This document shows positions 1 to 64,000 of a DNA stretch of 64,000 nucleotides, piece by piece. The notes under the pieces were generated by a model that worked only from the letters and a program-made list of their open reading frames with translations, ran no database searches and was not told where the DNA came from. The stretch comes from Candidatus Latescibacterota bacterium (lineage in GTDB: Bacteria; Latescibacterota; UBA2968; GCA-2709665): positions 3,392,001 through 3,456,000 of the forward strand of contig OZ242358.1 in assembly GCA_965208835.1 (NCBI GenBank), read 5' to 3'. Numbering within the stretch: position 1 is the first letter of the stretch; each line of letters starts with the position of its first letter. The position numbers and the translations under genes were made by a program.

Positions 1-660
1 AAAGTTAAGGATTTTCCCTCGACGGTCTTCCCAATTTCCGCCCGAAGTCTCAACGCCAATTTTCAAGCATTCGAACTCCGCGAATAGTTCATCCGTTAGG
101 CGTCTGCTGATGTGGTAGAATGCAACAAGGCCTCCGAATCCAGTTAGATTCTCACTTCGGGCGAATGGCTTGGTTGTAATCTCGTCCACGAACCAATCCT
201 GCCAATCAGCGCCCCTTTTTCTGCAGATTTCCCTTAGCGCGAGGTCAACATCATCTTGATAGAGATAAATGAGAACGGGTTTTAAGTGCCCGACTATAGC
301 CAGAACCGAATGCGCGAATTTCTTGATCTCGTCCCGCTCCACATTCGCCAGCAGTAGCTCTTCAATCGTACACTGGAAGATGCTGCTTTCAAGAATCGTG
401 ACGACATCCGATTCTTCGGCTCGATGTGCGAAAGAACGCCACTTGGCGAGCGTCGTTTCGATGAATTCACGTGTATCTTGGCCGTCCTCCAGTTCCGTGT
501 AGATGGGATGGTTGCTCTCGGATTCGTAGAACCACGTTGCCTTGAACCCATTCCGTTGAAGTTGCATGGCCAGATATTGCGCTGTTGTTGACTTGCCCGA
601 TCCCGGTAAGCCATCAATAAGGATCAGTTTCGAGGAGTGGGTCAACGGAGTCTTCACCAT
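1..660 (-). CDS. P-loop NTPase/kinase-like protein, 3' end beyond window (probable gene cassette ORF)
   Basis: Manual translation from ATG at 660: MVKTPLTHSSKLILIDGLPGSGKSTTAQYLA... (Walker A GxxGxGKS). Frame stays open to position 1, so it is absent from the ORF track; lower GC than the rest of the window. Confidence 0.75.
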   Translation of the reverse strand, partial: MVKTPLTHSSKLILIDGLPGSGKSTTAQYLAMQLQRNGFKATWFYESESNHPIYTELEDGQDTREFIETTLAKWRSFAHRAEESDVVTILESSIFQCTIEELLLANVERDEIKKFAHSVLAIVGHLKPVLIYLYQDDVDLALREICRKRGADWQDWFVDEITTKPFARSENLTGFGGLVAFYHISRRLTDELFAEFECLKIGVETSGGNWEDRRGKILNF

Positions 661-721
661 CAGAAATCGGCTCTTGGTCTCGTGCGTGCTGTATATGGTA
701 TGAGGGGGATGGGGCGATGGC

Positions 722-808
722 GGCTAACGTTCCGCGGGCTGCGAACCTGCCGCAGGCAGGTCTCCTACGGAGGTCGAATGGACGGAGCCGTGGGTGCTCG
801 TGTTATGC
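722..808 (-). mobile_element. attC-like integron recombination site
   Basis: On the minus strand GCATAAC (R'', overlapping the TAA stop of 803..1468), an 87-bp imperfect palindrome with internal hairpins, then GTTAGCC (R'). Confidence 0.5.
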
Positions 809-1468
809 GCCGGCATCCCTACCTACATAAAGATATTTCAACAAAAGACGTCCCAGCTCAGTAATCCTGACTGTATTCTCCGCTCCTTCACCGCGTACTT
901 GCGGGACGGCGTCAATCTCTGCGAGTCCTGTCATCAGTAGGGCTTGTCTGGTCTGAAGAGGGGGCTGCTGCCCTTCCCCAAGATCTCCTAGCAAAGAAAG
1001 ATCAGGCATATACGCCCGGTCTATCGAACCCGCAAGCCGCTGAAAGTCCTCATAAGCAAGTTCTTGCCGAAGATAGGCGCTGAAGAGTCGCCCAATGAGT
1101 TCCGGTTTTCCCATGTCATCAAGTCTGTCGAGCAGGAGAAGAAGATTCTCCTCAACTCTCTGTCGGAGGTCCACGTCCTCATCCATTCTGATTGAGAATT
1201 GAAGCCGTTCCCCGTGATCGAGTTCTGAGATGGGCCGAAGAAACCGTAGGATTTTCTTTACAAAGAGGTTACCCCTGATGTCATTGGCCGCACGATACAA
1301 TTTGACAGCCCATCCTACGACCGGGATGTCCCTGACAACGCCTTCCTCCAAGGCCGCATCCAAGATCTTCTCTATCCCCTCGGACGACATATCGGTAAGT
1401 TGTGGACTTGCCACGGTCCGTACGAGGGTATGTTCCTGCTCTTCGTTCATTGATCCTCCGGTGCTCAT
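803..1468 (-). CDS. hypothetical protein (probable gene cassette ORF)
   Basis: 221-aa ORF, lower GC, bounded by GTTATGG upstream and an attC-like site downstream. Confidence 0.7.
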   Translation of the reverse strand: MSTGGSMNEEQEHTLVRTVASPQLTDMSSEGIEKILDAALEEGVVRDIPVVGWAVKLYRAANDIRGNLFVKKILRFLRPISELDHGERLQFSIRMDEDVDLRQRVEENLLLLLDRLDDMGKPELIGRLFSAYLRQELAYEDFQRLAGSIDRAYMPDLSLLGDLGEGQQPPLQTRQALLMTGLAEIDAVPQVRGEGAENTVRITELGRLLLKYLYVGRDAGA

Positions 1469-1475
1469 TTTTTGC

Positions 1476-1500
1476 CCATAACTACTTTATTATCTAATAG
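1476..1500 (-). mobile_element. attI-like site / 5' cassette boundary
   Basis: Minus strand TATTAGATAATAAAGTA-GTTATGG: AT-rich lead-in to a GTT core; GTTATG is complementary to the CATAAC at the end of the same cassette. Confidence 0.4.
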
Positions 1501-1683
1501 TTACGACAATGGGTGCCTGATCCGAAGTTCTGCGAACGTTCGGGAACATTCCACGCTGAAGCTTGTAGCCCGAGCATGTTCAGGAATGCTTCCTATGGTT
1601 GCATCGTCTCTAATCAAAAGCTGCCTCCCATTCTTCCATCAATGCATCCAGCGAGCTCTGGAGAGTCACTCTCACAACAAGCA

Positions 1684-2430
1684 TCACCTCTCCCCCCACC
1701 GGTTCCGCAACTCGATGACGGTCAGCATGGTCACCTCACCCGTCGCTTCCAGCCCGGCATCCGCCTGAAACTTGCGCAGCGCCTCGCGGGTGGCGTCGTT
1801 CAGTTCTCCGTCAACCGGTCCGGTCTCGTATCCCATGCCATTCAGGATCATCTGCACCTCGTAGGTGTGCTCCGGTCCGGCGGCCATATCGGACGCTTCT
1901 TCGGCTTCTTCAGGTTTCTCTTCAACAACCGCCGTGTCCTCCGAGATCAGCACCCAGCGCAGGAGCCTGATTTCAAAGAAAACGGCGACGGTTCCCACCA
2001 TCCACAGCAGGCCGAACAGCAACGCAATCCCCCATCGTATCGCCAGGTCCCCTTCCCCGCCGGCCGACACGCCGGAGCGATCGAAGACTTCGGGCGCGAG
2101 CAGATAGCGCATGCACAGCCACAGCCCCGCATGCAGGATTGCGAGGACGACCGGCGTTCGGGCCGGAACCCTCAGAGGCGAACGCGAAGGACGCCAGAAT
2201 TGGGCGATTGCGAGGGTCCAGAGATCGACGAGGATCAGAAACAGGGGAAACGCCGCGAGGAAGCCCACGGCCCGGTCGGCGGCGGCGGGCTCCCGCATCC
2301 ATGCCCACCACGCCGGCCCCAGCAACGACACCGCCAGCACGATCCACGTGCCAAGGCGAAGCAGCTGCGCCGTTCTCGACCGCTCGGGAGCGGGTGCGGC
2401 GGAGCCTGTTTCTGGCTGCAATCGGTTCAC
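1684..2430 (-). CDS. membrane protein with C-terminal peptidoglycan-binding domain
   Basis: About four hydrophobic helices, then VQMILNGMGYETGPVDGELNDATREALRKFQADAGLEATGEV (PG_binding_1 pattern). Confidence 0.75.
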   Translation of the reverse strand: MNRLQPETGSAAPAPERSRTAQLLRLGTWIVLAVSLLGPAWWAWMREPAAADRAVGFLAAFPLFLILVDLWTLAIAQFWRPSRSPLRVPARTPVVLAILHAGLWLCMRYLLAPEVFDRSGVSAGGEGDLAIRWGIALLFGLLWMVGTVAVFFEIRLLRWVLISEDTAVVEEKPEEAEEASDMAAGPEHTYEVQMILNGMGYETGPVDGELNDATREALRKFQADAGLEATGEVTMLTVIELRNRWGER

Positions 2431-2545
2431 TTTCGTTCCTCCGCGGGGGCGTTCTTTCGTCTTGCCCTTCCGGGACGCGGATCACTTGGCTATATTGTAG
2501 AGTACACAACCCGGTCCGGACCCAATATCAAGCCGGCTGCATACC

Positions 2546-4672
2546 ATGAGTCCACAATCCGAAATTCTGGCCGTCGAACTGGTTGACGGCAACAAAATGG
2601 CGCACTATACCCGCGCCGGACGCGAGATCCATCCCTTCTCACCCTGGTTGCTGGTCGAGGCACCCGAGGAGTGCGACAGGGCGGGCCTGGCCGGCGTACG
2701 GAAGATAACTCACCTCAAGGGCGGCGGCCAGTTCCGGTTTCTGGTTCACTTCCACTCCTGGACCGATTTTCTGGATGCCCGAGGGCGTCTGTCAGCCGAC
2801 GGCATCGTCCATTTCGACTTCAACAACCCGGTCAAACAGCACCTGATGCTTTCCGGAAACACACTCTTTCGGGGCCTGCGTTACAATGACGCCCACCGCC
2901 TTCAGCTGGATATCGAGACCACCGGCCTCAATCCCGAAGCGCCGGACGCACGCATCATCCTGGTCGCGCTTTCCGATAACAGGGACTACGAGGAAGTGCT
3001 GGGCGCCAGGAAGACGTCCGAAGGCGCGCTGCTCGAGGCGCTGAACCACCGCATCCGGAGCCGCGACCCGGACATCATCGAAGGCCACAACATCTTTGAC
3101 TTCGACCTCAACTACATCCAGGTGCGCGCCCGCGCACTGAACGTCAGCCTGCCCTGGGGCCGCGACGGCTCCGAACTGAAAGCCGGGAACGGGAGGCGCC
3201 GCTACCGCGTGGGCGCCCGAAGTCCCACGTTTCGTCCCGCCACCATTCACGGCCGTCACATTATAGACACCTTTCACCAGATCCAGCGATTTGACATCGG
3301 CGGGCACCTGGAGAGTTACGGGCTGAAGAACGTCGTCCGTACGCTGGGCCTGGAGCGTGGGGACCGCGTCTTCGTCGACGGGCCCGATATCCGGAAGACC
3401 TGGCGTGACGATCCGGACAGGGTCGCGGACTACGCGCTGGACGACGTCCGTGACGTGCGCGCGCTGAGCGAAATGATCGCCACAACCGAGTTCTACCAGA
3501 CCCAGGTGCTGCCTTACCGGTTTCAGGATGCCGCAATAACCGGGCCGGGCGAAAAGATCAATGCCCTGATGATCGGCGCCTATCTCCGTCGCGGCCTTGC
3601 GGTTCCGAGGCCTGGGCACTCGGCGCCGTTCGGGGGAGGTTATACCGAACTCTTCGCCACCGGCGTCTTCAGCCAGGTTGTCAAGGCCGACGTGGAGAGC
3701 CTCTATCCTTCAATTATGTTAAACTACGGCATTCGACCTGCTTCCGACACAGAAAACGTGTTCCTGCCCATGCTGCAGCGCCTGACCGGACGACGTCTCG
3801 AGGCGAAAGCCGGCCTGAAGGAGGCGCAAAGCGATGCCGACCGGTCTTACTGGGACGGGCTGCAGGGAAGTTACAAACTCCTGATCAACTCGTTTTACGG
3901 GTATCTGGCTTACGGAAGGGCGAATTTCAACGATTACAAGGCGGCGGCACGCGTCACGGGTCATGGCCAGCAGATCGCCAGGCAGGTTGTGACGATGCTG
4001 CGGGCGAGGCAGGCACGGCTCATCGAAGCCGATACCGACGGCGTGTATTTCGTCGTGCCCCCGGGAGTCCGATCGGAAAGTGAAGAGCACGATTTCGTGG
4101 AAGCGCTGTCCCGGGAACTGCCCGACGGCATCCGTCTTTCCCACGACGGCAGGTTCCGGGGCATGCTCAGCCTCAAAGCCAAGAACTACGTTCTGGTCGA
4201 TTACGACGGACGCCTCATCGTCAAGGGCAGCAGCCTGCGCAGCCGCCGTGACGAACGGGTTTTCCGTGAGTTCGTCCGGAAGCTCGCCCCGCTGCTGATC
4301 AACCGGAAGTCCGATGCCGCTTCGGCCCTGTACACGCAGTTCGCCGACCGACTTGGGGCGGGGCAATTCGATCAGAGAGATATATGCCGCAGGGAGACCG
4401 TTACCGAGAAGACGTTTTCGAATCCGAACCTGAGGCGGCTGGCCGCCGCCGCGGAGGGATGTAAAGCGGGTGACAGGATTGCGGTGTACCAGAGAAGCGA
4501 CGGCAGCCTGGCACGAATCGAAAACTATGACAACGACGAAGACAGGGGATACCTGTTGCGCAGGCTGCACGATATGGCGGGACGCTTCCGCAGCCTCTTC
4601 GGCGACATCGAATTCGATCGACTCTTTCCACTCCGGAAACAACCCGCGGGCAGACAACTCAGTCTGTTCTAG
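2546..4672 (+). CDS. polB: family B DNA polymerase (Pol II-like) with 3'-5' exonuclease
   Basis: Exo motifs LDIETTG, NIFDFD, YALDDV; polymerase motifs DVESLYPS, KLLINSFYGY, DTDG; C-terminal QLSLF clamp-binding motif. Confidence 0.92.
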   Translation: MSPQSEILAVELVDGNKMAHYTRAGREIHPFSPWLLVEAPEECDRAGLAGVRKITHLKGGGQFRFLVHFHSWTDFLDARGRLSADGIVHFDFNNPVKQHLMLSGNTLFRGLRYNDAHRLQLDIETTGLNPEAPDARIILVALSDNRDYEEVLGARKTSEGALLEALNHRIRSRDPDIIEGHNIFDFDLNYIQVRARALNVSLPWGRDGSELKAGNGRRRYRVGARSPTFRPATIHGRHIIDTFHQIQRFDIGGHLESYGLKNVVRTLGLERGDRVFVDGPDIRKTWRDDPDRVADYALDDVRDVRALSEMIATTEFYQTQVLPYRFQDAAITGPGEKINALMIGAYLRRGLAVPRPGHSAPFGGGYTELFATGVFSQVVKADVESLYPSIMLNYGIRPASDTENVFLPMLQRLTGRRLEAKAGLKEAQSDADRSYWDGLQGSYKLLINSFYGYLAYGRANFNDYKAAARVTGHGQQIARQVVTMLRARQARLIEADTDGVYFVVPPGVRSESEEHDFVEALSRELPDGIRLSHDGRFRGMLSLKAKNYVLVDYDGRLIVKGSSLRSRRDERVFREFVRKLAPLLINRKSDAASALYTQFADRLGAGQFDQRDICRRETVTEKTFSNPNLRRLAAAAEGCKAGDRIAVYQRSDGSLARIENYDNDEDRGYLLRRLHDMAGRFRSLFGDIEFDRLFPLRKQPAGRQLSLF

Positions 4673-5922
4673 GAACCTTGCCCGGCCGTGTGACCATAGG
4701 AAACCTCTCTACGGCTTCCCACAAGCCACCATAGCACAACACCCATCGCACATCCGGAGACAGCAGGAACAGACGCCGTCAACACGGGGCCCTGGTATTG
4801 GTACGCGAAGACACTCGCGACCACGCCAACGACAACCAGGACCACCATCCACAGGGCCGCACGACCCTGATCGTGGGCAGCCAGAAGCCCGGTGTGCGCC
4901 AGGCCGCACAGCACAAAGGGCGGCACGCACCACACCAGTTGCATTGCGAACGGCAGCGCAGGAAGCCAGGCCTTCCCGAGAAGCCAGGTTATCGCGGGTC
5001 CAAGCATCAGTTGAACCGCCACCGAAACCGCAATGGCAATGCCCGTCAGCGTGACGGCGGACCGGACGACGAGCTTCATGAACGCCTGCCGATCGGGCAG
5101 CCGTGTGCTCAGGGCGGGCAGCACGGCCTCGAAACTCGCACCTGTCAGAATGAGCAGCGCCGCCGCCAAGCGGTACCCGACGGCCAGGTAACCGGCTTCG
5201 GCGCCGCCTCCGGTCTGATAATAGATCGTGAGGTAATTCAGACTCAACAGGTTTATCAGGTAATACACCGCGGGGAGATGTTTCAACCCGTCCACGATCC
5301 GGCGTGGATTGAATCCAGGTCGAAGAACAGGCCCGAGTTCACCCGCCACCCTCCGGACAAAGACGTATCCGGCCGCGAGATAGCCTGCACGACAGACCAG
5401 GTAGCACGTTGCGACGCCGGCAAGACCCCAGCCGGCAAACATCGCACCGACCCCGCTCGCCAGCAGGAGAACGTTAAGCCCCATCATCAGAAGGGCGCAG
5501 TATCCGGACCGCTGGAGACCCTTGAACACCGCGTTGAGCCCGTCCCCCATGCTCAACGAAACCGTGGAAACGCCCACGAGCAGCGTGGCCAGCGTCACCT
5601 CCGATCCTGCGCCGATCGCCCAGGCAACACCAGCCATAACCGCCAGCACCGGGAGCGCCAGCGCCAGCTTGAACGATAGCGCCTCCAGGCACGCAATGCG
5701 TCCGTCCGCCGGGCTGGATGCAGAGGCCTTGATGATCCGGTTGTTCGTTCCCGCATCCAGAATCGGCACAAAAAAAGCGGTCAGGCCGATGACAAAAACG
5801 TAGTCGGCCAGTCCGCTCTCCCCGAGAAGCCGCGCCACGCCCACGAGAAGCAGCATCCCCCCAAGCAGGTGAGCGGCTTTCTCCACGGTGATATAGACCG
5901 AATTTTCCGAAACCCGCGTCAA
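4669..5922 (-). CDS. oligosaccharide flippase (Wzx/MOP family)
   Basis: Many TM helices, N-terminal RVSENS...ARLLG pattern; start moved to TTG 5922 (GGAGG upstream, after the terminator hairpin). Confidence 0.75.
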   Translation of the reverse strand: MTRVSENSVYITVEKAAHLLGGMLLLVGVARLLGESGLADYVFVIGLTAFFVPILDAGTNNRIIKASASSPADGRIACLEALSFKLALALPVLAVMAGVAWAIGAGSEVTLATLLVGVSTVSLSMGDGLNAVFKGLQRSGYCALLMMGLNVLLLASGVGAMFAGWGLAGVATCYLVCRAGYLAAGYVFVRRVAGELGPVLRPGFNPRRIVDGLKHLPAVYYLINLLSLNYLTIYYQTGGGAEAGYLAVGYRLAAALLILTGASFEAVLPALSTRLPDRQAFMKLVVRSAVTLTGIAIAVSVAVQLMLGPAITWLLGKAWLPALPFAMQLVWCVPPFVLCGLAHTGLLAAHDQGRAALWMVVLVVVGVVASVFAYQYQGPVLTASVPAVSGCAMGVVLWWLVGSRREVSYGHTAGQGS

Positions 5923-5949
5923 CGTTCCCTCCGACGTTGCCGGAAACAG

Positions 5950-5975
5950 GAAAAGCAGGTCAGCGCCTGCTTTTC
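5950..5975 (-). terminator. intrinsic terminator hairpin
   Basis: GAAAAGCAGG-N6-CCTGCTTTTC perfect stem followed by CTGTTT on the minus strand. Confidence 0.6.
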
Positions 5976-6009
5976 GAGTCATTACCTGACAGCCCGTTGA
6001 GAATGGCCT

Positions 6010-6708
6010 TCAGAAATCGAACCCCAGACGGTCGTCCACGCGTACGGTCACGGTGTCGGGTTCACTTGTAATCGCACCTTCGGCAACAACGATATCGTCA
6101 CGGACGCGCAGTTCGAAAACAAAGTCGGCCGGCGCAACGGCCCTGAAAACCGGCATGCTGTTCTCGGCGTCGAAATCGACACCGGGACCGTCGAGCTGCG
6201 TCCAGGCATACCGGAGCGGGTCCCGGTCCGGGTCCGAACTCCCCGTTCCGTCCAATGTCACGCGGAGTCCGCTCCCGTACGCGATCGTGCGATCCAACCC
6301 CGCATCCGCCACGGGCGGTCCCTGGGTGACATGGATTTCGACCATCCCCTCCGTTATGGTGCCTGATTTTCCGTCGTCGACTTCAACCTTGAGCGTATAG
6401 ACGCCCGTCACGATAGGCGCGACCCAGACCACGGTCACCGAATCCTGAAAGAGCCCTCTCAAAGAATCCTGGTTGCTGGCCGCGAACTGCCCGCCCTCTT
6501 CCCTCTTGAGGTCCGTCCACAGATAGTCCAGTTCGTCGTTGTCCGCGTCTGAAGTGAAGAGCGTAATCTGGACCTCGCTTCCGCGTCCAACGGACGGATG
6601 GTCATCCTGGTCCGTGGTTAGCTCCACGATCTGCGGCTGTTCCTGTCTGTCCAGCAGGCCACATCCTGTGAGGATAGTCAGACAGACCAACACCAGTGAC
6701 CAGCGCAC
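6010..6708 (-). CDS. lipoprotein with PKD/Ig-like domains
   Basis: Lipobox LTGC after GTG 6708; PVADAG..., LDGTGSSDPDRDPLRYAWTQLDGP PKD-like repeat. Confidence 0.7.
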   Translation of the reverse strand: MRWSLVLVCLTILTGCGLLDRQEQPQIVELTTDQDDHPSVGRGSEVQITLFTSDADNDELDYLWTDLKREEGGQFAASNQDSLRGLFQDSVTVVWVAPIVTGVYTLKVEVDDGKSGTITEGMVEIHVTQGPPVADAGLDRTIAYGSGLRVTLDGTGSSDPDRDPLRYAWTQLDGPGVDFDAENSMPVFRAVAPADFVFELRVRDDIVVAEGAITSEPDTVTVRVDDRLGFDF

Positions 6709-6916
6709 GATATCCCTCGGCGAAAAATTGGCAGGCGGGACAGATCCGTGTATAGGGTCCGTCCGGGCTTCGCTGCAACATTGACGGAGCCGGGACGGAA
6801 CACCCGTTCTGACTCTCTGGCCGCTATTGAGTTCCATCAAACGCGCGGGATTGTCTGAGAACGCCGGCGCGGAAACGGGGCGTCATCACGAGGACAACGA
6901 TCGAGCTTGAGTTTAT

Positions 6917-6942
6917 CAGCCCGTTAAAAAAGTCCATCCGGG
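6917..6942. repeat. MITE family A end fragment
   Basis: CAGCCCGTTAAAAAAGTCCATCCGGG is the exact reverse complement of the right end of the 21896..22055 element. Confidence 0.7.
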
Positions 6943-6947
6943 GAAGC

Positions 6948-7580
6948 TCAGTTTCTTTCCTTCAACAACATCCTCATGTCGGGCAGGAGTTTCTTCACGA
7001 GACCGGGATCGGTCCCGTCGTAGTATGCCCGGACCCGCCCCTTTCTGTCCACCAGCGCAAAGCGCAGGCTGTGCATAATCTGGTCCGTGCCTTCTTCCAC
7101 GCCTCCCACACCCAGTTGAAAGCCGTTACGAATGACGCTGTACACACCGGGCTTCTCGCCTGTCAGAAACAGCCAGCGATCCGCATCCGCCAAGTAGCGG
7201 TCCGCATACCCGGAGAGCACCTCGGGGGTATCCCGCTCCGGATCCACGGAAAAAGACACGAGGCGCGCGTCCGGATATTTCCTCAGCGGCGCCTGGAGCG
7301 CCTGCATTTTCGCCGAAAGCAACGGACACGGACCCGCGCAGTGCGTGAAGATGAAGTCCGCGACCCAGACGCGGCCGAGCAGTTCCGAGAGACCCATCTG
7401 CCTGCCGCTGCGTTCCACGAGCAGGAAGTCAGGAACCTCGCCCAGAACCGGCATGCGCTGCGATTGGGCACGTATGGCCTTGAGTTCGCGCAGGAACAGA
7501 AACGTCCCCACGGTCAGCATCAATAGCGTCGCGCCGGCGAGCACCAGCCAGAAAACGCGAACCTGTCTGGGTACACCCAT
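6948..7580 (-). CDS. SCO1/SenC copper chaperone
   Basis: FIFTHCAGPCP (CxxxC), SVDPERDTPE, conserved His in IMHS; N-terminal TM anchor. Confidence 0.92.
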   Translation of the reverse strand: MGVPRQVRVFWLVLAGATLLMLTVGTFLFLRELKAIRAQSQRMPVLGEVPDFLLVERSGRQMGLSELLGRVWVADFIFTHCAGPCPLLSAKMQALQAPLRKYPDARLVSFSVDPERDTPEVLSGYADRYLADADRWLFLTGEKPGVYSVIRNGFQLGVGGVEEGTDQIMHSLRFALVDRKGRVRAYYDGTDPGLVKKLLPDMRMLLKERN

Positions 7581-7585
7581 CGGTA

Positions 7586-8395
7586 TTATCGCACTCCTTC
7601 CCGCCGTCTGATCACACCCAGAGAGATGCCCAACGTCAAGAGAACGAACAGGCACGTCACAAGAAGACACACTTCGAACGGCGGGATCCCTCCCGCCAGT
7701 TCAGGCGCTTCCAGGTACAGGGCATGCCGTACGCCGGCAACACCATAGGTCAATGGATTGATCCGCATCAGCCAGCCGAGCCATTCCGGCACGCCGGAAA
7801 GTGGAAACAATGCCCCGGAGAGCGCCCACATCGGCAACAGGAACAGGTTCATAATCGCGTGGAACCCGGCCGTGGACGCCATTTGCCACGCGATTGCGAA
7901 CCCCAGACCTGTCAGCGCCAGACCCACCAGGAACAGGAACGCCACCGTTGCCGCGAGCGCAAAAGGGCTGACCGGAATGTCAAGCTGGTATACGAACAGC
8001 AGGAATACCATGCCTTCCAATACCGCCAGCGTCGTTCCGCCCATCACTTTGCCGATCACCACGCCGCTCCGCGAAACCGGCGCGACCAGCACGGACTGCA
8101 TAAACCCCTCACGCCGGTCTTCGACCACCGAAATCGTGGAAAAGATCGCAGTGAAGAGCAAAACCATAAGGAGCGCGCCCGGATAGATATATTCCAGGTA
8201 GCTCATCGTTCCCGATGTGCCCGCGGGTGCGAATGACGCGCTCATTCCGATGCCCAGCAGCAGCCAGAACACGAACGGTTGCAGGATCGCGCCAAGCAGC
8301 CGATGCCGGTCTCTGGCGAATCTCACGAGTTCCCGCTTCCACAGTGTGGCCGCCGGGAGGATAAACCCTTCGCCACGCGTTGCCTCATCCGGCAT
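7586..8395 (-). CDS. ABC-2 type transporter permease
   Basis: Six TM helices, DRREGFMQSVLVAPVSR, INPLTY motif. Confidence 0.9.
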   Translation of the reverse strand: MPDEATRGEGFILPAATLWKRELVRFARDRHRLLGAILQPFVFWLLLGIGMSASFAPAGTSGTMSYLEYIYPGALLMVLLFTAIFSTISVVEDRREGFMQSVLVAPVSRSGVVIGKVMGGTTLAVLEGMVFLLFVYQLDIPVSPFALAATVAFLFLVGLALTGLGFAIAWQMASTAGFHAIMNLFLLPMWALSGALFPLSGVPEWLGWLMRINPLTYGVAGVRHALYLEAPELAGGIPPFEVCLLVTCLFVLLTLGISLGVIRRREGVR

Positions 8396-9326
8396 GCCCG
8401 CCCTCCGCCGTCTCGAACGGACGCCCCGTCTCCCGTATGAACACATCCTCCAACGTGGGCCGTCCCAGTCTGATTGCAGAGATCCGTTCCCGGAAACCGG
8501 CGTACAGCGAAGCCATCATCGCCTGCCCGTCGTCGCATTCAATCCGTACGGTGCCGTCCACAAGTGTCGTTGTAACGCTCACCTGCGCTTCGATTTCCGC
8601 CCTCAGTACCTCTGTTTGTTCGGCTTCGATCACCAGAACGTCCTTGTTCATCGATCGCTTCAGCTCGTCCGGCGCACCCTGCGCGACAAGCCGCCCCCGG
8701 TCCAGTATGCCCACGCGGTCGCATCGCTCCGCCTCCTCGATGAAATGCGTGGTCAACAGTGCGGTGACACCCTGTTCCTCACGAAGCTTCCGCAAATCGT
8801 CCCACAGCGTTCTGCGGGCGAGCGGGTCCAGTCCGCTGGAGGGTTCGTCAAACAACAACAGTTCCGGCCGGTGCAGCAGTCCTCTTGCCAGATCCACGCG
8901 CCTCCGAAGTCCGCCGGAAAGCTCCTCCGTCCTGTCGTTCTCGCGATCCGTGAGGCCGACGCTCCGGAGAATTGATTCGATCCGCTCTTTTAAGGCGCGC
9001 CCGCGCAGACCATACAGATGGCCCTGATGGCGCAGGTTTTCAAGAACCGTCAGCTTGAGGTCCAGGCTGGCATTTTGAAACACGACCCCGATTCGCGCAC
9101 GTATTTCCGCGGAATCACGAAGAATATCGCGGTCCAATATGCGAACGGTTCCTTCCGAGGGTTCGAGGAGCGTGCTCAGGATGCGAAACAGCGTCGTCTT
9201 CCCCCCGCCGTTCGGGCCCAGCAGGCCGTAGATTTCCCCCTTCTCGATTCGGAGGTCGATTCCGTCGAGCGCAATCCGGCTTCCGTAGCAATGGCGCAAC
9301 CCGGCAACTGCGATGGCAAGCGGCAC
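8385..9326 (-). CDS. ABC transporter ATP-binding protein (DrrA/NodI-like)
   Basis: GPNGGGKTT, LSGG, LLFDEP, TTH. Confidence 0.93.
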   Translation of the reverse strand: MPLAIAVAGLRHCYGSRIALDGIDLRIEKGEIYGLLGPNGGGKTTLFRILSTLLEPSEGTVRILDRDILRDSAEIRARIGVVFQNASLDLKLTVLENLRHQGHLYGLRGRALKERIESILRSVGLTDRENDRTEELSGGLRRRVDLARGLLHRPELLLFDEPSSGLDPLARRTLWDDLRKLREEQGVTALLTTHFIEEAERCDRVGILDRGRLVAQGAPDELKRSMNKDVLVIEAEQTEVLRAEIEAQVSVTTTLVDGTVRIECDDGQAMMASLYAGFRERISAIRLGRPTLEDVFIRETGRPFETAEGGHAG

Positions 9327-9338
9327 AGGGACTCCTCA

Positions 9339-9420
9339 GAAGCTGTCTTTAAACTCCCAGCGGTCTTCGCGCGGCTGCCGGAACGACGGCGCGAGACACC
9401 GGGAACGTTCAAAGCCGCCG
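9339..9420. repeat. MITE family B degenerate copy
   Basis: GAAGCTGTCTTTAAACTCCCAGCGGTCTTCGCGCGGCTGC matches the left end of 53613..53800; right end degenerate. Confidence 0.6.
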
Positions 9421-9509
9421 CATGTCGGAAACCGACGCGATCCCAAAAGAGAAAGGTGATAGGCAACCCCTATCACCTGGCAATACCCGGTTTGCGTCGA
9501 CCGACCCGA

Positions 9510-10412
9510 CTACAGAAACGCATCGAGCAACAGGGCGATCCAGAGCAGAGGCAGATAGACCAGCGTCGTTCGCAGCAGCCGTCTCGCGTTCTGCTCCGTC
9601 CGGGTTCTGGAAAACACGACAACATAAAGGACGAGGCATAACCCCGCCGCCGCTGCCACGGCCGCGTAGAGCAAACCGGTCATCCCCGCAAGCCACGGCA
9701 GAAAGGAAAAAACCAGCAGGATAGCGCCGTATATGCCGATCTGCGCTGCCGTCCTTCGTCCCGCCGGATCGTCGATGGAAACCATCTTGAATCCGCCGCG
9801 TTCGTAGTCGTCCCTGTAGATCCAGGCGATAGAGAAAAAATGAGGAAACTGCCACAGAAACAGAATGCCGAACAGCAGCCACGCGCCCCAGCCGATCTCC
9901 CCCTGCGCCGCGGCCCAGCCGCCCATCGGCGGCAATGCTCCGGCAACGGCGCCCACCGCGGTATTGTGCGTCGATCTTCGCTTCAACGGCGTATACATGA
10001 ACAGATAAATAACTGATGTCAACCCTGCCAGAAGGGCCGCCAACCAGTTGATCTGCAGCCCCATATAGAGGATACCGGTTCCGGACAGCAGCAGCCCGAA
10101 CAGATAGGCCTCTTCCGCATACAGACGACCGGCAGGAAGGGGCCGGTTCGCCGTGCGCTCCATCCTGGCATCCGGCTTCCGTTCCAGGAACTGGTTCAGT
10201 ACGGCCGATCCGCTCGCGACAAGGACGGTCGCCAGCAGCGTATGCAGGAGTCGAGTGGACTCGATGACGCCGGCCGCGCCCAGAACGAACCCGACCGTTG
10301 TACTCAATACGACAAAGACGGTGATTTTGGGCTTGGTGAGGGCCACGTAATCCATCAGGCGCGCCCACGACAATGCCACGTCCGCCGTCCCGGCCTCAAC
10401 CCGCGGTTTCAT
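9510..10412 (-). CDS. ctaB: protoheme IX farnesyltransferase (heme O synthase)
   Basis: LTKPKI, DARMERTANRPLPAG, YTPLKRR, WQFPHF. Confidence 0.95.
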   Translation of the reverse strand: MKPRVEAGTADVALSWARLMDYVALTKPKITVFVVLSTTVGFVLGAAGVIESTRLLHTLLATVLVASGSAVLNQFLERKPDARMERTANRPLPAGRLYAEEAYLFGLLLSGTGILYMGLQINWLAALLAGLTSVIYLFMYTPLKRRSTHNTAVGAVAGALPPMGGWAAAQGEIGWGAWLLFGILFLWQFPHFFSIAWIYRDDYERGGFKMVSIDDPAGRRTAAQIGIYGAILLVFSFLPWLAGMTGLLYAAVAAAAGLCLVLYVVVFSRTRTEQNARRLLRTTLVYLPLLWIALLLDAFL

Positions 10413-10433
10413 AAAAACAAAGTCCTCCAACGC

Positions 10434-11438
10434 TCAGTTTTCTACCTGCACCGTTGCGACCCTGGAATCTACTGCACCGCATATCCGCCATACGCGCAGC
10501 GTCAGCACCAGGCTGGTGGCAAGCACCGTCGCACCCACGACCACGTGTAACGTCGTGATTGCGACCGCCTTGCCCGTCCAGATCACCAGGGCCCCCAGCG
10601 CCAGTTGAACGACAAGCTGCGCCAACAAAGCCACGGAGGGCCTCGTCAGTTCGGGCCGGGATCCGTGGGCGCGCAGAACGCGGCACGCGGTCCAGACCAG
10701 AACGCCGGACACGACAACGGCCCACGCCCGATGGGCAAAGTGAATGGCAACACGTGTCCGGAACGTTTCGATTGAAATGGGAAACGGGTCCGTGGCGTCC
10801 ACAGTCAATTCGGAGAACGGCGGAATCAGGCGGCCGAAGGAAAGCGGAAAATCGGGAATGGCCAGGCCGGACTCGGTATGCCGCATCAGCGCGCCGAGGA
10901 CAAGCTGGATGAAAACCACCACCGTGCCGGCGGCGACCAGCCACTTCAGCGGCGCCCCGCCCGTCTCCGAAATCGGTTCCACCGCCGCCTGCCAGCCCGC
11001 CGACGTAAACAACGCGATGCCAACGGTAACACAGAAAAAGACTTGCGCCAGGCAGGCGTGACTTACGGAAATCCACGTGGGCAGGAGGTACAGAACCGTC
11101 AACCCGCCCAGCAGGCCCTGCAGAACAACCGCGGCCAGGGCTGCAACACCCAGGATTCGCAACCACCGCCGTTCTTCCCGCCGCCACAACCAGATGGCAA
11201 GAGCGGTCGTCAGGATCCCCACGAACGTCGCCACCATCCGGTGACCGTGTTCGTAGAAAATCCCGCCGATCATGGGCGGAAACACCATACCGTACGAAAG
11301 CGGCCAGTCAGGTACCGCCAACCCGGAGCCCGTACTGCTGACCATCGCACCGGCGAAAATTAAAAAAAGGGTGGCGCCGGCCGTGAACACGGAGAACCGG
11401 TGCAGCCAGCGATACCCCTTCGACATCGCGATATCCAT
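10434..11438 (-). CDS. ctaA: heme A synthase (COX15/CtaA)
   Basis: GSGLAVPDWP, FYEHGHR, QGLLGGLTV, HFAHR, TTLH. Confidence 0.9.
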   Translation of the reverse strand: MDIAMSKGYRWLHRFSVFTAGATLFLIFAGAMVSSTGSGLAVPDWPLSYGMVFPPMIGGIFYEHGHRMVATFVGILTTALAIWLWRREERRWLRILGVAALAAVVLQGLLGGLTVLYLLPTWISVSHACLAQVFFCVTVGIALFTSAGWQAAVEPISETGGAPLKWLVAAGTVVVFIQLVLGALMRHTESGLAIPDFPLSFGRLIPPFSELTVDATDPFPISIETFRTRVAIHFAHRAWAVVVSGVLVWTACRVLRAHGSRPELTRPSVALLAQLVVQLALGALVIWTGKAVAITTLHVVVGATVLATSLVLTLRVWRICGAVDSRVATVQVEN

Positions 11439-11466
11439 TTCCGTCCGGCTCACCCGCCAACCCCGG

Positions 11467-11757
11467 TCATTCCGCGTCGGCGGCAAGCCACTTGCCGTTC
11501 AAACCGGGCATTCCCGGCCGGCCCCGGGAATTATCCAGCGCGTTACCGAAACGTCGCGCCCGGCGCACCCAGAAGATCGTCACGCCCACAATTCCGACCA
11601 GCACGGACACGACAATCCCCATCAGCACCAGGACCCCCGCCGCAGCCCCCTTCGCCATATCGGATTCCGGATTCCCGTAACACACCGCGCATGCCCGAGC
11701 CACCTCGGGAATCATAACGCCAATGGCTACGGCCGCGGCAACGCAGGCGCGCCTCAC
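11467..11757 (-). CDS. small membrane protein with CxxC motif (oxidase-cluster associated)
   Basis: Signal-like N-terminus, ARA-CAVCYG, one TM helix, basic tail; GTG start overlaps upstream TGA. Confidence 0.6.
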   Translation of the reverse strand: MRRACVAAAVAIGVMIPEVARACAVCYGNPESDMAKGAAAGVLVLMGIVVSVLVGIVGVTIFWVRRARRFGNALDNSRGRPGMPGLNGKWLAADAE

Positions 11758-11960
11758 AGGTAACTCCATCCCTTGAGCTTTTTCAGAAACCAAAGGCCGT
11801 ACCAGACCAGGACGCCGCACCCGGCAAAGGAAGCGACGCCGAGTCCGAGATTCGTGCCGTTGCCCGTTGCGAGGTAGTCCTGAATCGCCCAGATGCCGAA
11901 ACCCAGACAGCACAGTACGGACACGGTGCCAAAGACCACGTGGAATGTTCTCAGAGACAT
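11754..11960 (-). CDS. small two-TM membrane protein
   Basis: MSLRTFHVVF... 68 aa, two hydrophobic helices, GGAG upstream, in operon. Confidence 0.65.
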   Translation of the reverse strand: MSLRTFHVVFGTVSVLCCLGFGIWAIQDYLATGNGTNLGLGVASFAGCGVLVWYGLWFLKKLKGWSYL

Positions 11961-11985
11961 TGGGTTCTCCGAATCTGGACTAACC

Positions 11986-12291
11986 CTACATTTCACCCAC
12001 GCCCGAAAATTCCGTAAATGAAGGCAGCAGCATCAGTAATACAAAAAAGGCGACCGTCACCGCCAGCACCCAGTAAATAATCTGTTTCTCGGAAACCAGA
12101 TGCATGAAATAGCCGGCGACCAGCCCGCCCTTGATACTCGCAATGAACAGTGCGATCAGGACCGTTACCGCAACCGACTCGATATGGAGATAGGAGACGG
12201 CGACCGTGACTACCGTCAGCACGGCCAGCGCGGCAAACACCAGAATGTAGACCCGAACATGCTTCCTGATCTCTTCAATGCTATCGGCCAT
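11986..12291 (-). CDS. cytochrome c oxidase subunit IV family protein
   Basis: YILVFAALAVLT...IASIKGGLVAGYFMHL (COX4_pro pattern). Confidence 0.85.
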   Translation of the reverse strand: MADSIEEIRKHVRVYILVFAALAVLTVVTVAVSYLHIESVAVTVLIALFIASIKGGLVAGYFMHLVSEKQIIYWVLAVTVAFFVLLMLLPSFTEFSGVGEM

Positions 12292-12301
12292 ACCAGGCTC
12301 C

Positions 12302-12901
12302 TTACAGCAAATAAAGTATCGGGAACAGAAAGATCCAGACCAGATCCACAAAGTGCCAGTAAAGTCCCGCACACTCGATCCGGTTGGCAAACTGCTCGGG
12401 GGCGGTATGCCAGAGCTTGCTTCCCGGGAACAGCAGGTAGACATTCACCACGATGCCGCCGATCACGTGCAGTCCGTGCAGGCCGGTCATCGTAAAATAC
12501 GTGGCGTAGAAGGTGCTGGTGGAAGGATAGATGCCGAGATGAAACTTGTGGGTGTATTCGAAGTATTTAACAACCAGGAATACGAACGAGAGCAACACCG
12601 TCAGGCCAAGATAAAGCTTGAACCTGCCGAAATTGTCCATTTTCAGGGATGCCCAGGACATAACCATGGTCACACTGGACGCGATGAGCACGAACGTATT
12701 CAGCGTGGCCAGCGGTACACTCAGCAGCTCCCAGCCATGAGGCCAGGTCGGCGCACCGACCCTGAGCAGCACCAGCGTTGAAAACAGTGCGCCAAACAGC
12801 ATGACCTCGGACGCCAGGAACAACCATATCCCGAATTTCCCGTTATACACCCCCGTAATGGGGTGCGGCTCCACCGTGTAGGGGATTTCTTCAACGGACA
12901 C
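12302..12901 (-). CDS. ctaE: cytochrome c oxidase subunit III (short form)
   Basis: FLASEVMLF, TGLHGLHV, YWHFVDLVW. Confidence 0.95.
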   Translation of the reverse strand: MSVEEIPYTVEPHPITGVYNGKFGIWLFLASEVMLFGALFSTLVLLRVGAPTWPHGWELLSVPLATLNTFVLIASSVTMVMSWASLKMDNFGRFKLYLGLTVLLSFVFLVVKYFEYTHKFHLGIYPSTSTFYATYFTMTGLHGLHVIGGIVVNVYLLFPGSKLWHTAPEQFANRIECAGLYWHFVDLVWIFLFPILYLL

Positions 12902-13159
12902 CGTTTATCTCCCTTAACCAGGATTCGTATGGTTTCGTGGACGTGAATTCGAACACGTTTGAGTTGACAAAGGCGATTAAACTGCGGATTACCAGGATAC
13001 ACCAGGTCACTAAACGTGAACGGTATAAATGTCTTTCTGGACGACCTCTACGCCCCGTTTTGGCAGTCTTCGTCGCGTTGCCGCGTTGCTGTTCTTGTTC
13101 ATTGAGGTTCGTTTTCTCGGACGGATGCCGGGGTTCCAACGTGCCCCCAAGCGGCGGGC

Positions 13160-14962
13160 CTAATCGTCGTCCGCCGGCGTTGGCGCCGGTTCGGGTTCGG
13201 GTTGGGCCACCTGCCCGTTTTCAGACGCGTATTGAGGCGTAAAGTCGCTCGAGGCACCGGGCACGCTGTATTCGTAAGGCCCCCGGTAGACCTTGGGCGC
13301 GACGGCGAAATTTCCGTGCGGCGGGGGCGTCGGCGTCGCCCACTCGAGCGTGGTGGCCTGCCATGGATTGTCCGACTCCACCTTCTTGCCCTTCCTGATA
13401 CTCATAAAGAAGTTGACGATGAAGAATATCTGAGCCAGCCCCAGCAGCCAGGCAGACCAGGAACTCATGGCCGTCAGGCCCTGTACCTGAGCCCCGTAGG
13501 CATATTGGGTCTGGTCGTAGAGACGCCTGGAAACTCCGGCCATCCCAACGAACAACATCGGCATGAAGATACCGTTCATGAAGACCAGACTCGACCAGAA
13601 ATGCAGCTTACCCAGGGCCTCGTTCATCATGCGGCCCGTCACCTTGGGGAACCAGTAATAGACACCTGCAAACAGCGCGAAAATCGTTCCCGGCGCCACC
13701 ACGTAGTGGAAGTGGCCGATCACGTAATACGTGTCGTGCAGATGCAGGTCCGAGGCCGTGAGGCCCAGCGGCAGCCCGGTCAACCCCCCGATGGCGAACA
13801 TGGGGATAAACGCCAGGCAGAACAGCATGGGAACCGTAAACCGGATGGACCCGCCATGGAGGCTCAGCGCGAATGCGGTCAGGATGATTACCGACGGAAT
13901 GGAGATAATCATGGTTGTGGCCTGGAAGAATGTACTGATTGTCGTCCCCATCCCGGTCATGAACATGTGATGCGCCCACACGATAAACGACATGAAACCC
14001 AGAAAGACAATCGAGTAGACCAGCGTGCGATATCCCCACAGCGGCCGGCGCGTGTTGTTGGCCACGATCTCGCCTACGATGCCCATCGCCGGAAGAATCA
14101 GCACGTAGACTTCGGGGTGCGCGAGAAACCAGAACAGGTGCTGCCACAACAGCGGGCTTCCGCCGCCGCTCACCTCTAGCGGCTGTCCTGTGACCACCAG
14201 GCCGCTCGGCATAAAAAAGCTGGTACCCGCGATCCTGTCCATGAGTTGCAGGACCCCAGCGGCTTCTAGCGGCGGGAACGCCAGCAGCAGCAGAAACGCC
14301 GTCACAAACTGCGCCCACACGAAAAATGGCAGGCGGAAAAAGGTCAGGCCCTCGGCCCTCATCTGCACGGTCGTCACGATGAAGTTCACCGAACCCAGTA
14401 ACGACGACGTGATCAGGGCCACCATGCCCCATAGCCACCAGGTCTGCCCCGTCGGTGCGATGACGGCCAGCGGTGGATAGGAGGTCCAGCCGGACTGTGC
14501 CGCGCCTTCCGGAACGAAAAAGCTGGCCAGCATAATGACGCCGCCCACGAAGAACACCCAGTAACTGGCCATGTTGAGCTTGGGAAACGCCATATCAGGC
14601 GCACCGATCTGGAGAGGCAGCACGTAATTCCCGAATCCGCCCACGGCCAGCGGAACAACACCCAGAAAGACCATGATTGTGCCGTGCATCGCACCCAACT
14701 GATTGTAAAACTCGGGCACCATGATCCCTTCCGGCATATTTATCGCGCCGAACAACTTCCCGATCCAGGGCATCGGCTGTCCGGGATAGGCCAGTTGCCA
14801 ACGCATCATCATCATCAGGCAGAAGCCGAAAAACAGAAAAAACAGGGCGGTGACCGCGTACTGAATGCCGATGACCTTGTGGTCGATGGAAAAAACGTAC
14901 TTGCGCCAGTAGCTCAATTCGTGGTGTCCATGATCACCGTGCGCTTGCTCAGCCATAAACAA
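13160..14962 (-). CDS. ctaD: cytochrome c oxidase subunit I (A-type)
   Basis: DHKVIG, HGTIMVF, PDMAFP, AHPEVY, WAHHMF, HDTYYVIGHFHYV. Confidence 0.97.
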   Translation of the reverse strand: MFMAEQAHGDHGHHELSYWRKYVFSIDHKVIGIQYAVTALFFLFFGFCLMMMMRWQLAYPGQPMPWIGKLFGAINMPEGIMVPEFYNQLGAMHGTIMVFLGVVPLAVGGFGNYVLPLQIGAPDMAFPKLNMASYWVFFVGGVIMLASFFVPEGAAQSGWTSYPPLAVIAPTGQTWWLWGMVALITSSLLGSVNFIVTTVQMRAEGLTFFRLPFFVWAQFVTAFLLLLAFPPLEAAGVLQLMDRIAGTSFFMPSGLVVTGQPLEVSGGGSPLLWQHLFWFLAHPEVYVLILPAMGIVGEIVANNTRRPLWGYRTLVYSIVFLGFMSFIVWAHHMFMTGMGTTISTFFQATTMIISIPSVIILTAFALSLHGGSIRFTVPMLFCLAFIPMFAIGGLTGLPLGLTASDLHLHDTYYVIGHFHYVVAPGTIFALFAGVYYWFPKVTGRMMNEALGKLHFWSSLVFMNGIFMPMLFVGMAGVSRRLYDQTQYAYGAQVQGLTAMSSWSAWLLGLAQIFFIVNFFMSIRKGKKVESDNPWQATTLEWATPTPPPHGNFAVAPKVYRGPYEYSVPGASSDFTPQYASENGQVAQPEPEPAPTPADDD

Positions 14963-14968
14963 GGCTCC

Positions 14969-15739
14969 TTAGAAGGAAAAATCGTCTTCTTCGTCCGCGG
15001 CGCCGGACTGCTCGTCGAACCAGGCCTGAAACGTCTCCTCCGACTCAACCGTCAACTGCCCGCGCATGCGGTAGTGCCCCAGTCCGCATAGCTGGGCGCA
15101 GGCGATGTCGAATGTTCCGGTTCTGGTCGCCTCGAACCAGATCCTGATGTCCTGGCCCGGAATCGCATCCTGCGTCAGGCGCATCACGGGGATTTTGAAA
15201 CTGTGAATGACATCCTTCGACGAAATGTGCGCAATGACGGGTCTGTCCTTCACAATGTGCAGATTGTTGATGGCATTGAAATCGTCGCTGCCGTCAGGAT
15301 CGTCGGGATCCAGGCCCAGCAGATTGTCAGCACTGACGAATTCGGGTGCCGTCCGTCCGAATTTTCCGTCTTTCCCGGAGTAATGAATATTCCAGGCAAA
15401 CTGCTCGGGTACCACCCGCACCACAAGCGCGTCGGATTCGTCGGGAAACGCGTGTTTGAAGTCGGCCCAGAGCGGCATGGACAGTCCCACAAGCAGTACG
15501 GCCTCGACGACGATCACGCCGTACTCCACGTATTTGGCGGTTTTTCCCTTGACGGGATCGTAGTTCGCGTCAGGGTTTGCCCTTCTCCGGTAGCGGACAA
15601 GGCAGTAGACGAAGAAGACGCCCCAACCCAGAAACAGGGCAATCATAAACACATGCAGCCAATTGATCAGCCAATCCACGGTTGCGCCGTGGGTTGAGAT
15701 GTCAATTGGCAGCCAGTAACCGTACACCTTTTCTTGCAT
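14969..15739 (-). CDS. ctaC: cytochrome c oxidase subunit II (CuA, no fused cytochrome c)
   Basis: DVIHSF and CAQLCGLGHYRM CuA ligands; two TM helices. Confidence 0.95.
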   Translation of the reverse strand: MQEKVYGYWLPIDISTHGATVDWLINWLHVFMIALFLGWGVFFVYCLVRYRRRANPDANYDPVKGKTAKYVEYGVIVVEAVLLVGLSMPLWADFKHAFPDESDALVVRVVPEQFAWNIHYSGKDGKFGRTAPEFVSADNLLGLDPDDPDGSDDFNAINNLHIVKDRPVIAHISSKDVIHSFKIPVMRLTQDAIPGQDIRIWFEATRTGTFDIACAQLCGLGHYRMRGQLTVESEETFQAWFDEQSGAADEEDDFSF

Positions 15740-15757
15740 TCGGGACCCCTCCCGTAT

Positions 15758-15835
15758 CAGTCCTTTAAAAAACCACTCGGGCTGCCTGACAAGGCTTCAC
15801 CGGCAGGCCTGCGGAGCAGCTTTTTTAACGGACTG
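15758..15835. repeat. MITE family A short copy
   Basis: TIRs CAGTCCTTTAAAAAA / TTTTTTAACGGACTG. Confidence 0.65.
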
Positions 15836-15894
15836 CAATATTCACCGGGTGGACCCGACATTCCACCCGGCACTGTCAATCCGTAGGATTGCGC

Positions 15895-16641
15895 CTACTT
15901 CTTCTTTCTCGGCTTGATCTTGAACATGAAGTCCACGGATTTGGACTCGCCGTCGGCGACTGTAACTTCCTGCGTCATCGTGCCCAGCCGCTCGCTTTCG
16001 TGCCACGCCTCGATCGTGTATGTTCCCGCCGGCAGCCCCGCGATCTCGAATTTGCCACCCTCGCCGCTGACGGCGAAGAACGGGTGATCCATCACGCCGA
16101 TATAGGACTGCATCCAGGGATGCACATCGCACTTGACCGGTACCATCACCTCCGCATTTGCGAACGAAATGCTGGTCTTCTTCATGAACTTCGGCATCGC
16201 TTTGTTGATTTCAGCCGAGTTCTGCGGCTTCGGGTGGATATTGTGGAGGGTCCCGTCGCTGTTCAGCACCGTGATCGGTTGCCCGGCCCTGACGCCCATA
16301 ACGTGGGGCACATAAATACAGCCCTGCTGGTCCAGAACGGCAGGTTCGGAAGGCGTGTCGAACTTTCTGCCCTCCAGACCCTTCTTGACGTAAACGAACA
16401 CGTTGTGCAGGCCACCGTCGTCTTCCGCCACCACGACTTCGCTCCGCGCTGGTGCGTCTGGGTGCTTCCCGGCGCAGACCGGATCGGCCGCCATCTGGAT
16501 TTTCTTGCGGCCAGGTTTCTTGCCGCCGGGCAGTTCCAGTTTGATGGTTCCGGAAACCGTCGCGCCCGCCACCGCGTCGCCGGACGCGAAACAGGCGAAA
16601 CTCAGCGCTACGAGCGTTGCGACAAAACCGTGTCGTTTCAT
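15895..16641 (-). CDS. exported cupredoxin-like / carboxypeptidase-regulatory-like domain protein
   Basis: Signal peptide; LDQQGCIYVPHV, HNIH and KCDVHPWM motifs; GKFEIAGLPAGTYTIEAWHE. Confidence 0.75.
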   Translation of the reverse strand: MKRHGFVATLVALSFACFASGDAVAGATVSGTIKLELPGGKKPGRKKIQMAADPVCAGKHPDAPARSEVVVAEDDGGLHNVFVYVKKGLEGRKFDTPSEPAVLDQQGCIYVPHVMGVRAGQPITVLNSDGTLHNIHPKPQNSAEINKAMPKFMKKTSISFANAEVMVPVKCDVHPWMQSYIGVMDHPFFAVSGEGGKFEIAGLPAGTYTIEAWHESERLGTMTQEVTVADGESKSVDFMFKIKPRKKK

Positions 16642-16667
16642 CTTCTACATCCCCTCTCTTCTTCATT

Positions 16668-16712
16668 AGAAGCTGTCTTAAAATTCCCAGCGGTCATATT
16701 AAAACAGCTTCT
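16668..16712. repeat. MITE family B minimal copy (both TIRs, 45 bp)
   Basis: AGAAGCTGTCTTAAAAT...ATATTAAAACAGCTTCT. Confidence 0.65.
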
Positions 16713-16804
16713 TGTGGTTGCAGTTTGCCTGCCGGATCCCTGTTGCCAGGCGCCGGCTGACGTTCCTCTATTATTTCCAATCGTAAAGACGGCCTGAGTT
16801 CCAA

Positions 16805-19800
16805 CTATCGTCTGGTGAGCCGGGAATCCTGATGGAGGCCGTGGATGATGTAATCCGTAAGCGCCTCGATGACCACGTCAGTCGGCAGAACGAGAAAACC
16901 GTCCTCCGGCTTGACCCCCTCGGGCAGCTTCAGATAGGCGGCCATTTCCTCGGGAAGGTACGTCATTTCTTCGCCGAAGAACGTGGGCATCTTGGTGCCC
17001 GGCTGAAGCTTCTGCGGATCCCACAGCCAGTCCCTGATCCACGCCTGTTTCAACCGCTCCCTACCCAGCTTCAGGTCGGGCGCCCAGCTTGCCGGGTCGC
17101 CCGTGGGCTTGATATCGCCCTGCTGGTGGCAGGTGAAACAGTTGTAGATGTCCTGACTGAACAGTTTTCTTGCACCGATCATCTCTTTTGAATTCAACCG
17201 TTTATGTACAAAAGTCGCGTACGGAAACTGTTCCTTGTCCAGTCGGGAAAAATAGGTGACCAGGTCGATGGCGTGCTGGTCTTCGAAGCCGAACGTGGGC
17301 ATCCGCGTCTCGAGCCAGGGCCGGATTGGCTCCACATTCTTCAGGAAAGCGAAGAACCAGTCCGGCTGGACTTTCCTGCCTTCGCCGTTCAGGGACGGCG
17401 GCACGTAGCCCTCGGCGTCGGACGCGGAGACTTCCTCGGCACCGTAAGCCTTCACGAGAGGATCCCGGATCGCCCCGCCCTGGTTCTCCACAACGTGGCA
17501 CCCTTTGCAATTCCTGTCGTATACCAGCCAGCGTCCCTTCTCGATGTCGACTTCGTCGGGCTCCAGGCGTTTGACCGCATCGGTGCCCACCTGGCTCCGG
17601 TTCAGGCTCAACAGCGCTGTCGTCAACGCGTGCGCGTCTGCATCGCTCAGGCCGAACTGCGGCATACGCAGCTTGTCGTCGAACTGCCTTACTTTGCCCT
17701 TGTCGAAGACACGGGGCTGTTTGAGCTTCTTGAAGAGCCAGTCGTGACGCGTGTAGGGAATGGCGTCCGGATCGGTGTTGTAGGCGCCAGGTTTCCTGGC
17801 CAGCAGACCGAAATCCAGCTTGTCCACGTCCTTGCTGCCTTGCTCGGTCAACTCCGTGCCGATGGGCTGGGTATCTTCGAATCCGGGAATGAGATGGCAT
17901 CCGAAGCAGCCTTGCCGGGAGATGATCTTTTCACCCAGCCAGATGTCCCGCTCGTGACTCGACATCTCAGCCAGTTGCAGCTTCGCGGTCTTCACGGGCA
18001 ACCGGCTTCGCAGATAATTCAGGACCAGGTCGTCGCGCACCTGCGCGTCCACCGCGGCCACCTGCCGGGCTTCAAACTCCGTATTCCGAAGCGTCAGCAG
18101 ATACGCCGATATGTCTGCCGCCTCACGGTCGGTCAACCTCAGATTCGGCATGCGCGTGTCCGGGAAATAGGCCGTGGGATCCTTCAACCACGCGTAAAGC
18201 CAGCCCTCGGACAGCTTGCTGCCCACGTCGTTCAGGTTCGGCCCGAAATTCCGGAGTCCATATTCCTGGCCCAGACGGTCGTCTGCGCCCACCACGTGGC
18301 AGGCCTTGCAACCCACCATTTCGACGAGTCGCTCGCCCCGCCCGGCATCGCCTTGTACCGGCGGCGACGGGTATTCGGGCCGCTCGGACTTCTCGAAGAT
18401 ATACGACACAACGGCATTGACCGCGGCCGTATTGCGCGCGATATCCTCCGGCCCGCTCACGTTGGCCAGATCGAAGATCTTGGGCATCTTGGTGGTTGGC
18501 CGGAACCCCTTGGGATCCCGGACCCACTTGATGGCCCAGTTTCGATCCAGCTTGCCTGCCGCCTTTCGCAGGTCCGGCCCGACCTTCCGCTGATCCTGCA
18601 GGGTATGTTTCGCGATTTTGTGGCAGCCGGCACACCCCAGCGTACGAACGAGATGGAGGCCGCGATTCAGCCGGTCCGCTTCAGGGACGTCCACAACGCC
18701 CGCGTGGCACTGGGCGCACGAAGCTTCCACGTAGCGGCCGGGCAGCATGGGGTGGTCCCAATACTTCATCTTCTTCCAGCCGTACAGCTTCTTCCAGCGG
18801 GCAGCCTCGACGTCGTCGCTCGGGGTATGGGCCGTATTCTTGAACGTCACGCCCCGATCCCTTCCGAGGTGACAGGTGGTGCATCCGGACTCGGAGAGGG
18901 GATGGGGAGAGCCGCTGCTCAGGAAGAGGTCCAGTCTCGGATGTGTGGCGAACGTCCTGGTGCGCCCAAGCCGGACGTCGTCTTCCGCGTAGACCGTTTC
19001 CATGTAGGTTTTCAGCGTCTCATCCTTGAACCAGCCGGTTTCCGGATCGAGCTCGTAACCCGGTCGATCGATGTTCACGTGGCAGGTTGTACAGCGGTCC
19101 ACCCGGGGAACCCGGGTAAAGTTGAGCTCGTTTCTCAGGTCGGCCAGAACGACCTGCCTGACCTTGATGGAAGGATCGATAAAATCGACCATCGGCAGGT
19201 TTCGGAACACGTTTGGGAAACTGGGAACGAGACCCGTCAGCTTTCGCCTCAGGTTATCTTCATCCTTGTGTAGCGCGCGACGACGGGACTCCAGGGCCTG
19301 TCGCTGCCCGGCCACTTCGTCGATGATCTTCTGCTGCGCCTTCTGCTTTTCCTCCACGGCCTCCCTGGTCAGCCGGAACTCGTACATCCGGGCTTCCATG
19401 GCTTTCATCTCGGCCTTTTTCTCTGCCGCCGTTTCGTCATGCCCGGCTTTGGCAGCGTCTTCATACTCAAACTTCGCCACATCGTACATCGCTTTTTCAA
19501 ACTTAAGCCTCTGATCGGCGCTGTACCACTCCGCCTGAGTGAGGCGCTTCAATTCGGTCGTCGCCGCGCCCACACGTTCCTGGTGTGCCCGAATCGAGGC
19601 CTCTATTCCCGCGAGTTCATCCTCAATCGCCTTCAGCGCGCCCTGATCGACGTTCTGCTTTGCCAGCTCGATTTCGGCTTCGGTCTTGAACGCCTCCAGC
19701 GCCATCGCTTCCTTCTGAAAACCCTTCCATTCGCGGTCGTAGTCATCCCAGACCATCCAGATTACGGACAGAACCAGCACCACGCTGGACAGGGCGAAAA

Positions 19801-19858
19801 TCATGTTCATTTTGTCTACATTGTAGACAAAATCGATGAAGCGTTTCGGCTCATTCAT
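16805..19858 (-). CDS. membrane-anchored octaheme cytochrome c
   Basis: Eight CxxCH motifs (CTTCH x2, CAQCH, CAGCH, CKACH, CFGCH, CKGCH, CFTCH), N-terminal TM helix, long coiled coil. Confidence 0.9.
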   Translation of the reverse strand: MNEPKRFIDFVYNVDKMNMIFALSSVVLVLSVIWMVWDDYDREWKGFQKEAMALEAFKTEAEIELAKQNVDQGALKAIEDELAGIEASIRAHQERVGAATTELKRLTQAEWYSADQRLKFEKAMYDVAKFEYEDAAKAGHDETAAEKKAEMKAMEARMYEFRLTREAVEEKQKAQQKIIDEVAGQRQALESRRRALHKDEDNLRRKLTGLVPSFPNVFRNLPMVDFIDPSIKVRQVVLADLRNELNFTRVPRVDRCTTCHVNIDRPGYELDPETGWFKDETLKTYMETVYAEDDVRLGRTRTFATHPRLDLFLSSGSPHPLSESGCTTCHLGRDRGVTFKNTAHTPSDDVEAARWKKLYGWKKMKYWDHPMLPGRYVEASCAQCHAGVVDVPEADRLNRGLHLVRTLGCAGCHKIAKHTLQDQRKVGPDLRKAAGKLDRNWAIKWVRDPKGFRPTTKMPKIFDLANVSGPEDIARNTAAVNAVVSYIFEKSERPEYPSPPVQGDAGRGERLVEMVGCKACHVVGADDRLGQEYGLRNFGPNLNDVGSKLSEGWLYAWLKDPTAYFPDTRMPNLRLTDREAADISAYLLTLRNTEFEARQVAAVDAQVRDDLVLNYLRSRLPVKTAKLQLAEMSSHERDIWLGEKIISRQGCFGCHLIPGFEDTQPIGTELTEQGSKDVDKLDFGLLARKPGAYNTDPDAIPYTRHDWLFKKLKQPRVFDKGKVRQFDDKLRMPQFGLSDADAHALTTALLSLNRSQVGTDAVKRLEPDEVDIEKGRWLVYDRNCKGCHVVENQGGAIRDPLVKAYGAEEVSASDAEGYVPPSLNGEGRKVQPDWFFAFLKNVEPIRPWLETRMPTFGFEDQHAIDLVTYFSRLDKEQFPYATFVHKRLNSKEMIGARKLFSQDIYNCFTCHQQGDIKPTGDPASWAPDLKLGRERLKQAWIRDWLWDPQKLQPGTKMPTFFGEEMTYLPEEMAAYLKLPEGVKPEDGFLVLPTDVVIEALTDYIIHGLHQDSRLTRR

Positions 19859-19960
19859 CGAACGGCTCCGGGGCGGTGGCGTACACCCTGAGTGCCGCCA
19901 CCAGCCCAATCAGATATACCACGGAATGTTGCGGCGGCGCCGGAAACCAAACGAGAACCC

Positions 19961-21037
19961 TCAGATATTGAAGAAATACTCCGGTATGGCGACAATGTAC
20001 TTCAGGTTGAACAGCCAGCGAAGCAGCATCTTGATGGGGAGGGCAACCATACAGAGGAAGAAGAATATCATCACGCTGTAGCGTGCGAATCCCATCGTCT
20101 TGTAGAATTCCTTGAACACGGTCTGCGCAAGTAAGGGCGGCGGCACCAGAAAATACAGGATGACCACCAGAAAACCCCATATCTCGCGCGTCAACCAGAA
20201 CGATGGCAAACCCGTTCCAAGCCACTGGACGTAGATGTACTCCGACATATTGACGTTGACAAGGGCTTCCAGTTTGTGCACGTCCCAGAATTCGTAGGGT
20301 CCGAAGAAGTTCCAGTTCGGGCCGCGCAGAAACGTGCCAATCATGATCAGCAGCACCCACAGCACCACAAAACCGAATAGAAATACCGTAATGGCGAACC
20401 GGCGTTCCTTGAACGTGTAATAGCCCAGCCCCTTGGGATTCCGGTCGATATACGGAATGGCCATGAGCCCCACGATGACAAGTGTGGGAAGGACAACCCC
20501 GGCGATCCATGGATCGTAATACACCAGCATTTCCTGCAGCCCCAGGAAATACCAGGGCGCCTTGGAAGGATTGGGTGTTTTCGCCGGGTTGGCCGGCTCC
20601 TCGATGGGCGCCTTGATGAGCACGGACCAGAGAACCAGGAACACAGTAGCCAGGGTCAGGCAGATCAGCTCCGTGTAGACCAGATGCGGCCAGGTGAGGA
20701 CCTTTTCCTTGAATTCGGCTTTCTCTACCGGACCTTCTCCCCTCGCGATGCGATCGTCGTTATCGTACCCCTGTTTCAGACTGTACCAGACAAAGAAACC
20801 CACCAGAAACAGCAGCATGACAATGGGTATATTGTCTCCCTTTGTCACAATGATGCGGAAATTCTCGTCCTGAAAACTTACAAGGAAAAACACAATGGAG
20901 ATGATCAGGGCGGGGAGGCCGAACCGGACCGTCCAGACCCAGCGGGTCCGCAAGGCCAGGAAAAAAAGCACGGCAAACAACGGCAGGAAATATTCAGGCG
21001 TGAGAAGCCAGTTAACGAAGCCTTTCAGAACGTCCAT
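19961..21037 (-). CDS. cytochrome b C-terminal / subunit IV-like protein with extra TM helices
   Basis: TWPHLV, EEPANPAKTPNPSKAPWYFLGLQE (Qo loop), IPYIDRNP. Confidence 0.85.
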   Translation of the reverse strand: MDVLKGFVNWLLTPEYFLPLFAVLFFLALRTRWVWTVRFGLPALIISIVFFLVSFQDENFRIIVTKGDNIPIVMLLFLVGFFVWYSLKQGYDNDDRIARGEGPVEKAEFKEKVLTWPHLVYTELICLTLATVFLVLWSVLIKAPIEEPANPAKTPNPSKAPWYFLGLQEMLVYYDPWIAGVVLPTLVIVGLMAIPYIDRNPKGLGYYTFKERRFAITVFLFGFVVLWVLLIMIGTFLRGPNWNFFGPYEFWDVHKLEALVNVNMSEYIYVQWLGTGLPSFWLTREIWGFLVVILYFLVPPPLLAQTVFKEFYKTMGFARYSVMIFFFLCMVALPIKMLLRWLFNLKYIVAIPEYFFNI

Positions 21038-21082
21038 CGTCTACCTCGAAGATTCCCCGTTTCTGCCACACCGGGGACGTTA

Positions 21083-21868
21083 CTACATCGGGCCGGAAAT
21101 CCCTCCGTCTTTTCGGACCCGCCAGAAGTGGACAGCCATAAGGACAGCCGCAACGAACGGGATGAAGAGACAATGCAGGACATAGAACCTCAGAAGCGCG
21201 CCTTCCCCGACGAACCGACCCCCAAGCAACGCGAAACGGGCATCGTCGCCGGCGTGGACCAGATTGATATCACCAAGCATCAGGAACGCCGCCCCCGGAC
21301 CTTCATGCCCGAGAAACGGGGTTGCCCGCGCCATATTCGCCCCTACGGTTATCGCCCAGATGGCAAGCTGGTCCCAGGGCAACAGATACCCGGTAAAACT
21401 CAAGAGCAGCGTCAGCAGCAACAGAATGACGCCGATCGCCCAGTTGAATTCCCGGGGAGGCTTGTATGATCCCGTCATAAACACGCGCAACATATGCAGC
21501 CAGACCGTAATGATCATCGCGTGGGCGCCCCAGCGATGGATCTCCCGCATGATTCCCAACGGCACCTGCTCGCCCAGGTCGATGATGTCGGTATAGGCGT
21601 ATTCGAGCGTGGGCCGGTAGTAGAACATGAGCAGAATGCCCGTTATGGTCTCGATCAGAAAAATAAAAAAGGTGAGCCCACCCATACACCACGTGTAGCG
21701 CACCCGGATTCCTGATTTCGGGGTCCGAACGGGATGCAGATGCAGGAATACGTTCGTCAACACCACCTGCGCCCGGCCGCGTTCGTCTCTCGGTACGTCG
21801 TGCCGGAAGACGGACTTCCATATTTGAGAGCGTTTTGTCCGGTCCAGGAGGCCGGAAAATTTCGGCAT
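21083..21868 (-). CDS. cytochrome b6-type N-terminal subunit
   Basis: [40 protein letters not shown]-x14-H. Confidence 0.93.
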
Positions 21869-21895
21869 ACCGTGTTCTCCCGATTATACCGCTAT

Positions 21896-22055
21896 CAGTC
21901 CGTTGATAAAGTCGCTCTGCAGGCGAGGCCGAGCCATTGTGGGCGAAGACAAGGCGCGCAACCGAGTCCCATCGAGCGATTCGGCGAGGGAGCGCAACGC
22001 AGTTTTTCGACCGCAAGGGCCGGCCGCAGCCCGGATGGACTTTTTTAACGGGCTG
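21896..22055. mobile_element. MITE family A copy (160 bp)
   Basis: TIRs CAGTCCGTTGATAAAGTC / GACTTTTTTAACGGGCTG; body shared with copies at 24301 and 27582. Confidence 0.8.
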
Positions 22056-22151
22056 CTATGCTGAAACTGACAAGAAAACCGCGTAAAGGAGGCTTCAGAA
22101 GTGTACCTGCACCCCCGCGAAAACCGCGGAGGTGACTTTTCGACAGCTTGT

Positions 22152-23102
22152 TCAGATACGCAAAAAGGACTCCGGGTTGTCCCAATGCCCTTTTTCATAC
22201 TGGAATTTCCGTGTTTTGTCGACCAGTACCTGGCCGTCCTCGGCAAGTACGATGCGCGCCCTTTCCAGCGGACGCGGGGCCGGACCCTCGAAATTGATGC
22301 CCGTCATATAAAAACCGCTGCCGTGACAGGGACACTTGAATTTCTGTTCGTTTCCAAGCCAGTTGGGCGTACAACCCAGATGCGTGCAAACCGAAATGAG
22401 CGCGAACATATCCTGCGTGGTTTTTACAATCCAGACGCTGAACTTGTCTTTCCAGCGTTCATCCACACCCAGGTCGTAGTCATCCGCGAACCCGATCTTG
22501 AATGACTGGGGCGGCTCGAACAGCACATTCGGGAACAGGAAGCGTGCGAAACCCAGAAGTCCCGCGGTCGAAGCGACCGCAAATGACGCCCACGCCAGGG
22601 TCAGCCACGTAAAAAATCCGCGGCGGGTGGTCATGCCACCTTCGGCCACGGACTGTGTTCTCTCCGGCCCGGGGCGAATCGCGGGCGGGGCGGGCGACGT
22701 CTGCACGATCACGCGTTCCGCAGCCGGCTCGTCGGTTTTCTGCGTTAACGCGCGGGCGGCCGCGGCCCTGTCCGCGGTGGTCGCTGCTTTTTTGGCAGGC
22801 GCGCCTGCCGGCGCGGCCTTGCCGCCACCACGGGCCTTGCGTATCAACTCCGCCTTGGCCTTCGCGCGGGCAACGCGATCCTGGATATCGTCAAGCGACG
22901 AAAGATCCACCTCGGCGGCTTCGGTATCGCCACCGGAATCGTCGGCGGCCTGCGCGGACGCTCCCTCCGCCGGCTCTGCCACGGACTCATCGCCCGCGGC
23001 GGCCTCCCGGGCCTTGCGAATCGCTTCCGCTTTCGCCTTGGCCCTGGCCACCCGATCCGGAATTTCGTCGAATTCCGACAGATCGATTTTGTCTTCCGAC
23101 AT
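22152..23102 (-). CDS. Rieske 2Fe-2S subunit with long repeated N-terminal extension
   Basis: CTHLGC and CPCHGS; internal Tat anchor TRRGFF near aa 158; GPAPRPL. Confidence 0.93.
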   Translation of the reverse strand: MSEDKIDLSEFDEIPDRVARAKAKAEAIRKAREAAAGDESVAEPAEGASAQAADDSGGDTEAAEVDLSSLDDIQDRVARAKAKAELIRKARGGGKAAPAGAPAKKAATTADRAAAARALTQKTDEPAAERVIVQTSPAPPAIRPGPERTQSVAEGGMTTRRGFFTWLTLAWASFAVASTAGLLGFARFLFPNVLFEPPQSFKIGFADDYDLGVDERWKDKFSVWIVKTTQDMFALISVCTHLGCTPNWLGNEQKFKCPCHGSGFYMTGINFEGPAPRPLERARIVLAEDGQVLVDKTRKFQYEKGHWDNPESFLRI

Positions 23103-23225
23103 GTTATCCCCCGGAAACCTGCCGAGCGGTTTTCGAGCGGAAACACTTCAGGGCTTGGTTATACGTGATATAAGACAGGGAAATACTGGAAATTGAATCA
23201 CTTACAGCGCAAAATACACCGGCCA

Positions 23226-23254
23226 AATATATCGAAATCATCCCGAATTGTCAA
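23226..23254 (-). promoter_or_regulatory. sigma70-type promoter upstream of the Rieske operon
   Basis: TTGACA-17 nt-TATATT on the minus strand. Confidence 0.65.
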
Positions 23255-23361
23255 GCGGGATTTTCCGTAGATACGGACCTCCCGGGGACGTAGAAAAAGG
23301 GACCCGACAGGCACTCATAAAGGGCCGGATCCCCCGCTGCAATACCGTCTGTTCGCGCTGT

Positions 23362-24270
23362 TCATTTCTTCCCCCATACATTCAGAATTTCTATGGCGGC
23401 CTGCCGGACACGCAGGTCCGAATCCTGTTCGCGCAGGCGCTGCAGCGCGGGGGTCAGGGACCTGGCGTTGAGCATGCCCACGGCCCTGATCGCCTCGACA
23501 AGGATATTGCGACGGCCCTCGCCACTTATCCGATCGAACCCTTCCAGGTATCCCGGGCTCAACATCTCCTCCAGCACCTCCAGGCCCGCATTATTTCCCG
23601 CGACGGCCAACTGCAGGGCGGCATTCCAGCGAACGTCGGGCGCGCGGTCGTGAAGCGCCTGTTCCAGCGCCGGCGGAACGAGAGGGTCGTCCAATCCCCC
23701 CAGAGCGTATACCGCGGCCTTGCGCAATCCCGCGTCGTCGTTCGATGCGATTCTGATCAGGTGCGGCACGGCGACCGGGTCTCCCTGCGCCCTCAGCGAA
23801 AACATCGCGTTGATCCGGGTTTCGTCGTCAGGGTCTTCCAATGCGGCGATCAGAACGCCGACGAGTTCGGAATCCTGTACCCTTCCCATGGCCGCGGCCA
23901 GAAAACGCCTGACTCGGGGGTCGTCCGACCGGGAAGCCTCGAACACCCGGATCAACTTTCCGACAAACCTGCGGCCGATCCGACCTTCGCGCTGCTCCTG
24001 GTCCAGGACGGTGGCCAGTTCGTACGCGGCCTGCCACCGGCTGTTGATTCCGCCCACCCGAATTGTATTGAGATAGTCTTCCGCCGTCTTTCGCTCGACC
24101 GTCAACAGCCCCAGTCCCAGGTATATTGCAAGCCCGACCAGAATGATCGCCACGGGAAAAATGACGAACTGCGAGACCAGTCTCGCCCTGGAGACGTCCG
24201 CGTCCGAAACCGGAGCGGTGGCGTCTTCGGCGATTTTTCTGAGTTCCTCTTCGGGAGTCTGCTGGTCCAT
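23362..24270 (-). CDS. membrane-anchored HEAT/PBS-lyase-like repeat protein
   Basis: One TM helix, then repeats such as ALEDPDDETRINAMFSL and ALHDRAPDVRWNAALQL. Confidence 0.85.
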   Translation of the reverse strand: MDQQTPEEELRKIAEDATAPVSDADVSRARLVSQFVIFPVAIILVGLAIYLGLGLLTVERKTAEDYLNTIRVGGINSRWQAAYELATVLDQEQREGRIGRRFVGKLIRVFEASRSDDPRVRRFLAAAMGRVQDSELVGVLIAALEDPDDETRINAMFSLRAQGDPVAVPHLIRIASNDDAGLRKAAVYALGGLDDPLVPPALEQALHDRAPDVRWNAALQLAVAGNNAGLEVLEEMLSPGYLEGFDRISGEGRRNILVEAIRAVGMLNARSLTPALQRLREQDSDLRVRQAAIEILNVWGKK

Positions 24271-24300
24271 ACGACAACCCCTGTCCAAAAAACACCTTAA

Positions 24301-24624
24301 CAGTCCGTTGATAAAGTCGCTCTGCAGGCGAGGCACGGTGTCCCGTCCCGGAAATATGTCACCATTCATCCGCCGATTCATCCCGTCTGGTGGCGTTGCC
24401 TTCGCTCGGCGACCACGGACAGGTCTCCTTGCTCAGGCGCCTTGCCAGCCGGGTGACTCGGCGGTCGAATTTCGGCAATCTATTTCCGGGTCGGAACACT
24501 TGCCATTGTGGCCGAAGACAAGGCGCGCAACCGAGTCCCATCCTGCGATTCGGCGAGGGCGCGCAACGCCGTATTTCGACCGCAAGGGCCGGCCGCAGCC
24601 CGGATGGACTTTTTCAACGGGCTG
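24301..24624. mobile_element. MITE family A copy carrying a nested element
   Basis: Same TIRs and body as 21896..22055 with an insert at 24338..24499. Confidence 0.8.
24338..24499. mobile_element. nested MITE family C (162 bp)
   Basis: TIRs GTGTCCCGTCCCGGAAATA / TATTTCCGGGTCGGAACAC (17 of 19 complementary). Confidence 0.7.
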
Positions 24625-24654
24625 TCAGAGCCGACGCGCAAGTACACAGGGTCC

Positions 24655-24684
24655 AATATAACCAGAGGCCACACACGCTGTCAA
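24655..24684 (-). promoter_or_regulatory. sigma70-type promoter for the HEAT gene
   Basis: TTGACA-18 nt-TATATT on the minus strand. Confidence 0.55.
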
Positions 24685-24735
24685 GATCGGTGTCATGACC
24701 CGCGAATTCCTGACCATTCAACCGCCGATTCACCC

Positions 24736-24764
24736 TTGACAACCCTGGTGAAAGACCTTATTTT
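24736..24764 (+). promoter_or_regulatory. sigma70-type promoter for the ferredoxin-domain gene (divergent)
   Basis: TTGACA-17 nt-TATTTT. Confidence 0.55.
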
Positions 24765-24822
24765 AGCCTTGGATGGCATGACTCACGCAGGCAGGCACAT
24801 TCTAACCGGAGATTACGACTCA

Positions 24823-25557
24823 GTGAACGTAGACCTTACCCAGTTTGACAACATCTCCGACCGGGTGGCTCGCGCCAGGGCCAAAGCCGACGCCGTGCGG
24901 AAAGCCAAAGAGGGCGCCGGCGACGCCGCGGAAGCCGCGTCCGACGCAGCCAAAGCCGCACCGGAAGCCGCGACCGCCGTCGCGGAAGTCGAAAGCGAAC
25001 CTGCCGGCCTTGCCATTCTCGAATTCAGGCCCGGCATGCATTTCAAACTGAACGGGCGTGCCGGACGGACCGTGGGTATCCGCTACGACCTGGTCAGCTT
25101 CGTTTACGATGACGACCCCGACCAGCTCATTACCGCGGACCGGTACCGCCTCAGCCACGCGCACGCGGAGGGCACGCTGGAATTCGCCCCGAAGTCAGAA
25201 GTCTACCGTCCGGAGCGAGTCTCCAGGAAAGAACGCGTCGACTATCACGAACACCTCTGGCTTGAATCCCGCTCCGGCATGACGGCCAAGAAGAAGCGGC
25301 CGCGGCATATCGCCATTATCAACCCGGACTATTGCACAGGCTGCAACGCCTGCATCGAAGTTTGTCCAACGGACTGTATCGAGGAAGTTGACGTGGCCGA
25401 CGCCGGCCTGGACGGCATCGGCACGTTCTGCGAAGTCCGGCTGGAAGACTGTATCGGATGCATCCAGTGCGTACATATCTGCCCGTGGGAAGCCATCGAA
25501 ATGGTGGGCACCCAGCAGGTTGAAGAGGCGTACGGCATCCCCGTGGGGACATTGTAG
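24823..25557 (+). CDS. 2x[4Fe-4S] dicluster protein with N-terminal motif shared with the Rieske protein
   Basis: CTGCNACIEVCP and CIGCIQCVHICP; GTG start at 24823 after GGAG. The longer ORF start lies inside a MITE, upstream of the promoter. Confidence 0.85.
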   Translation: MNVDLTQFDNISDRVARARAKADAVRKAKEGAGDAAEAASDAAKAAPEAATAVAEVESEPAGLAILEFRPGMHFKLNGRAGRTVGIRYDLVSFVYDDDPDQLITADRYRLSHAHAEGTLEFAPKSEVYRPERVSRKERVDYHEHLWLESRSGMTAKKKRPRHIAIINPDYCTGCNACIEVCPTDCIEEVDVADAGLDGIGTFCEVRLEDCIGCIQCVHICPWEAIEMVGTQQVEEAYGIPVGTL

Positions 25558-25583
25558 ACCGTCATTTACCATCTGTCAAAGGG

Positions 25584-25620
25584 AAGAGCGCCAACCCGAT
25601 CCGGTTGACGCTCTTTTTTT
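25584..25620 (+). terminator. intrinsic terminator
   Basis: AAGAGCGCCAACC-loop-GGTTGACGCTC followed by a T7 tract. Confidence 0.75.
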
Positions 25621-25648
25621 GTTTCAGCCACCAGACTGCGCTTTTCCG

Positions 25649-26617
25649 TCAGCAGCAACCGGATGAGAGCAGTTCCCGGACACGGCGCATGTCCTCAGGC
25701 GGTTCCGCGTGGAACTCGAGCGCTTTGCCCGTGACCGGATGCACGAATCCGAGGGATCCGGCGTGCAACATCTGCCGGTTCGCCAGATTCAGGGCCGCCC
25801 CGGCCGCAATCCGGAGGGTCGGCGAGATGCCTCGAATTCGTTTCGCACCCCCTCCGTAGGTGGAATCACCAAGAATCGGATGGCCGATGTGGGCGAGATG
25901 GACGCGAATCTGATGGGTTCGCCCTGTCTCCAGGCTCAATTCCAGCGTCGACGCGAATCCATTGAATGCTTTTACCTCGTACCGGGTGGCGGCAAAACGC
26001 CCTCCGGTGTCCACGACGGCCATGCGCCGGCGGTCTCCAGGACTCCGGCCGATGGCCGCCTCGATGCGACCGTGTTGCGACTGTGGCTGACCCCATGCGA
26101 AGCCGGTATAACGCCTCATCGCCGTGCGCGCCTCCAGTTGCGCCGCAAGCCCCCGATGAGCCGCGTCGTCCTTGGCCACCATGAGCAGGCCCGATGTCTC
26201 TCTGTCCAGCCGGTGTACAATTCCCGGACGAAGTACGCCGTTGATCCCGGAGAGACCGTCGCAATGGGCAAGGAGACCGTTTACCAGCGTGCCCGATCGC
26301 ATCCGGCCCGTGGGGTGTACAACCAGGCCCGCCGGCTTGTTCACGACAAGAAGATGCCCGTCTTCAAAAAAAACGTCCAGAGGAATGTCCTCTGGATCGA
26401 GTCCGGCGGGTTCGGGGTCCGGCAGACGAACCACGATCTCTTCGCCGTCCGAAACCCTGTAGCTGGATCGAACCCGTTCGCCCCTTGCAAGTACTTCCCC
26501 GGAGGCGATCAACGCCTGGATTCTGGACCGGGAGAGCGGTTCGCAGACGGCCGCCAGCATCCGGTCGAGTCGACAGCCCGCGTGTTCCGGAAGGACGGTG
26601 ACTTCAAACTGCCTCAT
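25649..26617 (-). CDS. rluD: RluA-family 23S rRNA pseudouridine synthase
   Basis: S4 domain, NKPAGLVVHP, HRLDRETSG, GRTHQIRVH. Confidence 0.92.
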   Translation of the reverse strand: MRQFEVTVLPEHAGCRLDRMLAAVCEPLSRSRIQALIASGEVLARGERVRSSYRVSDGEEIVVRLPDPEPAGLDPEDIPLDVFFEDGHLLVVNKPAGLVVHPTGRMRSGTLVNGLLAHCDGLSGINGVLRPGIVHRLDRETSGLLMVAKDDAAHRGLAAQLEARTAMRRYTGFAWGQPQSQHGRIEAAIGRSPGDRRRMAVVDTGGRFAATRYEVKAFNGFASTLELSLETGRTHQIRVHLAHIGHPILGDSTYGGGAKRIRGISPTLRIAAGAALNLANRQMLHAGSLGFVHPVTGKALEFHAEPPEDMRRVRELLSSGCC

Positions 26618-27068
26618 CCTTTCCGCCCTTGAGTAAGCCACAACCCAGTATCAACAGCCCGGCGCCAAACGTGACGGAAGCGTCGGCGACGTTGAACACC
26701 CACCACCGAACGGACCCGAGTCCGAAATCCAGAAAATCGACCACAGCGCCGAATCGGATCCGGTCGATGACGTTGCCGACAGCCCCGCCCAGCACAAGCG
26801 CCAGACCTGCCGAAGCCACCCGCTGGCCGGGCGGCAGACGGAGCCACATCACCGCCACGATAATCAATGCCGCCCCGGCGAACACGAGGTGTGCGACATT
26901 TCCCCCCAGCCTCAATCCGAACACGGCGCCGGGGTTCTGTATATAGGTCAACCTGAAGAATGAGCCCAGTACGGGAATCGAGTCTCCGAGGACCATCGAT
27001 TCCATCACCATCCGCTTCGACACCTGGTCCAGAACGAGGACGACACCCGATATCCAGAGGCTCCGCAC
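26604..27068 (-). CDS. lspA: lipoprotein signal peptidase II
   Basis: LDQVSK, NPGAVFG, GNVIDR, VVDF, FNVAD. Confidence 0.95.
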   Translation of the reverse strand: MRSLWISGVVLVLDQVSKRMVMESMVLGDSIPVLGSFFRLTYIQNPGAVFGLRLGGNVAHLVFAGAALIIVAVMWLRLPPGQRVASAGLALVLGGAVGNVIDRIRFGAVVDFLDFGLGSVRWWVFNVADASVTFGAGLLILGCGLLKGGKDEAV

Positions 27069-27128
27069 AACGGCCTCCCCTGGCGACGGACCGATTGAGC
27101 CCGTTCACCCGGAAATGCAGCAAGTGAA

Positions 27129-27512
27129 TTATTTGGCGCGAACACCCCGCCGCTGTTCGCCTTCTTTGCAGGGCACGCACAACCTGGTTGTGGGAACGGC
27201 TTCCAGACGCGCTTTCGGGATCGGCTTTTCGCAGATCCTGCATGCTCCAAACGTCCCGCGCTTTATGCGCTCGAGCGCGTCCTCCAACTGTGCCAGATAC
27301 GCGCCGTCCCGGGAAGCGAAGAGGAACGCCTTCTCCCGCTCGATCGAATCGCTGCCCAGTTCCGGCATGTGATCCGAGTAAATCTGCCCGCCCGATGCCT
27401 CTTCGGAGGTTGCATGCATGGATCGCTGCTCGAGCATCCCCAGATCCTGAACGATGGACAACCGCTTTCTTTCCAGGATCTCCTGGAAGTATTTCAGATC
27501 TTTCTCGTTCAT
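27129..27512 (-). CDS. TraR/DksA C4 zinc-finger protein
   Basis: ALERIKRGTFGACRICEKPIPKARLEAVPTTRLCVPC. Confidence 0.9.
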   Translation of the reverse strand: MNEKDLKYFQEILERKRLSIVQDLGMLEQRSMHATSEEASGGQIYSDHMPELGSDSIEREKAFLFASRDGAYLAQLEDALERIKRGTFGACRICEKPIPKARLEAVPTTRLCVPCKEGEQRRGVRAK

Positions 27513-27581
27513 CGTCCTCTCCGCCTGTCTATTCAAAACGCGCGCACGAGCCGGACGCCGCCGCCCTCTTGCGTGCGTTAG

Positions 27582-27710
27582 CAGTCCGTTGAACAAGCCG
27601 CTCTGCAGGCGAGGTATGCTGTCCCGTACAGCGATTCGGCGAGGGAGCGTAACGCAGAATTCCGACCGCAAGGACCGGCCGTAGCCCGGATGGGCTTCTT
27701 CGACGGGCCG
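27582..27710. mobile_element. MITE family A internally deleted copy
   Basis: CAGTCCGTTGAACAAGCCGCTCTGCAGGCGAGG ... CCGGATGGGCTTCTTCGACGGGCCG. Confidence 0.75.
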
Positions 27711-27743
27711 TCAGGCCCGGAGCGTATCATTCCTGAGAGAATT

Positions 27744-30700
27744 TCAATTGCGTGAAACGCCGATCTTGCCGCGCAGCCCGTTCACCTGCCACTCCCTGGT
27801 AAACTGGCAGGAAACCGGCAGTTGACCCACAAGCAAATCCTGTGCGAGCGTCTCGCCGCTGACGTATGCACGATAGCGGTCAACCGCACGCTCCAGACTG
27901 CCCTCTCCCGTTACGCCAACGTGAATGCGGTCGACAACCTGCAAACCCATCTCCTTGCGCATATTCTGTACCCGGTTGACGAATTCGCGCGCCGTACACT
28001 CGTCGATCAGTTCATCGTCGAGGTGAACGTCCAGCCCTACGCACAGGTTGTTCTCGACGGCCACAACCACGTCGTCTTTCTCCCGCCGCTGGACTTCCAG
28101 GTCCTCAAGAGCGATTTCACCTCCCGCAACCGCGAGCGTTTCCCCCGTACGCAGGCGTTCGATATCCCCGGGGGCCAATTCCTCGATGCGACCTGCCACC
28201 TCGTTCATGCGTCTTCCGAAACGCGGCCCCAGCGCCCTGAAGTTGGGTCTGTATGAGATTTCGCTCAACTCGGTCTCATCCTCCACGAACACGACCTCTT
28301 TGATATTCAGCTCTTCGGCGATCAGACCCTGCATTGACGTCAGCGCTTCGCGTCCGTCGGTATCCGGCGGAAGCAGGTAGACCCGCCGCAACGGTTGACG
28401 CACTTTGAGATCGTGACGGTTGCGAAGCGACCGGCCCAGAGCGACCGCGCGCATCGCCAGATGCATCTGCGCCTCGAGTTCGGGGTCCCGCAACGCCTCG
28501 TCGGCCTGCGGCATATCGCACAGGTGGACGCTTTCGGGGGCCTCCCTGTCCGCCCTTCTGACCAGATTCTGATAGATACTCTCGGTCACAAACGGCAGCA
28601 CCGGCGCCATCGCCTTGACCAGCGTAACCAGCACCTCGTAGAGCGTCTCGTAGACTGCCGCCTTGTCCCCGTCGTCTTCCGACTTCCAGAAGCGGCGGCG
28701 GCTGCGGCGGATGTACCAGTTCGTCAGCTTCTCCACAAACGAAACCATGACCGGCACGGTCCTGTACAGCCGGTATGCGGCCATCTCGGCATTCATTTCG
28801 TGCAACAGCGTCTGCAATTCCGAGAGGATCCAGCGGTCCAGTTCGTGCGTGCGCGCCGCCCCGGCGGCACTGGCAGGCGTCCAGCCGTCGATATTGGCAT
28901 AGGTGACGAAGATTCCGCCGTACGCATTCCAAAGCGGAATGATGACCGAACGAAGACTCTCCTGTATTCCCCGTTCGCTGATTCTCAACTCTTCGGCCTT
29001 CAGCGCCGGCGAGTTCAGCAGATACAGCCTCAATGCGTCAGCGCCGTACGCGTCGAGCATTTCCGTGGGTTCCGGATAGTTCTTCAACCGCTTGCTCATC
29101 TTGCGTCCGTCCTCTGCAAGCAGCATACCGGAAACAATGCAATTCCTGAACGCAGGCTCCTGAAACAGCGCCGCGGCGAGGACCGTCAATGTATAAAACC
29201 AGCCCCGGGTCTGATCCAGCCCTTCGGAAATGAAATCGGCCGGGAAATTGGCCTCGAAAAACGACCGGTTCTCGAACGGATAATGTGTCTGGGCATAGGG
29301 CATCGAACCGGACTCGAACCAGCAATCCAGAACCTCGGGAACGCGCTTCAACATGCCTCTTCCGGTGGGGCTGGGGATCTCGATGTGGTCGATCAGATGC
29401 TTGTGCAGGTCCTCCACCTTCTGCCCGCTCAAACGCTCCAGTTCTTCACGGCTTCCGACGCAGATCGTCTCCTTCGTGTCCTCGTTGCGCCATACGGGCA
29501 GCGGCGTGCCCCAATAACGGTTCCGGCTGATCGCCCAGTCGCGCGCATCCTCCAGCCAGCGGCCGAACCGTCCGTCCTTGATATGTTCCGGCACCCACCG
29601 GACTCGCTGATTCGAGGCGATCATCTTGTCCTTGATGGGTTCGATGGCCACGAACCAGGTAGAGATTGCGCGGTAAATCAGAGGAGAATCGCACCGCCAG
29701 CAGTACGGGTAACTGTGAACCAGCGTACCCTCGGAAAAAAGGAGACCATCCGTTCGCAACCGCCGCACGATCTCGCGATCGACATTCTTTACGAACTGTC
29801 CTCTATATTCTGGTATTGCATCTGTAAACGCGCAATCCTCGTCAATCGGACACACAACCGGGATGCCCTTCTCAACACCCAGTTGATAGTCATCTTCACC
29901 GAAACCGGGAGCGACGTGTACGATCCCGGTACCGTCGTCGGTGGACACGAAATCGGCCGCAACCACGCGAAACGCGCCCTTGTTCCCAAGATCCGAAAAA
30001 TGGCGGAACAGCGGCTCGTAACGCATTTCCAGCAGCGCCGCGACCGGCTCCTTCTCCACCCGCACCACCTCCCCGTTGCGTCTGCCGAACAGGGAGTCGA
30101 ATCGCGGTTCCGCAAGGATCAACTGTTCTCCATTTTCCATGTGAACGCGTACGTACGGGATGTCGTCACCGACGGCAAGCGCCATGTTTGAAGGCAGCGT
30201 CCACGGTGTGGTCGTCCAGGCCAGAATCGACGTATTCTCCTGTCCCCGAACGCGGAATCGCACCGTGATGGAAGGATCCTGGGTATCCCGGTATCCTCCG
30301 AGATTCACCTCGAAATTAGAGAGCGGCGTGGCACACCTGGGGCAGTATGCGAGCGAATAGTATCCCTCATACACCAGGTCCTTGTCCCACAAGCTCTTGA
30401 ACACCCACCATACGGACTCCATGAAGTCCGTATCCATCGTCCGGTACTGGTGGTCCCAGTCCACCCACCGCCCGCACCTCTGGATGACCTGCTTCCACTC
30501 CGCCGTGTACTGCAGCACCTGTTCACGGCAGAACTCGTTGAACCGATCCACGCCGAATGCGAGGATGTCTTTCCTGGACTTCAGGCCCAGTTGCCTCTCG
30601 GCCTCGTTCTCCACCGGCAGCCCGTGACAGTCCCAGCCGAAACGCCTGTCCACCCGGTATCCGCGCATCGTCCAGTACCGAGGTACGACGTCCTTGATAA

Positions 30701-30914
30701 TCGACGCCAGCAGATGCCCGTAATGCGGAAGCCCGCTGGCGAATGGCGGACCGTCATTGAAGATGAACGAATTGGATTCCGGTCGGGTTGTCACCGACTT
30801 CGCAAACGTGCGGTTTTCCTCCCAGAACCGAAGGATCTCCTTCTCCATTCCAGGAAAATCCATCCCGCCGGAAACGTCTTCAAATACCCTGTCTGTCTCT
30901 TTAACCGTCGACAT
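27744..30914 (-). CDS. ileS: isoleucine--tRNA ligase (type 2)
   Basis: GPPFASGLPHYGH, GWDCHGLP, WTTTPWTL, KMSKR; type-2 C-terminus without zinc finger. Confidence 0.97.
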   Translation of the reverse strand: MSTVKETDRVFEDVSGGMDFPGMEKEILRFWEENRTFAKSVTTRPESNSFIFNDGPPFASGLPHYGHLLASIIKDVVPRYWTMRGYRVDRRFGWDCHGLPVENEAERQLGLKSRKDILAFGVDRFNEFCREQVLQYTAEWKQVIQRCGRWVDWDHQYRTMDTDFMESVWWVFKSLWDKDLVYEGYYSLAYCPRCATPLSNFEVNLGGYRDTQDPSITVRFRVRGQENTSILAWTTTPWTLPSNMALAVGDDIPYVRVHMENGEQLILAEPRFDSLFGRRNGEVVRVEKEPVAALLEMRYEPLFRHFSDLGNKGAFRVVAADFVSTDDGTGIVHVAPGFGEDDYQLGVEKGIPVVCPIDEDCAFTDAIPEYRGQFVKNVDREIVRRLRTDGLLFSEGTLVHSYPYCWRCDSPLIYRAISTWFVAIEPIKDKMIASNQRVRWVPEHIKDGRFGRWLEDARDWAISRNRYWGTPLPVWRNEDTKETICVGSREELERLSGQKVEDLHKHLIDHIEIPSPTGRGMLKRVPEVLDCWFESGSMPYAQTHYPFENRSFFEANFPADFISEGLDQTRGWFYTLTVLAAALFQEPAFRNCIVSGMLLAEDGRKMSKRLKNYPEPTEMLDAYGADALRLYLLNSPALKAEELRISERGIQESLRSVIIPLWNAYGGIFVTYANIDGWTPASAAGAARTHELDRWILSELQTLLHEMNAEMAAYRLYRTVPVMVSFVEKLTNWYIRRSRRRFWKSEDDGDKAAVYETLYEVLVTLVKAMAPVLPFVTESIYQNLVRRADREAPESVHLCDMPQADEALRDPELEAQMHLAMRAVALGRSLRNRHDLKVRQPLRRVYLLPPDTDGREALTSMQGLIAEELNIKEVVFVEDETELSEISYRPNFRALGPRFGRRMNEVAGRIEELAPGDIERLRTGETLAVAGGEIALEDLEVQRREKDDVVVAVENNLCVGLDVHLDDELIDECTAREFVNRVQNMRKEMGLQVVDRIHVGVTGEGSLERAVDRYRAYVSGETLAQDLLVGQLPVSCQFTREWQVNGLRGKIGVSRN

Positions 30915-31064
30915 GATTGCTATTCGTCGTCAATGTTTTGCCTGAAATTGCGGATCATTGCCCGTCGTCGTCGATTCGATACGGGGACCGCGTCCGTCCC
31001 CGGTCCTGTCGCCCCGTAACGCAGAACGGTTCAGGCGGAAGTACTCTGCCGGGAGTCGCCGGTT

Positions 31065-31535
31065 TTATGGATCGGACTGACCATTCACCGCCGCGACGAT
31101 CCCATGCTCGTTCTCCCCCAACAAGGCCTTCTGCTCCGGCCACATCATCACCGGCAGCCGGTCGATCGGAAACCAGTCCACGACTTCGTGGTTCTCGAAG
31201 TCGGTGGGCACGACGTCCACCTGCTCGGTCCGATAAAGGAAATAATGCGTGGATTTCCATTCCGTCCGACGATAGTTCATCCGTGCCCGAACGCCCATCG
31301 GCCGGATCAACTCCAGTTCCGTAAACCCCGCTTCCTCCTCGATTTCCCGCCGGGCCGCCTCCTCGATCGACTCGCCCTTGTCCACGTGTCCCTTGGGGAG
31401 CGCATATTCCTCGTACGACTGCTCGCGAATCAGCGCCACCATCACCTGTCCGTCCTCGACCCTGACGACCACACCCCCCGCGGAAACGGCTTCCGGCACG
31501 CCGTCGGGTCTTCGGTACCATTGTTCGTCGATCAT
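31065..31535 (-). CDS. NUDIX hydrolase
   Basis: PKGHVDKGESIEEAARREIEEEAG Nudix box. Confidence 0.9.
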   Translation of the reverse strand: MIDEQWYRRPDGVPEAVSAGGVVVRVEDGQVMVALIREQSYEEYALPKGHVDKGESIEEAARREIEEEAGFTELELIRPMGVRARMNYRRTEWKSTHYFLYRTEQVDVVPTDFENHEVVDWFPIDRLPVMMWPEQKALLGENEHGIVAAVNGQSDP

Positions 31536-32419
31536 CCTGTCCCGTCCAGATAGTGTCCATAAAGGACGCTCAGCCGGTGCTTCGCCTCATCGGAAATGGC
31601 GCCGGGCGCCGTAATAATCGCATCCCGCGCCGCGCGGAAACACTCGCAGTCCGAAGATTCGGGCAGCAGCCCGGAAATCTCCTTCACCACCGCATTGGCC
31701 ATCCGTGTATTGGCCTTCAGGATGGCCAGTACGGACTCGATGTCGACATCGCCTTCCTGTTCGTGCCAGCAGTCGTAATCCGTGCCCATCGAAAGCACGG
31801 CGTAACACATTTCCGCCTCACGGGCCAGTTTGGCCTCCGGAAGCGCTGTCATCCCGATCACAGTGGCATCGGCGGCCCGGCGATAAAAGTGCGACTCCGC
31901 CCGGGTGGAAAACTGCGGTCCTTCCATGCAGACGTACGTGCCGCCCTCGTGGACAGCAGCACCTCTTGTCTTCGCCGCCCGGGCAATCAGGGCGCGCATT
32001 TCCGCACAAAACGGATCTGCGAAGGAAACGTGTCCGACAACCCCGTCGCCGAAGAACGTGGACTGCCGATTCCCCTTGGTACGATCGAAAACCTGATCCG
32101 GAACGACCATGTCTCCCGGCCTGATGTGTTCTTTCATGATTCCCACGGCGCCCACCGCAAGGACGTTTGTGATGCCCAGCTGCTTCAGTGCATGGATATT
32201 GGCGCGGTATCTCACCTCGGACGGCAGCAGCGTGTGACCACGCCCATGCCGGGGAAGAAAGACGACCGTGCGCCCGTCGATTTCCGCTTCCACAAGCAGA
32301 TCCGAGGGGCGGCCGAAAGGCGTATCCACATCGTGCTCCCGCACCACCCTGACGCCATCCATCCGGTAGAACCCGGAGCCGCCGATCACACCCAGGCGCA
32401 ACGTCTTCGTCTCTGTCAT
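31532..32419 (-). CDS. mtnP: S-methyl-5'-thioadenosine phosphorylase
   Basis: IGGSG, PRHGRGH, EGPQFSTRAES, GMT, TDYDCW. Confidence 0.93.
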   Translation of the reverse strand: MTETKTLRLGVIGGSGFYRMDGVRVVREHDVDTPFGRPSDLLVEAEIDGRTVVFLPRHGRGHTLLPSEVRYRANIHALKQLGITNVLAVGAVGIMKEHIRPGDMVVPDQVFDRTKGNRQSTFFGDGVVGHVSFADPFCAEMRALIARAAKTRGAAVHEGGTYVCMEGPQFSTRAESHFYRRAADATVIGMTALPEAKLAREAEMCYAVLSMGTDYDCWHEQEGDVDIESVLAILKANTRMANAVVKEISGLLPESSDCECFRAARDAIITAPGAISDEAKHRLSVLYGHYLDGTG

Positions 32420-32481
32420 GGATCCGCTCCGCTCATGCTGGAAAACCCCGACGCGCGACGGCGCCAGGCCCACCGCGAAAA

Positions 32482-33045
32482 TCAGTCCTTCGTATCCGCG
32501 TTTTCTTCATTCGTAATCTGGCCGTTGCCACCCTTCGCGTACGCTTCTGCGCCGCCGTCGTTTCCATCGACGCCGTCGAGTTCATCGTCTGAAAGCTGAG
32601 CCAGAAATTCGGAGTGCGCCTGTAACAGAGACTGAAACCTCGCTACGAACATGTCCCGCCTGGTCTTGAGATTCACCAGCTCGTTCCGCATCTGCCGCAC
32701 CTGTGTACGCGCCTTATCCACGGCGCGATTCGCCAGCGCTTCGGCCTCGTTCACGATCAGCCTGCCCTCTGTCCGGGCATTCTCCCGCACGTCATCCGCG
32801 GTCAGTTGCGCCGTCTTCAGCATTTCCTGCAACGTCGTCTCCATCTGCGCGTACCGCTCCACCTGCTCCTGCAAACCGGCCTTGCGCTCCAGTGCCTGCA
32901 AGCGCTCGCGGTTCAGTGCCTCAAACGAATCCGCGACCGAATCCAGAAAGGCCGTTACTTCATCCGGGTCGAGACCTCGAAAGACCCGTTTAAACTCCTG
33001 CTTCCGGATATCCAGCGAAGTCAGCTTCACGGGAACCACCTCCAT
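32482..33045 (-). CDS. divIVA: DivIVA domain protein
   Basis: LTSLDIRKQEFKRVFRGLDPDEVTAFLD plus coiled coil. Confidence 0.9.
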   Translation of the reverse strand: MEVVPVKLTSLDIRKQEFKRVFRGLDPDEVTAFLDSVADSFEALNRERLQALERKAGLQEQVERYAQMETTLQEMLKTAQLTADDVRENARTEGRLIVNEAEALANRAVDKARTQVRQMRNELVNLKTRRDMFVARFQSLLQAHSEFLAQLSDDELDGVDGNDGGAEAYAKGGNGQITNEENADTKD

Positions 33046-33196
33046 AGCCGTCCCCGGCGCCGGCGGCGCCGGTAAACTCGAGCGGGCGGCAGGGGATTCC
33101 GCCCCGAGGGGAGAGGGAAGACGCGATTGAGGATTCAGAACCGGGCAGGGAGGGAGGCCCGGACGATCTACACGATCACATACCCGACTTCCAGCA

Positions 33197-33799
33197 CTAC
33201 GACGTGCCCAGTCCGAAGACCGCGAGAACCGCCCCTTTTGCGAAATTCAACAGCAGGATCAGTAGAATCGGCGACAGATCGAACATCCCAAGCGGCGGAA
33301 TCATGCGCCGGAAAGGCGCCATGACGGGCTCGGTGAGCGCATACAGCGTCCAGATCAGCCGTCCGTTTCGCAGAAAGGGCATCCAGGAAACGATGATACG
33401 AGCGAGTATCAACACCAGGAAGACCGAAATCGCGCCGTAAAAAAGCCAGCCTATGACTTGAAGAAAGGCCAAGTTCAACAGTGCCCGCAACACCCCTTCC
33501 AGCGCCAGCAGCACATCGTTGCTGACCCACTTCAGGAAAAAAGCCGCCAACAACGTAGCCAGAACCACAAATAACGGCGCAATACTGAGACTGTTGGACG
33601 CCGGCAGGCTTTGAGCAACCGGCCAGATCATGGGATCGGTCCACTCCCGAACAACCTGAGACAGCCGTCCGAAAGGCTGCGTTTTAAACAGTATCCAGCG
33701 CAGGACCATCAGGACTACGACAGCGACAACCACCGCAAATGCCACAAAATCGACGGCTGTACGCAGGAAGTCAATGACCTGCAACAAGACGTATAACAT
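33197..33799 (-). CDS. yggT: YggT family membrane protein
   Basis: Two YGGT repeats; LTEPVMAPFRRMIPPLGMFDLSPI. Confidence 0.88.
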   Translation of the reverse strand: MLYVLLQVIDFLRTAVDFVAFAVVVAVVVLMVLRWILFKTQPFGRLSQVVREWTDPMIWPVAQSLPASNSLSIAPLFVVLATLLAAFFLKWVSNDVLLALEGVLRALLNLAFLQVIGWLFYGAISVFLVLILARIIVSWMPFLRNGRLIWTLYALTEPVMAPFRRMIPPLGMFDLSPILLILLLNFAKGAVLAVFGLGTS

Positions 33800-33897
33800 T
33801 GCGACCCTTTTTTCGAAGCCCTGCAACGTCCGACCGTCAGGCGCCTCTCCGGCGGTACATCGCACCGCACGACATCCGGAAGGACTTCGCGCTTCCG

Positions 33898-34587
33898 TTA
33901 CTGCCTCGCACCGAAGATCGCCGAGCCGACGCGCACCATCGTGGCGCCTTCCTCGATTGCGACCTCGAAATCCCCCGTCATACCCATGGACAGGTGTGCC
34001 ATCGACACGCCCGCAATACGCGCCGCTGCAATCTCTTCACCCAGTTCCCGCAATTGAACGAAACATGGTCGAACCGCCTCCGGATCCGGCAGGAACAGGC
34101 CGATCGTCATCAACCCCTCCACACCCACACCTTCCAGCTCCGAAATCCGCCCCACAAGATCGACTGTTGCGTCAGGCTCGGCTCCGAACTGCGAGTCGGC
34201 CCCCGATGTATTCACCTGTACGAGCGTCCGTGCGGAAATCCCGGCCTGCACCGCGCGCTTTCCGATCTCCTTTGCCAGCCGCAGACTGTCCACGGAGTGG
34301 ATCATCTCGAACAGGCGTAGCGCGCTCTTTACCTTGTTCCTCTGCAGATGTCCCACGAGATGCCACGCCACGGCATCCGTGACGTCGCCGACCTTCCTCT
34401 CGGCCTCCTGCACGCGGTTTTCGCCAACCACCCGAACCCCAGCCTCCGCCGCTTCCGCAATGGCTTCCGCGGGCTTTGTCTTGGATACCGCGACAAGGGT
34501 TATATCATGCGCCTGCCGCCCTACTCGCTCCGCGGCCCGGGAGATGCGTTCCCGGACCCGTTTCAGATTCTCCGAAATCGACGTCAT
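33898..34587 (-). CDS. yggS: PLP homeostasis protein YggS
   Basis: LVAVSKT, GENRVQE, GHLQRNK, LSMGMT, RVGSAIFG. Confidence 0.95.
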   Translation of the reverse strand: MTSISENLKRVRERISRAAERVGRQAHDITLVAVSKTKPAEAIAEAAEAGVRVVGENRVQEAERKVGDVTDAVAWHLVGHLQRNKVKSALRLFEMIHSVDSLRLAKEIGKRAVQAGISARTLVQVNTSGADSQFGAEPDATVDLVGRISELEGVGVEGLMTIGLFLPDPEAVRPCFVQLRELGEEIAAARIAGVSMAHLSMGMTGDFEVAIEEGATMVRVGSAIFGARQ

Positions 34588-34788
34588 TGGCACTTTGCCG
34601 AAACGAAAAAAGGTGAGTCACGGTTCGGATGCAGAATTATAAATTTACAACAAGAAGGGTCTTTTAGCAACCGATTCGCTGACGCGCAAATCCGGAGTTC
34701 GACAGAGCGCTTCGGCAATAATCTCCTAACTAGTTCAAAAAAAGCGAATTATGTGGTAGTACACGGGAATTGGCCGAAGCCGCGGGCC

Positions 34789-37389
34789 TTATCCGGCCTG
34801 ATCTGCCGGATCCGACCATTCCGGGGAATCGCTTCCGTCGCCGTGGATTTCGACAACGCCGCGGCTCCCGTCCACGGTAACCCTGTCTCCGGTCCGAATG
34901 CGCCGCGTCGCTCCCGACACCCCCACCACCGCGGGGACCTGGTACTCCCGCGCGATGACCGAACTGTGGTTCAGTACCCCGCCGATTTCAGTGACCACCG
35001 CGCTCACGCGCCGGAAGAGCGGGGTCCAACCCGGGTCGGTACCCAGCGCGACCAGAACCTCCCCCTGCGCCAGCGTTCCGAACTCCTCGGGCCCGCGAAT
35101 GATCCGTGCGGTTCCGCTCGCCGTGCCCGAACTGGTTCCGACGCCCTGCAACCGTTGCGCATCCTGGTTTTCGTCCGGGACCGGATTCTCGCCACGCCCT
35201 TCGATCCAGAAATAGAACGGCTGGCGAACGCGCGCGCGTTCGAAATCCGCGATCCGCCGGTGAATCTCATCTTCGGATGCGACCGGGCCGCCCCGGAACG
35301 CGTTCTCGACCTCGTCGCAGGTCAGAAAAAACACGTCATCTTTCCGCCGAAGCAATCCCCGGGATACAAGATGATCCCCGAGCCCCAGAAAAACAGCCCT
35401 GTACCCGGCAAAGAGTCTGTCCAGGTGAAATCGCAGCTCCTCACGAAGTCCTAGATAGATCCTCGCATATCTCAACACAAACCGAAACAACACGACGCGC
35501 GCCCTTCCCCAGGCCATTTCTGACAGGCGCCCGCACACCTTCGCTTCCGCCCTCCGCATCGTTTCACGCGGCTCTCTCTGTATACGTAAGGCTCCCGCAC
35601 AGAGGTTCTGGCGCAGCATCTGCACAACGATCTCCGGGCGTTCCCGCCAGCGTGCGAACGTGAAATCCCGGTTTGCAGCACGAATTCCGTACGCATCGAT
35701 AAATGAGTTGAAGCTGGACGCAAAGCCGCCTTCGCCCTCACGCAGATGTTTCAGGAACGCCGCGTCCGTACCGGCTTCCAGCATCCGACGCAGCCCGGCG
35801 TCGCTTCGGACCTCCTCAGTCAATTTCCCCAGTGCGGCGTTGGCCTCCGAAGTCCTGTTTCTTTCGGGTACCAGAAGCAGATCCTTCAGTGTAGCCATAT
35901 CGAGGTCCGACCAGCGGACCACCATCGTTCGCAGGCCCCAGACGCAGTTCATCGCAAATGTGTAACTCCACTGATTGACATCCCGTTGCTGATGCATTGC
36001 CAATTCCGTCAGCCTGTCTGCGGCCGCAAGAAGCACGTCCGGGCCCCTCGCCGAGCAAATCTGTCGCTCTATAGCAAGAATCCGCCGGTTGAATACCGGG
36101 AGAAATGCCTGCCTGACCCTCCGGTGATTGCTGTGAATCAGACCGTAGGGCTCGGTGATCAGCAGGCCCGGCAGCCGCAGGAGCGCCGGAACCATGCGCC
36201 ACCAGGTCCACGTCGAACCCTTGACCTCCTCCTGGAGACGCCGTGGCAGAATATCCAGGGCGTCGTCCGCCATCAGGTTTTCCGGAACCAGCTTGAGCGC
36301 ATCCGCCACGGCGTCGGCATTCACATACATGTAACAGTCGATCACCTTCATGACGTCGTCGCGTATCAGCGCACTCAGGCCCAGGCGCCGCGCGGGACGT
36401 TGAAACGTATAGGCCTCGCTCAGGCGTCCCCCGATGACGGACGCGGCCATCGGACAGAGGGCCTCGGACCAGAGGTCGTCGCAGATCCCCCGCGTCCACA
36501 CGCCGCTCGGGCGGGTCACAGTCGTGGTAATCGGCCGTGTCTGCAGGAGAAAAAGCCGACCGCCGGAAAACGCCCATTCGATGTCCTGGGGCCGGCCATC
36601 GTAGAACGCCTCGATCTTCCTGCCCTGCCTCCACAGGATACGCAACTCATCCGGTGAAAGCGCTTCGGCGTCCCGCAGCCCATCGGGCATGGGCTCGGCA
36701 CGGCGGTCGCCCGGCCTGAGCCGCCACAATTTGTGCGCGATCTGTTTCTCCGCAACCCGGCCCGTGTTCCCGTCCAGCACGTAGGAATCGGGCGAGACCT
36801 CCCCCCCGACCACCGTCTCGCCGAGCCCCCAGTTGGCTTCCACAAAAATGCCCGGCGCGCCTGACGCGACCGGGTTACGTGTAAAAAGGATACCGGATTT
36901 CTCCGCCTCGACCATTTCCTGTACTACGACCGCGATGCGTGGAATCAGATCCGGGGCATAGGTTCGCAAGCGCTGGTTCCACGCCGACGCCCAGCACAAG
37001 CGGACGTGTTCGAGTACAGACGCGACATCCGTCAGGTTCAGATAGGTCTCGAACTGACCCGCAAACGCGAATGCGCTACCGTCCTCGGAGGCGCCGGACG
37101 AACGCACGGCCACGGGTTTTGCTCCCGGACCGAGGAGCGATTCGGACGCGGACCGGATGGCGTGCTCCACGTCGGAGGGAAATGAACCCCTGGCGACCGC
37201 CTCCTCGGTCGCAACGGCCGGATCGATGCCATTGTGTTCCAGAAACCGGACACAGGCATCCGCCGTGACGCAAAATCCGTCCGGAACGCGGAAGCCGCCC
37301 GCAAGCAGGCGACCGAGATTCCGCGCCTTTCCACCGACGTGTTCCGGGGACGCCCGGGACGCCCGGGCGAGTTCGACCACCATTTCCAT
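34789..37389 (-). CDS. PEP-utilising/dikinase family enzyme (Rph-like architecture)
   Basis: N-terminal ATP-grasp (GGKA, VRSSG, FAGQ, WGLGE, DIEWA, LQTRPIT), central helical domain, C-terminal phospho-His domain (GGVLNHSSVIAREY). Confidence 0.85.
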   Translation of the reverse strand: MEMVVELARASRASPEHVGGKARNLGRLLAGGFRVPDGFCVTADACVRFLEHNGIDPAVATEEAVARGSFPSDVEHAIRSASESLLGPGAKPVAVRSSGASEDGSAFAFAGQFETYLNLTDVASVLEHVRLCWASAWNQRLRTYAPDLIPRIAVVVQEMVEAEKSGILFTRNPVASGAPGIFVEANWGLGETVVGGEVSPDSYVLDGNTGRVAEKQIAHKLWRLRPGDRRAEPMPDGLRDAEALSPDELRILWRQGRKIEAFYDGRPQDIEWAFSGGRLFLLQTRPITTTVTRPSGVWTRGICDDLWSEALCPMAASVIGGRLSEAYTFQRPARRLGLSALIRDDVMKVIDCYMYVNADAVADALKLVPENLMADDALDILPRRLQEEVKGSTWTWWRMVPALLRLPGLLITEPYGLIHSNHRRVRQAFLPVFNRRILAIERQICSARGPDVLLAAADRLTELAMHQQRDVNQWSYTFAMNCVWGLRTMVVRWSDLDMATLKDLLLVPERNRTSEANAALGKLTEEVRSDAGLRRMLEAGTDAAFLKHLREGEGGFASSFNSFIDAYGIRAANRDFTFARWRERPEIVVQMLRQNLCAGALRIQREPRETMRRAEAKVCGRLSEMAWGRARVVLFRFVLRYARIYLGLREELRFHLDRLFAGYRAVFLGLGDHLVSRGLLRRKDDVFFLTCDEVENAFRGGPVASEDEIHRRIADFERARVRQPFYFWIEGRGENPVPDENQDAQRLQGVGTSSGTASGTARIIRGPEEFGTLAQGEVLVALGTDPGWTPLFRRVSAVVTEIGGVLNHSSVIAREYQVPAVVGVSGATRRIRTGDRVTVDGSRGVVEIHGDGSDSPEWSDPADQAG

Positions 37390-37455
37390 TGTCTTCGCCT
37401 TCAAGGCGCTCCGCGATGTGTTCAGGCACGTGCGCAACGGGCCGGACGGCTGTTA

Positions 37456-38481
37456 TCATCGGACTGCTGAATCGCTCCCGCGCGGCCGATTCTGCCGCTC
37501 TGTCTCCAGCGCTTGAAGGAACCCGTGCATCTGTCCCACGCAAAACGCAATATAGGCCCGCCCGTCCTCATCGCCCGCCAGTTCCATGATGTGATCGTAG
37601 TCGATAGCGCCTTCATACCCGACGTCGTGCAATGCCCGGACCACCTGAAACATGTTCAGGTCTCCCTGGTCCGGAATCACCTCTTCATATCCTCCGGTTG
37701 CGGGAATGGTTCCTCGCACGTTTCGAAAATGCACGTGAAAGATCTTTCCCTGTCCCCCGAATCGCCTGATTCCCTCGAAAACGTCTTCGCCCGACTCATA
37801 CCGCGTACCCACGCAGAAGGTCATCCCGTTTGCGGGCGACGGCACTTCCGAAAACAGCCGGTCGAATGCCGCGAAATCGTACAGGACCTGCGGCACGCCA
37901 TACAGGCTGGGTACGGGAGGGTCGTTCCCGTGCATCGCGACACGTGTGCCCGCGGCTTCGGCGACGGGCGCCGTCGCGCGGAAGATTTCGAGCGTACGTT
38001 CCCATAGTTCCTCGTGCGTGGGGGCGCCGTCGGGCGCCGGCCTGTTCAGCGCGTCGCGCAAGTCGACCTTCAGGTGCCGATAGCCGCCGCGGCCCTCCAC
38101 CCACTCGAACACGCCGCGAGGAAACCCGCCGAACTGGGCAGCCTGAAAACATTGTATCCCGACGACGGGAAAGCCGTATTCCCCGCATAGCGCGACGTTG
38201 GCCACAAGGCGATCCAGTTCCTCTCCGGCTCCCGGTTCACCCATAAAAATCGCGCGTGAAAAGGCGTTCGTGGAATTCGCCCTCTCGATCTTCAGGCCCG
38301 CACCGTCCACGACTTCCACCACTGCATGCACGCTTTCGCGGCGGAGTTGACCGGACTCCTTATAGCCCGGAAAGATATCCAGCGTCACGTCCACCACATC
38401 CACGCCGATCTGCTTCAGAAACCTCAGATCCTGCGGCCGGTCCAGCCAACCCGGATCGATCCGTGTGCCGATTTTGATCAC
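37456..38481 (-). CDS. mannonate dehydratase (UxuA)-like protein
   Basis: AMHGNDPP, FCVGT, HVHFRNVRG, YDH. Confidence 0.75.
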   Translation of the reverse strand: MIKIGTRIDPGWLDRPQDLRFLKQIGVDVVDVTLDIFPGYKESGQLRRESVHAVVEVVDGAGLKIERANSTNAFSRAIFMGEPGAGEELDRLVANVALCGEYGFPVVGIQCFQAAQFGGFPRGVFEWVEGRGGYRHLKVDLRDALNRPAPDGAPTHEELWERTLEIFRATAPVAEAAGTRVAMHGNDPPVPSLYGVPQVLYDFAAFDRLFSEVPSPANGMTFCVGTRYESGEDVFEGIRRFGGQGKIFHVHFRNVRGTIPATGGYEEVIPDQGDLNMFQVVRALHDVGYEGAIDYDHIMELAGDEDGRAYIAFCVGQMHGFLQALETERQNRPRGSDSAVR

Positions 38482-38546
38482 GGGACACCTTTCTTAGCGA
38501 TAATTTCGTTTTTGCGCCGACGCGAGTACCGTCGTGGGTCGGCGCT

Positions 38547-39788
38547 TCAGCTTTCACCCAATCCCGCCGGGGGGGCATCGAAGTACCCCTCGTCGCCGAA
38601 GAACGGAAACATCCCGAACCCCGCCGCCAGGTCGCGTTGCTCCCAGACCAGGCCGGTCTCGCAGTAGCTCAGCGAACCGTGCGCGGGCGGCGAAAACTCC
38701 GGTCTCCCCAGCAGGTCGCTCCGGAACCACACGCTCCGGTGCCCGAAACACACCCCCTTCTCCAGGTTCTCCCGGGCGAATTCAACCATATGTGGAAACG
38801 TCTGCTGGTACTCCGAGCCGGGCCCGTATTCTATGTGGGTCATCAGGTTTTCTCCCGTGGCCTGCACCTCGCCCATCGACATGGGTTCGCCGTGCCTGAT
38901 AAAGAGGGCATCGGTGTTCGGATCCACCACCGCCCACTTGCCGTACTCATCGAACCAGACCTCGGCCACGAAATGCCCGTTGAAGCCATTGACCGCCTCG
39001 GTGAGTACCGCGCACCGGGCCGGGATGCCCGCCGCCTGGGCGCAGCTCACGAAAGCCGCTGCATAGTGGACGCACATCGCCACCGGGCGCTTTCCATTAT
39101 GCCCGGCCTGCCGGGGCGCCCACGCGAGCAGGGTTTCCGCGTCCCACGGCGCGTATTGACCCGCCCTGAGTGAGTTGGTATGCTCCCAGCTGGACGCCAG
39201 CCAGGCCGATAAGGCACGGACCCGGTTGATCAGCGGTCCCTGGTCTCTTGCGACCGGCGGCAGCAAACGCCTCAACGACAGCAGCCTGGGCGACTCCGCG
39301 ACCTCCCAGACCATGGCGGGAGGCGGCGGGTCCTCTCCCTCGGACAGCCGCACGCGGACGACGTATTCGCCCAGGACCGCGTTGAGATAGCCCATCCGTT
39401 CGCTCCGCCAGGTCTCGCCGCCGTCGTCGCTGACCCCGCTGCCGGTTTCGGCGCGCCCCGCTTCCATCGCGAGGGACCAGCCATCCATCGCCGTCCCGTC
39501 GGTCCAAAGTTCGAAGGTGTTGTCGCCGACCCTTAAGTCTGATACCGGAAGTTCATACCAGGAATACGCTCCGGGCCGATCGGGCTCGAACGCGATGACC
39601 TCCCTGCCGTTCACGGCCACCCGAAGCGGGGCTTCGTTCTCGGGATAGGGCCGGGCGAGGATATAGACCATCCCCGGCGCGTCCGTGGCGGGTAACGCAA
39701 GTGTCTTGCGGGCGCGCCGAAACGTCGTCAATTCCTCACACAGCGACGGCATTACCCGCCCCTCTTCGCTGTAATACAATCGGCTCAT
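38547..39788 (-). CDS. transglutaminase-like domain protein
   Basis: MCVHYA...GIPAR...GHFVAEVW...WAVVDP (Cys-His-Asp pattern). Confidence 0.75.
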   Translation of the reverse strand: MSRLYYSEEGRVMPSLCEELTTFRRARKTLALPATDAPGMVYILARPYPENEAPLRVAVNGREVIAFEPDRPGAYSWYELPVSDLRVGDNTFELWTDGTAMDGWSLAMEAGRAETGSGVSDDGGETWRSERMGYLNAVLGEYVVRVRLSEGEDPPPPAMVWEVAESPRLLSLRRLLPPVARDQGPLINRVRALSAWLASSWEHTNSLRAGQYAPWDAETLLAWAPRQAGHNGKRPVAMCVHYAAAFVSCAQAAGIPARCAVLTEAVNGFNGHFVAEVWFDEYGKWAVVDPNTDALFIRHGEPMSMGEVQATGENLMTHIEYGPGSEYQQTFPHMVEFARENLEKGVCFGHRSVWFRSDLLGRPEFSPPAHGSLSYCETGLVWEQRDLAAGFGMFPFFGDEGYFDAPPAGLGES

Positions 39789-40075
39789 CAAGGCCTCTCA
39801 TTGTTAGGTTGGCGTCTTCCCCACCCCCAAACGACCCCTGTTGCCTTGTCCTCTTTCCAGTTGCGGTGAGACGGAAGAGGGTAGACGGTAGAAGAAGCCC
39901 GTGCCAATATGTCCCTCCAACTCGCCTGCGGCATGAGAAGAAACCTTATACGGCATGCGATCTCTACCCTCTCCCGGCTTACGTCTCACCCGGTGGTGGT
40001 GCGGGGTGTGGTCCTCTCCCCTCTGCCGTCTTACGGCTCACTGCCTTCGGCGGATCGCTGTTCTTGCTGCTCCCG

Positions 40076-40115
40076 GTCGGCCGAATTCCGGCAATCTATT
40101 TCAAGGACCGAACAG
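40076..40115. repeat. MITE family C end remnant
   Basis: GAATTCCGGCAATCTATTTCAAGGACCGAACA resembles the right end of 24338..24499. Confidence 0.45.
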
Positions 40116-40128
40116 CAGCTCCACAGAT

Positions 40129-41031
40129 TCATCGTCCAATATATTCCGGAAGGGCAAGTTTCCAGTTCTCGTAGATGATATTGTGGATCACCTCGTCGGG
40201 GACCGTGGGAAAATTCGTCCCCCTCACCACGTCATTCACCTTCCACTGCCCGGCAATGACCTGCGCCGCCGTCGCCGACGGAAAATCGGATCCGAATATC
40301 AGCTTGTGCTCCACACCGTATTCGATCGCCGACATTAAGGCCTGGTAGTGCCGCCGCGGCCGGTAGTGGAGCGCGGATACGTTCGAGTAGAGGTTGGGAT
40401 GCTTCCGAATGAGCACCACGCATTCATCTTCCCACGGATGCCCCATGTGGGAAATGACGATGCGGAGATCCGGACACGCAATTGCGATATCCTCCAGCTG
40501 AATCGGGTTCGCGTACTTCAACGGGCCGAAACGGACGAACGACGTTCCCTGGTGGATATTCAAGGGTATACCCAGCGATTCCGCCTTCTTGAAGAACGGC
40601 AGGTGACGGGGATCCTGGGGGTCCCAGTTCTGGTAGATAGGCGCCACCTTAAGCCCCCGCAGACCGAGGTCCTCCACGCAGTATACCAGTTGGTCGATAC
40701 AATCCGCGTCGTTCGGGTTGACCGAACACCAGCCGAAGAACCGTTCCGGGTTTTCGTCCACGAATCCGGCAACCAGTTCCTGGGGCACGTCGATTCCCAC
40801 GTGCGGCGCACGCAGGCCGAACACGATGACGCGGTCGCAGTCTTCCGTGGCCTCCAGCAGTTGCTCGGGCCTGGCGTCGAACGCGTTGCGCTCGTCACTG
40901 GCGTCGTCGGCATAGTACACGTCGGGCGACAATCGCATCTTCGCCTTCTTGGCCGCAAGCGCGGTCTCGATGAATTCATCCGACAGATGGTCCGGATACC
41001 ACAGCAGATTCGTATGCGTGTCGAAAAGCAT
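40129..41031 (-). CDS. amidohydrolase family protein (Amidohydro_2)
   Basis: DTH, LRGLK, IHQG, SHMGHPW, FGSDFP. Confidence 0.88.
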   Translation of the reverse strand: MLFDTHTNLLWYPDHLSDEFIETALAAKKAKMRLSPDVYYADDASDERNAFDARPEQLLEATEDCDRVIVFGLRAPHVGIDVPQELVAGFVDENPERFFGWCSVNPNDADCIDQLVYCVEDLGLRGLKVAPIYQNWDPQDPRHLPFFKKAESLGIPLNIHQGTSFVRFGPLKYANPIQLEDIAIACPDLRIVISHMGHPWEDECVVLIRKHPNLYSNVSALHYRPRRHYQALMSAIEYGVEHKLIFGSDFPSATAAQVIAGQWKVNDVVRGTNFPTVPDEVIHNIIYENWKLALPEYIGR

Positions 41032-41068
41032 GCCGCGCTCCGTTTGCGTTTCGTGTGAGCGCCGGGCG

Positions 41069-42655
41069 CTACACCAGGAAACGCGTCAGCACGTTGCCCG
41101 TCAGCCGGGAGAGTTCCTCGCTGACCAGAAGGGAACTGATATAGGTGATCGACCCCGTCGAAAAGACGGCGCCGCCGCCATCGGGCTCGTGAATGACCAT
41201 GTGGGCGCCCCCGTCGTTGTCGTTGGTCCCGCGGGCGAGCAGCTTCACGTTTTCGGGAGAGAACCTGGGCGAGATCTTGTCCGTTTCGTGCCCCGACGCT
41301 CCGCCTGGAATTCGCATGTGCTGACACTCTCGACCAAAGATATCCCCGTCGGCGAGACCCGTGCCGTCGAATGCCCAGTGGCCGGCGTCGACAGCCCGAT
41401 ACGGCGCCGCCGTCATGATGCCTGCATCGGTAAATACCACCCCGAGCAGGTTGGCCTCGGACTCCTGACGCCTGTGCATGCGGCTTTCAAATCCACCGTC
41501 CCGCTTCTGCCGCAGGTTTCCGTTGTGTACGATCATCCTGTCCTCGTCCGGGAATTCCACCTCGCAGTTCAGCCCGTTGCCGCCCAGATACATCAACCTC
41601 CCGCCCCGGTTGAATACCCAGTCCTTCACTTCGCAATACATCCTGGCGGACCAGTATTCGGGATGGGGCCCCAGAATCAATACGGCGTAATCGTCCAGAT
41701 TGAGCGCTCCGAAATGCAGTTGGGTTTCCGAGTAGAGGTCGTACTCGAATCCTTCCCGCTCGAGCCAGCCCATCAACCGCCATTCCGCCGGCGCCACGTG
41801 ATTGGGCGCCCGGCCCTCGATCGGATCGGTTACCTGTTCATCCTCCGGTACGACATTGATCGGCTCGGGGCGTTCAAAGGAAAGCGGCAGATACTCCTCC
41901 GCATCGTAATTGACGTGCTCGGGATCGGTGTAGCGTTTCAGCTCGAGCCGGGCATTGACGGTCGGTGTGGGCGGCATCCTGTCCGGGTGGATATAGTTGC
42001 TGCGCCCGCCGAAGTTGTTATAGCAGTTCCAGTTGATGTCCGACGCCAGCACGGCCACGCTCGCCCGCGGCTTTGCCGGCGCCACAACCCACGGAAACGA
42101 AAAGAACAATCCGGATTCGGTCCTGGCGTGAAAATAGTAGAGACCGGAACGTTCGGGCGCCGTTACCAGCTGTTTATGACCGGGGCTGGTATATCCGATT
42201 TTGTTCCACTGTGCGCCTACCTGCGTATAGTCGCCGTCGGGAGTCAACTGCACGGTGGCCCGCGGACCGTGCTCGTCGTACCACCCGATGGGCCTGATGA
42301 GTTTCTTTTCCCAGCCGTAACGCCACAATTCAAGCTTGTACTGTTCGTGTGAATGCACACGGAATTCGGAGCGATCGCCCGACTTGACGCACTTGGGCCA
42401 TACGTAGCCCATGAGGCAGTCCTTCAACAGACGAAACTGATGGGGTTCATCCGGCTTTACCTCCATATTGACGATCTTCGACCCGTACCCGTTCAGCGCC
42501 AGAACCACCTGATACGACCCGGGCACAACGTCCGCATATACCGCACCCGAGGCCGAAGAACGTGCAGGCACCGCGTTTCCCGACGCGTCTCTGAACTCCA
42601 GAGCCACATCGGACAACGCGATGTATCGCTCATCACTCACGTAGCCCACCAGCAT
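41069..42655 (-). CDS. N,N-dimethylformamidase beta-subunit family protein
   Basis: SGLYYFH, NCYNNFGGRSNY, LSFERP, HPEYWS, LGGNG, GHETD. Confidence 0.8.
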   Translation of the reverse strand: MLVGYVSDERYIALSDVALEFRDASGNAVPARSSASGAVYADVVPGSYQVVLALNGYGSKIVNMEVKPDEPHQFRLLKDCLMGYVWPKCVKSGDRSEFRVHSHEQYKLELWRYGWEKKLIRPIGWYDEHGPRATVQLTPDGDYTQVGAQWNKIGYTSPGHKQLVTAPERSGLYYFHARTESGLFFSFPWVVAPAKPRASVAVLASDINWNCYNNFGGRSNYIHPDRMPPTPTVNARLELKRYTDPEHVNYDAEEYLPLSFERPEPINVVPEDEQVTDPIEGRAPNHVAPAEWRLMGWLEREGFEYDLYSETQLHFGALNLDDYAVLILGPHPEYWSARMYCEVKDWVFNRGGRLMYLGGNGLNCEVEFPDEDRMIVHNGNLRQKRDGGFESRMHRRQESEANLLGVVFTDAGIMTAAPYRAVDAGHWAFDGTGLADGDIFGRECQHMRIPGGASGHETDKISPRFSPENVKLLARGTNDNDGGAHMVIHEPDGGGAVFSTGSITYISSLLVSEELSRLTGNVLTRFLV

Positions 42656-42725
42656 ATCGCGCTCCCCTCTACTTTTGAGTCTCCGTATTGATTCCTAACT
42701 GTCAACCGATGCGCCAACGACGCCA

Positions 42726-44132
42726 TTAAAGCAAATAGTCGGGCGGGTGCGCCGCCCGCCAGTCCGTCGCCTGTTCGTATGCATAGGCCAGCCGAAGAAT
42801 CGTCGCCTCGTCGTACGGCTTGCCGGTCAGCTGCAGGCCCACCGGAAGCCCTTGAGAGGTGAACCCGCAGGGTACGGATACCGCGCACAGGCCCAGCCAG
42901 TTTACAAGCCGCGTGAGCAAACGGTGCGGCTCGCCCCGGTCCAGATCGCGCAGACGAGGTGCGGGCGACAACATCGTGGGACCGGCGACCGCCTCGACGT
43001 GTGCCAGCCTCGTAGCCGCCGTCCGCATCATTTGGGCTCTCTTGCGCTGAATCTCCGCAAGATCGACGGCCAGCAATCCCGGCTCGACCTGAAGACGCGC
43101 GCGGACGACTGAGCCGAATGAATCCGGCGCTTCCGACAATGCCTCGCGGTGGACGACAACCGCCTCGGTCCGCAGAAGCCTGAGGTTATCTTCCTCTTTC
43201 TCGGCCTGAACCGCCTCCGGAAACGTCATCTCCCTCACGTTTGCGCCCAGGCTGCCCAGGACCTGAATCGCGTCATCCACAAGCGAGACGACCTCGGGAT
43301 CCGCACCATTGAAGAACGGCTCGCGGACCACCGCGAGCCGCAGACCCCTGACATCCTTCTTCAAGTCGCCCATGACATCGCCGACCGGCAGATCGTGGGC
43401 AGTGGCATCACCGGCCTCGGCGCCTGCGATCGCCACATACATCAGCGCGGCGTCCTCAACGCATCTGGCCATGGGCCCGATCGTATCCAGCGTCCAGGAA
43501 AGCGGCATCACGCCCCCCGTACCGATACGACCCGTTGTCGTCTTGAGACCGACGACGCCGCAGTACGCCGCGGGAATACGAACCGATCCGCCGGTGTCCG
43601 TTCCGATCGCGGCTGCGGCCAGACCGGCCGCGACGGCCAGGCCGGATCCGCTGCTGGAGCCGCCGGGAACCCGCTCCGGGTCCCACGGATTCGGAGGCGT
43701 GCCGAAGTGAGGGTTGATTCCAAACGGACCGAAGGCATACTCCACTAGGTTCGTCTTGCCCAGCAACACCGTCCCTGCCCGCGCAAGGCGCTTCGCCACC
43801 GTAGAGGAGGTCGCCGGCACGCAGTCCTGCCTGGCCAGGGCTCCCGAAGTCGTTCGTATGCCGGCGGTATCACACAGGTCCTTCAAGGCGATCGGGACGC
43901 CGTGCAGCGGACCAAAATCGTTGCCGGACCGGAGTGCCAGTTCCGCTGCTTCCGCGTCCGCCCGCGCGCGATCTGCGGTTACCGTAATGAAGGCATTCGT
44001 GCCGGGCTGATACCGATGGATCCGTTCCAGATATGCTTCGGTTACCGCCACGGGCGAAACCTGCCCGCCGCGGTACATCCCGGCGAGTTCCGTGGCCGAC
44101 AGAAAGTGAAGCGAGGGCTTCGGCCTATCCAC
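42726..44132 (-). CDS. amidase-signature family amidase
   Basis: GVPIALKD, GGSSSGS, IGTDTGGSVRIPA. Confidence 0.92.
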   Translation of the reverse strand: MDRPKPSLHFLSATELAGMYRGGQVSPVAVTEAYLERIHRYQPGTNAFITVTADRARADAEAAELALRSGNDFGPLHGVPIALKDLCDTAGIRTTSGALARQDCVPATSSTVAKRLARAGTVLLGKTNLVEYAFGPFGINPHFGTPPNPWDPERVPGGSSSGSGLAVAAGLAAAAIGTDTGGSVRIPAAYCGVVGLKTTTGRIGTGGVMPLSWTLDTIGPMARCVEDAALMYVAIAGAEAGDATAHDLPVGDVMGDLKKDVRGLRLAVVREPFFNGADPEVVSLVDDAIQVLGSLGANVREMTFPEAVQAEKEEDNLRLLRTEAVVVHREALSEAPDSFGSVVRARLQVEPGLLAVDLAEIQRKRAQMMRTAATRLAHVEAVAGPTMLSPAPRLRDLDRGEPHRLLTRLVNWLGLCAVSVPCGFTSQGLPVGLQLTGKPYDEATILRLAYAYEQATDWRAAHPPDYLL

Positions 44133-44463
44133 AGCCCGGACCTCTTACCTCCTGCCGCGCAACCTGTTCCGGCAGCAACCCGCGAGCAAACCCGTCGGGA
44201 TCCGCCCGATGGCCTTCAACCAGTTGCCCGATCTCTTTCAGCACCCGCTCGCGGTCGTACAGTCCGTACCGGTAGATGTCGATGGGCCCGATCAGTTTCA
44301 GATAGAAATGATTGCCCGCGTCGTGTTCCTCCGCGCATGCGCTGGGCTTGTGTGCAATTTCCAGTTGCGCTTCAAACGCGTCCGCGAACGCCGCCAGCAG
44401 CGGTTCACTGCGCAGATCGGCCGGGATCTCGGGAAACCGGCTCACCAGTTCCTGAACCGTCAT
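44125..44463 (-). CDS. hypothetical protein (112 aa)
   Basis: ATG 44463 preceded by AGGAGG; overlaps both neighbours; ends GPGCG. Confidence 0.65.
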   Translation of the reverse strand: MTVQELVSRFPEIPADLRSEPLLAAFADAFEAQLEIAHKPSACAEEHDAGNHFYLKLIGPIDIYRYGLYDRERVLKEIGQLVEGHRADPDGFARGLLPEQVARQEVRGPGCG

Positions 44464-44872
44464 CCTCCTGCTCCTCTCCGTGTTCCGTTCCGGGTTCCCG
44501 AAGCAATTCATCGGGAATCCGTTTGCGCCCCTGATAACCCTCCATGGGGCCGTGATAATGCGTGACTGCCGGCTCATCGCTTCGCCAGCACAGAAGCACC
44601 TCCTCGCCGTCGATCACGGCGGGGAAATCAACGAGGCCGAGGTTGAAATTGGGATCTTTATACGAACAACCGATGCCCTCCAGTTCCTCGAAGAACTCAT
44701 TCAACGACGCAATCAGCTTCCTGATCTCGGCATCGTCGGCCGCTGCAGGACCGAGTTCGCCGGCCAACTGCCTCAACCGGCGTCCGGATGCCTGGATGTC
44801 GGCGACAATGCGCTTCACCAGCGGCAGCGTCCGATTGGCCTCCAGCGGCGTAAAATACCTGATTTCATCCAT
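44405..44872 (-). CDS. DUF2203 family protein
   Basis: FTPLEANRTLP...GLVDFP...LCWRSDE...HYH...GYQGRK. Confidence 0.85.
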   Translation of the reverse strand: MDEIRYFTPLEANRTLPLVKRIVADIQASGRRLRQLAGELGPAAADDAEIRKLIASLNEFFEELEGIGCSYKDPNFNLGLVDFPAVIDGEEVLLCWRSDEPAVTHYHGPMEGYQGRKRIPDELLREPGTEHGEEQEDDGSGTGEPVSRDPGRSAQ

Positions 44873-45956
44873 CGACTCCACCCCCGTGTCCAGAACCGTC
44901 GGGCGCCGCGCCCGTATCCGAAGAGATGCGATCCCGCCTCCCGTCATCTCCCGCCACAAAATCGTCCAGCCGTATCAGCGCTCCCCCTTCGGCGGCAGAC
45001 GCGTTCGCGCCCAACACCGCGGCCAGACTGTTCAACGCCTGCGGGTACCCGTTTCGCAGTCCCGATGCGTCACCCGAACCGATCGCTTGGACAAACTCAC
45101 GCGCCTGGCTGGCGAACGGATTGTCCGCGCCGGGTGACTCGAAAACCGTCTCTCCGTTTTCCACAACCCTATCCCCCGACCACTCCATCAGAGAATCGTC
45201 ACCTACCACCAGCACCTCCCGCCTGGACGCGTTCACATTTGTCAGCACGCGCGAGGTGGTGACACTGGCCACGACGCCGCTTTCGAAGCGGTAATTCACA
45301 TCGTACACATGGGGCAGGTTGATGGGATCGGGACCTTCCCCTGGCTTCCGATAAAAATAAAACGCGGAAACCTCCGTAATGTCGCCCAGGAAGAATCTGA
45401 GCAGATCCACCATGTGAATCGTATTCTCGACAAACGATCCGCCGCAGAGTTCGAAACGGCTTGTCCAGTATCGAATGTGACCGCCGCTGTAGAGCAGTTG
45501 AACAAGGGCGTGTCTGGGTGTCCGTTCCAAGACCCGGTCCCGCATGAATGTCGCGGATGCGTAATAACGACTCATGAAACCAACCTGAGAAGGGACGCCA
45601 GACTTCCGGATCGCCTCGCTGAATCGCACGGCCTGCGCGATATCGAGGGTCTGGGGTTTCTCCACCATTACAGGGATCCCCTTTTCCGCGGCGATCAACT
45701 CGGCATCCGAATGCAGGGTGGGCGGGATGCAGATGTAAACCCCGTCCAGATCCTCCTGCTCGAACATTTCCCGATGGTCGGTATATACGGCATTCGCCCC
45801 GAAAGTCCGCGCCTGGCTGGCGGCCGTTTCACCGTCCATGTCGCAGAATGCCTGCAATGTCACCCGGCCCTTGTCCGCCAGTGCGGCCAGCGGCGGAAGA
45901 TGGGCATTTACCGTAATGTAACCCAGGCCGACAAAACCCAGTCGCGGCGCCGTCAT
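44865..45956 (-). CDS. Gfo/Idh/MocA oxidoreductase
   Basis: GFVGLG, VEKP, IHMVD. Confidence 0.88.
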   Translation of the reverse strand: MTAPRLGFVGLGYITVNAHLPPLAALADKGRVTLQAFCDMDGETAASQARTFGANAVYTDHREMFEQEDLDGVYICIPPTLHSDAELIAAEKGIPVMVEKPQTLDIAQAVRFSEAIRKSGVPSQVGFMSRYYASATFMRDRVLERTPRHALVQLLYSGGHIRYWTSRFELCGGSFVENTIHMVDLLRFFLGDITEVSAFYFYRKPGEGPDPINLPHVYDVNYRFESGVVASVTTSRVLTNVNASRREVLVVGDDSLMEWSGDRVVENGETVFESPGADNPFASQAREFVQAIGSGDASGLRNGYPQALNSLAAVLGANASAAEGGALIRLDDFVAGDDGRRDRISSDTGAAPDGSGHGGGVDG

Positions 45957-45957
45957 C

Positions 45958-46854
45958 CTAAGCCTCCTCGATCTGACGGATCAGGTCTGGCGTGAGGTAT
46001 TGCCCGTCAGAAACCGATGCACACATTTCAAGCTCGTCAAAATCAGATGCCCCGCAAAGCAGCATCGTCACTCTCGGGTCAGAGAGAAGATAACGAAGCG
46101 CCGCGTTCACCAGTTCCTCCGGGCCGCCCGCGAACAACGCTTCCACCCGGCGGAGCCTGGCGTGCAATTCGCGGAATCGTCCGTTTTCGACAAACCGGTC
46201 GCGCTTGGACCCCAGCAGCCCCCCGTGCAGCGGGGACGCGGCGATCACCGCCACGTCTTCCGCGGCCGCGGCGGGAACAAGAACTTCCGTGGCTTCCTGC
46301 GTCAGCAGATCGTATTTGCAGAACGTGACTACCGAGACGAATTCATCGGTTTCTTTCAGGATTTCGCTCATCAATGTCAGATCGGAACCGGTCAGTCCGA
46401 TGTGTTGCGCAAGCCCCTGCGAACGAATATCCACCAGCGTCTCCAGTGTGCGCTCCCTTCCGAAAATCCCGTCCCAACCGGCCTGCTCCGCTTCATGCAC
46501 CTGGACCAGGTCCACACGGTCCCGTCGAAGGCGTTGCAGACTGGCATCGAATCCACGCCAGATCGCGTCCCGGGTATAGTCGAACGGTTCCGGAAAATAG
46601 CCCACCTTGGTCGCCAGATAATGCGATTCAGTCACACCCTCCAGAGCAAGCCCGAACACCTTTTCGCTGCGTCCTCTTCCATAGAGTGGCGCCGTATCGA
46701 AATAATTCACGCCCAACTCGAGCGCCCGCTCGACCATCTTCACTCCGTGCGCGTCGGGCAGCAGGCCCTCCTCGGGCCGGCCGTAAAACCACGCACCGCC
46801 CAATCCCACCTCGCTGACCCGCCAGTCTGTACTGCCGAAACGCCTGTATCTCAT
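45958..46854 (-). CDS. aldo/keto reductase
   Basis: FDTAPLYG, ATKVG, SLQRL, QVHE. Confidence 0.9.
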   Translation of the reverse strand: MRYRRFGSTDWRVSEVGLGGAWFYGRPEEGLLPDAHGVKMVERALELGVNYFDTAPLYGRGRSEKVFGLALEGVTESHYLATKVGYFPEPFDYTRDAIWRGFDASLQRLRRDRVDLVQVHEAEQAGWDGIFGRERTLETLVDIRSQGLAQHIGLTGSDLTLMSEILKETDEFVSVVTFCKYDLLTQEATEVLVPAAAAEDVAVIAASPLHGGLLGSKRDRFVENGRFRELHARLRRVEALFAGGPEELVNAALRYLLSDPRVTMLLCGASDFDELEMCASVSDGQYLTPDLIRQIEEA

Positions 46855-46893
46855 CCTGGTCTCGTACTGTCAGGTGTCAGGTCCCGAAAAAAC

Positions 46894-47577
46894 TCACCGC
46901 ACGTCGCGATAGAGACGGCACAGGCGTTTGTCGGAAACCGAGCACAGATACAGAAATCGCAACATCCACATCCAGAAAATCGTGGGCACGACCCCCCAGC
47001 GCCGCCAACGGCGGGTGGACGTGCGGACGCTGCCGTCCAGGAGGACGAAGCGACCCAGCTCCCTGACGGACGCGCAGAACTCCGAGTCTTCGAAAAGCGC
47101 CACGTCGGGAAAGCCGGCCACGCGGTCGAACACGGCCCGCCGGACATATATTCCCTGATCCCCGTAGATGACCCCAAAATACCTGGACCGCATTGTGGAG
47201 AGGAAGGCGATGGTCCGGAACATCCACGAATCCTCGGAAAGCCCCAGCCGGAAACTTCCACCTGCCACGCAGGGATCCTCGAGCGACTCCCGGATCATCC
47301 TCATTGCGCCGTCAGGCAGAAACGTGTCGGCGTGCAGAAACAGCAGCACCTCGCCCGAGGCCGACTTTGCCCCGCGGTTCATCTGTACGGATCGGCCGGG
47401 TCTCGGCGACGTTACCAGCCGCGCAAATCCGGCTTCCCGGGTTCGTTCCTGCGTACCGTCGCGGCTGCCGCCATCGACCACGATCACTTCAACGTTCCGT
47501 TGTCCGCGGAACTGCGCCAGGCAGCCTGCTATCGTTTCCGCTTCATTGATTACGGGAATGATGACACTGACTTGCAA
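46894..47577 (-). CDS. GT2 glycosyltransferase (TIGR04283-like)
   Basis: VDGGSRDGT, GRSVQMNRGA, FLHADT, YGDQG, FED, TSTRRW. Confidence 0.85.
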   Translation of the reverse strand: MQVSVIIPVINEAETIAGCLAQFRGQRNVEVIVVDGGSRDGTQERTREAGFARLVTSPRPGRSVQMNRGAKSASGEVLLFLHADTFLPDGAMRMIRESLEDPCVAGGSFRLGLSEDSWMFRTIAFLSTMRSRYFGVIYGDQGIYVRRAVFDRVAGFPDVALFEDSEFCASVRELGRFVLLDGSVRTSTRRWRRWGVVPTIFWMWMLRFLYLCSVSDKRLCRLYRDVR

Positions 47578-47610
47578 CGTGTTCTCGTGGAAATATTTAA
47601 CCCTGACGAA

Positions 47611-48180
47611 TTACCGCTTTTGGACAGGAAATCTGCGCGCGTAGCTTACGGACGAAGCCAGAAGAAGCAGCGCCGAGAGGTACAGGAAAGGGACCTTCAG
47701 CGGCTGTGCATCCATAGCGTAGGCAATCAGCAACACGCTCATCGCGCAACTGGTCAGCTTGCCCCAGACGTTGGAAGTGAGTACGATCCGGTCGCGCTTT
47801 AACAGAAAGACACCGGCCAGGACAATCGCAACATCGCGCCCCACGACCACGACGACCACCCAGAGCGGCAATCCCTTCACCAGCGCCAGGACGATCGCGA
47901 TCGCATCGATCGCCACCTTGTCGGCAATCGGATCCAGGATCTTTCCCCAGCGCGTTACGGTCCCCCAGCGCCTCGCGAGATATCCGTCCAGAATATCGGT
48001 TATAATCATCACCATGACAACGGTGAACAGATACCACTTATACGCCGGACCCTTCCATATCATCCAGAGAACCGGGCCGGTCAATGCGGCGCGGAACAGG
48101 CTGAGCCCGTTTGCAGTCGTCCAGAACGGATCCGCCGGACGATTCCGGCGCGGCGTGGCAGGGGAGGCGCTTTCGTTCAT
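47611..48180 (-). CDS. CDP-alcohol phosphatidyltransferase (PgsA-like)
   Basis: TDILDGYLARR...GKILDPIADK signature. Confidence 0.9.
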   Translation of the reverse strand: MNESASPATPRRNRPADPFWTTANGLSLFRAALTGPVLWMIWKGPAYKWYLFTVVMVMIITDILDGYLARRWGTVTRWGKILDPIADKVAIDAIAIVLALVKGLPLWVVVVVVGRDVAIVLAGVFLLKRDRIVLTSNVWGKLTSCAMSVLLIAYAMDAQPLKVPFLYLSALLLLASSVSYARRFPVQKR

Positions 48181-48836
48181 TGATCCGCCTTTTCGCGGGG
48201 CGAGAGCACCACACAGCCCATGTTCGCCAATTCGCAGAACGCATTCTGCGCGGGCCCCCACGTGGTCAGATGATACCTCCCGTCCGGTAACTTCTGGCTT
48301 CTTGTGAAATTCGCGAAAATGCAGGACATGCCATCGTGCCGCGCCCGGCTCACTTCCGGTACGCCTTCCCAGGGGATGGCCAGCTGCGCGCACCAGCGCC
48401 CGTTCCCGTCCACCTCTCCGACCGTCCACCTCAGCCCGGGCACGTCGAATTTCGCCATCGCCGGCCAGTCGCTCTCCTCTTCACACGGGAAGTAAAGATC
48501 CAGAACGGCGCCAAGCGGGTTCACCTCGATTTCGTAGTAGCCGCTTCCGGCTCGAAGGAAGACCTCCACCGCGCATTCGTTGAACAGGTCCTGGTCCCGC
48601 GCCCGCATCGTCACCGGAACAGGGGATGGATCCGATACAAGACACACGTAAAGGGCCTCATCGTCCCAGAGCGCCGAGGCTTCCAGGAAAAAACCGGGCG
48701 GGTCGGCCTCGGTTCCAATCAAATGGAATTCCCGGCTGACGGTTTCGGCCGACGCCCACACCGTACCATTAATGATTCCATCCAACGGCGGCGGGACGGA
48801 GACCCTTCTGCAGCAGTAGACCGGTCTCTCTCTCAT
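48177..48836 (-). CDS. CBM9/DOMON-like protein
   Basis: LWDDEALYV, EVFL, YYEIEVNPLG, WCAQLAIPW. Confidence 0.7.
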   Translation of the reverse strand: MRERPVYCCRRVSVPPPLDGIINGTVWASAETVSREFHLIGTEADPPGFFLEASALWDDEALYVCLVSDPSPVPVTMRARDQDLFNECAVEVFLRAGSGYYEIEVNPLGAVLDLYFPCEEESDWPAMAKFDVPGLRWTVGEVDGNGRWCAQLAIPWEGVPEVSRARHDGMSCIFANFTRSQKLPDGRYHLTTWGPAQNAFCELANMGCVVLSPREKADQ

Positions 48837-48941
48837 GGATAGTTCCTTCCTGAATTCGTGTAAGGGAACGAAAGCGCCGGCAGGCCGTGTGAGTTCGCAA
48901 CCTCCCGGGTTACGACACCGGCGAGTGTCGCCGCGTTCATC

Positions 48942-49682
48942 TCAGTCCCGGTCGACGGTTTCCCTGTTTCCACCCGCACGCGATTGTGCTACCAGGTGTT
49001 CGAAGATGCGGTCCCACACCGTGCCTGGCAACGCTTCGGGGTGAAACTGTACGCCAATAATGCGTCCGTCTTCCGTCTCTATCCCTTCGATGACGCCGTC
49101 TTCGCTTACCGCATTGACGCGGAGCCCGTTACCGGGTCCTTCGATCGCCTGAATATGGAAGCTGTTCACCTGGAGAGAGTCGCCCGGCCGGCCGGTCAGC
49201 CGCGCGAGCCAGGTATCCGCCAGCGTTTGAACCCGGTGCCGCACCGGACGTTGTTCCGACCGCCTTGGGGAATGGGCGCATTTGCCGAGTTGGGCCTGTA
49301 AATCCGCGTAAATCGCGCCGTCGAACCGGGCATTGATGAACTGCATTCCGTAGCAGATGCCCAGCATCGGGAGGTCCCGATTCCGCGCGCCGCGGAAAAT
49401 CCATTCGTCCGTCTTAGCCCGGGTCGGGTGTACCGGGGGCAGGTCGTCGGGAAGTACACCAATCAAACCGTCCGTTATGCCGGGACCGCCCGTTATGATC
49501 AGCCCGTCAATCAGATCCAGTACCGGCGCAAGCACCTCCCGGCTTTCGACCATAGGCAGAATCACAGGGCAGCCCCCGGCCCGTTCCACGGCATTGATAT
49601 ATGCGCGACCCACGATCTGCCGTGAGTCGCCGCTCTTCGGCGTCTCGATGCCTGTCGTGATGCCGATTACCGGACGGGGCAC
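48942..49682 (-). CDS. class I glutamine amidotransferase-like peptidase C26 (PuuD family)
   Basis: GICYGMQ, VNSFH, GVQFHPE. Confidence 0.85.
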   Translation of the reverse strand: MPRPVIGITTGIETPKSGDSRQIVGRAYINAVERAGGCPVILPMVESREVLAPVLDLIDGLIITGGPGITDGLIGVLPDDLPPVHPTRAKTDEWIFRGARNRDLPMLGICYGMQFINARFDGAIYADLQAQLGKCAHSPRRSEQRPVRHRVQTLADTWLARLTGRPGDSLQVNSFHIQAIEGPGNGLRVNAVSEDGVIEGIETEDGRIIGVQFHPEALPGTVWDRIFEHLVAQSRAGGNRETVDRD

Positions 49683-49722
49683 AAATTCCTCCAGAATCCT
49701 GTGCGGCCACAAACGCGACAAA

Positions 49723-50514
49723 CTAGGCAAACATCAACCGAACGCCGATCGCCAGCACCAGGGCCAGGATTGCCCTGTTGAACCAGACGACGGACAACCG
49801 GCGGTTCATCAGGATACCGAGCCCCACGCCCGCGGCAAGCGTCGGCAGCATGAAGAGGTCCATGCGCCACACTTCGGGGCCCAGCAGGCCCAGCTGTGCA
49901 TAGGCCAGCGCTTTCATGGAATTCAGCGCCATTCCGACCAGCACCGCGGTGGCCACAAATACCCTGCCGCTCAGGCCCTGGGGAATGAGATACAACATCA
50001 GGATGATGCCGCCGGAATGGGTCAGTACCGAAACGACACCGAGCGCCACGCCGGCCGCGACCGCCGAAACGGACGGTACTTTCGGCAGATGGTCTTTAAA
50101 CGCCTGCAACAGGCTGAAGACGCATGCCAATCCGCCCAGCACCCGCCGGAACCAGAGGTCGGGAATGGCATCCAGTAAAACCCAGCCGACCAGCACACCG
50201 ATCGCCATCCCCGGAATCAGGCTTCCGACAACCCTGGAAACGCGGTACTTCCAATAATACCGAATCGCGATCAGATCCGCCGCCAGAGACAACGGCAACA
50301 TGACGCCCAGCGCCAGCTTGGCGGGTATCACCAGCGCCAGCAGCGGCGTCACGACCACGCCCACACCGCCGCCGAACCCTGCCTTCATGATGCCAATGAG
50401 CAGGCCCGCCAAAGCCAGCACCAGATGCGTAATGTCCAAACGGTCCCCTCTCGTTACCGAAACCGGGGAATCGGTCTCCCCGCACCGGCCGGCGAACCGG
50501 TGTTCCGTCTCCAT
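49723..50514 (-). CDS. TauE/SafE family membrane protein
   Basis: KAGFGGG, multiple TM helices, HSGG. Confidence 0.82.
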   Translation of the reverse strand: METEHRFAGRCGETDSPVSVTRGDRLDITHLVLALAGLLIGIMKAGFGGGVGVVVTPLLALVIPAKLALGVMLPLSLAADLIAIRYYWKYRVSRVVGSLIPGMAIGVLVGWVLLDAIPDLWFRRVLGGLACVFSLLQAFKDHLPKVPSVSAVAAGVALGVVSVLTHSGGIILMLYLIPQGLSGRVFVATAVLVGMALNSMKALAYAQLGLLGPEVWRMDLFMLPTLAAGVGLGILMNRRLSVVWFNRAILALVLAIGVRLMFA

Positions 50515-50521
50515 GCCACGA

Positions 50522-51301
50522 CTACCGGTTGCTGCCGAACACCTTTCTCTTCAATTTCCGGAGTACGCAAAACAGCCAGCGAGCGTCCCGGATGACCGGC
50601 AATCTGAAGTAGAGCCCGAGCCGGTATTTCCGTCGGACGCGCCAGACAGCGCGGTCGTCGGACTCCCTGCGGCTGATGTTGGCGCCGTGGATCCGGTAGT
50701 AATAGAGGGGTTTTGGAACATAATGCCCGCAGCCGTGCCGTCTCAGGACGACATTCAGCCACAGATCCCAATCCTGATAACGCCGCAGGGATTCGTCGAA
50801 TCCCGGAAAACTCCCTGCCCGCAACAGTGAGGCGACATCCACATAGTTGCCCTTTCGCAGCCTGTCCGGCTGGAAGGGTCCGGATTTCCTGACGCCGTCC
50901 GGCTCCGGGTACCAGGAACCGTCACCGTCTGTGAAGTTGATTCGATCGCAATATACGAAATCGAGACCCGGACGTGCGAGCGCAGCCCCATGCAGCACAT
51001 CCAGGAATTCGGGCGACATATAGTTGTCCGCGTCGAAAAAGACCACCCATTCGGCCGAAACATGGTTGAATCCGAAATTTCGGGACTTGTTCCCGTTCAG
51101 GTATTCAACACGACGGTATTCCATCTCCGGAAACTGCCTGGCGACGGCATCGGTCTCGTCGGTACTGGCATCGTCCACGACCAGCACAGACGCCGGTTTC
51201 AGCAACTGGCTCTCAATCGAATGCAGGCATTGCCGGAGATAACGGCCGTAATTGTGACAGGTGACGATTACGGCTATATCCGCCTTTCGCTCTGGAATCA
51301 T
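50522..51301 (-). CDS. GT2 glycosyltransferase
   Basis: VTCHNYG, VDDASTD, FDAD, QDWDLW. Confidence 0.88.
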   Translation of the reverse strand: MIPERKADIAVIVTCHNYGRYLRQCLHSIESQLLKPASVLVVDDASTDETDAVARQFPEMEYRRVEYLNGNKSRNFGFNHVSAEWVVFFDADNYMSPEFLDVLHGAALARPGLDFVYCDRINFTDGDGSWYPEPDGVRKSGPFQPDRLRKGNYVDVASLLRAGSFPGFDESLRRYQDWDLWLNVVLRRHGCGHYVPKPLYYYRIHGANISRRESDDRAVWRVRRKYRLGLYFRLPVIRDARWLFCVLRKLKRKVFGSNR

Positions 51302-52311
51302 CCCTGCCCGTCCGGTGCCTGCGGTCGCTCGGGAACCTGCCCTCTGGCTATGCGCAGCAGTTCGACCTGGTACTCCAGACCGAGCAGCCCGTCCGCTCCC
51401 GACACGACGGGCCGACCGTGGGATCCCCGTACGCACGATACGAAGGCATCGACCAGTATGTGCAGAAAGTCGTCACATTGCACAGATTCACTTCCGTGGA
51501 CGAGGCGGGCGCGGTAGATTTTATCGTCGTCGACGTACCCCTCCCAATCCACCATGAAGCCGTTGACACCAAACCGTCGCGCCGGTATGCCCTCATCGAT
51601 ATCCCGCATGACCAGTTCCACGCCGCACCGTCCGGGGCCGCTGACGTAATCGAACCGCGCCCGGTTCTCACGCTCTTCGATTTCGCAGACGGCGGTTGTC
51701 ATATCCATCCTGCCATCCGGAAGGAAGCCAATGACCAGACTCAATGCGTGCGGGGCCACGTCCGCCCAGATTTCCTCGTAGCGTTTCGGCCCTTTTCGTC
51801 CCTTCACCTCCATTTCCATCGTAATCCTGGTAACGTCGTCCCACGCTCCGCGGACCTGCTCGTAAAACGCCCGATAGTGCGGTATGCCCGCCGGATACTG
51901 GGCAGACACCCCCAACAGACGTCCCGCGTCCTTCGCTTTCGAAACGACCGCCCGTCCGTCGGCCAGAATCTCATCCAGTTCCTTGTCTTTGTCCCAGCAG
52001 AACGGCTTCTCGCAAAGCACGTGTGCGCCGGCGTCAAGCGCGGCAATCGCGTGCGCCCTGTGCAACGGATACGGACTCGTCACGGCGACGATGTCGGGGG
52101 TTTCCTCCCGCAACATCGCCTCCACATCCTGGTACGCCCGGCCGCGGAAGCCGAAGTATGACGCCAGCCGCGCGCGGGTGCGCTCGCATGAATCCCTGGA
52201 CGTGCCCGTGAACGCAACCACGTCGCACCCGGAGAGATCGTACCAACGGGCATGATGCTGACCGATTCCACTGGCGCCTATAACGGCGACGCTGAGCGGC
52301 GTGTCGTACAT
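51298..52311 (-). CDS. Gfo/Idh/MocA oxidoreductase
   Basis: VIGASGIG, HVLCEKP, DVAPH. Confidence 0.85.
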   Translation of the reverse strand: MYDTPLSVAVIGASGIGQHHARWYDLSGCDVVAFTGTSRDSCERTRARLASYFGFRGRAYQDVEAMLREETPDIVAVTSPYPLHRAHAIAALDAGAHVLCEKPFCWDKDKELDEILADGRAVVSKAKDAGRLLGVSAQYPAGIPHYRAFYEQVRGAWDDVTRITMEMEVKGRKGPKRYEEIWADVAPHALSLVIGFLPDGRMDMTTAVCEIEERENRARFDYVSGPGRCGVELVMRDIDEGIPARRFGVNGFMVDWEGYVDDDKIYRARLVHGSESVQCDDFLHILVDAFVSCVRGSHGRPVVSGADGLLGLEYQVELLRIARGQVPERPQAPDGQG

Positions 52312-52551
52312 GACTGCTCCTGGCCAATGATTCCGTCGAAGGACCCTTGTAAAATAGATATCCTCACAACCGGGGCCAATGCTTTTTTCCGGCGCCCGGC
52401 AGGTGTGCGCCCCGGTCTCCCTCGCCAGCTGATCGGCGGCGTCGAGACCGACTTTTAGCGCGGCGAATCCGTGCGCCATCCCGAAAGGACGGAAGGCCGT
52501 TCCGCGCATCTGCAGGATGGTCTTTCCTTTTGAGGGCATTAAAGGAAACCC

Positions 52552-52579
52552 TTGTTTTTTTTCTGCTTTTTGATATACT
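52552..52579 (+). promoter_or_regulatory. putative promoter of ferritin
   Basis: TTGTTT-16 nt-TATACT with a TGn extended -10 in an AT-rich patch. Confidence 0.4.
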
Positions 52580-52703
52580 TAGCATTCCGCATCCGTCTTC
52601 AGATCGTGTACGAGACCGGCCGATCCTCCGTGGGCGACACGTTCCGGTTGCGGCGTGTTGACGTCCTGTCTGCTATTTATTCCAGTTCTCAGGGAGGACA
52701 TGA

Positions 52704-53213
52704 ATGATAAAGGAAAATGTACAGGCTGCCTTGAACCAACAGTTGAATTCAGAACTGTACGCCTCGTATTACTATCTCTCGATGTCCGCCTATTTTCACG
52801 CCACGAACCTGACGGGTTTCGCCTCCTGGATGCGCGCCCAGGCCCAGGAGGAACTGATGCACGCCATGAAGATTTACGACTTTATCAATGACCGGGAAGG
52901 CGAGGTGGCGCTGACGACCGTTGCGGCACCCAAACGTGATTGGGACGATTCCCTGGCGGCGTTCGAAGATGCCTATCGGCATGAAAAGGCGGTTACCGCC
53001 CAGATCTACGACCTGGTGGACCTGAGCGTCGAGGAACGGGACCACGCGACCAACACCTTTCTTCAGTGGTTCGTTACCGAACAGGTGGAGGAAGAGGCCA
53101 CCGCAAGCGATATCGTCAACAAGCTGAAACTGGTCGGCAGCGACGGCAACGGCCTGTTTCTTCTGGACAGAGACCTGGGAACACGAAACCAGGAATCAGA
53201 CGGGGACGAATAG
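52704..53213 (+). CDS. ftnA: non-heme ferritin
   Basis: ELYASYYYLSM, EELMHA, HEKAVT, FLQWFVTEQVEEE. Confidence 0.93.
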   Translation: MIKENVQAALNQQLNSELYASYYYLSMSAYFHATNLTGFASWMRAQAQEELMHAMKIYDFINDREGEVALTTVAAPKRDWDDSLAAFEDAYRHEKAVTAQIYDLVDLSVEERDHATNTFLQWFVTEQVEEEATASDIVNKLKLVGSDGNGLFLLDRDLGTRNQESDGDE

Positions 53214-53306
53214 AGGAGCTCGTCGCCGCACAACTGTCGTTGCACAACGAACCCCTCCGCCAGCCGGCGCCGGTGGTATTTCACCGGAAAAAATCATGAT
53301 CGTAAC

Positions 53307-53335
53307 TTGACAAAACGCTATTCGTATGTTATCTT
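53307..53335 (+). promoter_or_regulatory. sigma70-type promoter ~660 nt upstream of the sigma factor
   Basis: TTGACA-17 nt-TATCTT with TGn. Confidence 0.6.
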
Positions 53336-53612
53336 GTTATTTCACAGGGCTTTCTGTAAATAGCTAGTCTCATTTGAAATCGGAGTCGATTGCAGTTTCA
53401 GCCGCCACCCCTTGGCATTGAAACGGTGATTCCGGCAAGTTACGGCTCTCCGACCGGACAGCATCCGGGCTGCAGAACCAGGGAGGGCCGGAACAGAAAG
53501 CAACCTCGGGAATCGGTTCCCCGATCGGTTTCCGGAAGAATCCTGAGTTTCCCCACGAGTTCAACACCTCACCCCTGGAGGGGTTGAACTTTCCGAATCT
53601 CCCTTCTCCCTT

Positions 53613-53800
53613 AGAAGCTGTTTTAAAATCCCCAGCAGTCTTCGCGCGGCTGCAAAAGCGCCGGTCGGCGTTGGTCAGACCCACCCGTCTTACGAGATCG
53701 AGGCTGCGCCTGCTCGCCTCTCATAGGCGGATTTTCCCGCCTTGACCGCCACTCTTTCGCTCGCGCCCGGGAACTCACCAGAAATTTTAAAACTGCTTCT
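53613..53800. mobile_element. MITE family B copy (188 bp)
   Basis: TIRs AGAAGCTGTTTTAAAAT / ATTTTAAAACTGCTTCT. Confidence 0.75.
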
Positions 53801-53992
53801 TTTTCGATTCCTCCCCTTTCCGGATTGTGTCATTCACGTTCACGGTCCGCTCTTTCGAGCGCCGTGTATCGCAAGTCGTGCATTCTGCACGCACAGGATA
53901 CGTCTGCGCGCGAGCTCCGGGTGGTTCCCGATTGATTGCATCAGGCAGGGAGCCGTCACGCAGACGACCGCACCATTGTCTGGGGGAAAGTA

Positions 53993-54874
53993 ATGCCTGC
54001 AACGGTTATGAGGCAGCAGAACGGAATCTCGTCACGGGGAAAGAAGCGGTCAGCGCTTGAACTCTATCTCAAGGATATCGCGTATAACGATCTGCTCACG
54101 CCGCAACAGGAAGTGACGCTGGCCAAGCGCATCCGGGCCGGAGACCGCAAGAGCCTGGAACAGATGGTCGAGTCCAACCTCCGGTTCGTTATCACGATCG
54201 CCAAGGAATATCAGGGGCGGGGATTGCCGCTGGAAGACCTGATTGCCGAAGGAAATCTCGGTCTGGTTCGCGCGGCAACGCGGTACGATGAAACGGTGGG
54301 CGTCAAGTTTACAACCTATGCGGTCTGGTGGATCCGGCAGGGCATCCTCTCTTCGCTGGCGGAAAAAGCCCGTATGGTCAGGCTGCCTGTCAACAAGATC
54401 AAACACCTGTGCCGGCTGGCGCGCATTGCTTCAAGCCTCAAGCAGAAACTCGGCAGGGAGCCAAGCATCGACGAGATTGCGCGGGGGGCCGACATGCAGC
54501 CCAAACAGGCCCAGGATCTGCTCAATGCGTCGCGCTGGCACGTGTCCCTGGATATGCCGCTGGAGGATGGTCCGGACTCGTCTCTGCTCGAAGTCCTGGA
54601 GGATAAAGACCAGGTGTCGCCCGAAAACGTAGTGATGGAACAGGCGATGGCCGACGAAATCCGAGCCGCGCTGGATACCCTGTCATCCCGCGAAGCCCGA
54701 ATCCTGCGGCTTTATTTCGGAATCAACGGCGAAGACTCCATGACGCTGGAACAAATAGGCAATCAACTCAGTTTAACTAAGGAACGCGTTCGCCAGATTC
54801 GAGACAAGGCGCTTGCATCGCTCAAACACCCGTCGCGGATGCGAAAGATCCGCGCGTACCTCACGGAGAACTGA
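53993..54874 (+). CDS. RpoD/RpoS-family sigma70 factor lacking region 1.1
   Basis: LYLKDI, NLRFV, DLIAEGNLGL, YAVWWIRQ, TKERVRQI. Confidence 0.93.
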   Translation: MPATVMRQQNGISSRGKKRSALELYLKDIAYNDLLTPQQEVTLAKRIRAGDRKSLEQMVESNLRFVITIAKEYQGRGLPLEDLIAEGNLGLVRAATRYDETVGVKFTTYAVWWIRQGILSSLAEKARMVRLPVNKIKHLCRLARIASSLKQKLGREPSIDEIARGADMQPKQAQDLLNASRWHVSLDMPLEDGPDSSLLEVLEDKDQVSPENVVMEQAMADEIRAALDTLSSREARILRLYFGINGEDSMTLEQIGNQLSLTKERVRQIRDKALASLKHPSRMRKIRAYLTEN

Positions 54875-54879
54875 GTACA

Positions 54880-55314
54880 GTGGCACACGATACGCTCAAT
54901 AACCCGGAAGTTTCCCTCAGGGGCGCCGTCTCACCCGTGCTGGATATCGTGGGCGTACATCACATCACGCTGGTTGCGCGCAATCTGGATCGATCCAGGT
55001 CCTTCTACGAGAAATTTCTGGGTCTGAACCCCATACCACGGCCGGATTACGACTTCGAGGGCGCCTGGTACCGATGTGGAAGCCTGGAGATCCATCTGCT
55101 TGTGGCGGAAGAACACCCGGATCCTTCCAGGCGCCATATCGCATTCGAGGTCTCGGACTTTGAGCGCGTCGTCAAATCTCTGGATGGCGGGTGGGTACAC
55201 GTCGTGGGTGGCCCGGGCATCAGACCGCACGACGGGAGCCGCTTCGTGTTTCTCCAGGATCCCGACGGCAACCTGATAGAAATCACGTGTCGAGGGGCAA
55301 AGCGCAAAGATTGA
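54880..55314 (+). CDS. VOC/glyoxalase family protein
   Basis: VHHITL, RHIAFEV, FLQDPDGNLIEI. Confidence 0.88.
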   Translation: MAHDTLNNPEVSLRGAVSPVLDIVGVHHITLVARNLDRSRSFYEKFLGLNPIPRPDYDFEGAWYRCGSLEIHLLVAEEHPDPSRRHIAFEVSDFERVVKSLDGGWVHVVGGPGIRPHDGSRFVFLQDPDGNLIEITCRGAKRKD

Positions 55315-55334
55315 AGCGTCGTTGAAACCTGATG

Positions 55335-55370
55335 AAAAAAGGGCCGCGATGGATATCGCGGCCCTTTATT
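55335..55370. terminator. bidirectional intrinsic terminator
   Basis: AAAAAA-GGGCCGCGAT-GGAT-ATCGCGGCCC-TTTATT between convergent genes. Confidence 0.8.
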
Positions 55371-55398
55371 GCGTCTGATGCGAGTCCGCCCGGGGAGC

Positions 55399-56850
55399 TC
55401 ATTCACCCCCCGTCACCCGCAGCACGGGCTTCCGCGCGGCCGTTGCTTCGTCCAGCCTCCGGACGGGTGTGTGGTGCGGCGCGTGGTGCAACAGGTCGGG
55501 GTCTTCTTCCACCTCAGCGGCGATCTGTATCATGGCGTCGATGAACTCGTCAAGCTGTTCCAGGCTCTCCGTCTCCGTGGGCTCGATCAGCATCGCCTCG
55601 GGCGCCACCCTGGGCAGAGGAAAATAAATCGTTGGCGGGTGATGGCCGTAGTCGATCAGTCTCTTGGCGATATCCAGAGCGCTGACCCCGCTGGACCGCT
55701 TCTGCCGCGACGCCGAGAACACCATTTCGTGCATGGGCTGCGCGGACTTGGGGCGGTCGTAATACCCGCCCAGCCGGCTGGCGATGTAATTCGCGTTCAG
55801 GACGGCCATCTCGCTCGTGCGCCGCATTCCTTCCGCACCAAGCATTCTTGCATAGACGTACGCGCGAATCACCATCCCGAAATTGCCGTAGAACGTACTG
55901 ACCTTTCCGATCGACCGTGGACGATCGTAGTCCAGACCGAAACGATCGTCCGATTGCGTGACGACGGGAACCGGCAGGTAAGGCAGCAACGCGTCTTTCA
56001 CGCCGACGGGTCCTGACCCGGGACCACCGCCGCCGTGCGGGGTCGTGAAGGTCTTGTGCAGGTTGATGTGGACAACGTCGAATCCCATATCTCCGGGTCT
56101 GCATTGTCCCAGGAATGCGTTCAAATTCGCTCCGTCGTAATAAAGCAGGCCTCCGCCGTCGTGGACCACCTGCTGGATGTCCTGGATTTCGTCCTCGAAT
56201 ACGCCGAAAGTGTTCGGATTGGTCAGCATCAATCCCGCGACCCGGTCGTTCATCTTGGCCTTCAGGTCCGCCACGTCCACTGTTCCCCGGTCGGTGGATT
56301 TCAACGTCTCCACCCGGAAACCGCACATCGCCGCAGTCGCGGGGTTCGTTCCGTGTGCGGAATCCGGAATCAGCACAACCTGCCTGTCGTCCTGATTCTC
56401 GCGATGGTACGCCGCTATCAGCGAAATGCCGACGAACTCTCCCTGTGCACCCGCGGCCGGCTGAAACGTAAACCCTTCCATTCCGGTAACGGCCCTCAAT
56501 ATACCGTCCATCTCCCACATAACCCGCAACGCAGCCTGCGACGCCGTCTCGTCCGCAAAGGGATGTAATCCCGCGAAATCGGGCAGGCGCGCAACGCGTT
56601 CGTGTACCTTTGGATTATACTTCATCGTGCAGGAACCCAGCGGGTAAAACGCCGTATCGATACTGAAGTTCATGGACGAAAGATTCACGTAATGGCGCAC
56701 CAGCTCCAGTTCGCTGACTTCCGGCAGTGCGGGCGCGTCACTCCGATGCATTCCGTCCGGTATCGGCACAAACGCGTCCCCCGCGTCCGGAAACCGCGTG
56801 CACCTGCGCCCGTTTTCGCCTCGTTCAAAAATCAGCAGATCCCTGTCCAT
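55399..56850 (-). CDS. gcvPB: glycine dehydrogenase subunit 2
   Basis: PLGSCTMKYNP, AHGTNPA, NLHKTFTTPHGGGGPG, EPTETES. Confidence 0.96.
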   Translation of the reverse strand: MDRDLLIFERGENGRRCTRFPDAGDAFVPIPDGMHRSDAPALPEVSELELVRHYVNLSSMNFSIDTAFYPLGSCTMKYNPKVHERVARLPDFAGLHPFADETASQAALRVMWEMDGILRAVTGMEGFTFQPAAGAQGEFVGISLIAAYHRENQDDRQVVLIPDSAHGTNPATAAMCGFRVETLKSTDRGTVDVADLKAKMNDRVAGLMLTNPNTFGVFEDEIQDIQQVVHDGGGLLYYDGANLNAFLGQCRPGDMGFDVVHINLHKTFTTPHGGGGPGSGPVGVKDALLPYLPVPVVTQSDDRFGLDYDRPRSIGKVSTFYGNFGMVIRAYVYARMLGAEGMRRTSEMAVLNANYIASRLGGYYDRPKSAQPMHEMVFSASRQKRSSGVSALDIAKRLIDYGHHPPTIYFPLPRVAPEAMLIEPTETESLEQLDEFIDAMIQIAAEVEEDPDLLHHAPHHTPVRRLDEATAARKPVLRVTGGE

Positions 56851-58193
56851 TATATGTTTCTCCAGGCGTCAACCAGGCGCGCCACGTCCGCACCGGTCTT
56901 CGTTTCGGTTACGCACGCCAGGACACACCGGTCCAGTTCCGGATAAATGCGCCCCAGATCGATACCGCCCGCGATGCCCTTTATCCGTAACGCTTCGAGC
57001 GCTTCGCGCGCGGGGCGGGGCGTTTCAACCACGAATTCGTTGAACGACGCGCCCGAAAACTTCAGAGAAAGCCCGTCGATGCCGCACAGCGCGGACGCTG
57101 CTTCGTGGCTTCGGTTCCAGTTCAACATTCCAACTTCACGCAGGCCAACGGGCCCGAGAGACGCCAGATAGACGGTCGCGGCTGTCGCGCACAGCGTCTG
57201 ATTCGTGCAGATGTTCGAGGTTGCCCGTTCCCTTCGAATATGCTGTTCGCGTGTCTGGAGCGTCATCACAAACCCGCGCTTTCCGTCCACGTCGGTGGTC
57301 TGCCCGACCACACGCCCGGGCATTCGTCGAACATGCTGTTCGCGCGTGGCGAACATACCCACGTAGGGGCCGCCGTAGGACAACGGCAGGCCCAGGGGCT
57401 GACCGTCGCCGACCACAATGTCCGCTCCGAAGTCTCCCGGCGGCCGGATCACCCCGAGGGAAATCGGATTCACCGACGCCACGTAGGCCGACGGATGGTC
57501 CTGCAACAGGCTGCCCATCGCGTCCAGCGGTTCCAGCACACCCAGGAAATTCGGGTTCTGCACCACGACCGCGGCGGTATCGTCATTCAGCTCCGCCTCG
57601 ACAAGCTCGATGTCAATGGTTCCGGCGTCCGTCCAGGGAATCTCCACCAGTTCCAGTCCGATACCCCGAACGTAAGTCTCCACGACACGCCGGTAGAACG
57701 GGTGCAGGCTGCGCGGCAGCAGTACCCGCGTACCGTCGTTGATCCGGACCGCCATCATTACCGCTTCCGCCAGGGCGGATGCGCCGTCGTACATGGAGGC
57801 ATTGGCCACTTCCATACCGGTCAACTCGCAGACCATGGTCTGGAACTCGAAAATCGCCCGCAGCGTACCCTGGCTCACCTCCGGCTGATAGGGCGTATAT
57901 GCCGTATAGAACTCGCCGCGGGAAATCATCGCGTCGACGACGCTGGGCGTGAAGTGCTCATAGGCGCCGCCGCCCACGAACGACAGCTCCGGGGCCTGCT
58001 CCCGCGCCGAGCGGCCGAGTTCCTCAATCAGTCCCAACGCCTCCATCTCGCTGATTCCGGAAGGCAGATCCAGGGAACCCAGCCGCAGAGACTCCGGGAC
58101 GGGATCGAATAGCGTATCCGTTGAATCGATCCCTATCGTATCCAGCATCGTCCGAATGTCCTGATCCGTGTGCGGTGTATAATTCACGAACAC
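56850..58193 (-). CDS. gcvPA: glycine dehydrogenase subunit 1
   Basis: YTPYQPEVSQG, NASMYDGA, REQHIRRERATSNICTN. Confidence 0.96.
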   Translation of the reverse strand: MFVNYTPHTDQDIRTMLDTIGIDSTDTLFDPVPESLRLGSLDLPSGISEMEALGLIEELGRSAREQAPELSFVGGGAYEHFTPSVVDAMISRGEFYTAYTPYQPEVSQGTLRAIFEFQTMVCELTGMEVANASMYDGASALAEAVMMAVRINDGTRVLLPRSLHPFYRRVVETYVRGIGLELVEIPWTDAGTIDIELVEAELNDDTAAVVVQNPNFLGVLEPLDAMGSLLQDHPSAYVASVNPISLGVIRPPGDFGADIVVGDGQPLGLPLSYGGPYVGMFATREQHVRRMPGRVVGQTTDVDGKRGFVMTLQTREQHIRRERATSNICTNQTLCATAATVYLASLGPVGLREVGMLNWNRSHEAASALCGIDGLSLKFSGASFNEFVVETPRPAREALEALRIKGIAGGIDLGRIYPELDRCVLACVTETKTGADVARLVDAWRNI

Positions 58194-58224
58194 AACCTCG
58201 TATATTGAAACGGTGGAAACGAAC

Positions 58225-58953
58225 CTATTTCTTCAAATACGTGTACTCCAGCCCATCTGATGGCTGCCACCCCAGGATCCGCTTTGCCTTCTCGTTTGAA
58301 AACTGTCCGTGCGGGCGATCGCCGAAAATGTTGATGGCTTCGCACCGCGAAGGCAACCGGTCCAGTTCGATGGTCAGCCCCGGAACGAACGCGGCGGCCG
58401 CGTCGCGCCACGATACCAGAAACGACCAGTCCCGAACCGGCTCGGTCGACGGGTCGTGATCTCTGAAGATGTAGAACATAAAACACAACACGTAAACGTC
58501 GCAATGCGCCGTAAAGATCCGACAGATTTCCTGTCCCAGACCCTTTGAAAGCGCGTACAGGTTCGTACCGGGCATCGGCGGCACGTCGGGGCCGATCCCA
58601 TAGTCCCACCCCTCATAGGGTGCGCCCTGTACGGTAAAATGCGGGCCCGTATTGATGACGCGACGGACTCCGTGTTTGACCGCCGCGCGCATGATGTTGT
58701 AGCACCCCAGTGCATTCACGTCGAATGCGACCTTTCGATGCGGCCGCAGGACGGACAGGTTGATGATTGCATCCATTCCGTCGGCCGTGCGCATGACGGC
58801 ATCCGGGTCCGCGACGTCCACGGGGATCATCTCATGCGGCGTCTCAAACGGTTCCAGATCCGTTATCCGAAGCGAAACGTGTTCCTCCAGGGCCTTGACG
58901 ACATGCGGCCCCAGCATCCCGTTGCCGCCATAAATCACGACCTTCATTACCAT
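58225..58953 (-). CDS. NAD-dependent epimerase/dehydratase (SDR), tandem copy 3
   Basis: YGGNGMLG, LYALSK. Confidence 0.85.
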   Translation of the reverse strand: MVMKVVIYGGNGMLGPHVVKALEEHVSLRITDLEPFETPHEMIPVDVADPDAVMRTADGMDAIINLSVLRPHRKVAFDVNALGCYNIMRAAVKHGVRRVINTGPHFTVQGAPYEGWDYGIGPDVPPMPGTNLYALSKGLGQEICRIFTAHCDVYVLCFMFYIFRDHDPSTEPVRDWSFLVSWRDAAAAFVPGLTIELDRLPSRCEAINIFGDRPHGQFSNEKAKRILGWQPSDGLEYTYLKK

Positions 58954-59047
58954 CTCCAATCGTGTGCATACCTCGATGTTCGAACGTCCAGGCCGCTCGC
59001 GCCGCGCCGTATGATGTATCGGCGCCGGTCCGCGGATTCCCGGCTGG

Positions 59048-59776
59048 CTATTTTTTCAGGTACGTGTATTCCAGCCCGTCCCTCGGTTTCCACCCCAGGA
59101 TCCGTCTGGCCTTCGCGTTCGTAAAGTGCCCGTGCGGCCGGTCGCCGAAAATATCGAATACCTCGCATCTTGAATGCAGACGATCCAGTGGGATCTCCAG
59201 TCCGGGGAGGAACGCGTCGGCCGCATCCCGCCACGTCACCATAAATGACCGGTCATGAACCGGTTGAGAGGACGGGTCGTGACCGCGAAAACTCCAGAAC
59301 AGGTAACACAGCACGTACACGTCGAAGTTCGAGGTGAAGATCCGGCAGATTTCCTGGCCCAACCCCTTCGAAAGCGCATACAGGTTCGTTCCCGGCCTGG
59401 GGGGCACATCCGGACCGATGTGATAATCCCAGTCCACGTAGGATTCGCCCTGCACGGTAAAGTGCGGCCCCGTGTTGATGACGCGCCGGATCCCGTTTTT
59501 CACGGCCGCGCGCATCACGTTATAACATCCCAGGGTATTCACGTCGAACGCGGTCTTTCGATGCGGCCGCAGAACCGACAGGTTGATGATCGCGTCCATC
59601 CCTTCCGCCGCGCGCATCACGGCCTCCGGATCCGCCACGTCCACGGGCATCATCTCGTGGCACGTTTCAAACGGCTCCAGATCCGTAATCCGAAGGGTCA
59701 CGCGCCTTTCAAGCGCCTTTACGACATGCGGCCCCAGCATCCCGTTGCCGCCATAAATTACGACCTTCACTCTCAT
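59048..59776 (-). CDS. NAD-dependent epimerase/dehydratase (SDR), tandem copy 2
   Basis: Near-identical paralog; YGGNGMLG, LYALSK. Confidence 0.85.
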   Translation of the reverse strand: MRVKVVIYGGNGMLGPHVVKALERRVTLRITDLEPFETCHEMMPVDVADPEAVMRAAEGMDAIINLSVLRPHRKTAFDVNTLGCYNVMRAAVKNGIRRVINTGPHFTVQGESYVDWDYHIGPDVPPRPGTNLYALSKGLGQEICRIFTSNFDVYVLCYLFWSFRGHDPSSQPVHDRSFMVTWRDAADAFLPGLEIPLDRLHSRCEVFDIFGDRPHGHFTNAKARRILGWKPRDGLEYTYLKK

Positions 59777-59868
59777 CTCCAATCGTGCGTATACCCGCGC
59801 CCGGACATCCGCAGCGTTCGCGGCGCGCCGTACGATGTACCGGCGCCGGCCCGCGGATTCCCGGTTGT

Positions 59869-60591
59869 CTATCTTTTAATGTACGTGTATTCGAGCCCGT
59901 CCCTCGGCTGCCACCCCAGGATCCGTCTTGCCTTCGCGTTTGTATAGTGCCCGTGCGGCCGGTCGCCGAGAATATTGAACACCTCGCATCTTGACGGCAG
60001 ACGCTCCAGTGGAATTTCCAGTCCGGGGAGGAACGCGCCGGCGGCATCCCGCCACGTCACAATAAAAGGCCGGTCGTGAACCGGTTGAGAGGACGGGTCG
60101 TGACCGCGAAAACTCCAGAACAGGTAACACAGCACGTACACGTCGAAGTGCGAGGTGAAGATCCGGCAGATTTCCTGGCCCAGTCCCTTGGACAGCACAT
60201 ACAGACCCGTTCCCGGCCTGGGGGGGACGTCCGGACCGAAGTGAAAGTCCCAGTCCCTGAAGGGGTCGCCCTGTACGGTAAAGTACGGCCCCGTGTTGAT
60301 CACGCGCCGGATCCCGTTCCTCACAGCCGCACGCATCACGTTGTAGCATCCCAGGGTATTCACGTCGAACGCGATTTTTCGATGCGGCCGCAGAACCGAC
60401 AGGTTGATGATCGCGTCCATCCCTTCCGCGGCGCCCATGACACCCACAGGGTCCGCCACGTCCACGGGCATCATCTCGTGGGGCGTTTCAAACGGCTCCA
60501 GGTCCGTAATCCGAAGGGACACGCGCCCTTCAAGCGCCTTTACGACGTGCGGCCCCAGCATCCCGTTGCCGCCGTAGATCACGACTTTCAT
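59869..60591 (-). CDS. NAD-dependent epimerase/dehydratase (SDR), tandem copy 1
   Basis: YGGNGMLG, LYVLSK. Confidence 0.85.
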   Translation of the reverse strand: MKVVIYGGNGMLGPHVVKALEGRVSLRITDLEPFETPHEMMPVDVADPVGVMGAAEGMDAIINLSVLRPHRKIAFDVNTLGCYNVMRAAVRNGIRRVINTGPYFTVQGDPFRDWDFHFGPDVPPRPGTGLYVLSKGLGQEICRIFTSHFDVYVLCYLFWSFRGHDPSSQPVHDRPFIVTWRDAAGAFLPGLEIPLERLPSRCEVFNILGDRPHGHYTNAKARRILGWQPRDGLEYTYIKR

Positions 60592-60623
60592 TACCGTCTC
60601 CAGCGTCGCGCGGAAATGATGAT

Positions 60624-61268
60624 TCAGATGCCGAGGGCTTCTTTGGCCTGGCCGATGGGGAACCTTGCGTTTTCGACCTCGGACTGCACGTGCAGCACCC
60701 GCCACATCGGCCCGTCTATCGTAAGTGCCGATGCGATGGCCCTGACCGCGTCCTTCACCGACAGCGCGGCGTCGCCGTCGCCGCCAACTTCCCCGAGTCG
60801 CAAACACGTCACGCGCACCGAGTGTTCCCGCGCGAATTCTCTGCACGTGAATTCACCCAGGTACTTCCCAATGGGTCCCGCGTCCGTGGACGGCCTCGGC
60901 GCCCACTGCTCGGTCACGTTCCAGTTCGGATCGCACGTCTCGAACAGGCTCATCGAACTGAGGTACACCACGTGGCCGACGTTTTTTTCCCTGGCGGCTA
61001 CCATCAGATTGTACGTACAGCGCGTCTGGAAATCGATCTCGCGCTCGTCACTCCGTTGGCCTTCGGGCAGTTCCGCGACATGCACGATCGCATCCATTCC
61101 TTCCACCAGCGATTCCGTCTCGCCATCGTGGCCCAACTCGCACTGACGAAAGGGAAACTCCGTGGTGACGTCCGAGACGTCGGTCAACGTCACTTCGTGC
61201 TGCTGCGAAAGATCCGCCGCCAATGCCTGGGCAAGCGCCGTCCCCGCCGATGTAATCAGTAATTTCAT
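60624..61268 (-). CDS. degenerate SDR/epimerase-like protein
   Basis: Rossmann pattern (MKLLIT, GMDAIVH, TYNLMVAA, VYLSS) but no GxxGxxG and no YxxxK Tyr. Confidence 0.75.
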   Translation of the reverse strand: MKLLITSAGTALAQALAADLSQQHEVTLTDVSDVTTEFPFRQCELGHDGETESLVEGMDAIVHVAELPEGQRSDEREIDFQTRCTYNLMVAAREKNVGHVVYLSSMSLFETCDPNWNVTEQWAPRPSTDAGPIGKYLGEFTCREFAREHSVRVTCLRLGEVGGDGDAALSVKDAVRAIASALTIDGPMWRVLHVQSEVENARFPIGQAKEALGI

Positions 61269-61385
61269 GAATCATACTCCTGTAATTGAAACCACATCCG
61301 TACGTGGACAGGTAGACTTTCACCGCCAGATAAGGTTGTCAGTCCTGCTATAGCGACTGCTGTCTACGCGCATACAAACCGCGTC

Positions 61386-61709
61386 CTAAACGGCAACCAC
61401 GCGTCGTTGTCCCTCCCCGCTTTCTGACGGGATGATTCTGATCTCGATATCGCGATTCAGGCGGGTAAGGAATGTCATCAGACGCTCTACGCTGTAGTGG
61501 TTAAACTTCCCCCTCTTGAGACGGGATATTTCGGGTTGCTGCACTCCCAGGATTTCCGCGGCTTCCGCCTGCGTCAGCTTCCGTCTTCCTATAATTCGAA
61601 ACACCTCAAAACCGAGCGATGCCTTTAGAAACAGCTCACCCGCTTCGGGTAATTCCAGATCCTCGAACACGTTGCCTGAACTCCGCTCAACGGCGATCTC
61701 ATCGCTCAT
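61386..61709 (-). CDS. XRE-family HTH antitoxin (HigA-like)
   Basis: SSGNVFEDL, LTQAEAAEILGVQQPEISRL, SVERLM. Confidence 0.88.
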   Translation of the reverse strand: MSDEIAVERSSGNVFEDLELPEAGELFLKASLGFEVFRIIGRRKLTQAEAAEILGVQQPEISRLKRGKFNHYSVERLMTFLTRLNRDIEIRIIPSESGEGQRRVVAV

Positions 61710-61790
61710 GCTTCGCCTCCAGTTGCTGTGCCGCTTTCAGGCGTCTCCTCATTGGATCCACCTCTTTCGCCGGGATCACTCGGAGATCAT
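61699..61790 (-). pseudogene. remnant of a RelE/Gp49-like toxin gene
   Basis: VIPAKEVDPMRRRLKAAQQLEAKHER* overlaps the antitoxin start and resembles Gp49/HigB C-termini; preceded by an out-of-frame ATG at 61790. Confidence 0.55.
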
Positions 61791-61796
61791 GAAATA

Positions 61797-61825
61797 AATA
61801 TAACCATTTGGATATAAATTGTCAA
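61797..61825 (-). promoter_or_regulatory. TA promoter with palindromic operator
   Basis: TTGACA-17 nt-TATATT; overlapping imperfect palindrome TATATCCA-AA-TGGTTATA. Confidence 0.65.
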
Positions 61826-61869
61826 GGTCTTCGATCCAGGTATTGCAATATAGACCCTCTTCGGTCGGC

Positions 61870-62388
61870 CTAAAGATGTCGATAAAGGGTCACCTGGTGC
61901 TGGGCAATATTGAAACCCGCTTTCTCGTATGCGCGGCGCGCCGGGGCGTGACCCTCGTCCAGACCCGTACCCACGCACGCAAAACGGAGGCCCTCAGACC
62001 TGAAGCAATCCAGGGCGTAGCGATACATTGCCGTACCGAGCCCGTTGCCCTGTGCTTCGGGCGCAACGGCATTGTTCGTTATTCTGCCCAGGGACTTCCT
62101 CTGATCGATCGAAAACGTCAGGAATGCCGCCACACGCCCCGTCTGTGTGGCAACGACAACGCGGAACCACTCCGGATGCGCCTCCCAGTGGCGGCGGACC
62201 GCGGCCGTTTTCTCATCCTCCCAATTCGCGCACAACACGGCGTGCATTTCCTCACCCATGATTTCAGCGGTACTCGCGTGGATCCTCTGCCACGCCTGGC
62301 GGGCGATCTCACCCACGCGCTCCATATCTCCCGAAGCCGCGCGTCGTATTTGAAACCCTGCGGCGAGTTCGGAATCCGGAAGGCTCAT
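61870..62388 (-). CDS. GNAT N-acetyltransferase
   Basis: AVAPEAQGNGLG, ARRAYEKAGF. Confidence 0.88.
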   Translation of the reverse strand: MSLPDSELAAGFQIRRAASGDMERVGEIARQAWQRIHASTAEIMGEEMHAVLCANWEDEKTAAVRRHWEAHPEWFRVVVATQTGRVAAFLTFSIDQRKSLGRITNNAVAPEAQGNGLGTAMYRYALDCFRSEGLRFACVGTGLDEGHAPARRAYEKAGFNIAQHQVTLYRHL

Positions 62389-62655
62389 CCATCCCCCTGG
62401 TTTTCGTTATTTGGCGCCTGGTCCTGAATGGAGTCTGCAGCAGGAAGAGCGAATGGACTTCACGTGCGGAACGCGTTACCCTCGGCCGTTGCACTGCAGT
62501 GAAACGTCATCAGGACAGGACGCGCAGTCGACGGCGCTGTTCGCGAAATATAAAGGCGTTGACATTCGGTCGGGAGCCGATATCTTGAAATCGAATTCTT
62601 GACAGTCCGTTGACAGTGTCGCTCTGCATGCGGGGCACGAAAGGAGCCTAACCGG

Positions 62656-63420
62656 ATGAAACTTGGAATCGTCACCTATCAGATCGCGAAAGACTGGGAT
62701 GTCCCCACACTGATCGACATGTGCCACACCACGGGAATCCAGGGCGTCGAACTTCGCACCACCCACGCACACGGCGTGGAGATCGCGCTTTCAGCCGCTG
62801 AACGGAGCGCTGTCCGACGTCGGTTCGAAGACGCGGAAGTCGACATCGTCGGCCTGGGAAGCGTCTACGAGTACCATGACGCGGATCCGGAGACCGTGCG
62901 CCGGAACATCGACGGGACCGTCGAATACGCGAGACTCGCCGCGGACCTGGGCTGCTCCGGCGTCAAGGTGCGTCCCAACGCGCTGCAGACGGACAAAGGC
63001 ATTCCGGAAGAAGAGACCCTGGAACAGATCGGGCGTGCGTTGGGAGAATGCGGCGAAGCAACCGTGGACCTGGGCGTCCAGATTCGCGTCGAGGTCCACG
63101 GCAGGGACACGTGCGAACCCCGGCGCATGCGCACGATCATCGACCATGCCGGCCACGACAACGTCTACATCTGCTGGAACTGCAACCCCCAGGACGTCGT
63201 TGACGGCTCGGTGAGGAGCGGCTTCGACTTGCTGAGACACAAAATCGGGCTCGTGCACATCAACGAATTGCACAAAGCCGAATACCCCTGGCGGGAACTC
63301 TTCGGGCTGCTGAAAGCCGAAGGATACGACGGATACACCCTGGCCGAAATCCCCGACAGCCCGGAGCCGGAACGTCTCCTGCGTTACTACAAAGCGCTGT
63401 GGCAGGCGCTCATGGTCTAG
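62656..63420 (+). CDS. sugar phosphate isomerase/epimerase (xylose isomerase-like TIM barrel)
   Basis: GVELR, VEVHG, VHI, GYDGYTLAE. Confidence 0.85.
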   Translation: MKLGIVTYQIAKDWDVPTLIDMCHTTGIQGVELRTTHAHGVEIALSAAERSAVRRRFEDAEVDIVGLGSVYEYHDADPETVRRNIDGTVEYARLAADLGCSGVKVRPNALQTDKGIPEEETLEQIGRALGECGEATVDLGVQIRVEVHGRDTCEPRRMRTIIDHAGHDNVYICWNCNPQDVVDGSVRSGFDLLRHKIGLVHINELHKAEYPWRELFGLLKAEGYDGYTLAEIPDSPEPERLLRYYKALWQALMV

Positions 63421-64000
63421 CAGCCCCGTATCCGGAAGCTCCATACTTCGGATTTGTGGGTAAACCAAAGTCTGCCCGAGCGAATGACAATGCCCGCATT
63501 CGCATTCACCGGGGGCGTTCCCAGCGACGCGTGTTCGAACGAACCCGGTTCGATCCGAACGATCGCGTTGCGAAAGAGCGCGTAGATCATATTGTCGGGC
63601 CCCGCCGCCATGATCCTGGGGGCCTGTTGGCCCGCCAGGTCGCCGTAAGGCAGCTTCGCCTCGAAGTGGACGATCTCGCGCGACCCGGGATCGAAAACGA
63701 AGAATGCGGATCCGGCGGCCAGGCCGTAGATCAATCCGTCGGGACCCAGGAGCATGTCAGGAATCACCGTGGCGCCGGGCACAACCACCTCGCGAAAAAG
63801 CACACGGCCTTCATCCGGATCCAGAATGTAGAGTTCCGCCTCCTTCGCGTGCGTCTCACCTCCCGTGCCGGGACTGATCGTCGTCCCGCACACGATGTTC
63901 CCGTCCGGCAGCGCCGCAATCGATACCGTGCTGTGGGCGGGAATCAGCTCCTCGTGTGTCAACAGCGTATGGCTCCCGGACCCGGTATCCCAGATCAGCA
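63417..64000 (-). CDS. beta-propeller-like protein, 5' end beyond window
   Basis: Repeated GPDGLIY / FVFDP / GPDNMIY blades; frame open to the window edge. Confidence 0.6.
   Translation of the reverse strand, partial: LIWDTGSGSHTLLTHEELIPAHSTVSIAALPDGNIVCGTTISPGTGGETHAKEAELYILDPDEGRVLFREVVVPGATVIPDMLLGPDGLIYGLAAGSAFFVFDPGSREIVHFEAKLPYGDLAGQQAPRIMAAGPDNMIYALFRNAIVRIEPGSFEHASLGTPPVNANAGIVIRSGRLWFTHKSEVWSFRIRGC

Follow-up and report, generated by a model that had tools for sequence, protein, structure and literature searches.

We found that a motif of about 28 residues is shared by the cytoplasmic N-terminus of a Rieske [2Fe-2S] subunit and by a neighbouring, divergently transcribed iron-sulfur protein of Latescibacterota. 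It is a genuine and rare element that is under selection at the protein level, confined to one clade and always paired, and in a split form of the iron-sulfur protein it is tied to a membrane anchor. The sequences suggest that it may hold the two proteins together. The reading that we prefer, at a probability of about 0.45, is that it would act as a flexible basic docking arm, a putative binder of acidic surfaces, which keeps a ferredoxin module on the cytoplasmic side of a b6-type quinol:cytochrome c complex.

Motif copies and the genes around them

The features below are from the window, the whole 64,000-nucleotide stretch of DNA that was analyzed.

16805..19909, minus strand: membrane-anchored c-type cytochrome with 8 CxxCH motifs, exact start uncertain (Pfam scan, motif count)
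19961..21037, minus strand: subunit IV-like membrane subunit (Pfam Cytochrom_B_C, E 3e-8; NCBIfam ExtQ)
21083..21868, minus strand: cytochrome b6-type subunit (Pfam Cytochrome_B, E 5.4e-41; NCBIfam cytochrome b6, 186.7 bits)
21677..21688, minus strand: CMGG (CxGG motif) of the cytochrome b6-type subunit, aa 61-64
22152..23102, minus strand: Rieske [2Fe-2S] subunit gene, 316 aa (Pfam PF00355, E 7.5e-8)
22614..22625, minus strand: twin-arginine RRGF, aa 160-163, then the membrane anchor (top hydrophobic window starts at aa 167)
22626..23102, minus strand: N-terminal extension of the Rieske subunit, aa 1-159, cytoplasmic (sequence, alignment, segment conservation)
22665..22712 and 22743..22775, minus strand: conserved segments of the extension, VIVQTSPAPPAIRPGP and ADRAAAARALT, respectively (segment conservation)
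22827..22910, minus strand: motif copy R2, VDLSSLDDIQDRVARAKAKAELIRKARG, Rieske aa 65-92 (translation; motif profile 59.5 bits)
23004..23087, minus strand: motif copy R1, IDLSEFDEIPDRVARAKAKAEAIRKARE, Rieske aa 6-33 (translation; motif profile 62.8 bits, six-frame scan)
23362..24270, minus strand: HEAT-repeat membrane protein, 302 aa, likely start ATG 24270 (Pfam HEAT_2, E 1.3e-25)
24655..24764, strand (.): back-to-back promoter-like sites (5 sites versus 1.0 +/- 1.0 in shuffles)
24823..25557, plus strand: 244-aa motif-linker-middle domain-2x[4Fe-4S] protein, gene starting with GTG (homologue alignment)
24829..24912, plus strand: motif copy F, VDLTQFDNISDRVARARAKADAVRKAKE, aa 3-30 of the ferredoxin-type protein (translation; motif profile 64.1 bits)
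24913..25002, plus strand: hypervariable acidic Ala-rich linker, aa 31-60 (mean conservation 0.40 versus 0.83 for the motif; net charge -6)
25003..25212, plus strand: middle domain, aa 61-130 (alignment; also found with the motif in membrane-anchored proteins lacking an Fe-S domain)
25318..25554, plus strand: 2x[4Fe-4S] domain, aa 166-244 (Pfam Fer4 families; net charge -14)

Translation and a six-frame scan with a motif profile placed the three copies exactly where the initial annotation had put them. The match is far above chance, since the copies scored 59.5-64.1 bits and the runner-up in the whole window 3.9 bits; a profile built from ferredoxin N-termini alone also recovered Rieske copies at 46-66 bits. 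The consensus of the three copies in the 64-kb window is [IV]DLxx[FL]DxIxDRVARA[KR]AKAxA, and pairwise identity is 61-75% for protein and 61-70% for DNA. A short acidic cap (DLSxFDxI) is followed by an Ala/Arg/Lys basic helix (DRVARAKAKAEAxRKAK) of about 17 residues; the acidic first half carries a charge of -3 and the helix a net charge of +5. For the helix, the hydrophobic moment is 0.01-0.07 and the mean hydrophobicity -0.5 to -0.6. The helix is thus non-amphipathic, which argues against both helix bundling and membrane binding. The Ala-rich linker said to follow each copy was also found, as a stretch rich in Ala, Gly, Pro and Glu (A 749, G 294, P 191 and E 182 in the 26 residues downstream of 79 copies).

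In the Rieske subunit, both ligand motifs of the CxH...CxxH pattern are present (CTHLGC and CPCHGS), and matches to the NCBIfam b6-f/bc1 Rieske models fell under the cutoff. Its extension consists of two motifs, variable acidic linkers and a PAKKA-type stretch, and ends, as predicted, at a Tat anchor of the uncleaved type (RRGF plus a hydrophobic segment). Residues of Rieske proteins ahead of the Tat anchor remain in the cytoplasm. Uncleaved Tat signals are described as N-terminal membrane anchors in the passages of PMC13673990 on Rieske proteins.

The longest open reading frame at the ferredoxin gene spans 24508-25557 (349 aa). Its homologues, mostly ~244 aa and beginning M/V-N-V-D-L, align from GTG 24823, which on this alignment is almost certainly the true start, with GGAG at 24808-24811; the motif then occupies residues 3-30, at the extreme N-terminus as in the Rieske subunit. 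The protein is signal-less, as had been proposed: it has no hydrophobic segment, and its top 19-residue Kyte-Doolittle window (1.24) lies inside a cluster motif. Two CxxCxxCxxxCP motifs, CTGCNACIEVCP and CIGCIQCVHICP, form the 2x[4Fe-4S] domain, which matched the Pfam Fer4 clan (PF00037, 6e-11; PF14697, 1.5e-10) and, in the PDB, polyferredoxins and PsaC (PsaC E 3e-9). Scores for the PsaC equivalog (32 bits versus a curated cut-off of 130.65) and the NuoI equivalog TIGR01971 (31.2 versus 113) did not support either assignment. The middle domain had no Pfam match, and a PDB profile search with it gave two chance-level matches only, with no PetP, PsaE or NdhS; its strand-like sequence pattern raises the idea that it might have an SH3-type fold.

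Cytochrome b is split, with b6 and subunit IV on separate genes, and the nearest named family of the pair is NCBIfam ExtP/ExtQ of the Geobacter ext cluster. By the curated rule they are not members (ExtP, 268.8 bits versus a cut-off of 290; ExtQ, 64.2 versus 150). The Cys expected for haem ci is in place in CMGG, and we take it to be the haem ligand. In parts of PMC5600118, CxGG is discussed together with an extra haem cn site near the cytochrome b N-terminus. The HEAT protein has tandem HEAT repeats (HEAT_PBS, 8.3e-9) and a single TM segment at 24112-24168 (minus strand), and scored far under the cut-offs of the CpcE and NblB equivalogs. Promoter-like sequences, by consensus match only, lie ahead of the ferredoxin gene (TTGACA-17-TATTTT, 24736-24764, plus strand) and of the HEAT gene (TTGACA-18-TATATT, 24684-24655, minus strand).

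Conservation, rarity and distribution

The motif is selected as a peptide: among 79 copies, variation is concentrated at the third codon position (entropy 0.45, 0.25 and 1.38 at positions 1, 2 and 3). Column conservation is 0.83-0.84 in the motif versus 0.40-0.41 in the flanking linkers, the acidic cap being conserved as strongly as the basic helix, and D4, R14, V15, R17, A18, A20, K21, A24 and R26 are invariant among 21 aligned ferredoxin-type orthologues. Since orthologous copies are closer to each other (0.88 identical; 0.76 for distant pairs) than copies of one genome (0.70), their similarity is not maintained by gene conversion.

Only 28 of 1,835,955,588 representative proteins matched the motif profile at E<=1e-3, which rules out occurrence in many unrelated low-complexity proteins. 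Of these matches, 21 were Rieske N-termini (11), ferredoxin-type proteins (5) or middle-domain/TM-type proteins (5). The initial annotation had named absence from orthologues of either protein as evidence against its proposal; the motif was present in 42 of the 120 Rieske homologues listed, these being the closest ones, and in all 21 aligned ferredoxin-type sequences. A genome scan with one genome per species gave 28 motif loci, one per contig, representing only about seven deep Latescibacterota lineages, and the motif is specific to this group of uncultured bacteria. The suggested co-occurrence held throughout: in 28/28 loci the motif is on both genes of a divergent arrangement, the one on the Rieske side and the one on the ferredoxin side. 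Each protein carries one or two copies, and the tree shows at least 3 changes in copy number; for example, of the 27 loci scored 19 have R2, as does the window, and the other 8 lack it.

P0171 and P0184 have additional copies reduced to the basic helix, which makes the basic half look like the working unit. Related motifs were found on the C-terminal extension of a NuoI-like 2x[4Fe-4S] protein, P0189 (E 4e-8; hhalign probability 94%), and the membrane-anchored SRPBCC-like proteins P0192 and P0193 carry weaker relatives as 4 repeats. The profile matched no further protein in the window or the fetched loci. The motif had been called undescribed, and we likewise found no precedent in Pfam (no family at E<=10 in 13 proteins or segments scanned), the PDB (best match E 3.9) or the literature.

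In one lineage (L024) the partner is split: a protein with two motifs, the middle domain and 2 TM helices is followed by a separate 105-aa 2x[4Fe-4S] ferredoxin with an overall charge of -10. The membrane-anchored architecture was seen in four further clusters (P0171, P0173, P0184 and P0186). This split form strengthens the functional link of motif-bearing module, membrane and ferredoxin.

A possible docking arm and its alternatives

As we picture it, the motif would be a small arm extended on flexible linkers in the cytoplasm, carried once or twice on the Rieske N-terminus and once or twice on a partner made of the middle domain and a PsaC/NuoI-like 2x[4Fe-4S] ferredoxin domain. The same arm would occur on both proteins because both would have to bind one acidic surface, preferably that of the very acidic Fe-S domain itself. 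Arms on the Rieske subunit and on the membrane-anchored partner could then form a catch for the ferredoxin module on the n-side, near the Qi / haem cn site. Binding by the motif, the identity of its target and electron transfer between the Fe-S clusters and the quinone site are all inferred, and so is any link of ferredoxin to the Qi / haem ci site. In 27 sources (26 loci and the window) the Fe-S domain has a net charge of -10 to -15, and in 45 homologues from the database one of -10 to -17. Acidic 2x[4Fe-4S] domains are common, however, which makes complementary charge a weak argument, and the correlation between motif charge and Fe-S domain charge across the 27 sources, with kinship ignored, is weak (Spearman -0.37, p 0.06). 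If the Rieske arms catch the Fe-S domain, the fused protein's own arm is left unexplained. Charge also does not explain the conservation of the acidic cap, and the divergent genes could be transcribed together for reasons of regulation, their products never touching.

The initial annotation had proposed a docking or bundling tag coupling ferredoxin to the bc complex. The specific, selected, paired element stood up and the bundling part was weakened. If Rieske and ferredoxin copies packed as a coiled coil or small bundle, a direct tether would result; an identical tag type on both partners in variable copy number fits homotypic tags, and the acidic and basic halves could pair antiparallel. The low hydrophobic moment, however, leaves no seam for a bundle of the three peptides, the helix is short, and copies lacking the acidic half exist, so that we regard bundling as decidedly unlikely. 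A common scaffold, with both motifs docking into the HEAT-repeat membrane protein and so placing the ferredoxin module beside the complex, is on balance an unlikely arrangement, although several observations fit it. The HEAT gene sits between the motif-bearing genes in 28/28 loci, its product combines one TM helix with a conserved solenoid, and the acidic N-terminal tail (EEELRKIAEDA, charge -4) is conserved within the clade. HEAT/ARM solenoids often bind basic helical peptides. On the other hand, HEAT proteins of this family extend far beyond the range of the motif (662 matches at E<=1e-10, with a long tail at ~40% identity), so the HEAT protein predates it; among the 120 HEAT matches listed none has the motif and 118 have the N-terminal TM segment. 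The repeat domain may also be periplasmic, as flanking charges favour neither topology.

It is very unlikely that the basic helix and the Rieske PAKKA-type stretch would simply stick to acidic lipids, nucleic acid or polyphosphate, giving co-localization without contact. Such a non-protein polyanion would suit the high positive charge of the helix, the Lys/Ala/Pro stretch of the Rieske extension and the membrane-anchored SRPBCC-like relatives, but a non-amphipathic helix is ill suited to binding membrane surfaces, the acidic and hydrophobic cap (D, L, F/L, I, D) and the spacing, both invariant, point to a specific site on a protein, and strict pairing with the partner module is left unexplained. 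Least probable of all, and hardly to be expected, would be a biogenesis or quality-control tag outside the working complex, which a chaperone, a protease or a factor delivering Fe-S clusters would read during assembly. Both window proteins do contain Fe-S clusters and carry the tag at their extreme N-termini, and cofactor insertion into Rieske proteins is required ahead of Tat transport according to PMC13673990, in its passages on these proteins. In the split lineage, however, the motif is on the cluster-less middle-domain/TM protein and not on the separate ferredoxin; moreover, the second Rieske copy is internal, the profile found no other tagged protein in the window or the fetched loci, and the genome scan gave one locus per contig.

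The docking-arm reading could be extended to a hard-wired ferredoxin-coupled b6-type enzyme, which we think improbable as a whole. Here basic fly-casting Rieske arms would hold the PsaC-like 2x[4Fe-4S] module over haem cn, so that low-potential electrons might enter the quinone pool directly at Qi or, in a reverse or bifurcating mode, leave it, and the related arms of NuoI-like subunits would play the equivalent part in a ferredoxin-dependent complex I. If true, the ferredoxin:quinone reductase route via cytochrome b6f, long debated, would exist here in a natural and stably assembled form.

Comparison with known systems

The repeats of RnfC, cited earlier as a partial precedent, proved unrelated. 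The six DPRKAAVEAAIARAKARK-type repeats of E. coli RsxC resemble the motif in being rich in Ala, Arg and Lys and in belonging to a membrane redox complex, where they lie on the cytoplasmic portion of its 2x[4Fe-4S] subunit. The shared sequence is limited to the pentapeptide ARAKA, RsxC lacks the DLSxFDxI cap, and all eight motif-profile matches on it were negative (-3.8 to -9.6 bits). Modular polyketide synthases and dockerin-type tags offer examples of short terminal docking domains, small helical elements that flexible linkers set apart from the catalytic parts and that join defined subunits. They form complementary pairs, whereas here one putative docking tag is on both partners.

The sections of PMC9342900 on PetP describe a small peripheral protein on the n-side of cyanobacterial b6f, near the haem cn end, and discuss it as a competitor of Fd-FNR for the same surface; the partner proposed here would likewise be a small n-side partner of a b6-type complex. 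PetP differs in having an SH3 fold, ~10 kDa, no Fe-S cluster and no tag in common with Rieske, whereas the present partner has two [4Fe-4S] clusters and a motif that is found duplicated in Rieske; the PDB profile search gave no sequence similarity between PetP and the middle domain. PsaC with PsaE/PsaD in photosystem I, and NdhI with NdhS in NDH-1, also place a cytoplasmic-face 2x[4Fe-4S] protein beside a small accessory domain, but share only generic Fer4 homology and have no repeated basic tag between subunits; NdhS and PsaE are named SH3-type electron-transfer modulators in the same sections of PMC9342900. In anammox planctomycetes, the gene clusters of bc-type complexes also encode cytoplasmic redox proteins with Fe-S clusters, for which electron exchange on the n-side is presumed, and the parts of PMC5600118 on these clusters describe no shared peptide tag. 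In those Rieske/cytochrome b complexes the operon itself encodes the partners, large Fe-S oxidoreductase subunits that bind NAD(P), whereas the partner here is small and divergently transcribed.

Motif copies and their gene neighbourhood

The initial annotation had proposed that a 28-residue motif ([IV]DLxx[FL]DxIxDRVARA[KR]AKAxA) links a Rieske protein to a neighbouring 2x[4Fe-4S] protein, and all three copies were recovered exactly where it had placed them: at aa 6–33 and aa 65–92 of the Rieske protein and at aa 3–30 of the ferredoxin-type protein. In the latter, the motif is followed by an acidic linker, a middle domain (aa 61–130) and the 2x[4Fe-4S] domain (aa 166–244). The genes, assigned from ORFs and Pfam/NCBIfam matches, form a minus-strand string which, with the divergent ferredoxin-type gene, spans 16805–25557.

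Features of the bc-type gene string and its divergent partner (window positions)
16805–19909, minus: membrane-anchored cytochrome c with eight CxxCH motifs
19961–21037, minus: subunit IV-like protein
21083–21868, minus: cytochrome b6
22152–23102, minus: Rieske protein
23362–24270, minus: membrane HEAT-repeat protein (HEAT protein), start taken as ATG 24270
24655–24684, minus: promoter-like hexamers (consensus matches only)
24736–24764, plus: promoter-like hexamers, back-to-back with the preceding ones (consensus matches only)
24823 (GTG start), plus: 2x[4Fe-4S] protein, 244 aa, divergent from the HEAT gene

The longest ORF of the 2x[4Fe-4S] protein gene begins at 24508, but GTG 24823 was taken as the start because of the orthologues, a GGAG at 24808–24811 and the conserved N-terminus. 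A further promoter-like site (TTGACA-17-TATATT, 11/12 matches) lies at 23226–23254, in the HEAT–Rieske intergenic gap, so that the Rieske and downstream genes may have their own transcription, separate from that of the HEAT gene.

The three window copies shared 61–75% identity at the protein level and 61–70% at the DNA level. When a motif profile was scanned against all six frames of the 64 kb, they scored 59.5, 62.8 and 64.1 bits and the next best hit 3.9 bits; a profile built from ferredoxin-side N-termini alone found the Rieske copies at 46–66 bits. The ferredoxin-type protein had 47 close database clusters at 58–100% identity (48 matches in total), of which 21 were aligned. D4, R14, V15, R17, A18, A20, K21, A24 and R26 were invariant in these 21 sequences, and the 30 residues after the motif were hypervariable (conservation 0.83 for the motif vs 0.40 for the linker). 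On the Rieske side, 42 of the best 120 of 7979 scoring homologues carried the motif, 23 of them in two copies and 19 in one, and these were the closest among the 120 listed. The remaining 78 were without it, including P0078 and P0086, two homologues that begin at a Met inside the motif.

Codon-position entropy was 0.45, 0.25 and 1.38 for positions 1–3 among 79 copies from 28 motif-bearing genome loci and the window, which ruled out an RNA- or DNA-level cause of the similarity. Together with the conservation, it identified the motif as a selected protein element rather than low-complexity sequence. Orthologous copies were more alike (identity 0.88, or 0.76 between distant genomes) than copies within one genome (0.70), so gene conversion was ruled out as the source of similarity and the individual copies thus stay distinct. 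Copy-specific residues were E..E.P in Rieske copy 1, S..D/E.Q in copy 2 and Q....T/S in the ferredoxin copy. Locus L018, which has masked bases (X) in the Rieske N-terminal extension at ~6140–6433, was excluded from the copy-by-copy counts. The Rieske extension also contains two further conserved segments at window positions 22665–22775, ADRAAAARALT and VIVQTSPAPPAIRPGP (conservation about 0.75 for each), with a PAKKA-type Lys/Ala/Pro stretch upstream; the sequence of this region differs in the lineage of L024, the most divergent locus.

Distribution across genomes and proteins

Genomes, one per species, were scanned with the pattern DRV[AET]RA[KR]AK[AS], and 57 of 96 matching stretches were confirmed; these fell in 28 loci, each on a contig of its own. 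By label, 20 of these loci were from Latescibacterota/Latescibacteria and 5 from Gemmatimonadota/Gemmatimonadetes. Co-occurrence of the motif on the two proteins held throughout: in 28/28 loci it was present on both the Rieske-side gene and the divergent partner gene, and in 28/28 a HEAT gene lay between the two. Of the 28 loci, 27 had cytochrome b6 and 26 had subunit IV and cytochrome c, the missing bc genes being accounted for by a contig end (L017) or a stretch without a match (L020). L017 and L020 were therefore excluded from a tree based on cytochrome b6 and subunit IV (27 rows). On this tree the 28 loci corresponded to about seven deep lineages, 15 loci grouped with the window in one shallow clade, and the Rieske motif copy number had changed at least three times. 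Several loci have a cassette between the ferredoxin gene and rluD (L016, 9116–12423; L022, 9860–12931; L021, 2345–5525), which encodes a TPR protein, an actin-like (MreB/Mbl-type) protein and a ParB-like protein, with an additional small protein without family match in L016. L018, L027 and L028 have ORFs of similar size and order at this position, and L024 10440–12728 has a TPR-like plus actin-like reading, from inspection of translations only. The cassette is absent from the window and close relatives.

In L024 the partner is split into two genes (7860–9320).

Split partner genes of L024 (locus positions)
7860–8846: ORF with two motif copies (motif starts at ~8001), the middle domain and two TM helices
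157 bases downstream of the motif-bearing gene: separate 105-aa 2x[4Fe-4S] ferredoxin

The separate ferredoxin corresponds to the C-terminal portion of the window protein, the HxWL...KKKRPRxIAIINPD lead-in included. It is therefore the middle-domain module, not the clusters, that the motif travels with; this module has a membrane anchor when the ferredoxin is free and none when the two are fused.

The motif is rare and clade-specific. Its profile gave 28 matches at E≤1e-3 against 1,835,955,588 representative proteins, and all 28 were inspected: 11 were N-termini of Rieske proteins, in many cases fragmentary, 5 were ferredoxin-type proteins, and 5 carried one to three motifs, the middle domain and C-terminal TM helices without an Fe-S domain. 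One membrane-anchored cluster has a member from a Handelsmanbacteria MAG. The other 7 were weaker, distant relatives: four from a family of NuoI-like 2x[4Fe-4S] proteins, whose C-terminal extension bears the motif, two TM + SRPBCC-like proteins in which weak motif relatives are repeated four times, and one other. Among P0189–P0195 the weak form (MDLSxLNxIxDRVxRGKAKS) occurs twice on the NuoI-like extension. P0189 was related to the motif at an hhalign probability of 94% and scored below the NuoI cut-off (61 vs 113 bits). From these matches, basic tags of this kind may form a broader family found on membrane-associated redox proteins. The motif had no Pfam model at E≤10, and neither it nor the middle domain had a meaningful match in profile searches of the PDB. 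In the main texts of the openly available literature, no description was found of the motif, of a tagged Rieske protein, of this complex, or of a peptide tag common to Rieske and ferredoxin. The motif is an undescribed small protein module.

Possible roles of the motif

The initial annotation interpreted the motif as a docking or bundling tag that tethers the 4Fe-4S protein near the Qi/haem ci (haem cn) site. Its functional part stood: comparative genomics backs well a functional coupling of the Rieske and ferredoxin-type proteins, the latter module having a tag in common with Rieske, invariable synteny, and fused and split forms. Bundling of motif helices, which would also bring the two proteins together, is disfavoured, since the helix DRVARAKAKAEAIRKAK, at a hydrophobic moment of 0.01–0.07, offers no coiled-coil seam. 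A membrane-surface helix was ruled out by the same low moment. Mean hydrophobicity was −0.5 to −0.6, and charge was divided between an acidic first half (−3) and a basic half (+5). The Fe-S domain is strongly acidic. Across 27 sources, comprising the window and 26 loci, its charge ran from −10 to −15; among 45 homologues from the database the range was −10 to −17, and the free ferredoxin of L024 has −10 overall. Some copies, in the database proteins P0171 and P0184, consist of the basic helix only. Because of this helix character, the acidic Fe-S domain and the basic-helix-only copies, we prefer, on circumstantial evidence, a model in which the motif would serve as an electrostatic arm binding an acidic surface on a protein, the Fe-S domain being the first candidate. 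Across loci, motif charge and Fe-S domain charge correlated weakly (rho −0.37, p 0.06, uncorrected for relatedness).

The HEAT protein is another candidate for the site of attachment, as a scaffold, given that its gene is always present in motif-bearing loci. Its family, however, is distributed much more widely than the motif, with 662 matches at E≤1e-10 extending well beyond the motif-bearing clade and a long tail at ~40% identity and the same length, which argues against a motif-specific scaffold. Among the 120 homologues listed (P0214–P0333), 118 had an N-terminal TM helix and none had the motif. Judged by the charges flanking its TM segment, the repeat domain may lie on either side of the membrane. 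The HEAT protein may be an older factor with an accessory or assembly role in such complexes.

Physical tethering of the two proteins is plausible, and we infer that the ferredoxin-type protein could exchange electrons with the Qi/haem cn site. Residues before the Rieske anchor remain cytoplasmic. Passages of PMC13673990 describe Rieske anchors as uncleaved N-terminal Tat signal peptides. According to those of PMC9342900, PetP attaches to cyanobacterial b6f on its cytoplasmic face, close to where cytochrome b6 has its C-terminus and where Fd-FNR has been proposed to bind, and those of PMC5600118 on anammox describe bc-type clusters that encode NAD(P)-binding Fe-S proteins. In chloroplast and cyanobacterial cyclic electron flow, the ferredoxin partner binds the b6-type complex only transiently, as described in parts of both papers (PMC9342900, PMC5600118). 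The window Fe-S domain resembles PsaC and polyferredoxins at the generic Fer4 level only. RnfC/RsxC repeats, suggested earlier as a partial precedent, were ruled out as relatives of the motif: ARAKA alone is common to both and profile scores were below zero.

Whether ferredoxin passes electrons directly into the b6-type quinone-reduction site via haem cn in chloroplast and cyanobacterial cyclic flow has been debated for decades. A lineage with a 2x[4Fe-4S] module genetically welded to the complex would provide stable material on which cryo-EM and electron-transfer assays could be done. The motif is also useful for recognising complexes of this type in metagenomes, and it might serve as a portable tether in redox-complex engineering.

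Other features of the window

An aa3-type oxidase cluster (COX2, COX1, COX3, CtaA/COX15 and SCO1; 6948–15739), within whose region an ABC-2 transporter pair is found, comes immediately after the bc-type genes and shares their strand; bc genes followed by COX2 and COX1 were also seen in L012, L021 and L023. G+C is lower at the window start (0.53 over the first 2 kb), and a 708-aa ORF (2546–4672) has family B DNA polymerase (E 1.5e-14) and exonuclease (1.3e-11) domains. A ~165-nt repeat had no match in an Rfam search, and its predicted hairpin fold was no better than those of shuffles (z −1.37). Its 33-nt core did not occur in shuffles and had exact matches in two fetched loci only (L011 twice, L005 once). 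The three copies, 71–94% alike, each lie in a gap of the minus-strand gene strings: between Rieske and cytochrome b6 (21892–22055), upstream of HEAT (24297–24346 plus 24502–24624) and between ileS and dksA (27578–27710). Because of the repeat, the ORFs of the HEAT and ferredoxin genes appear longer than they are.
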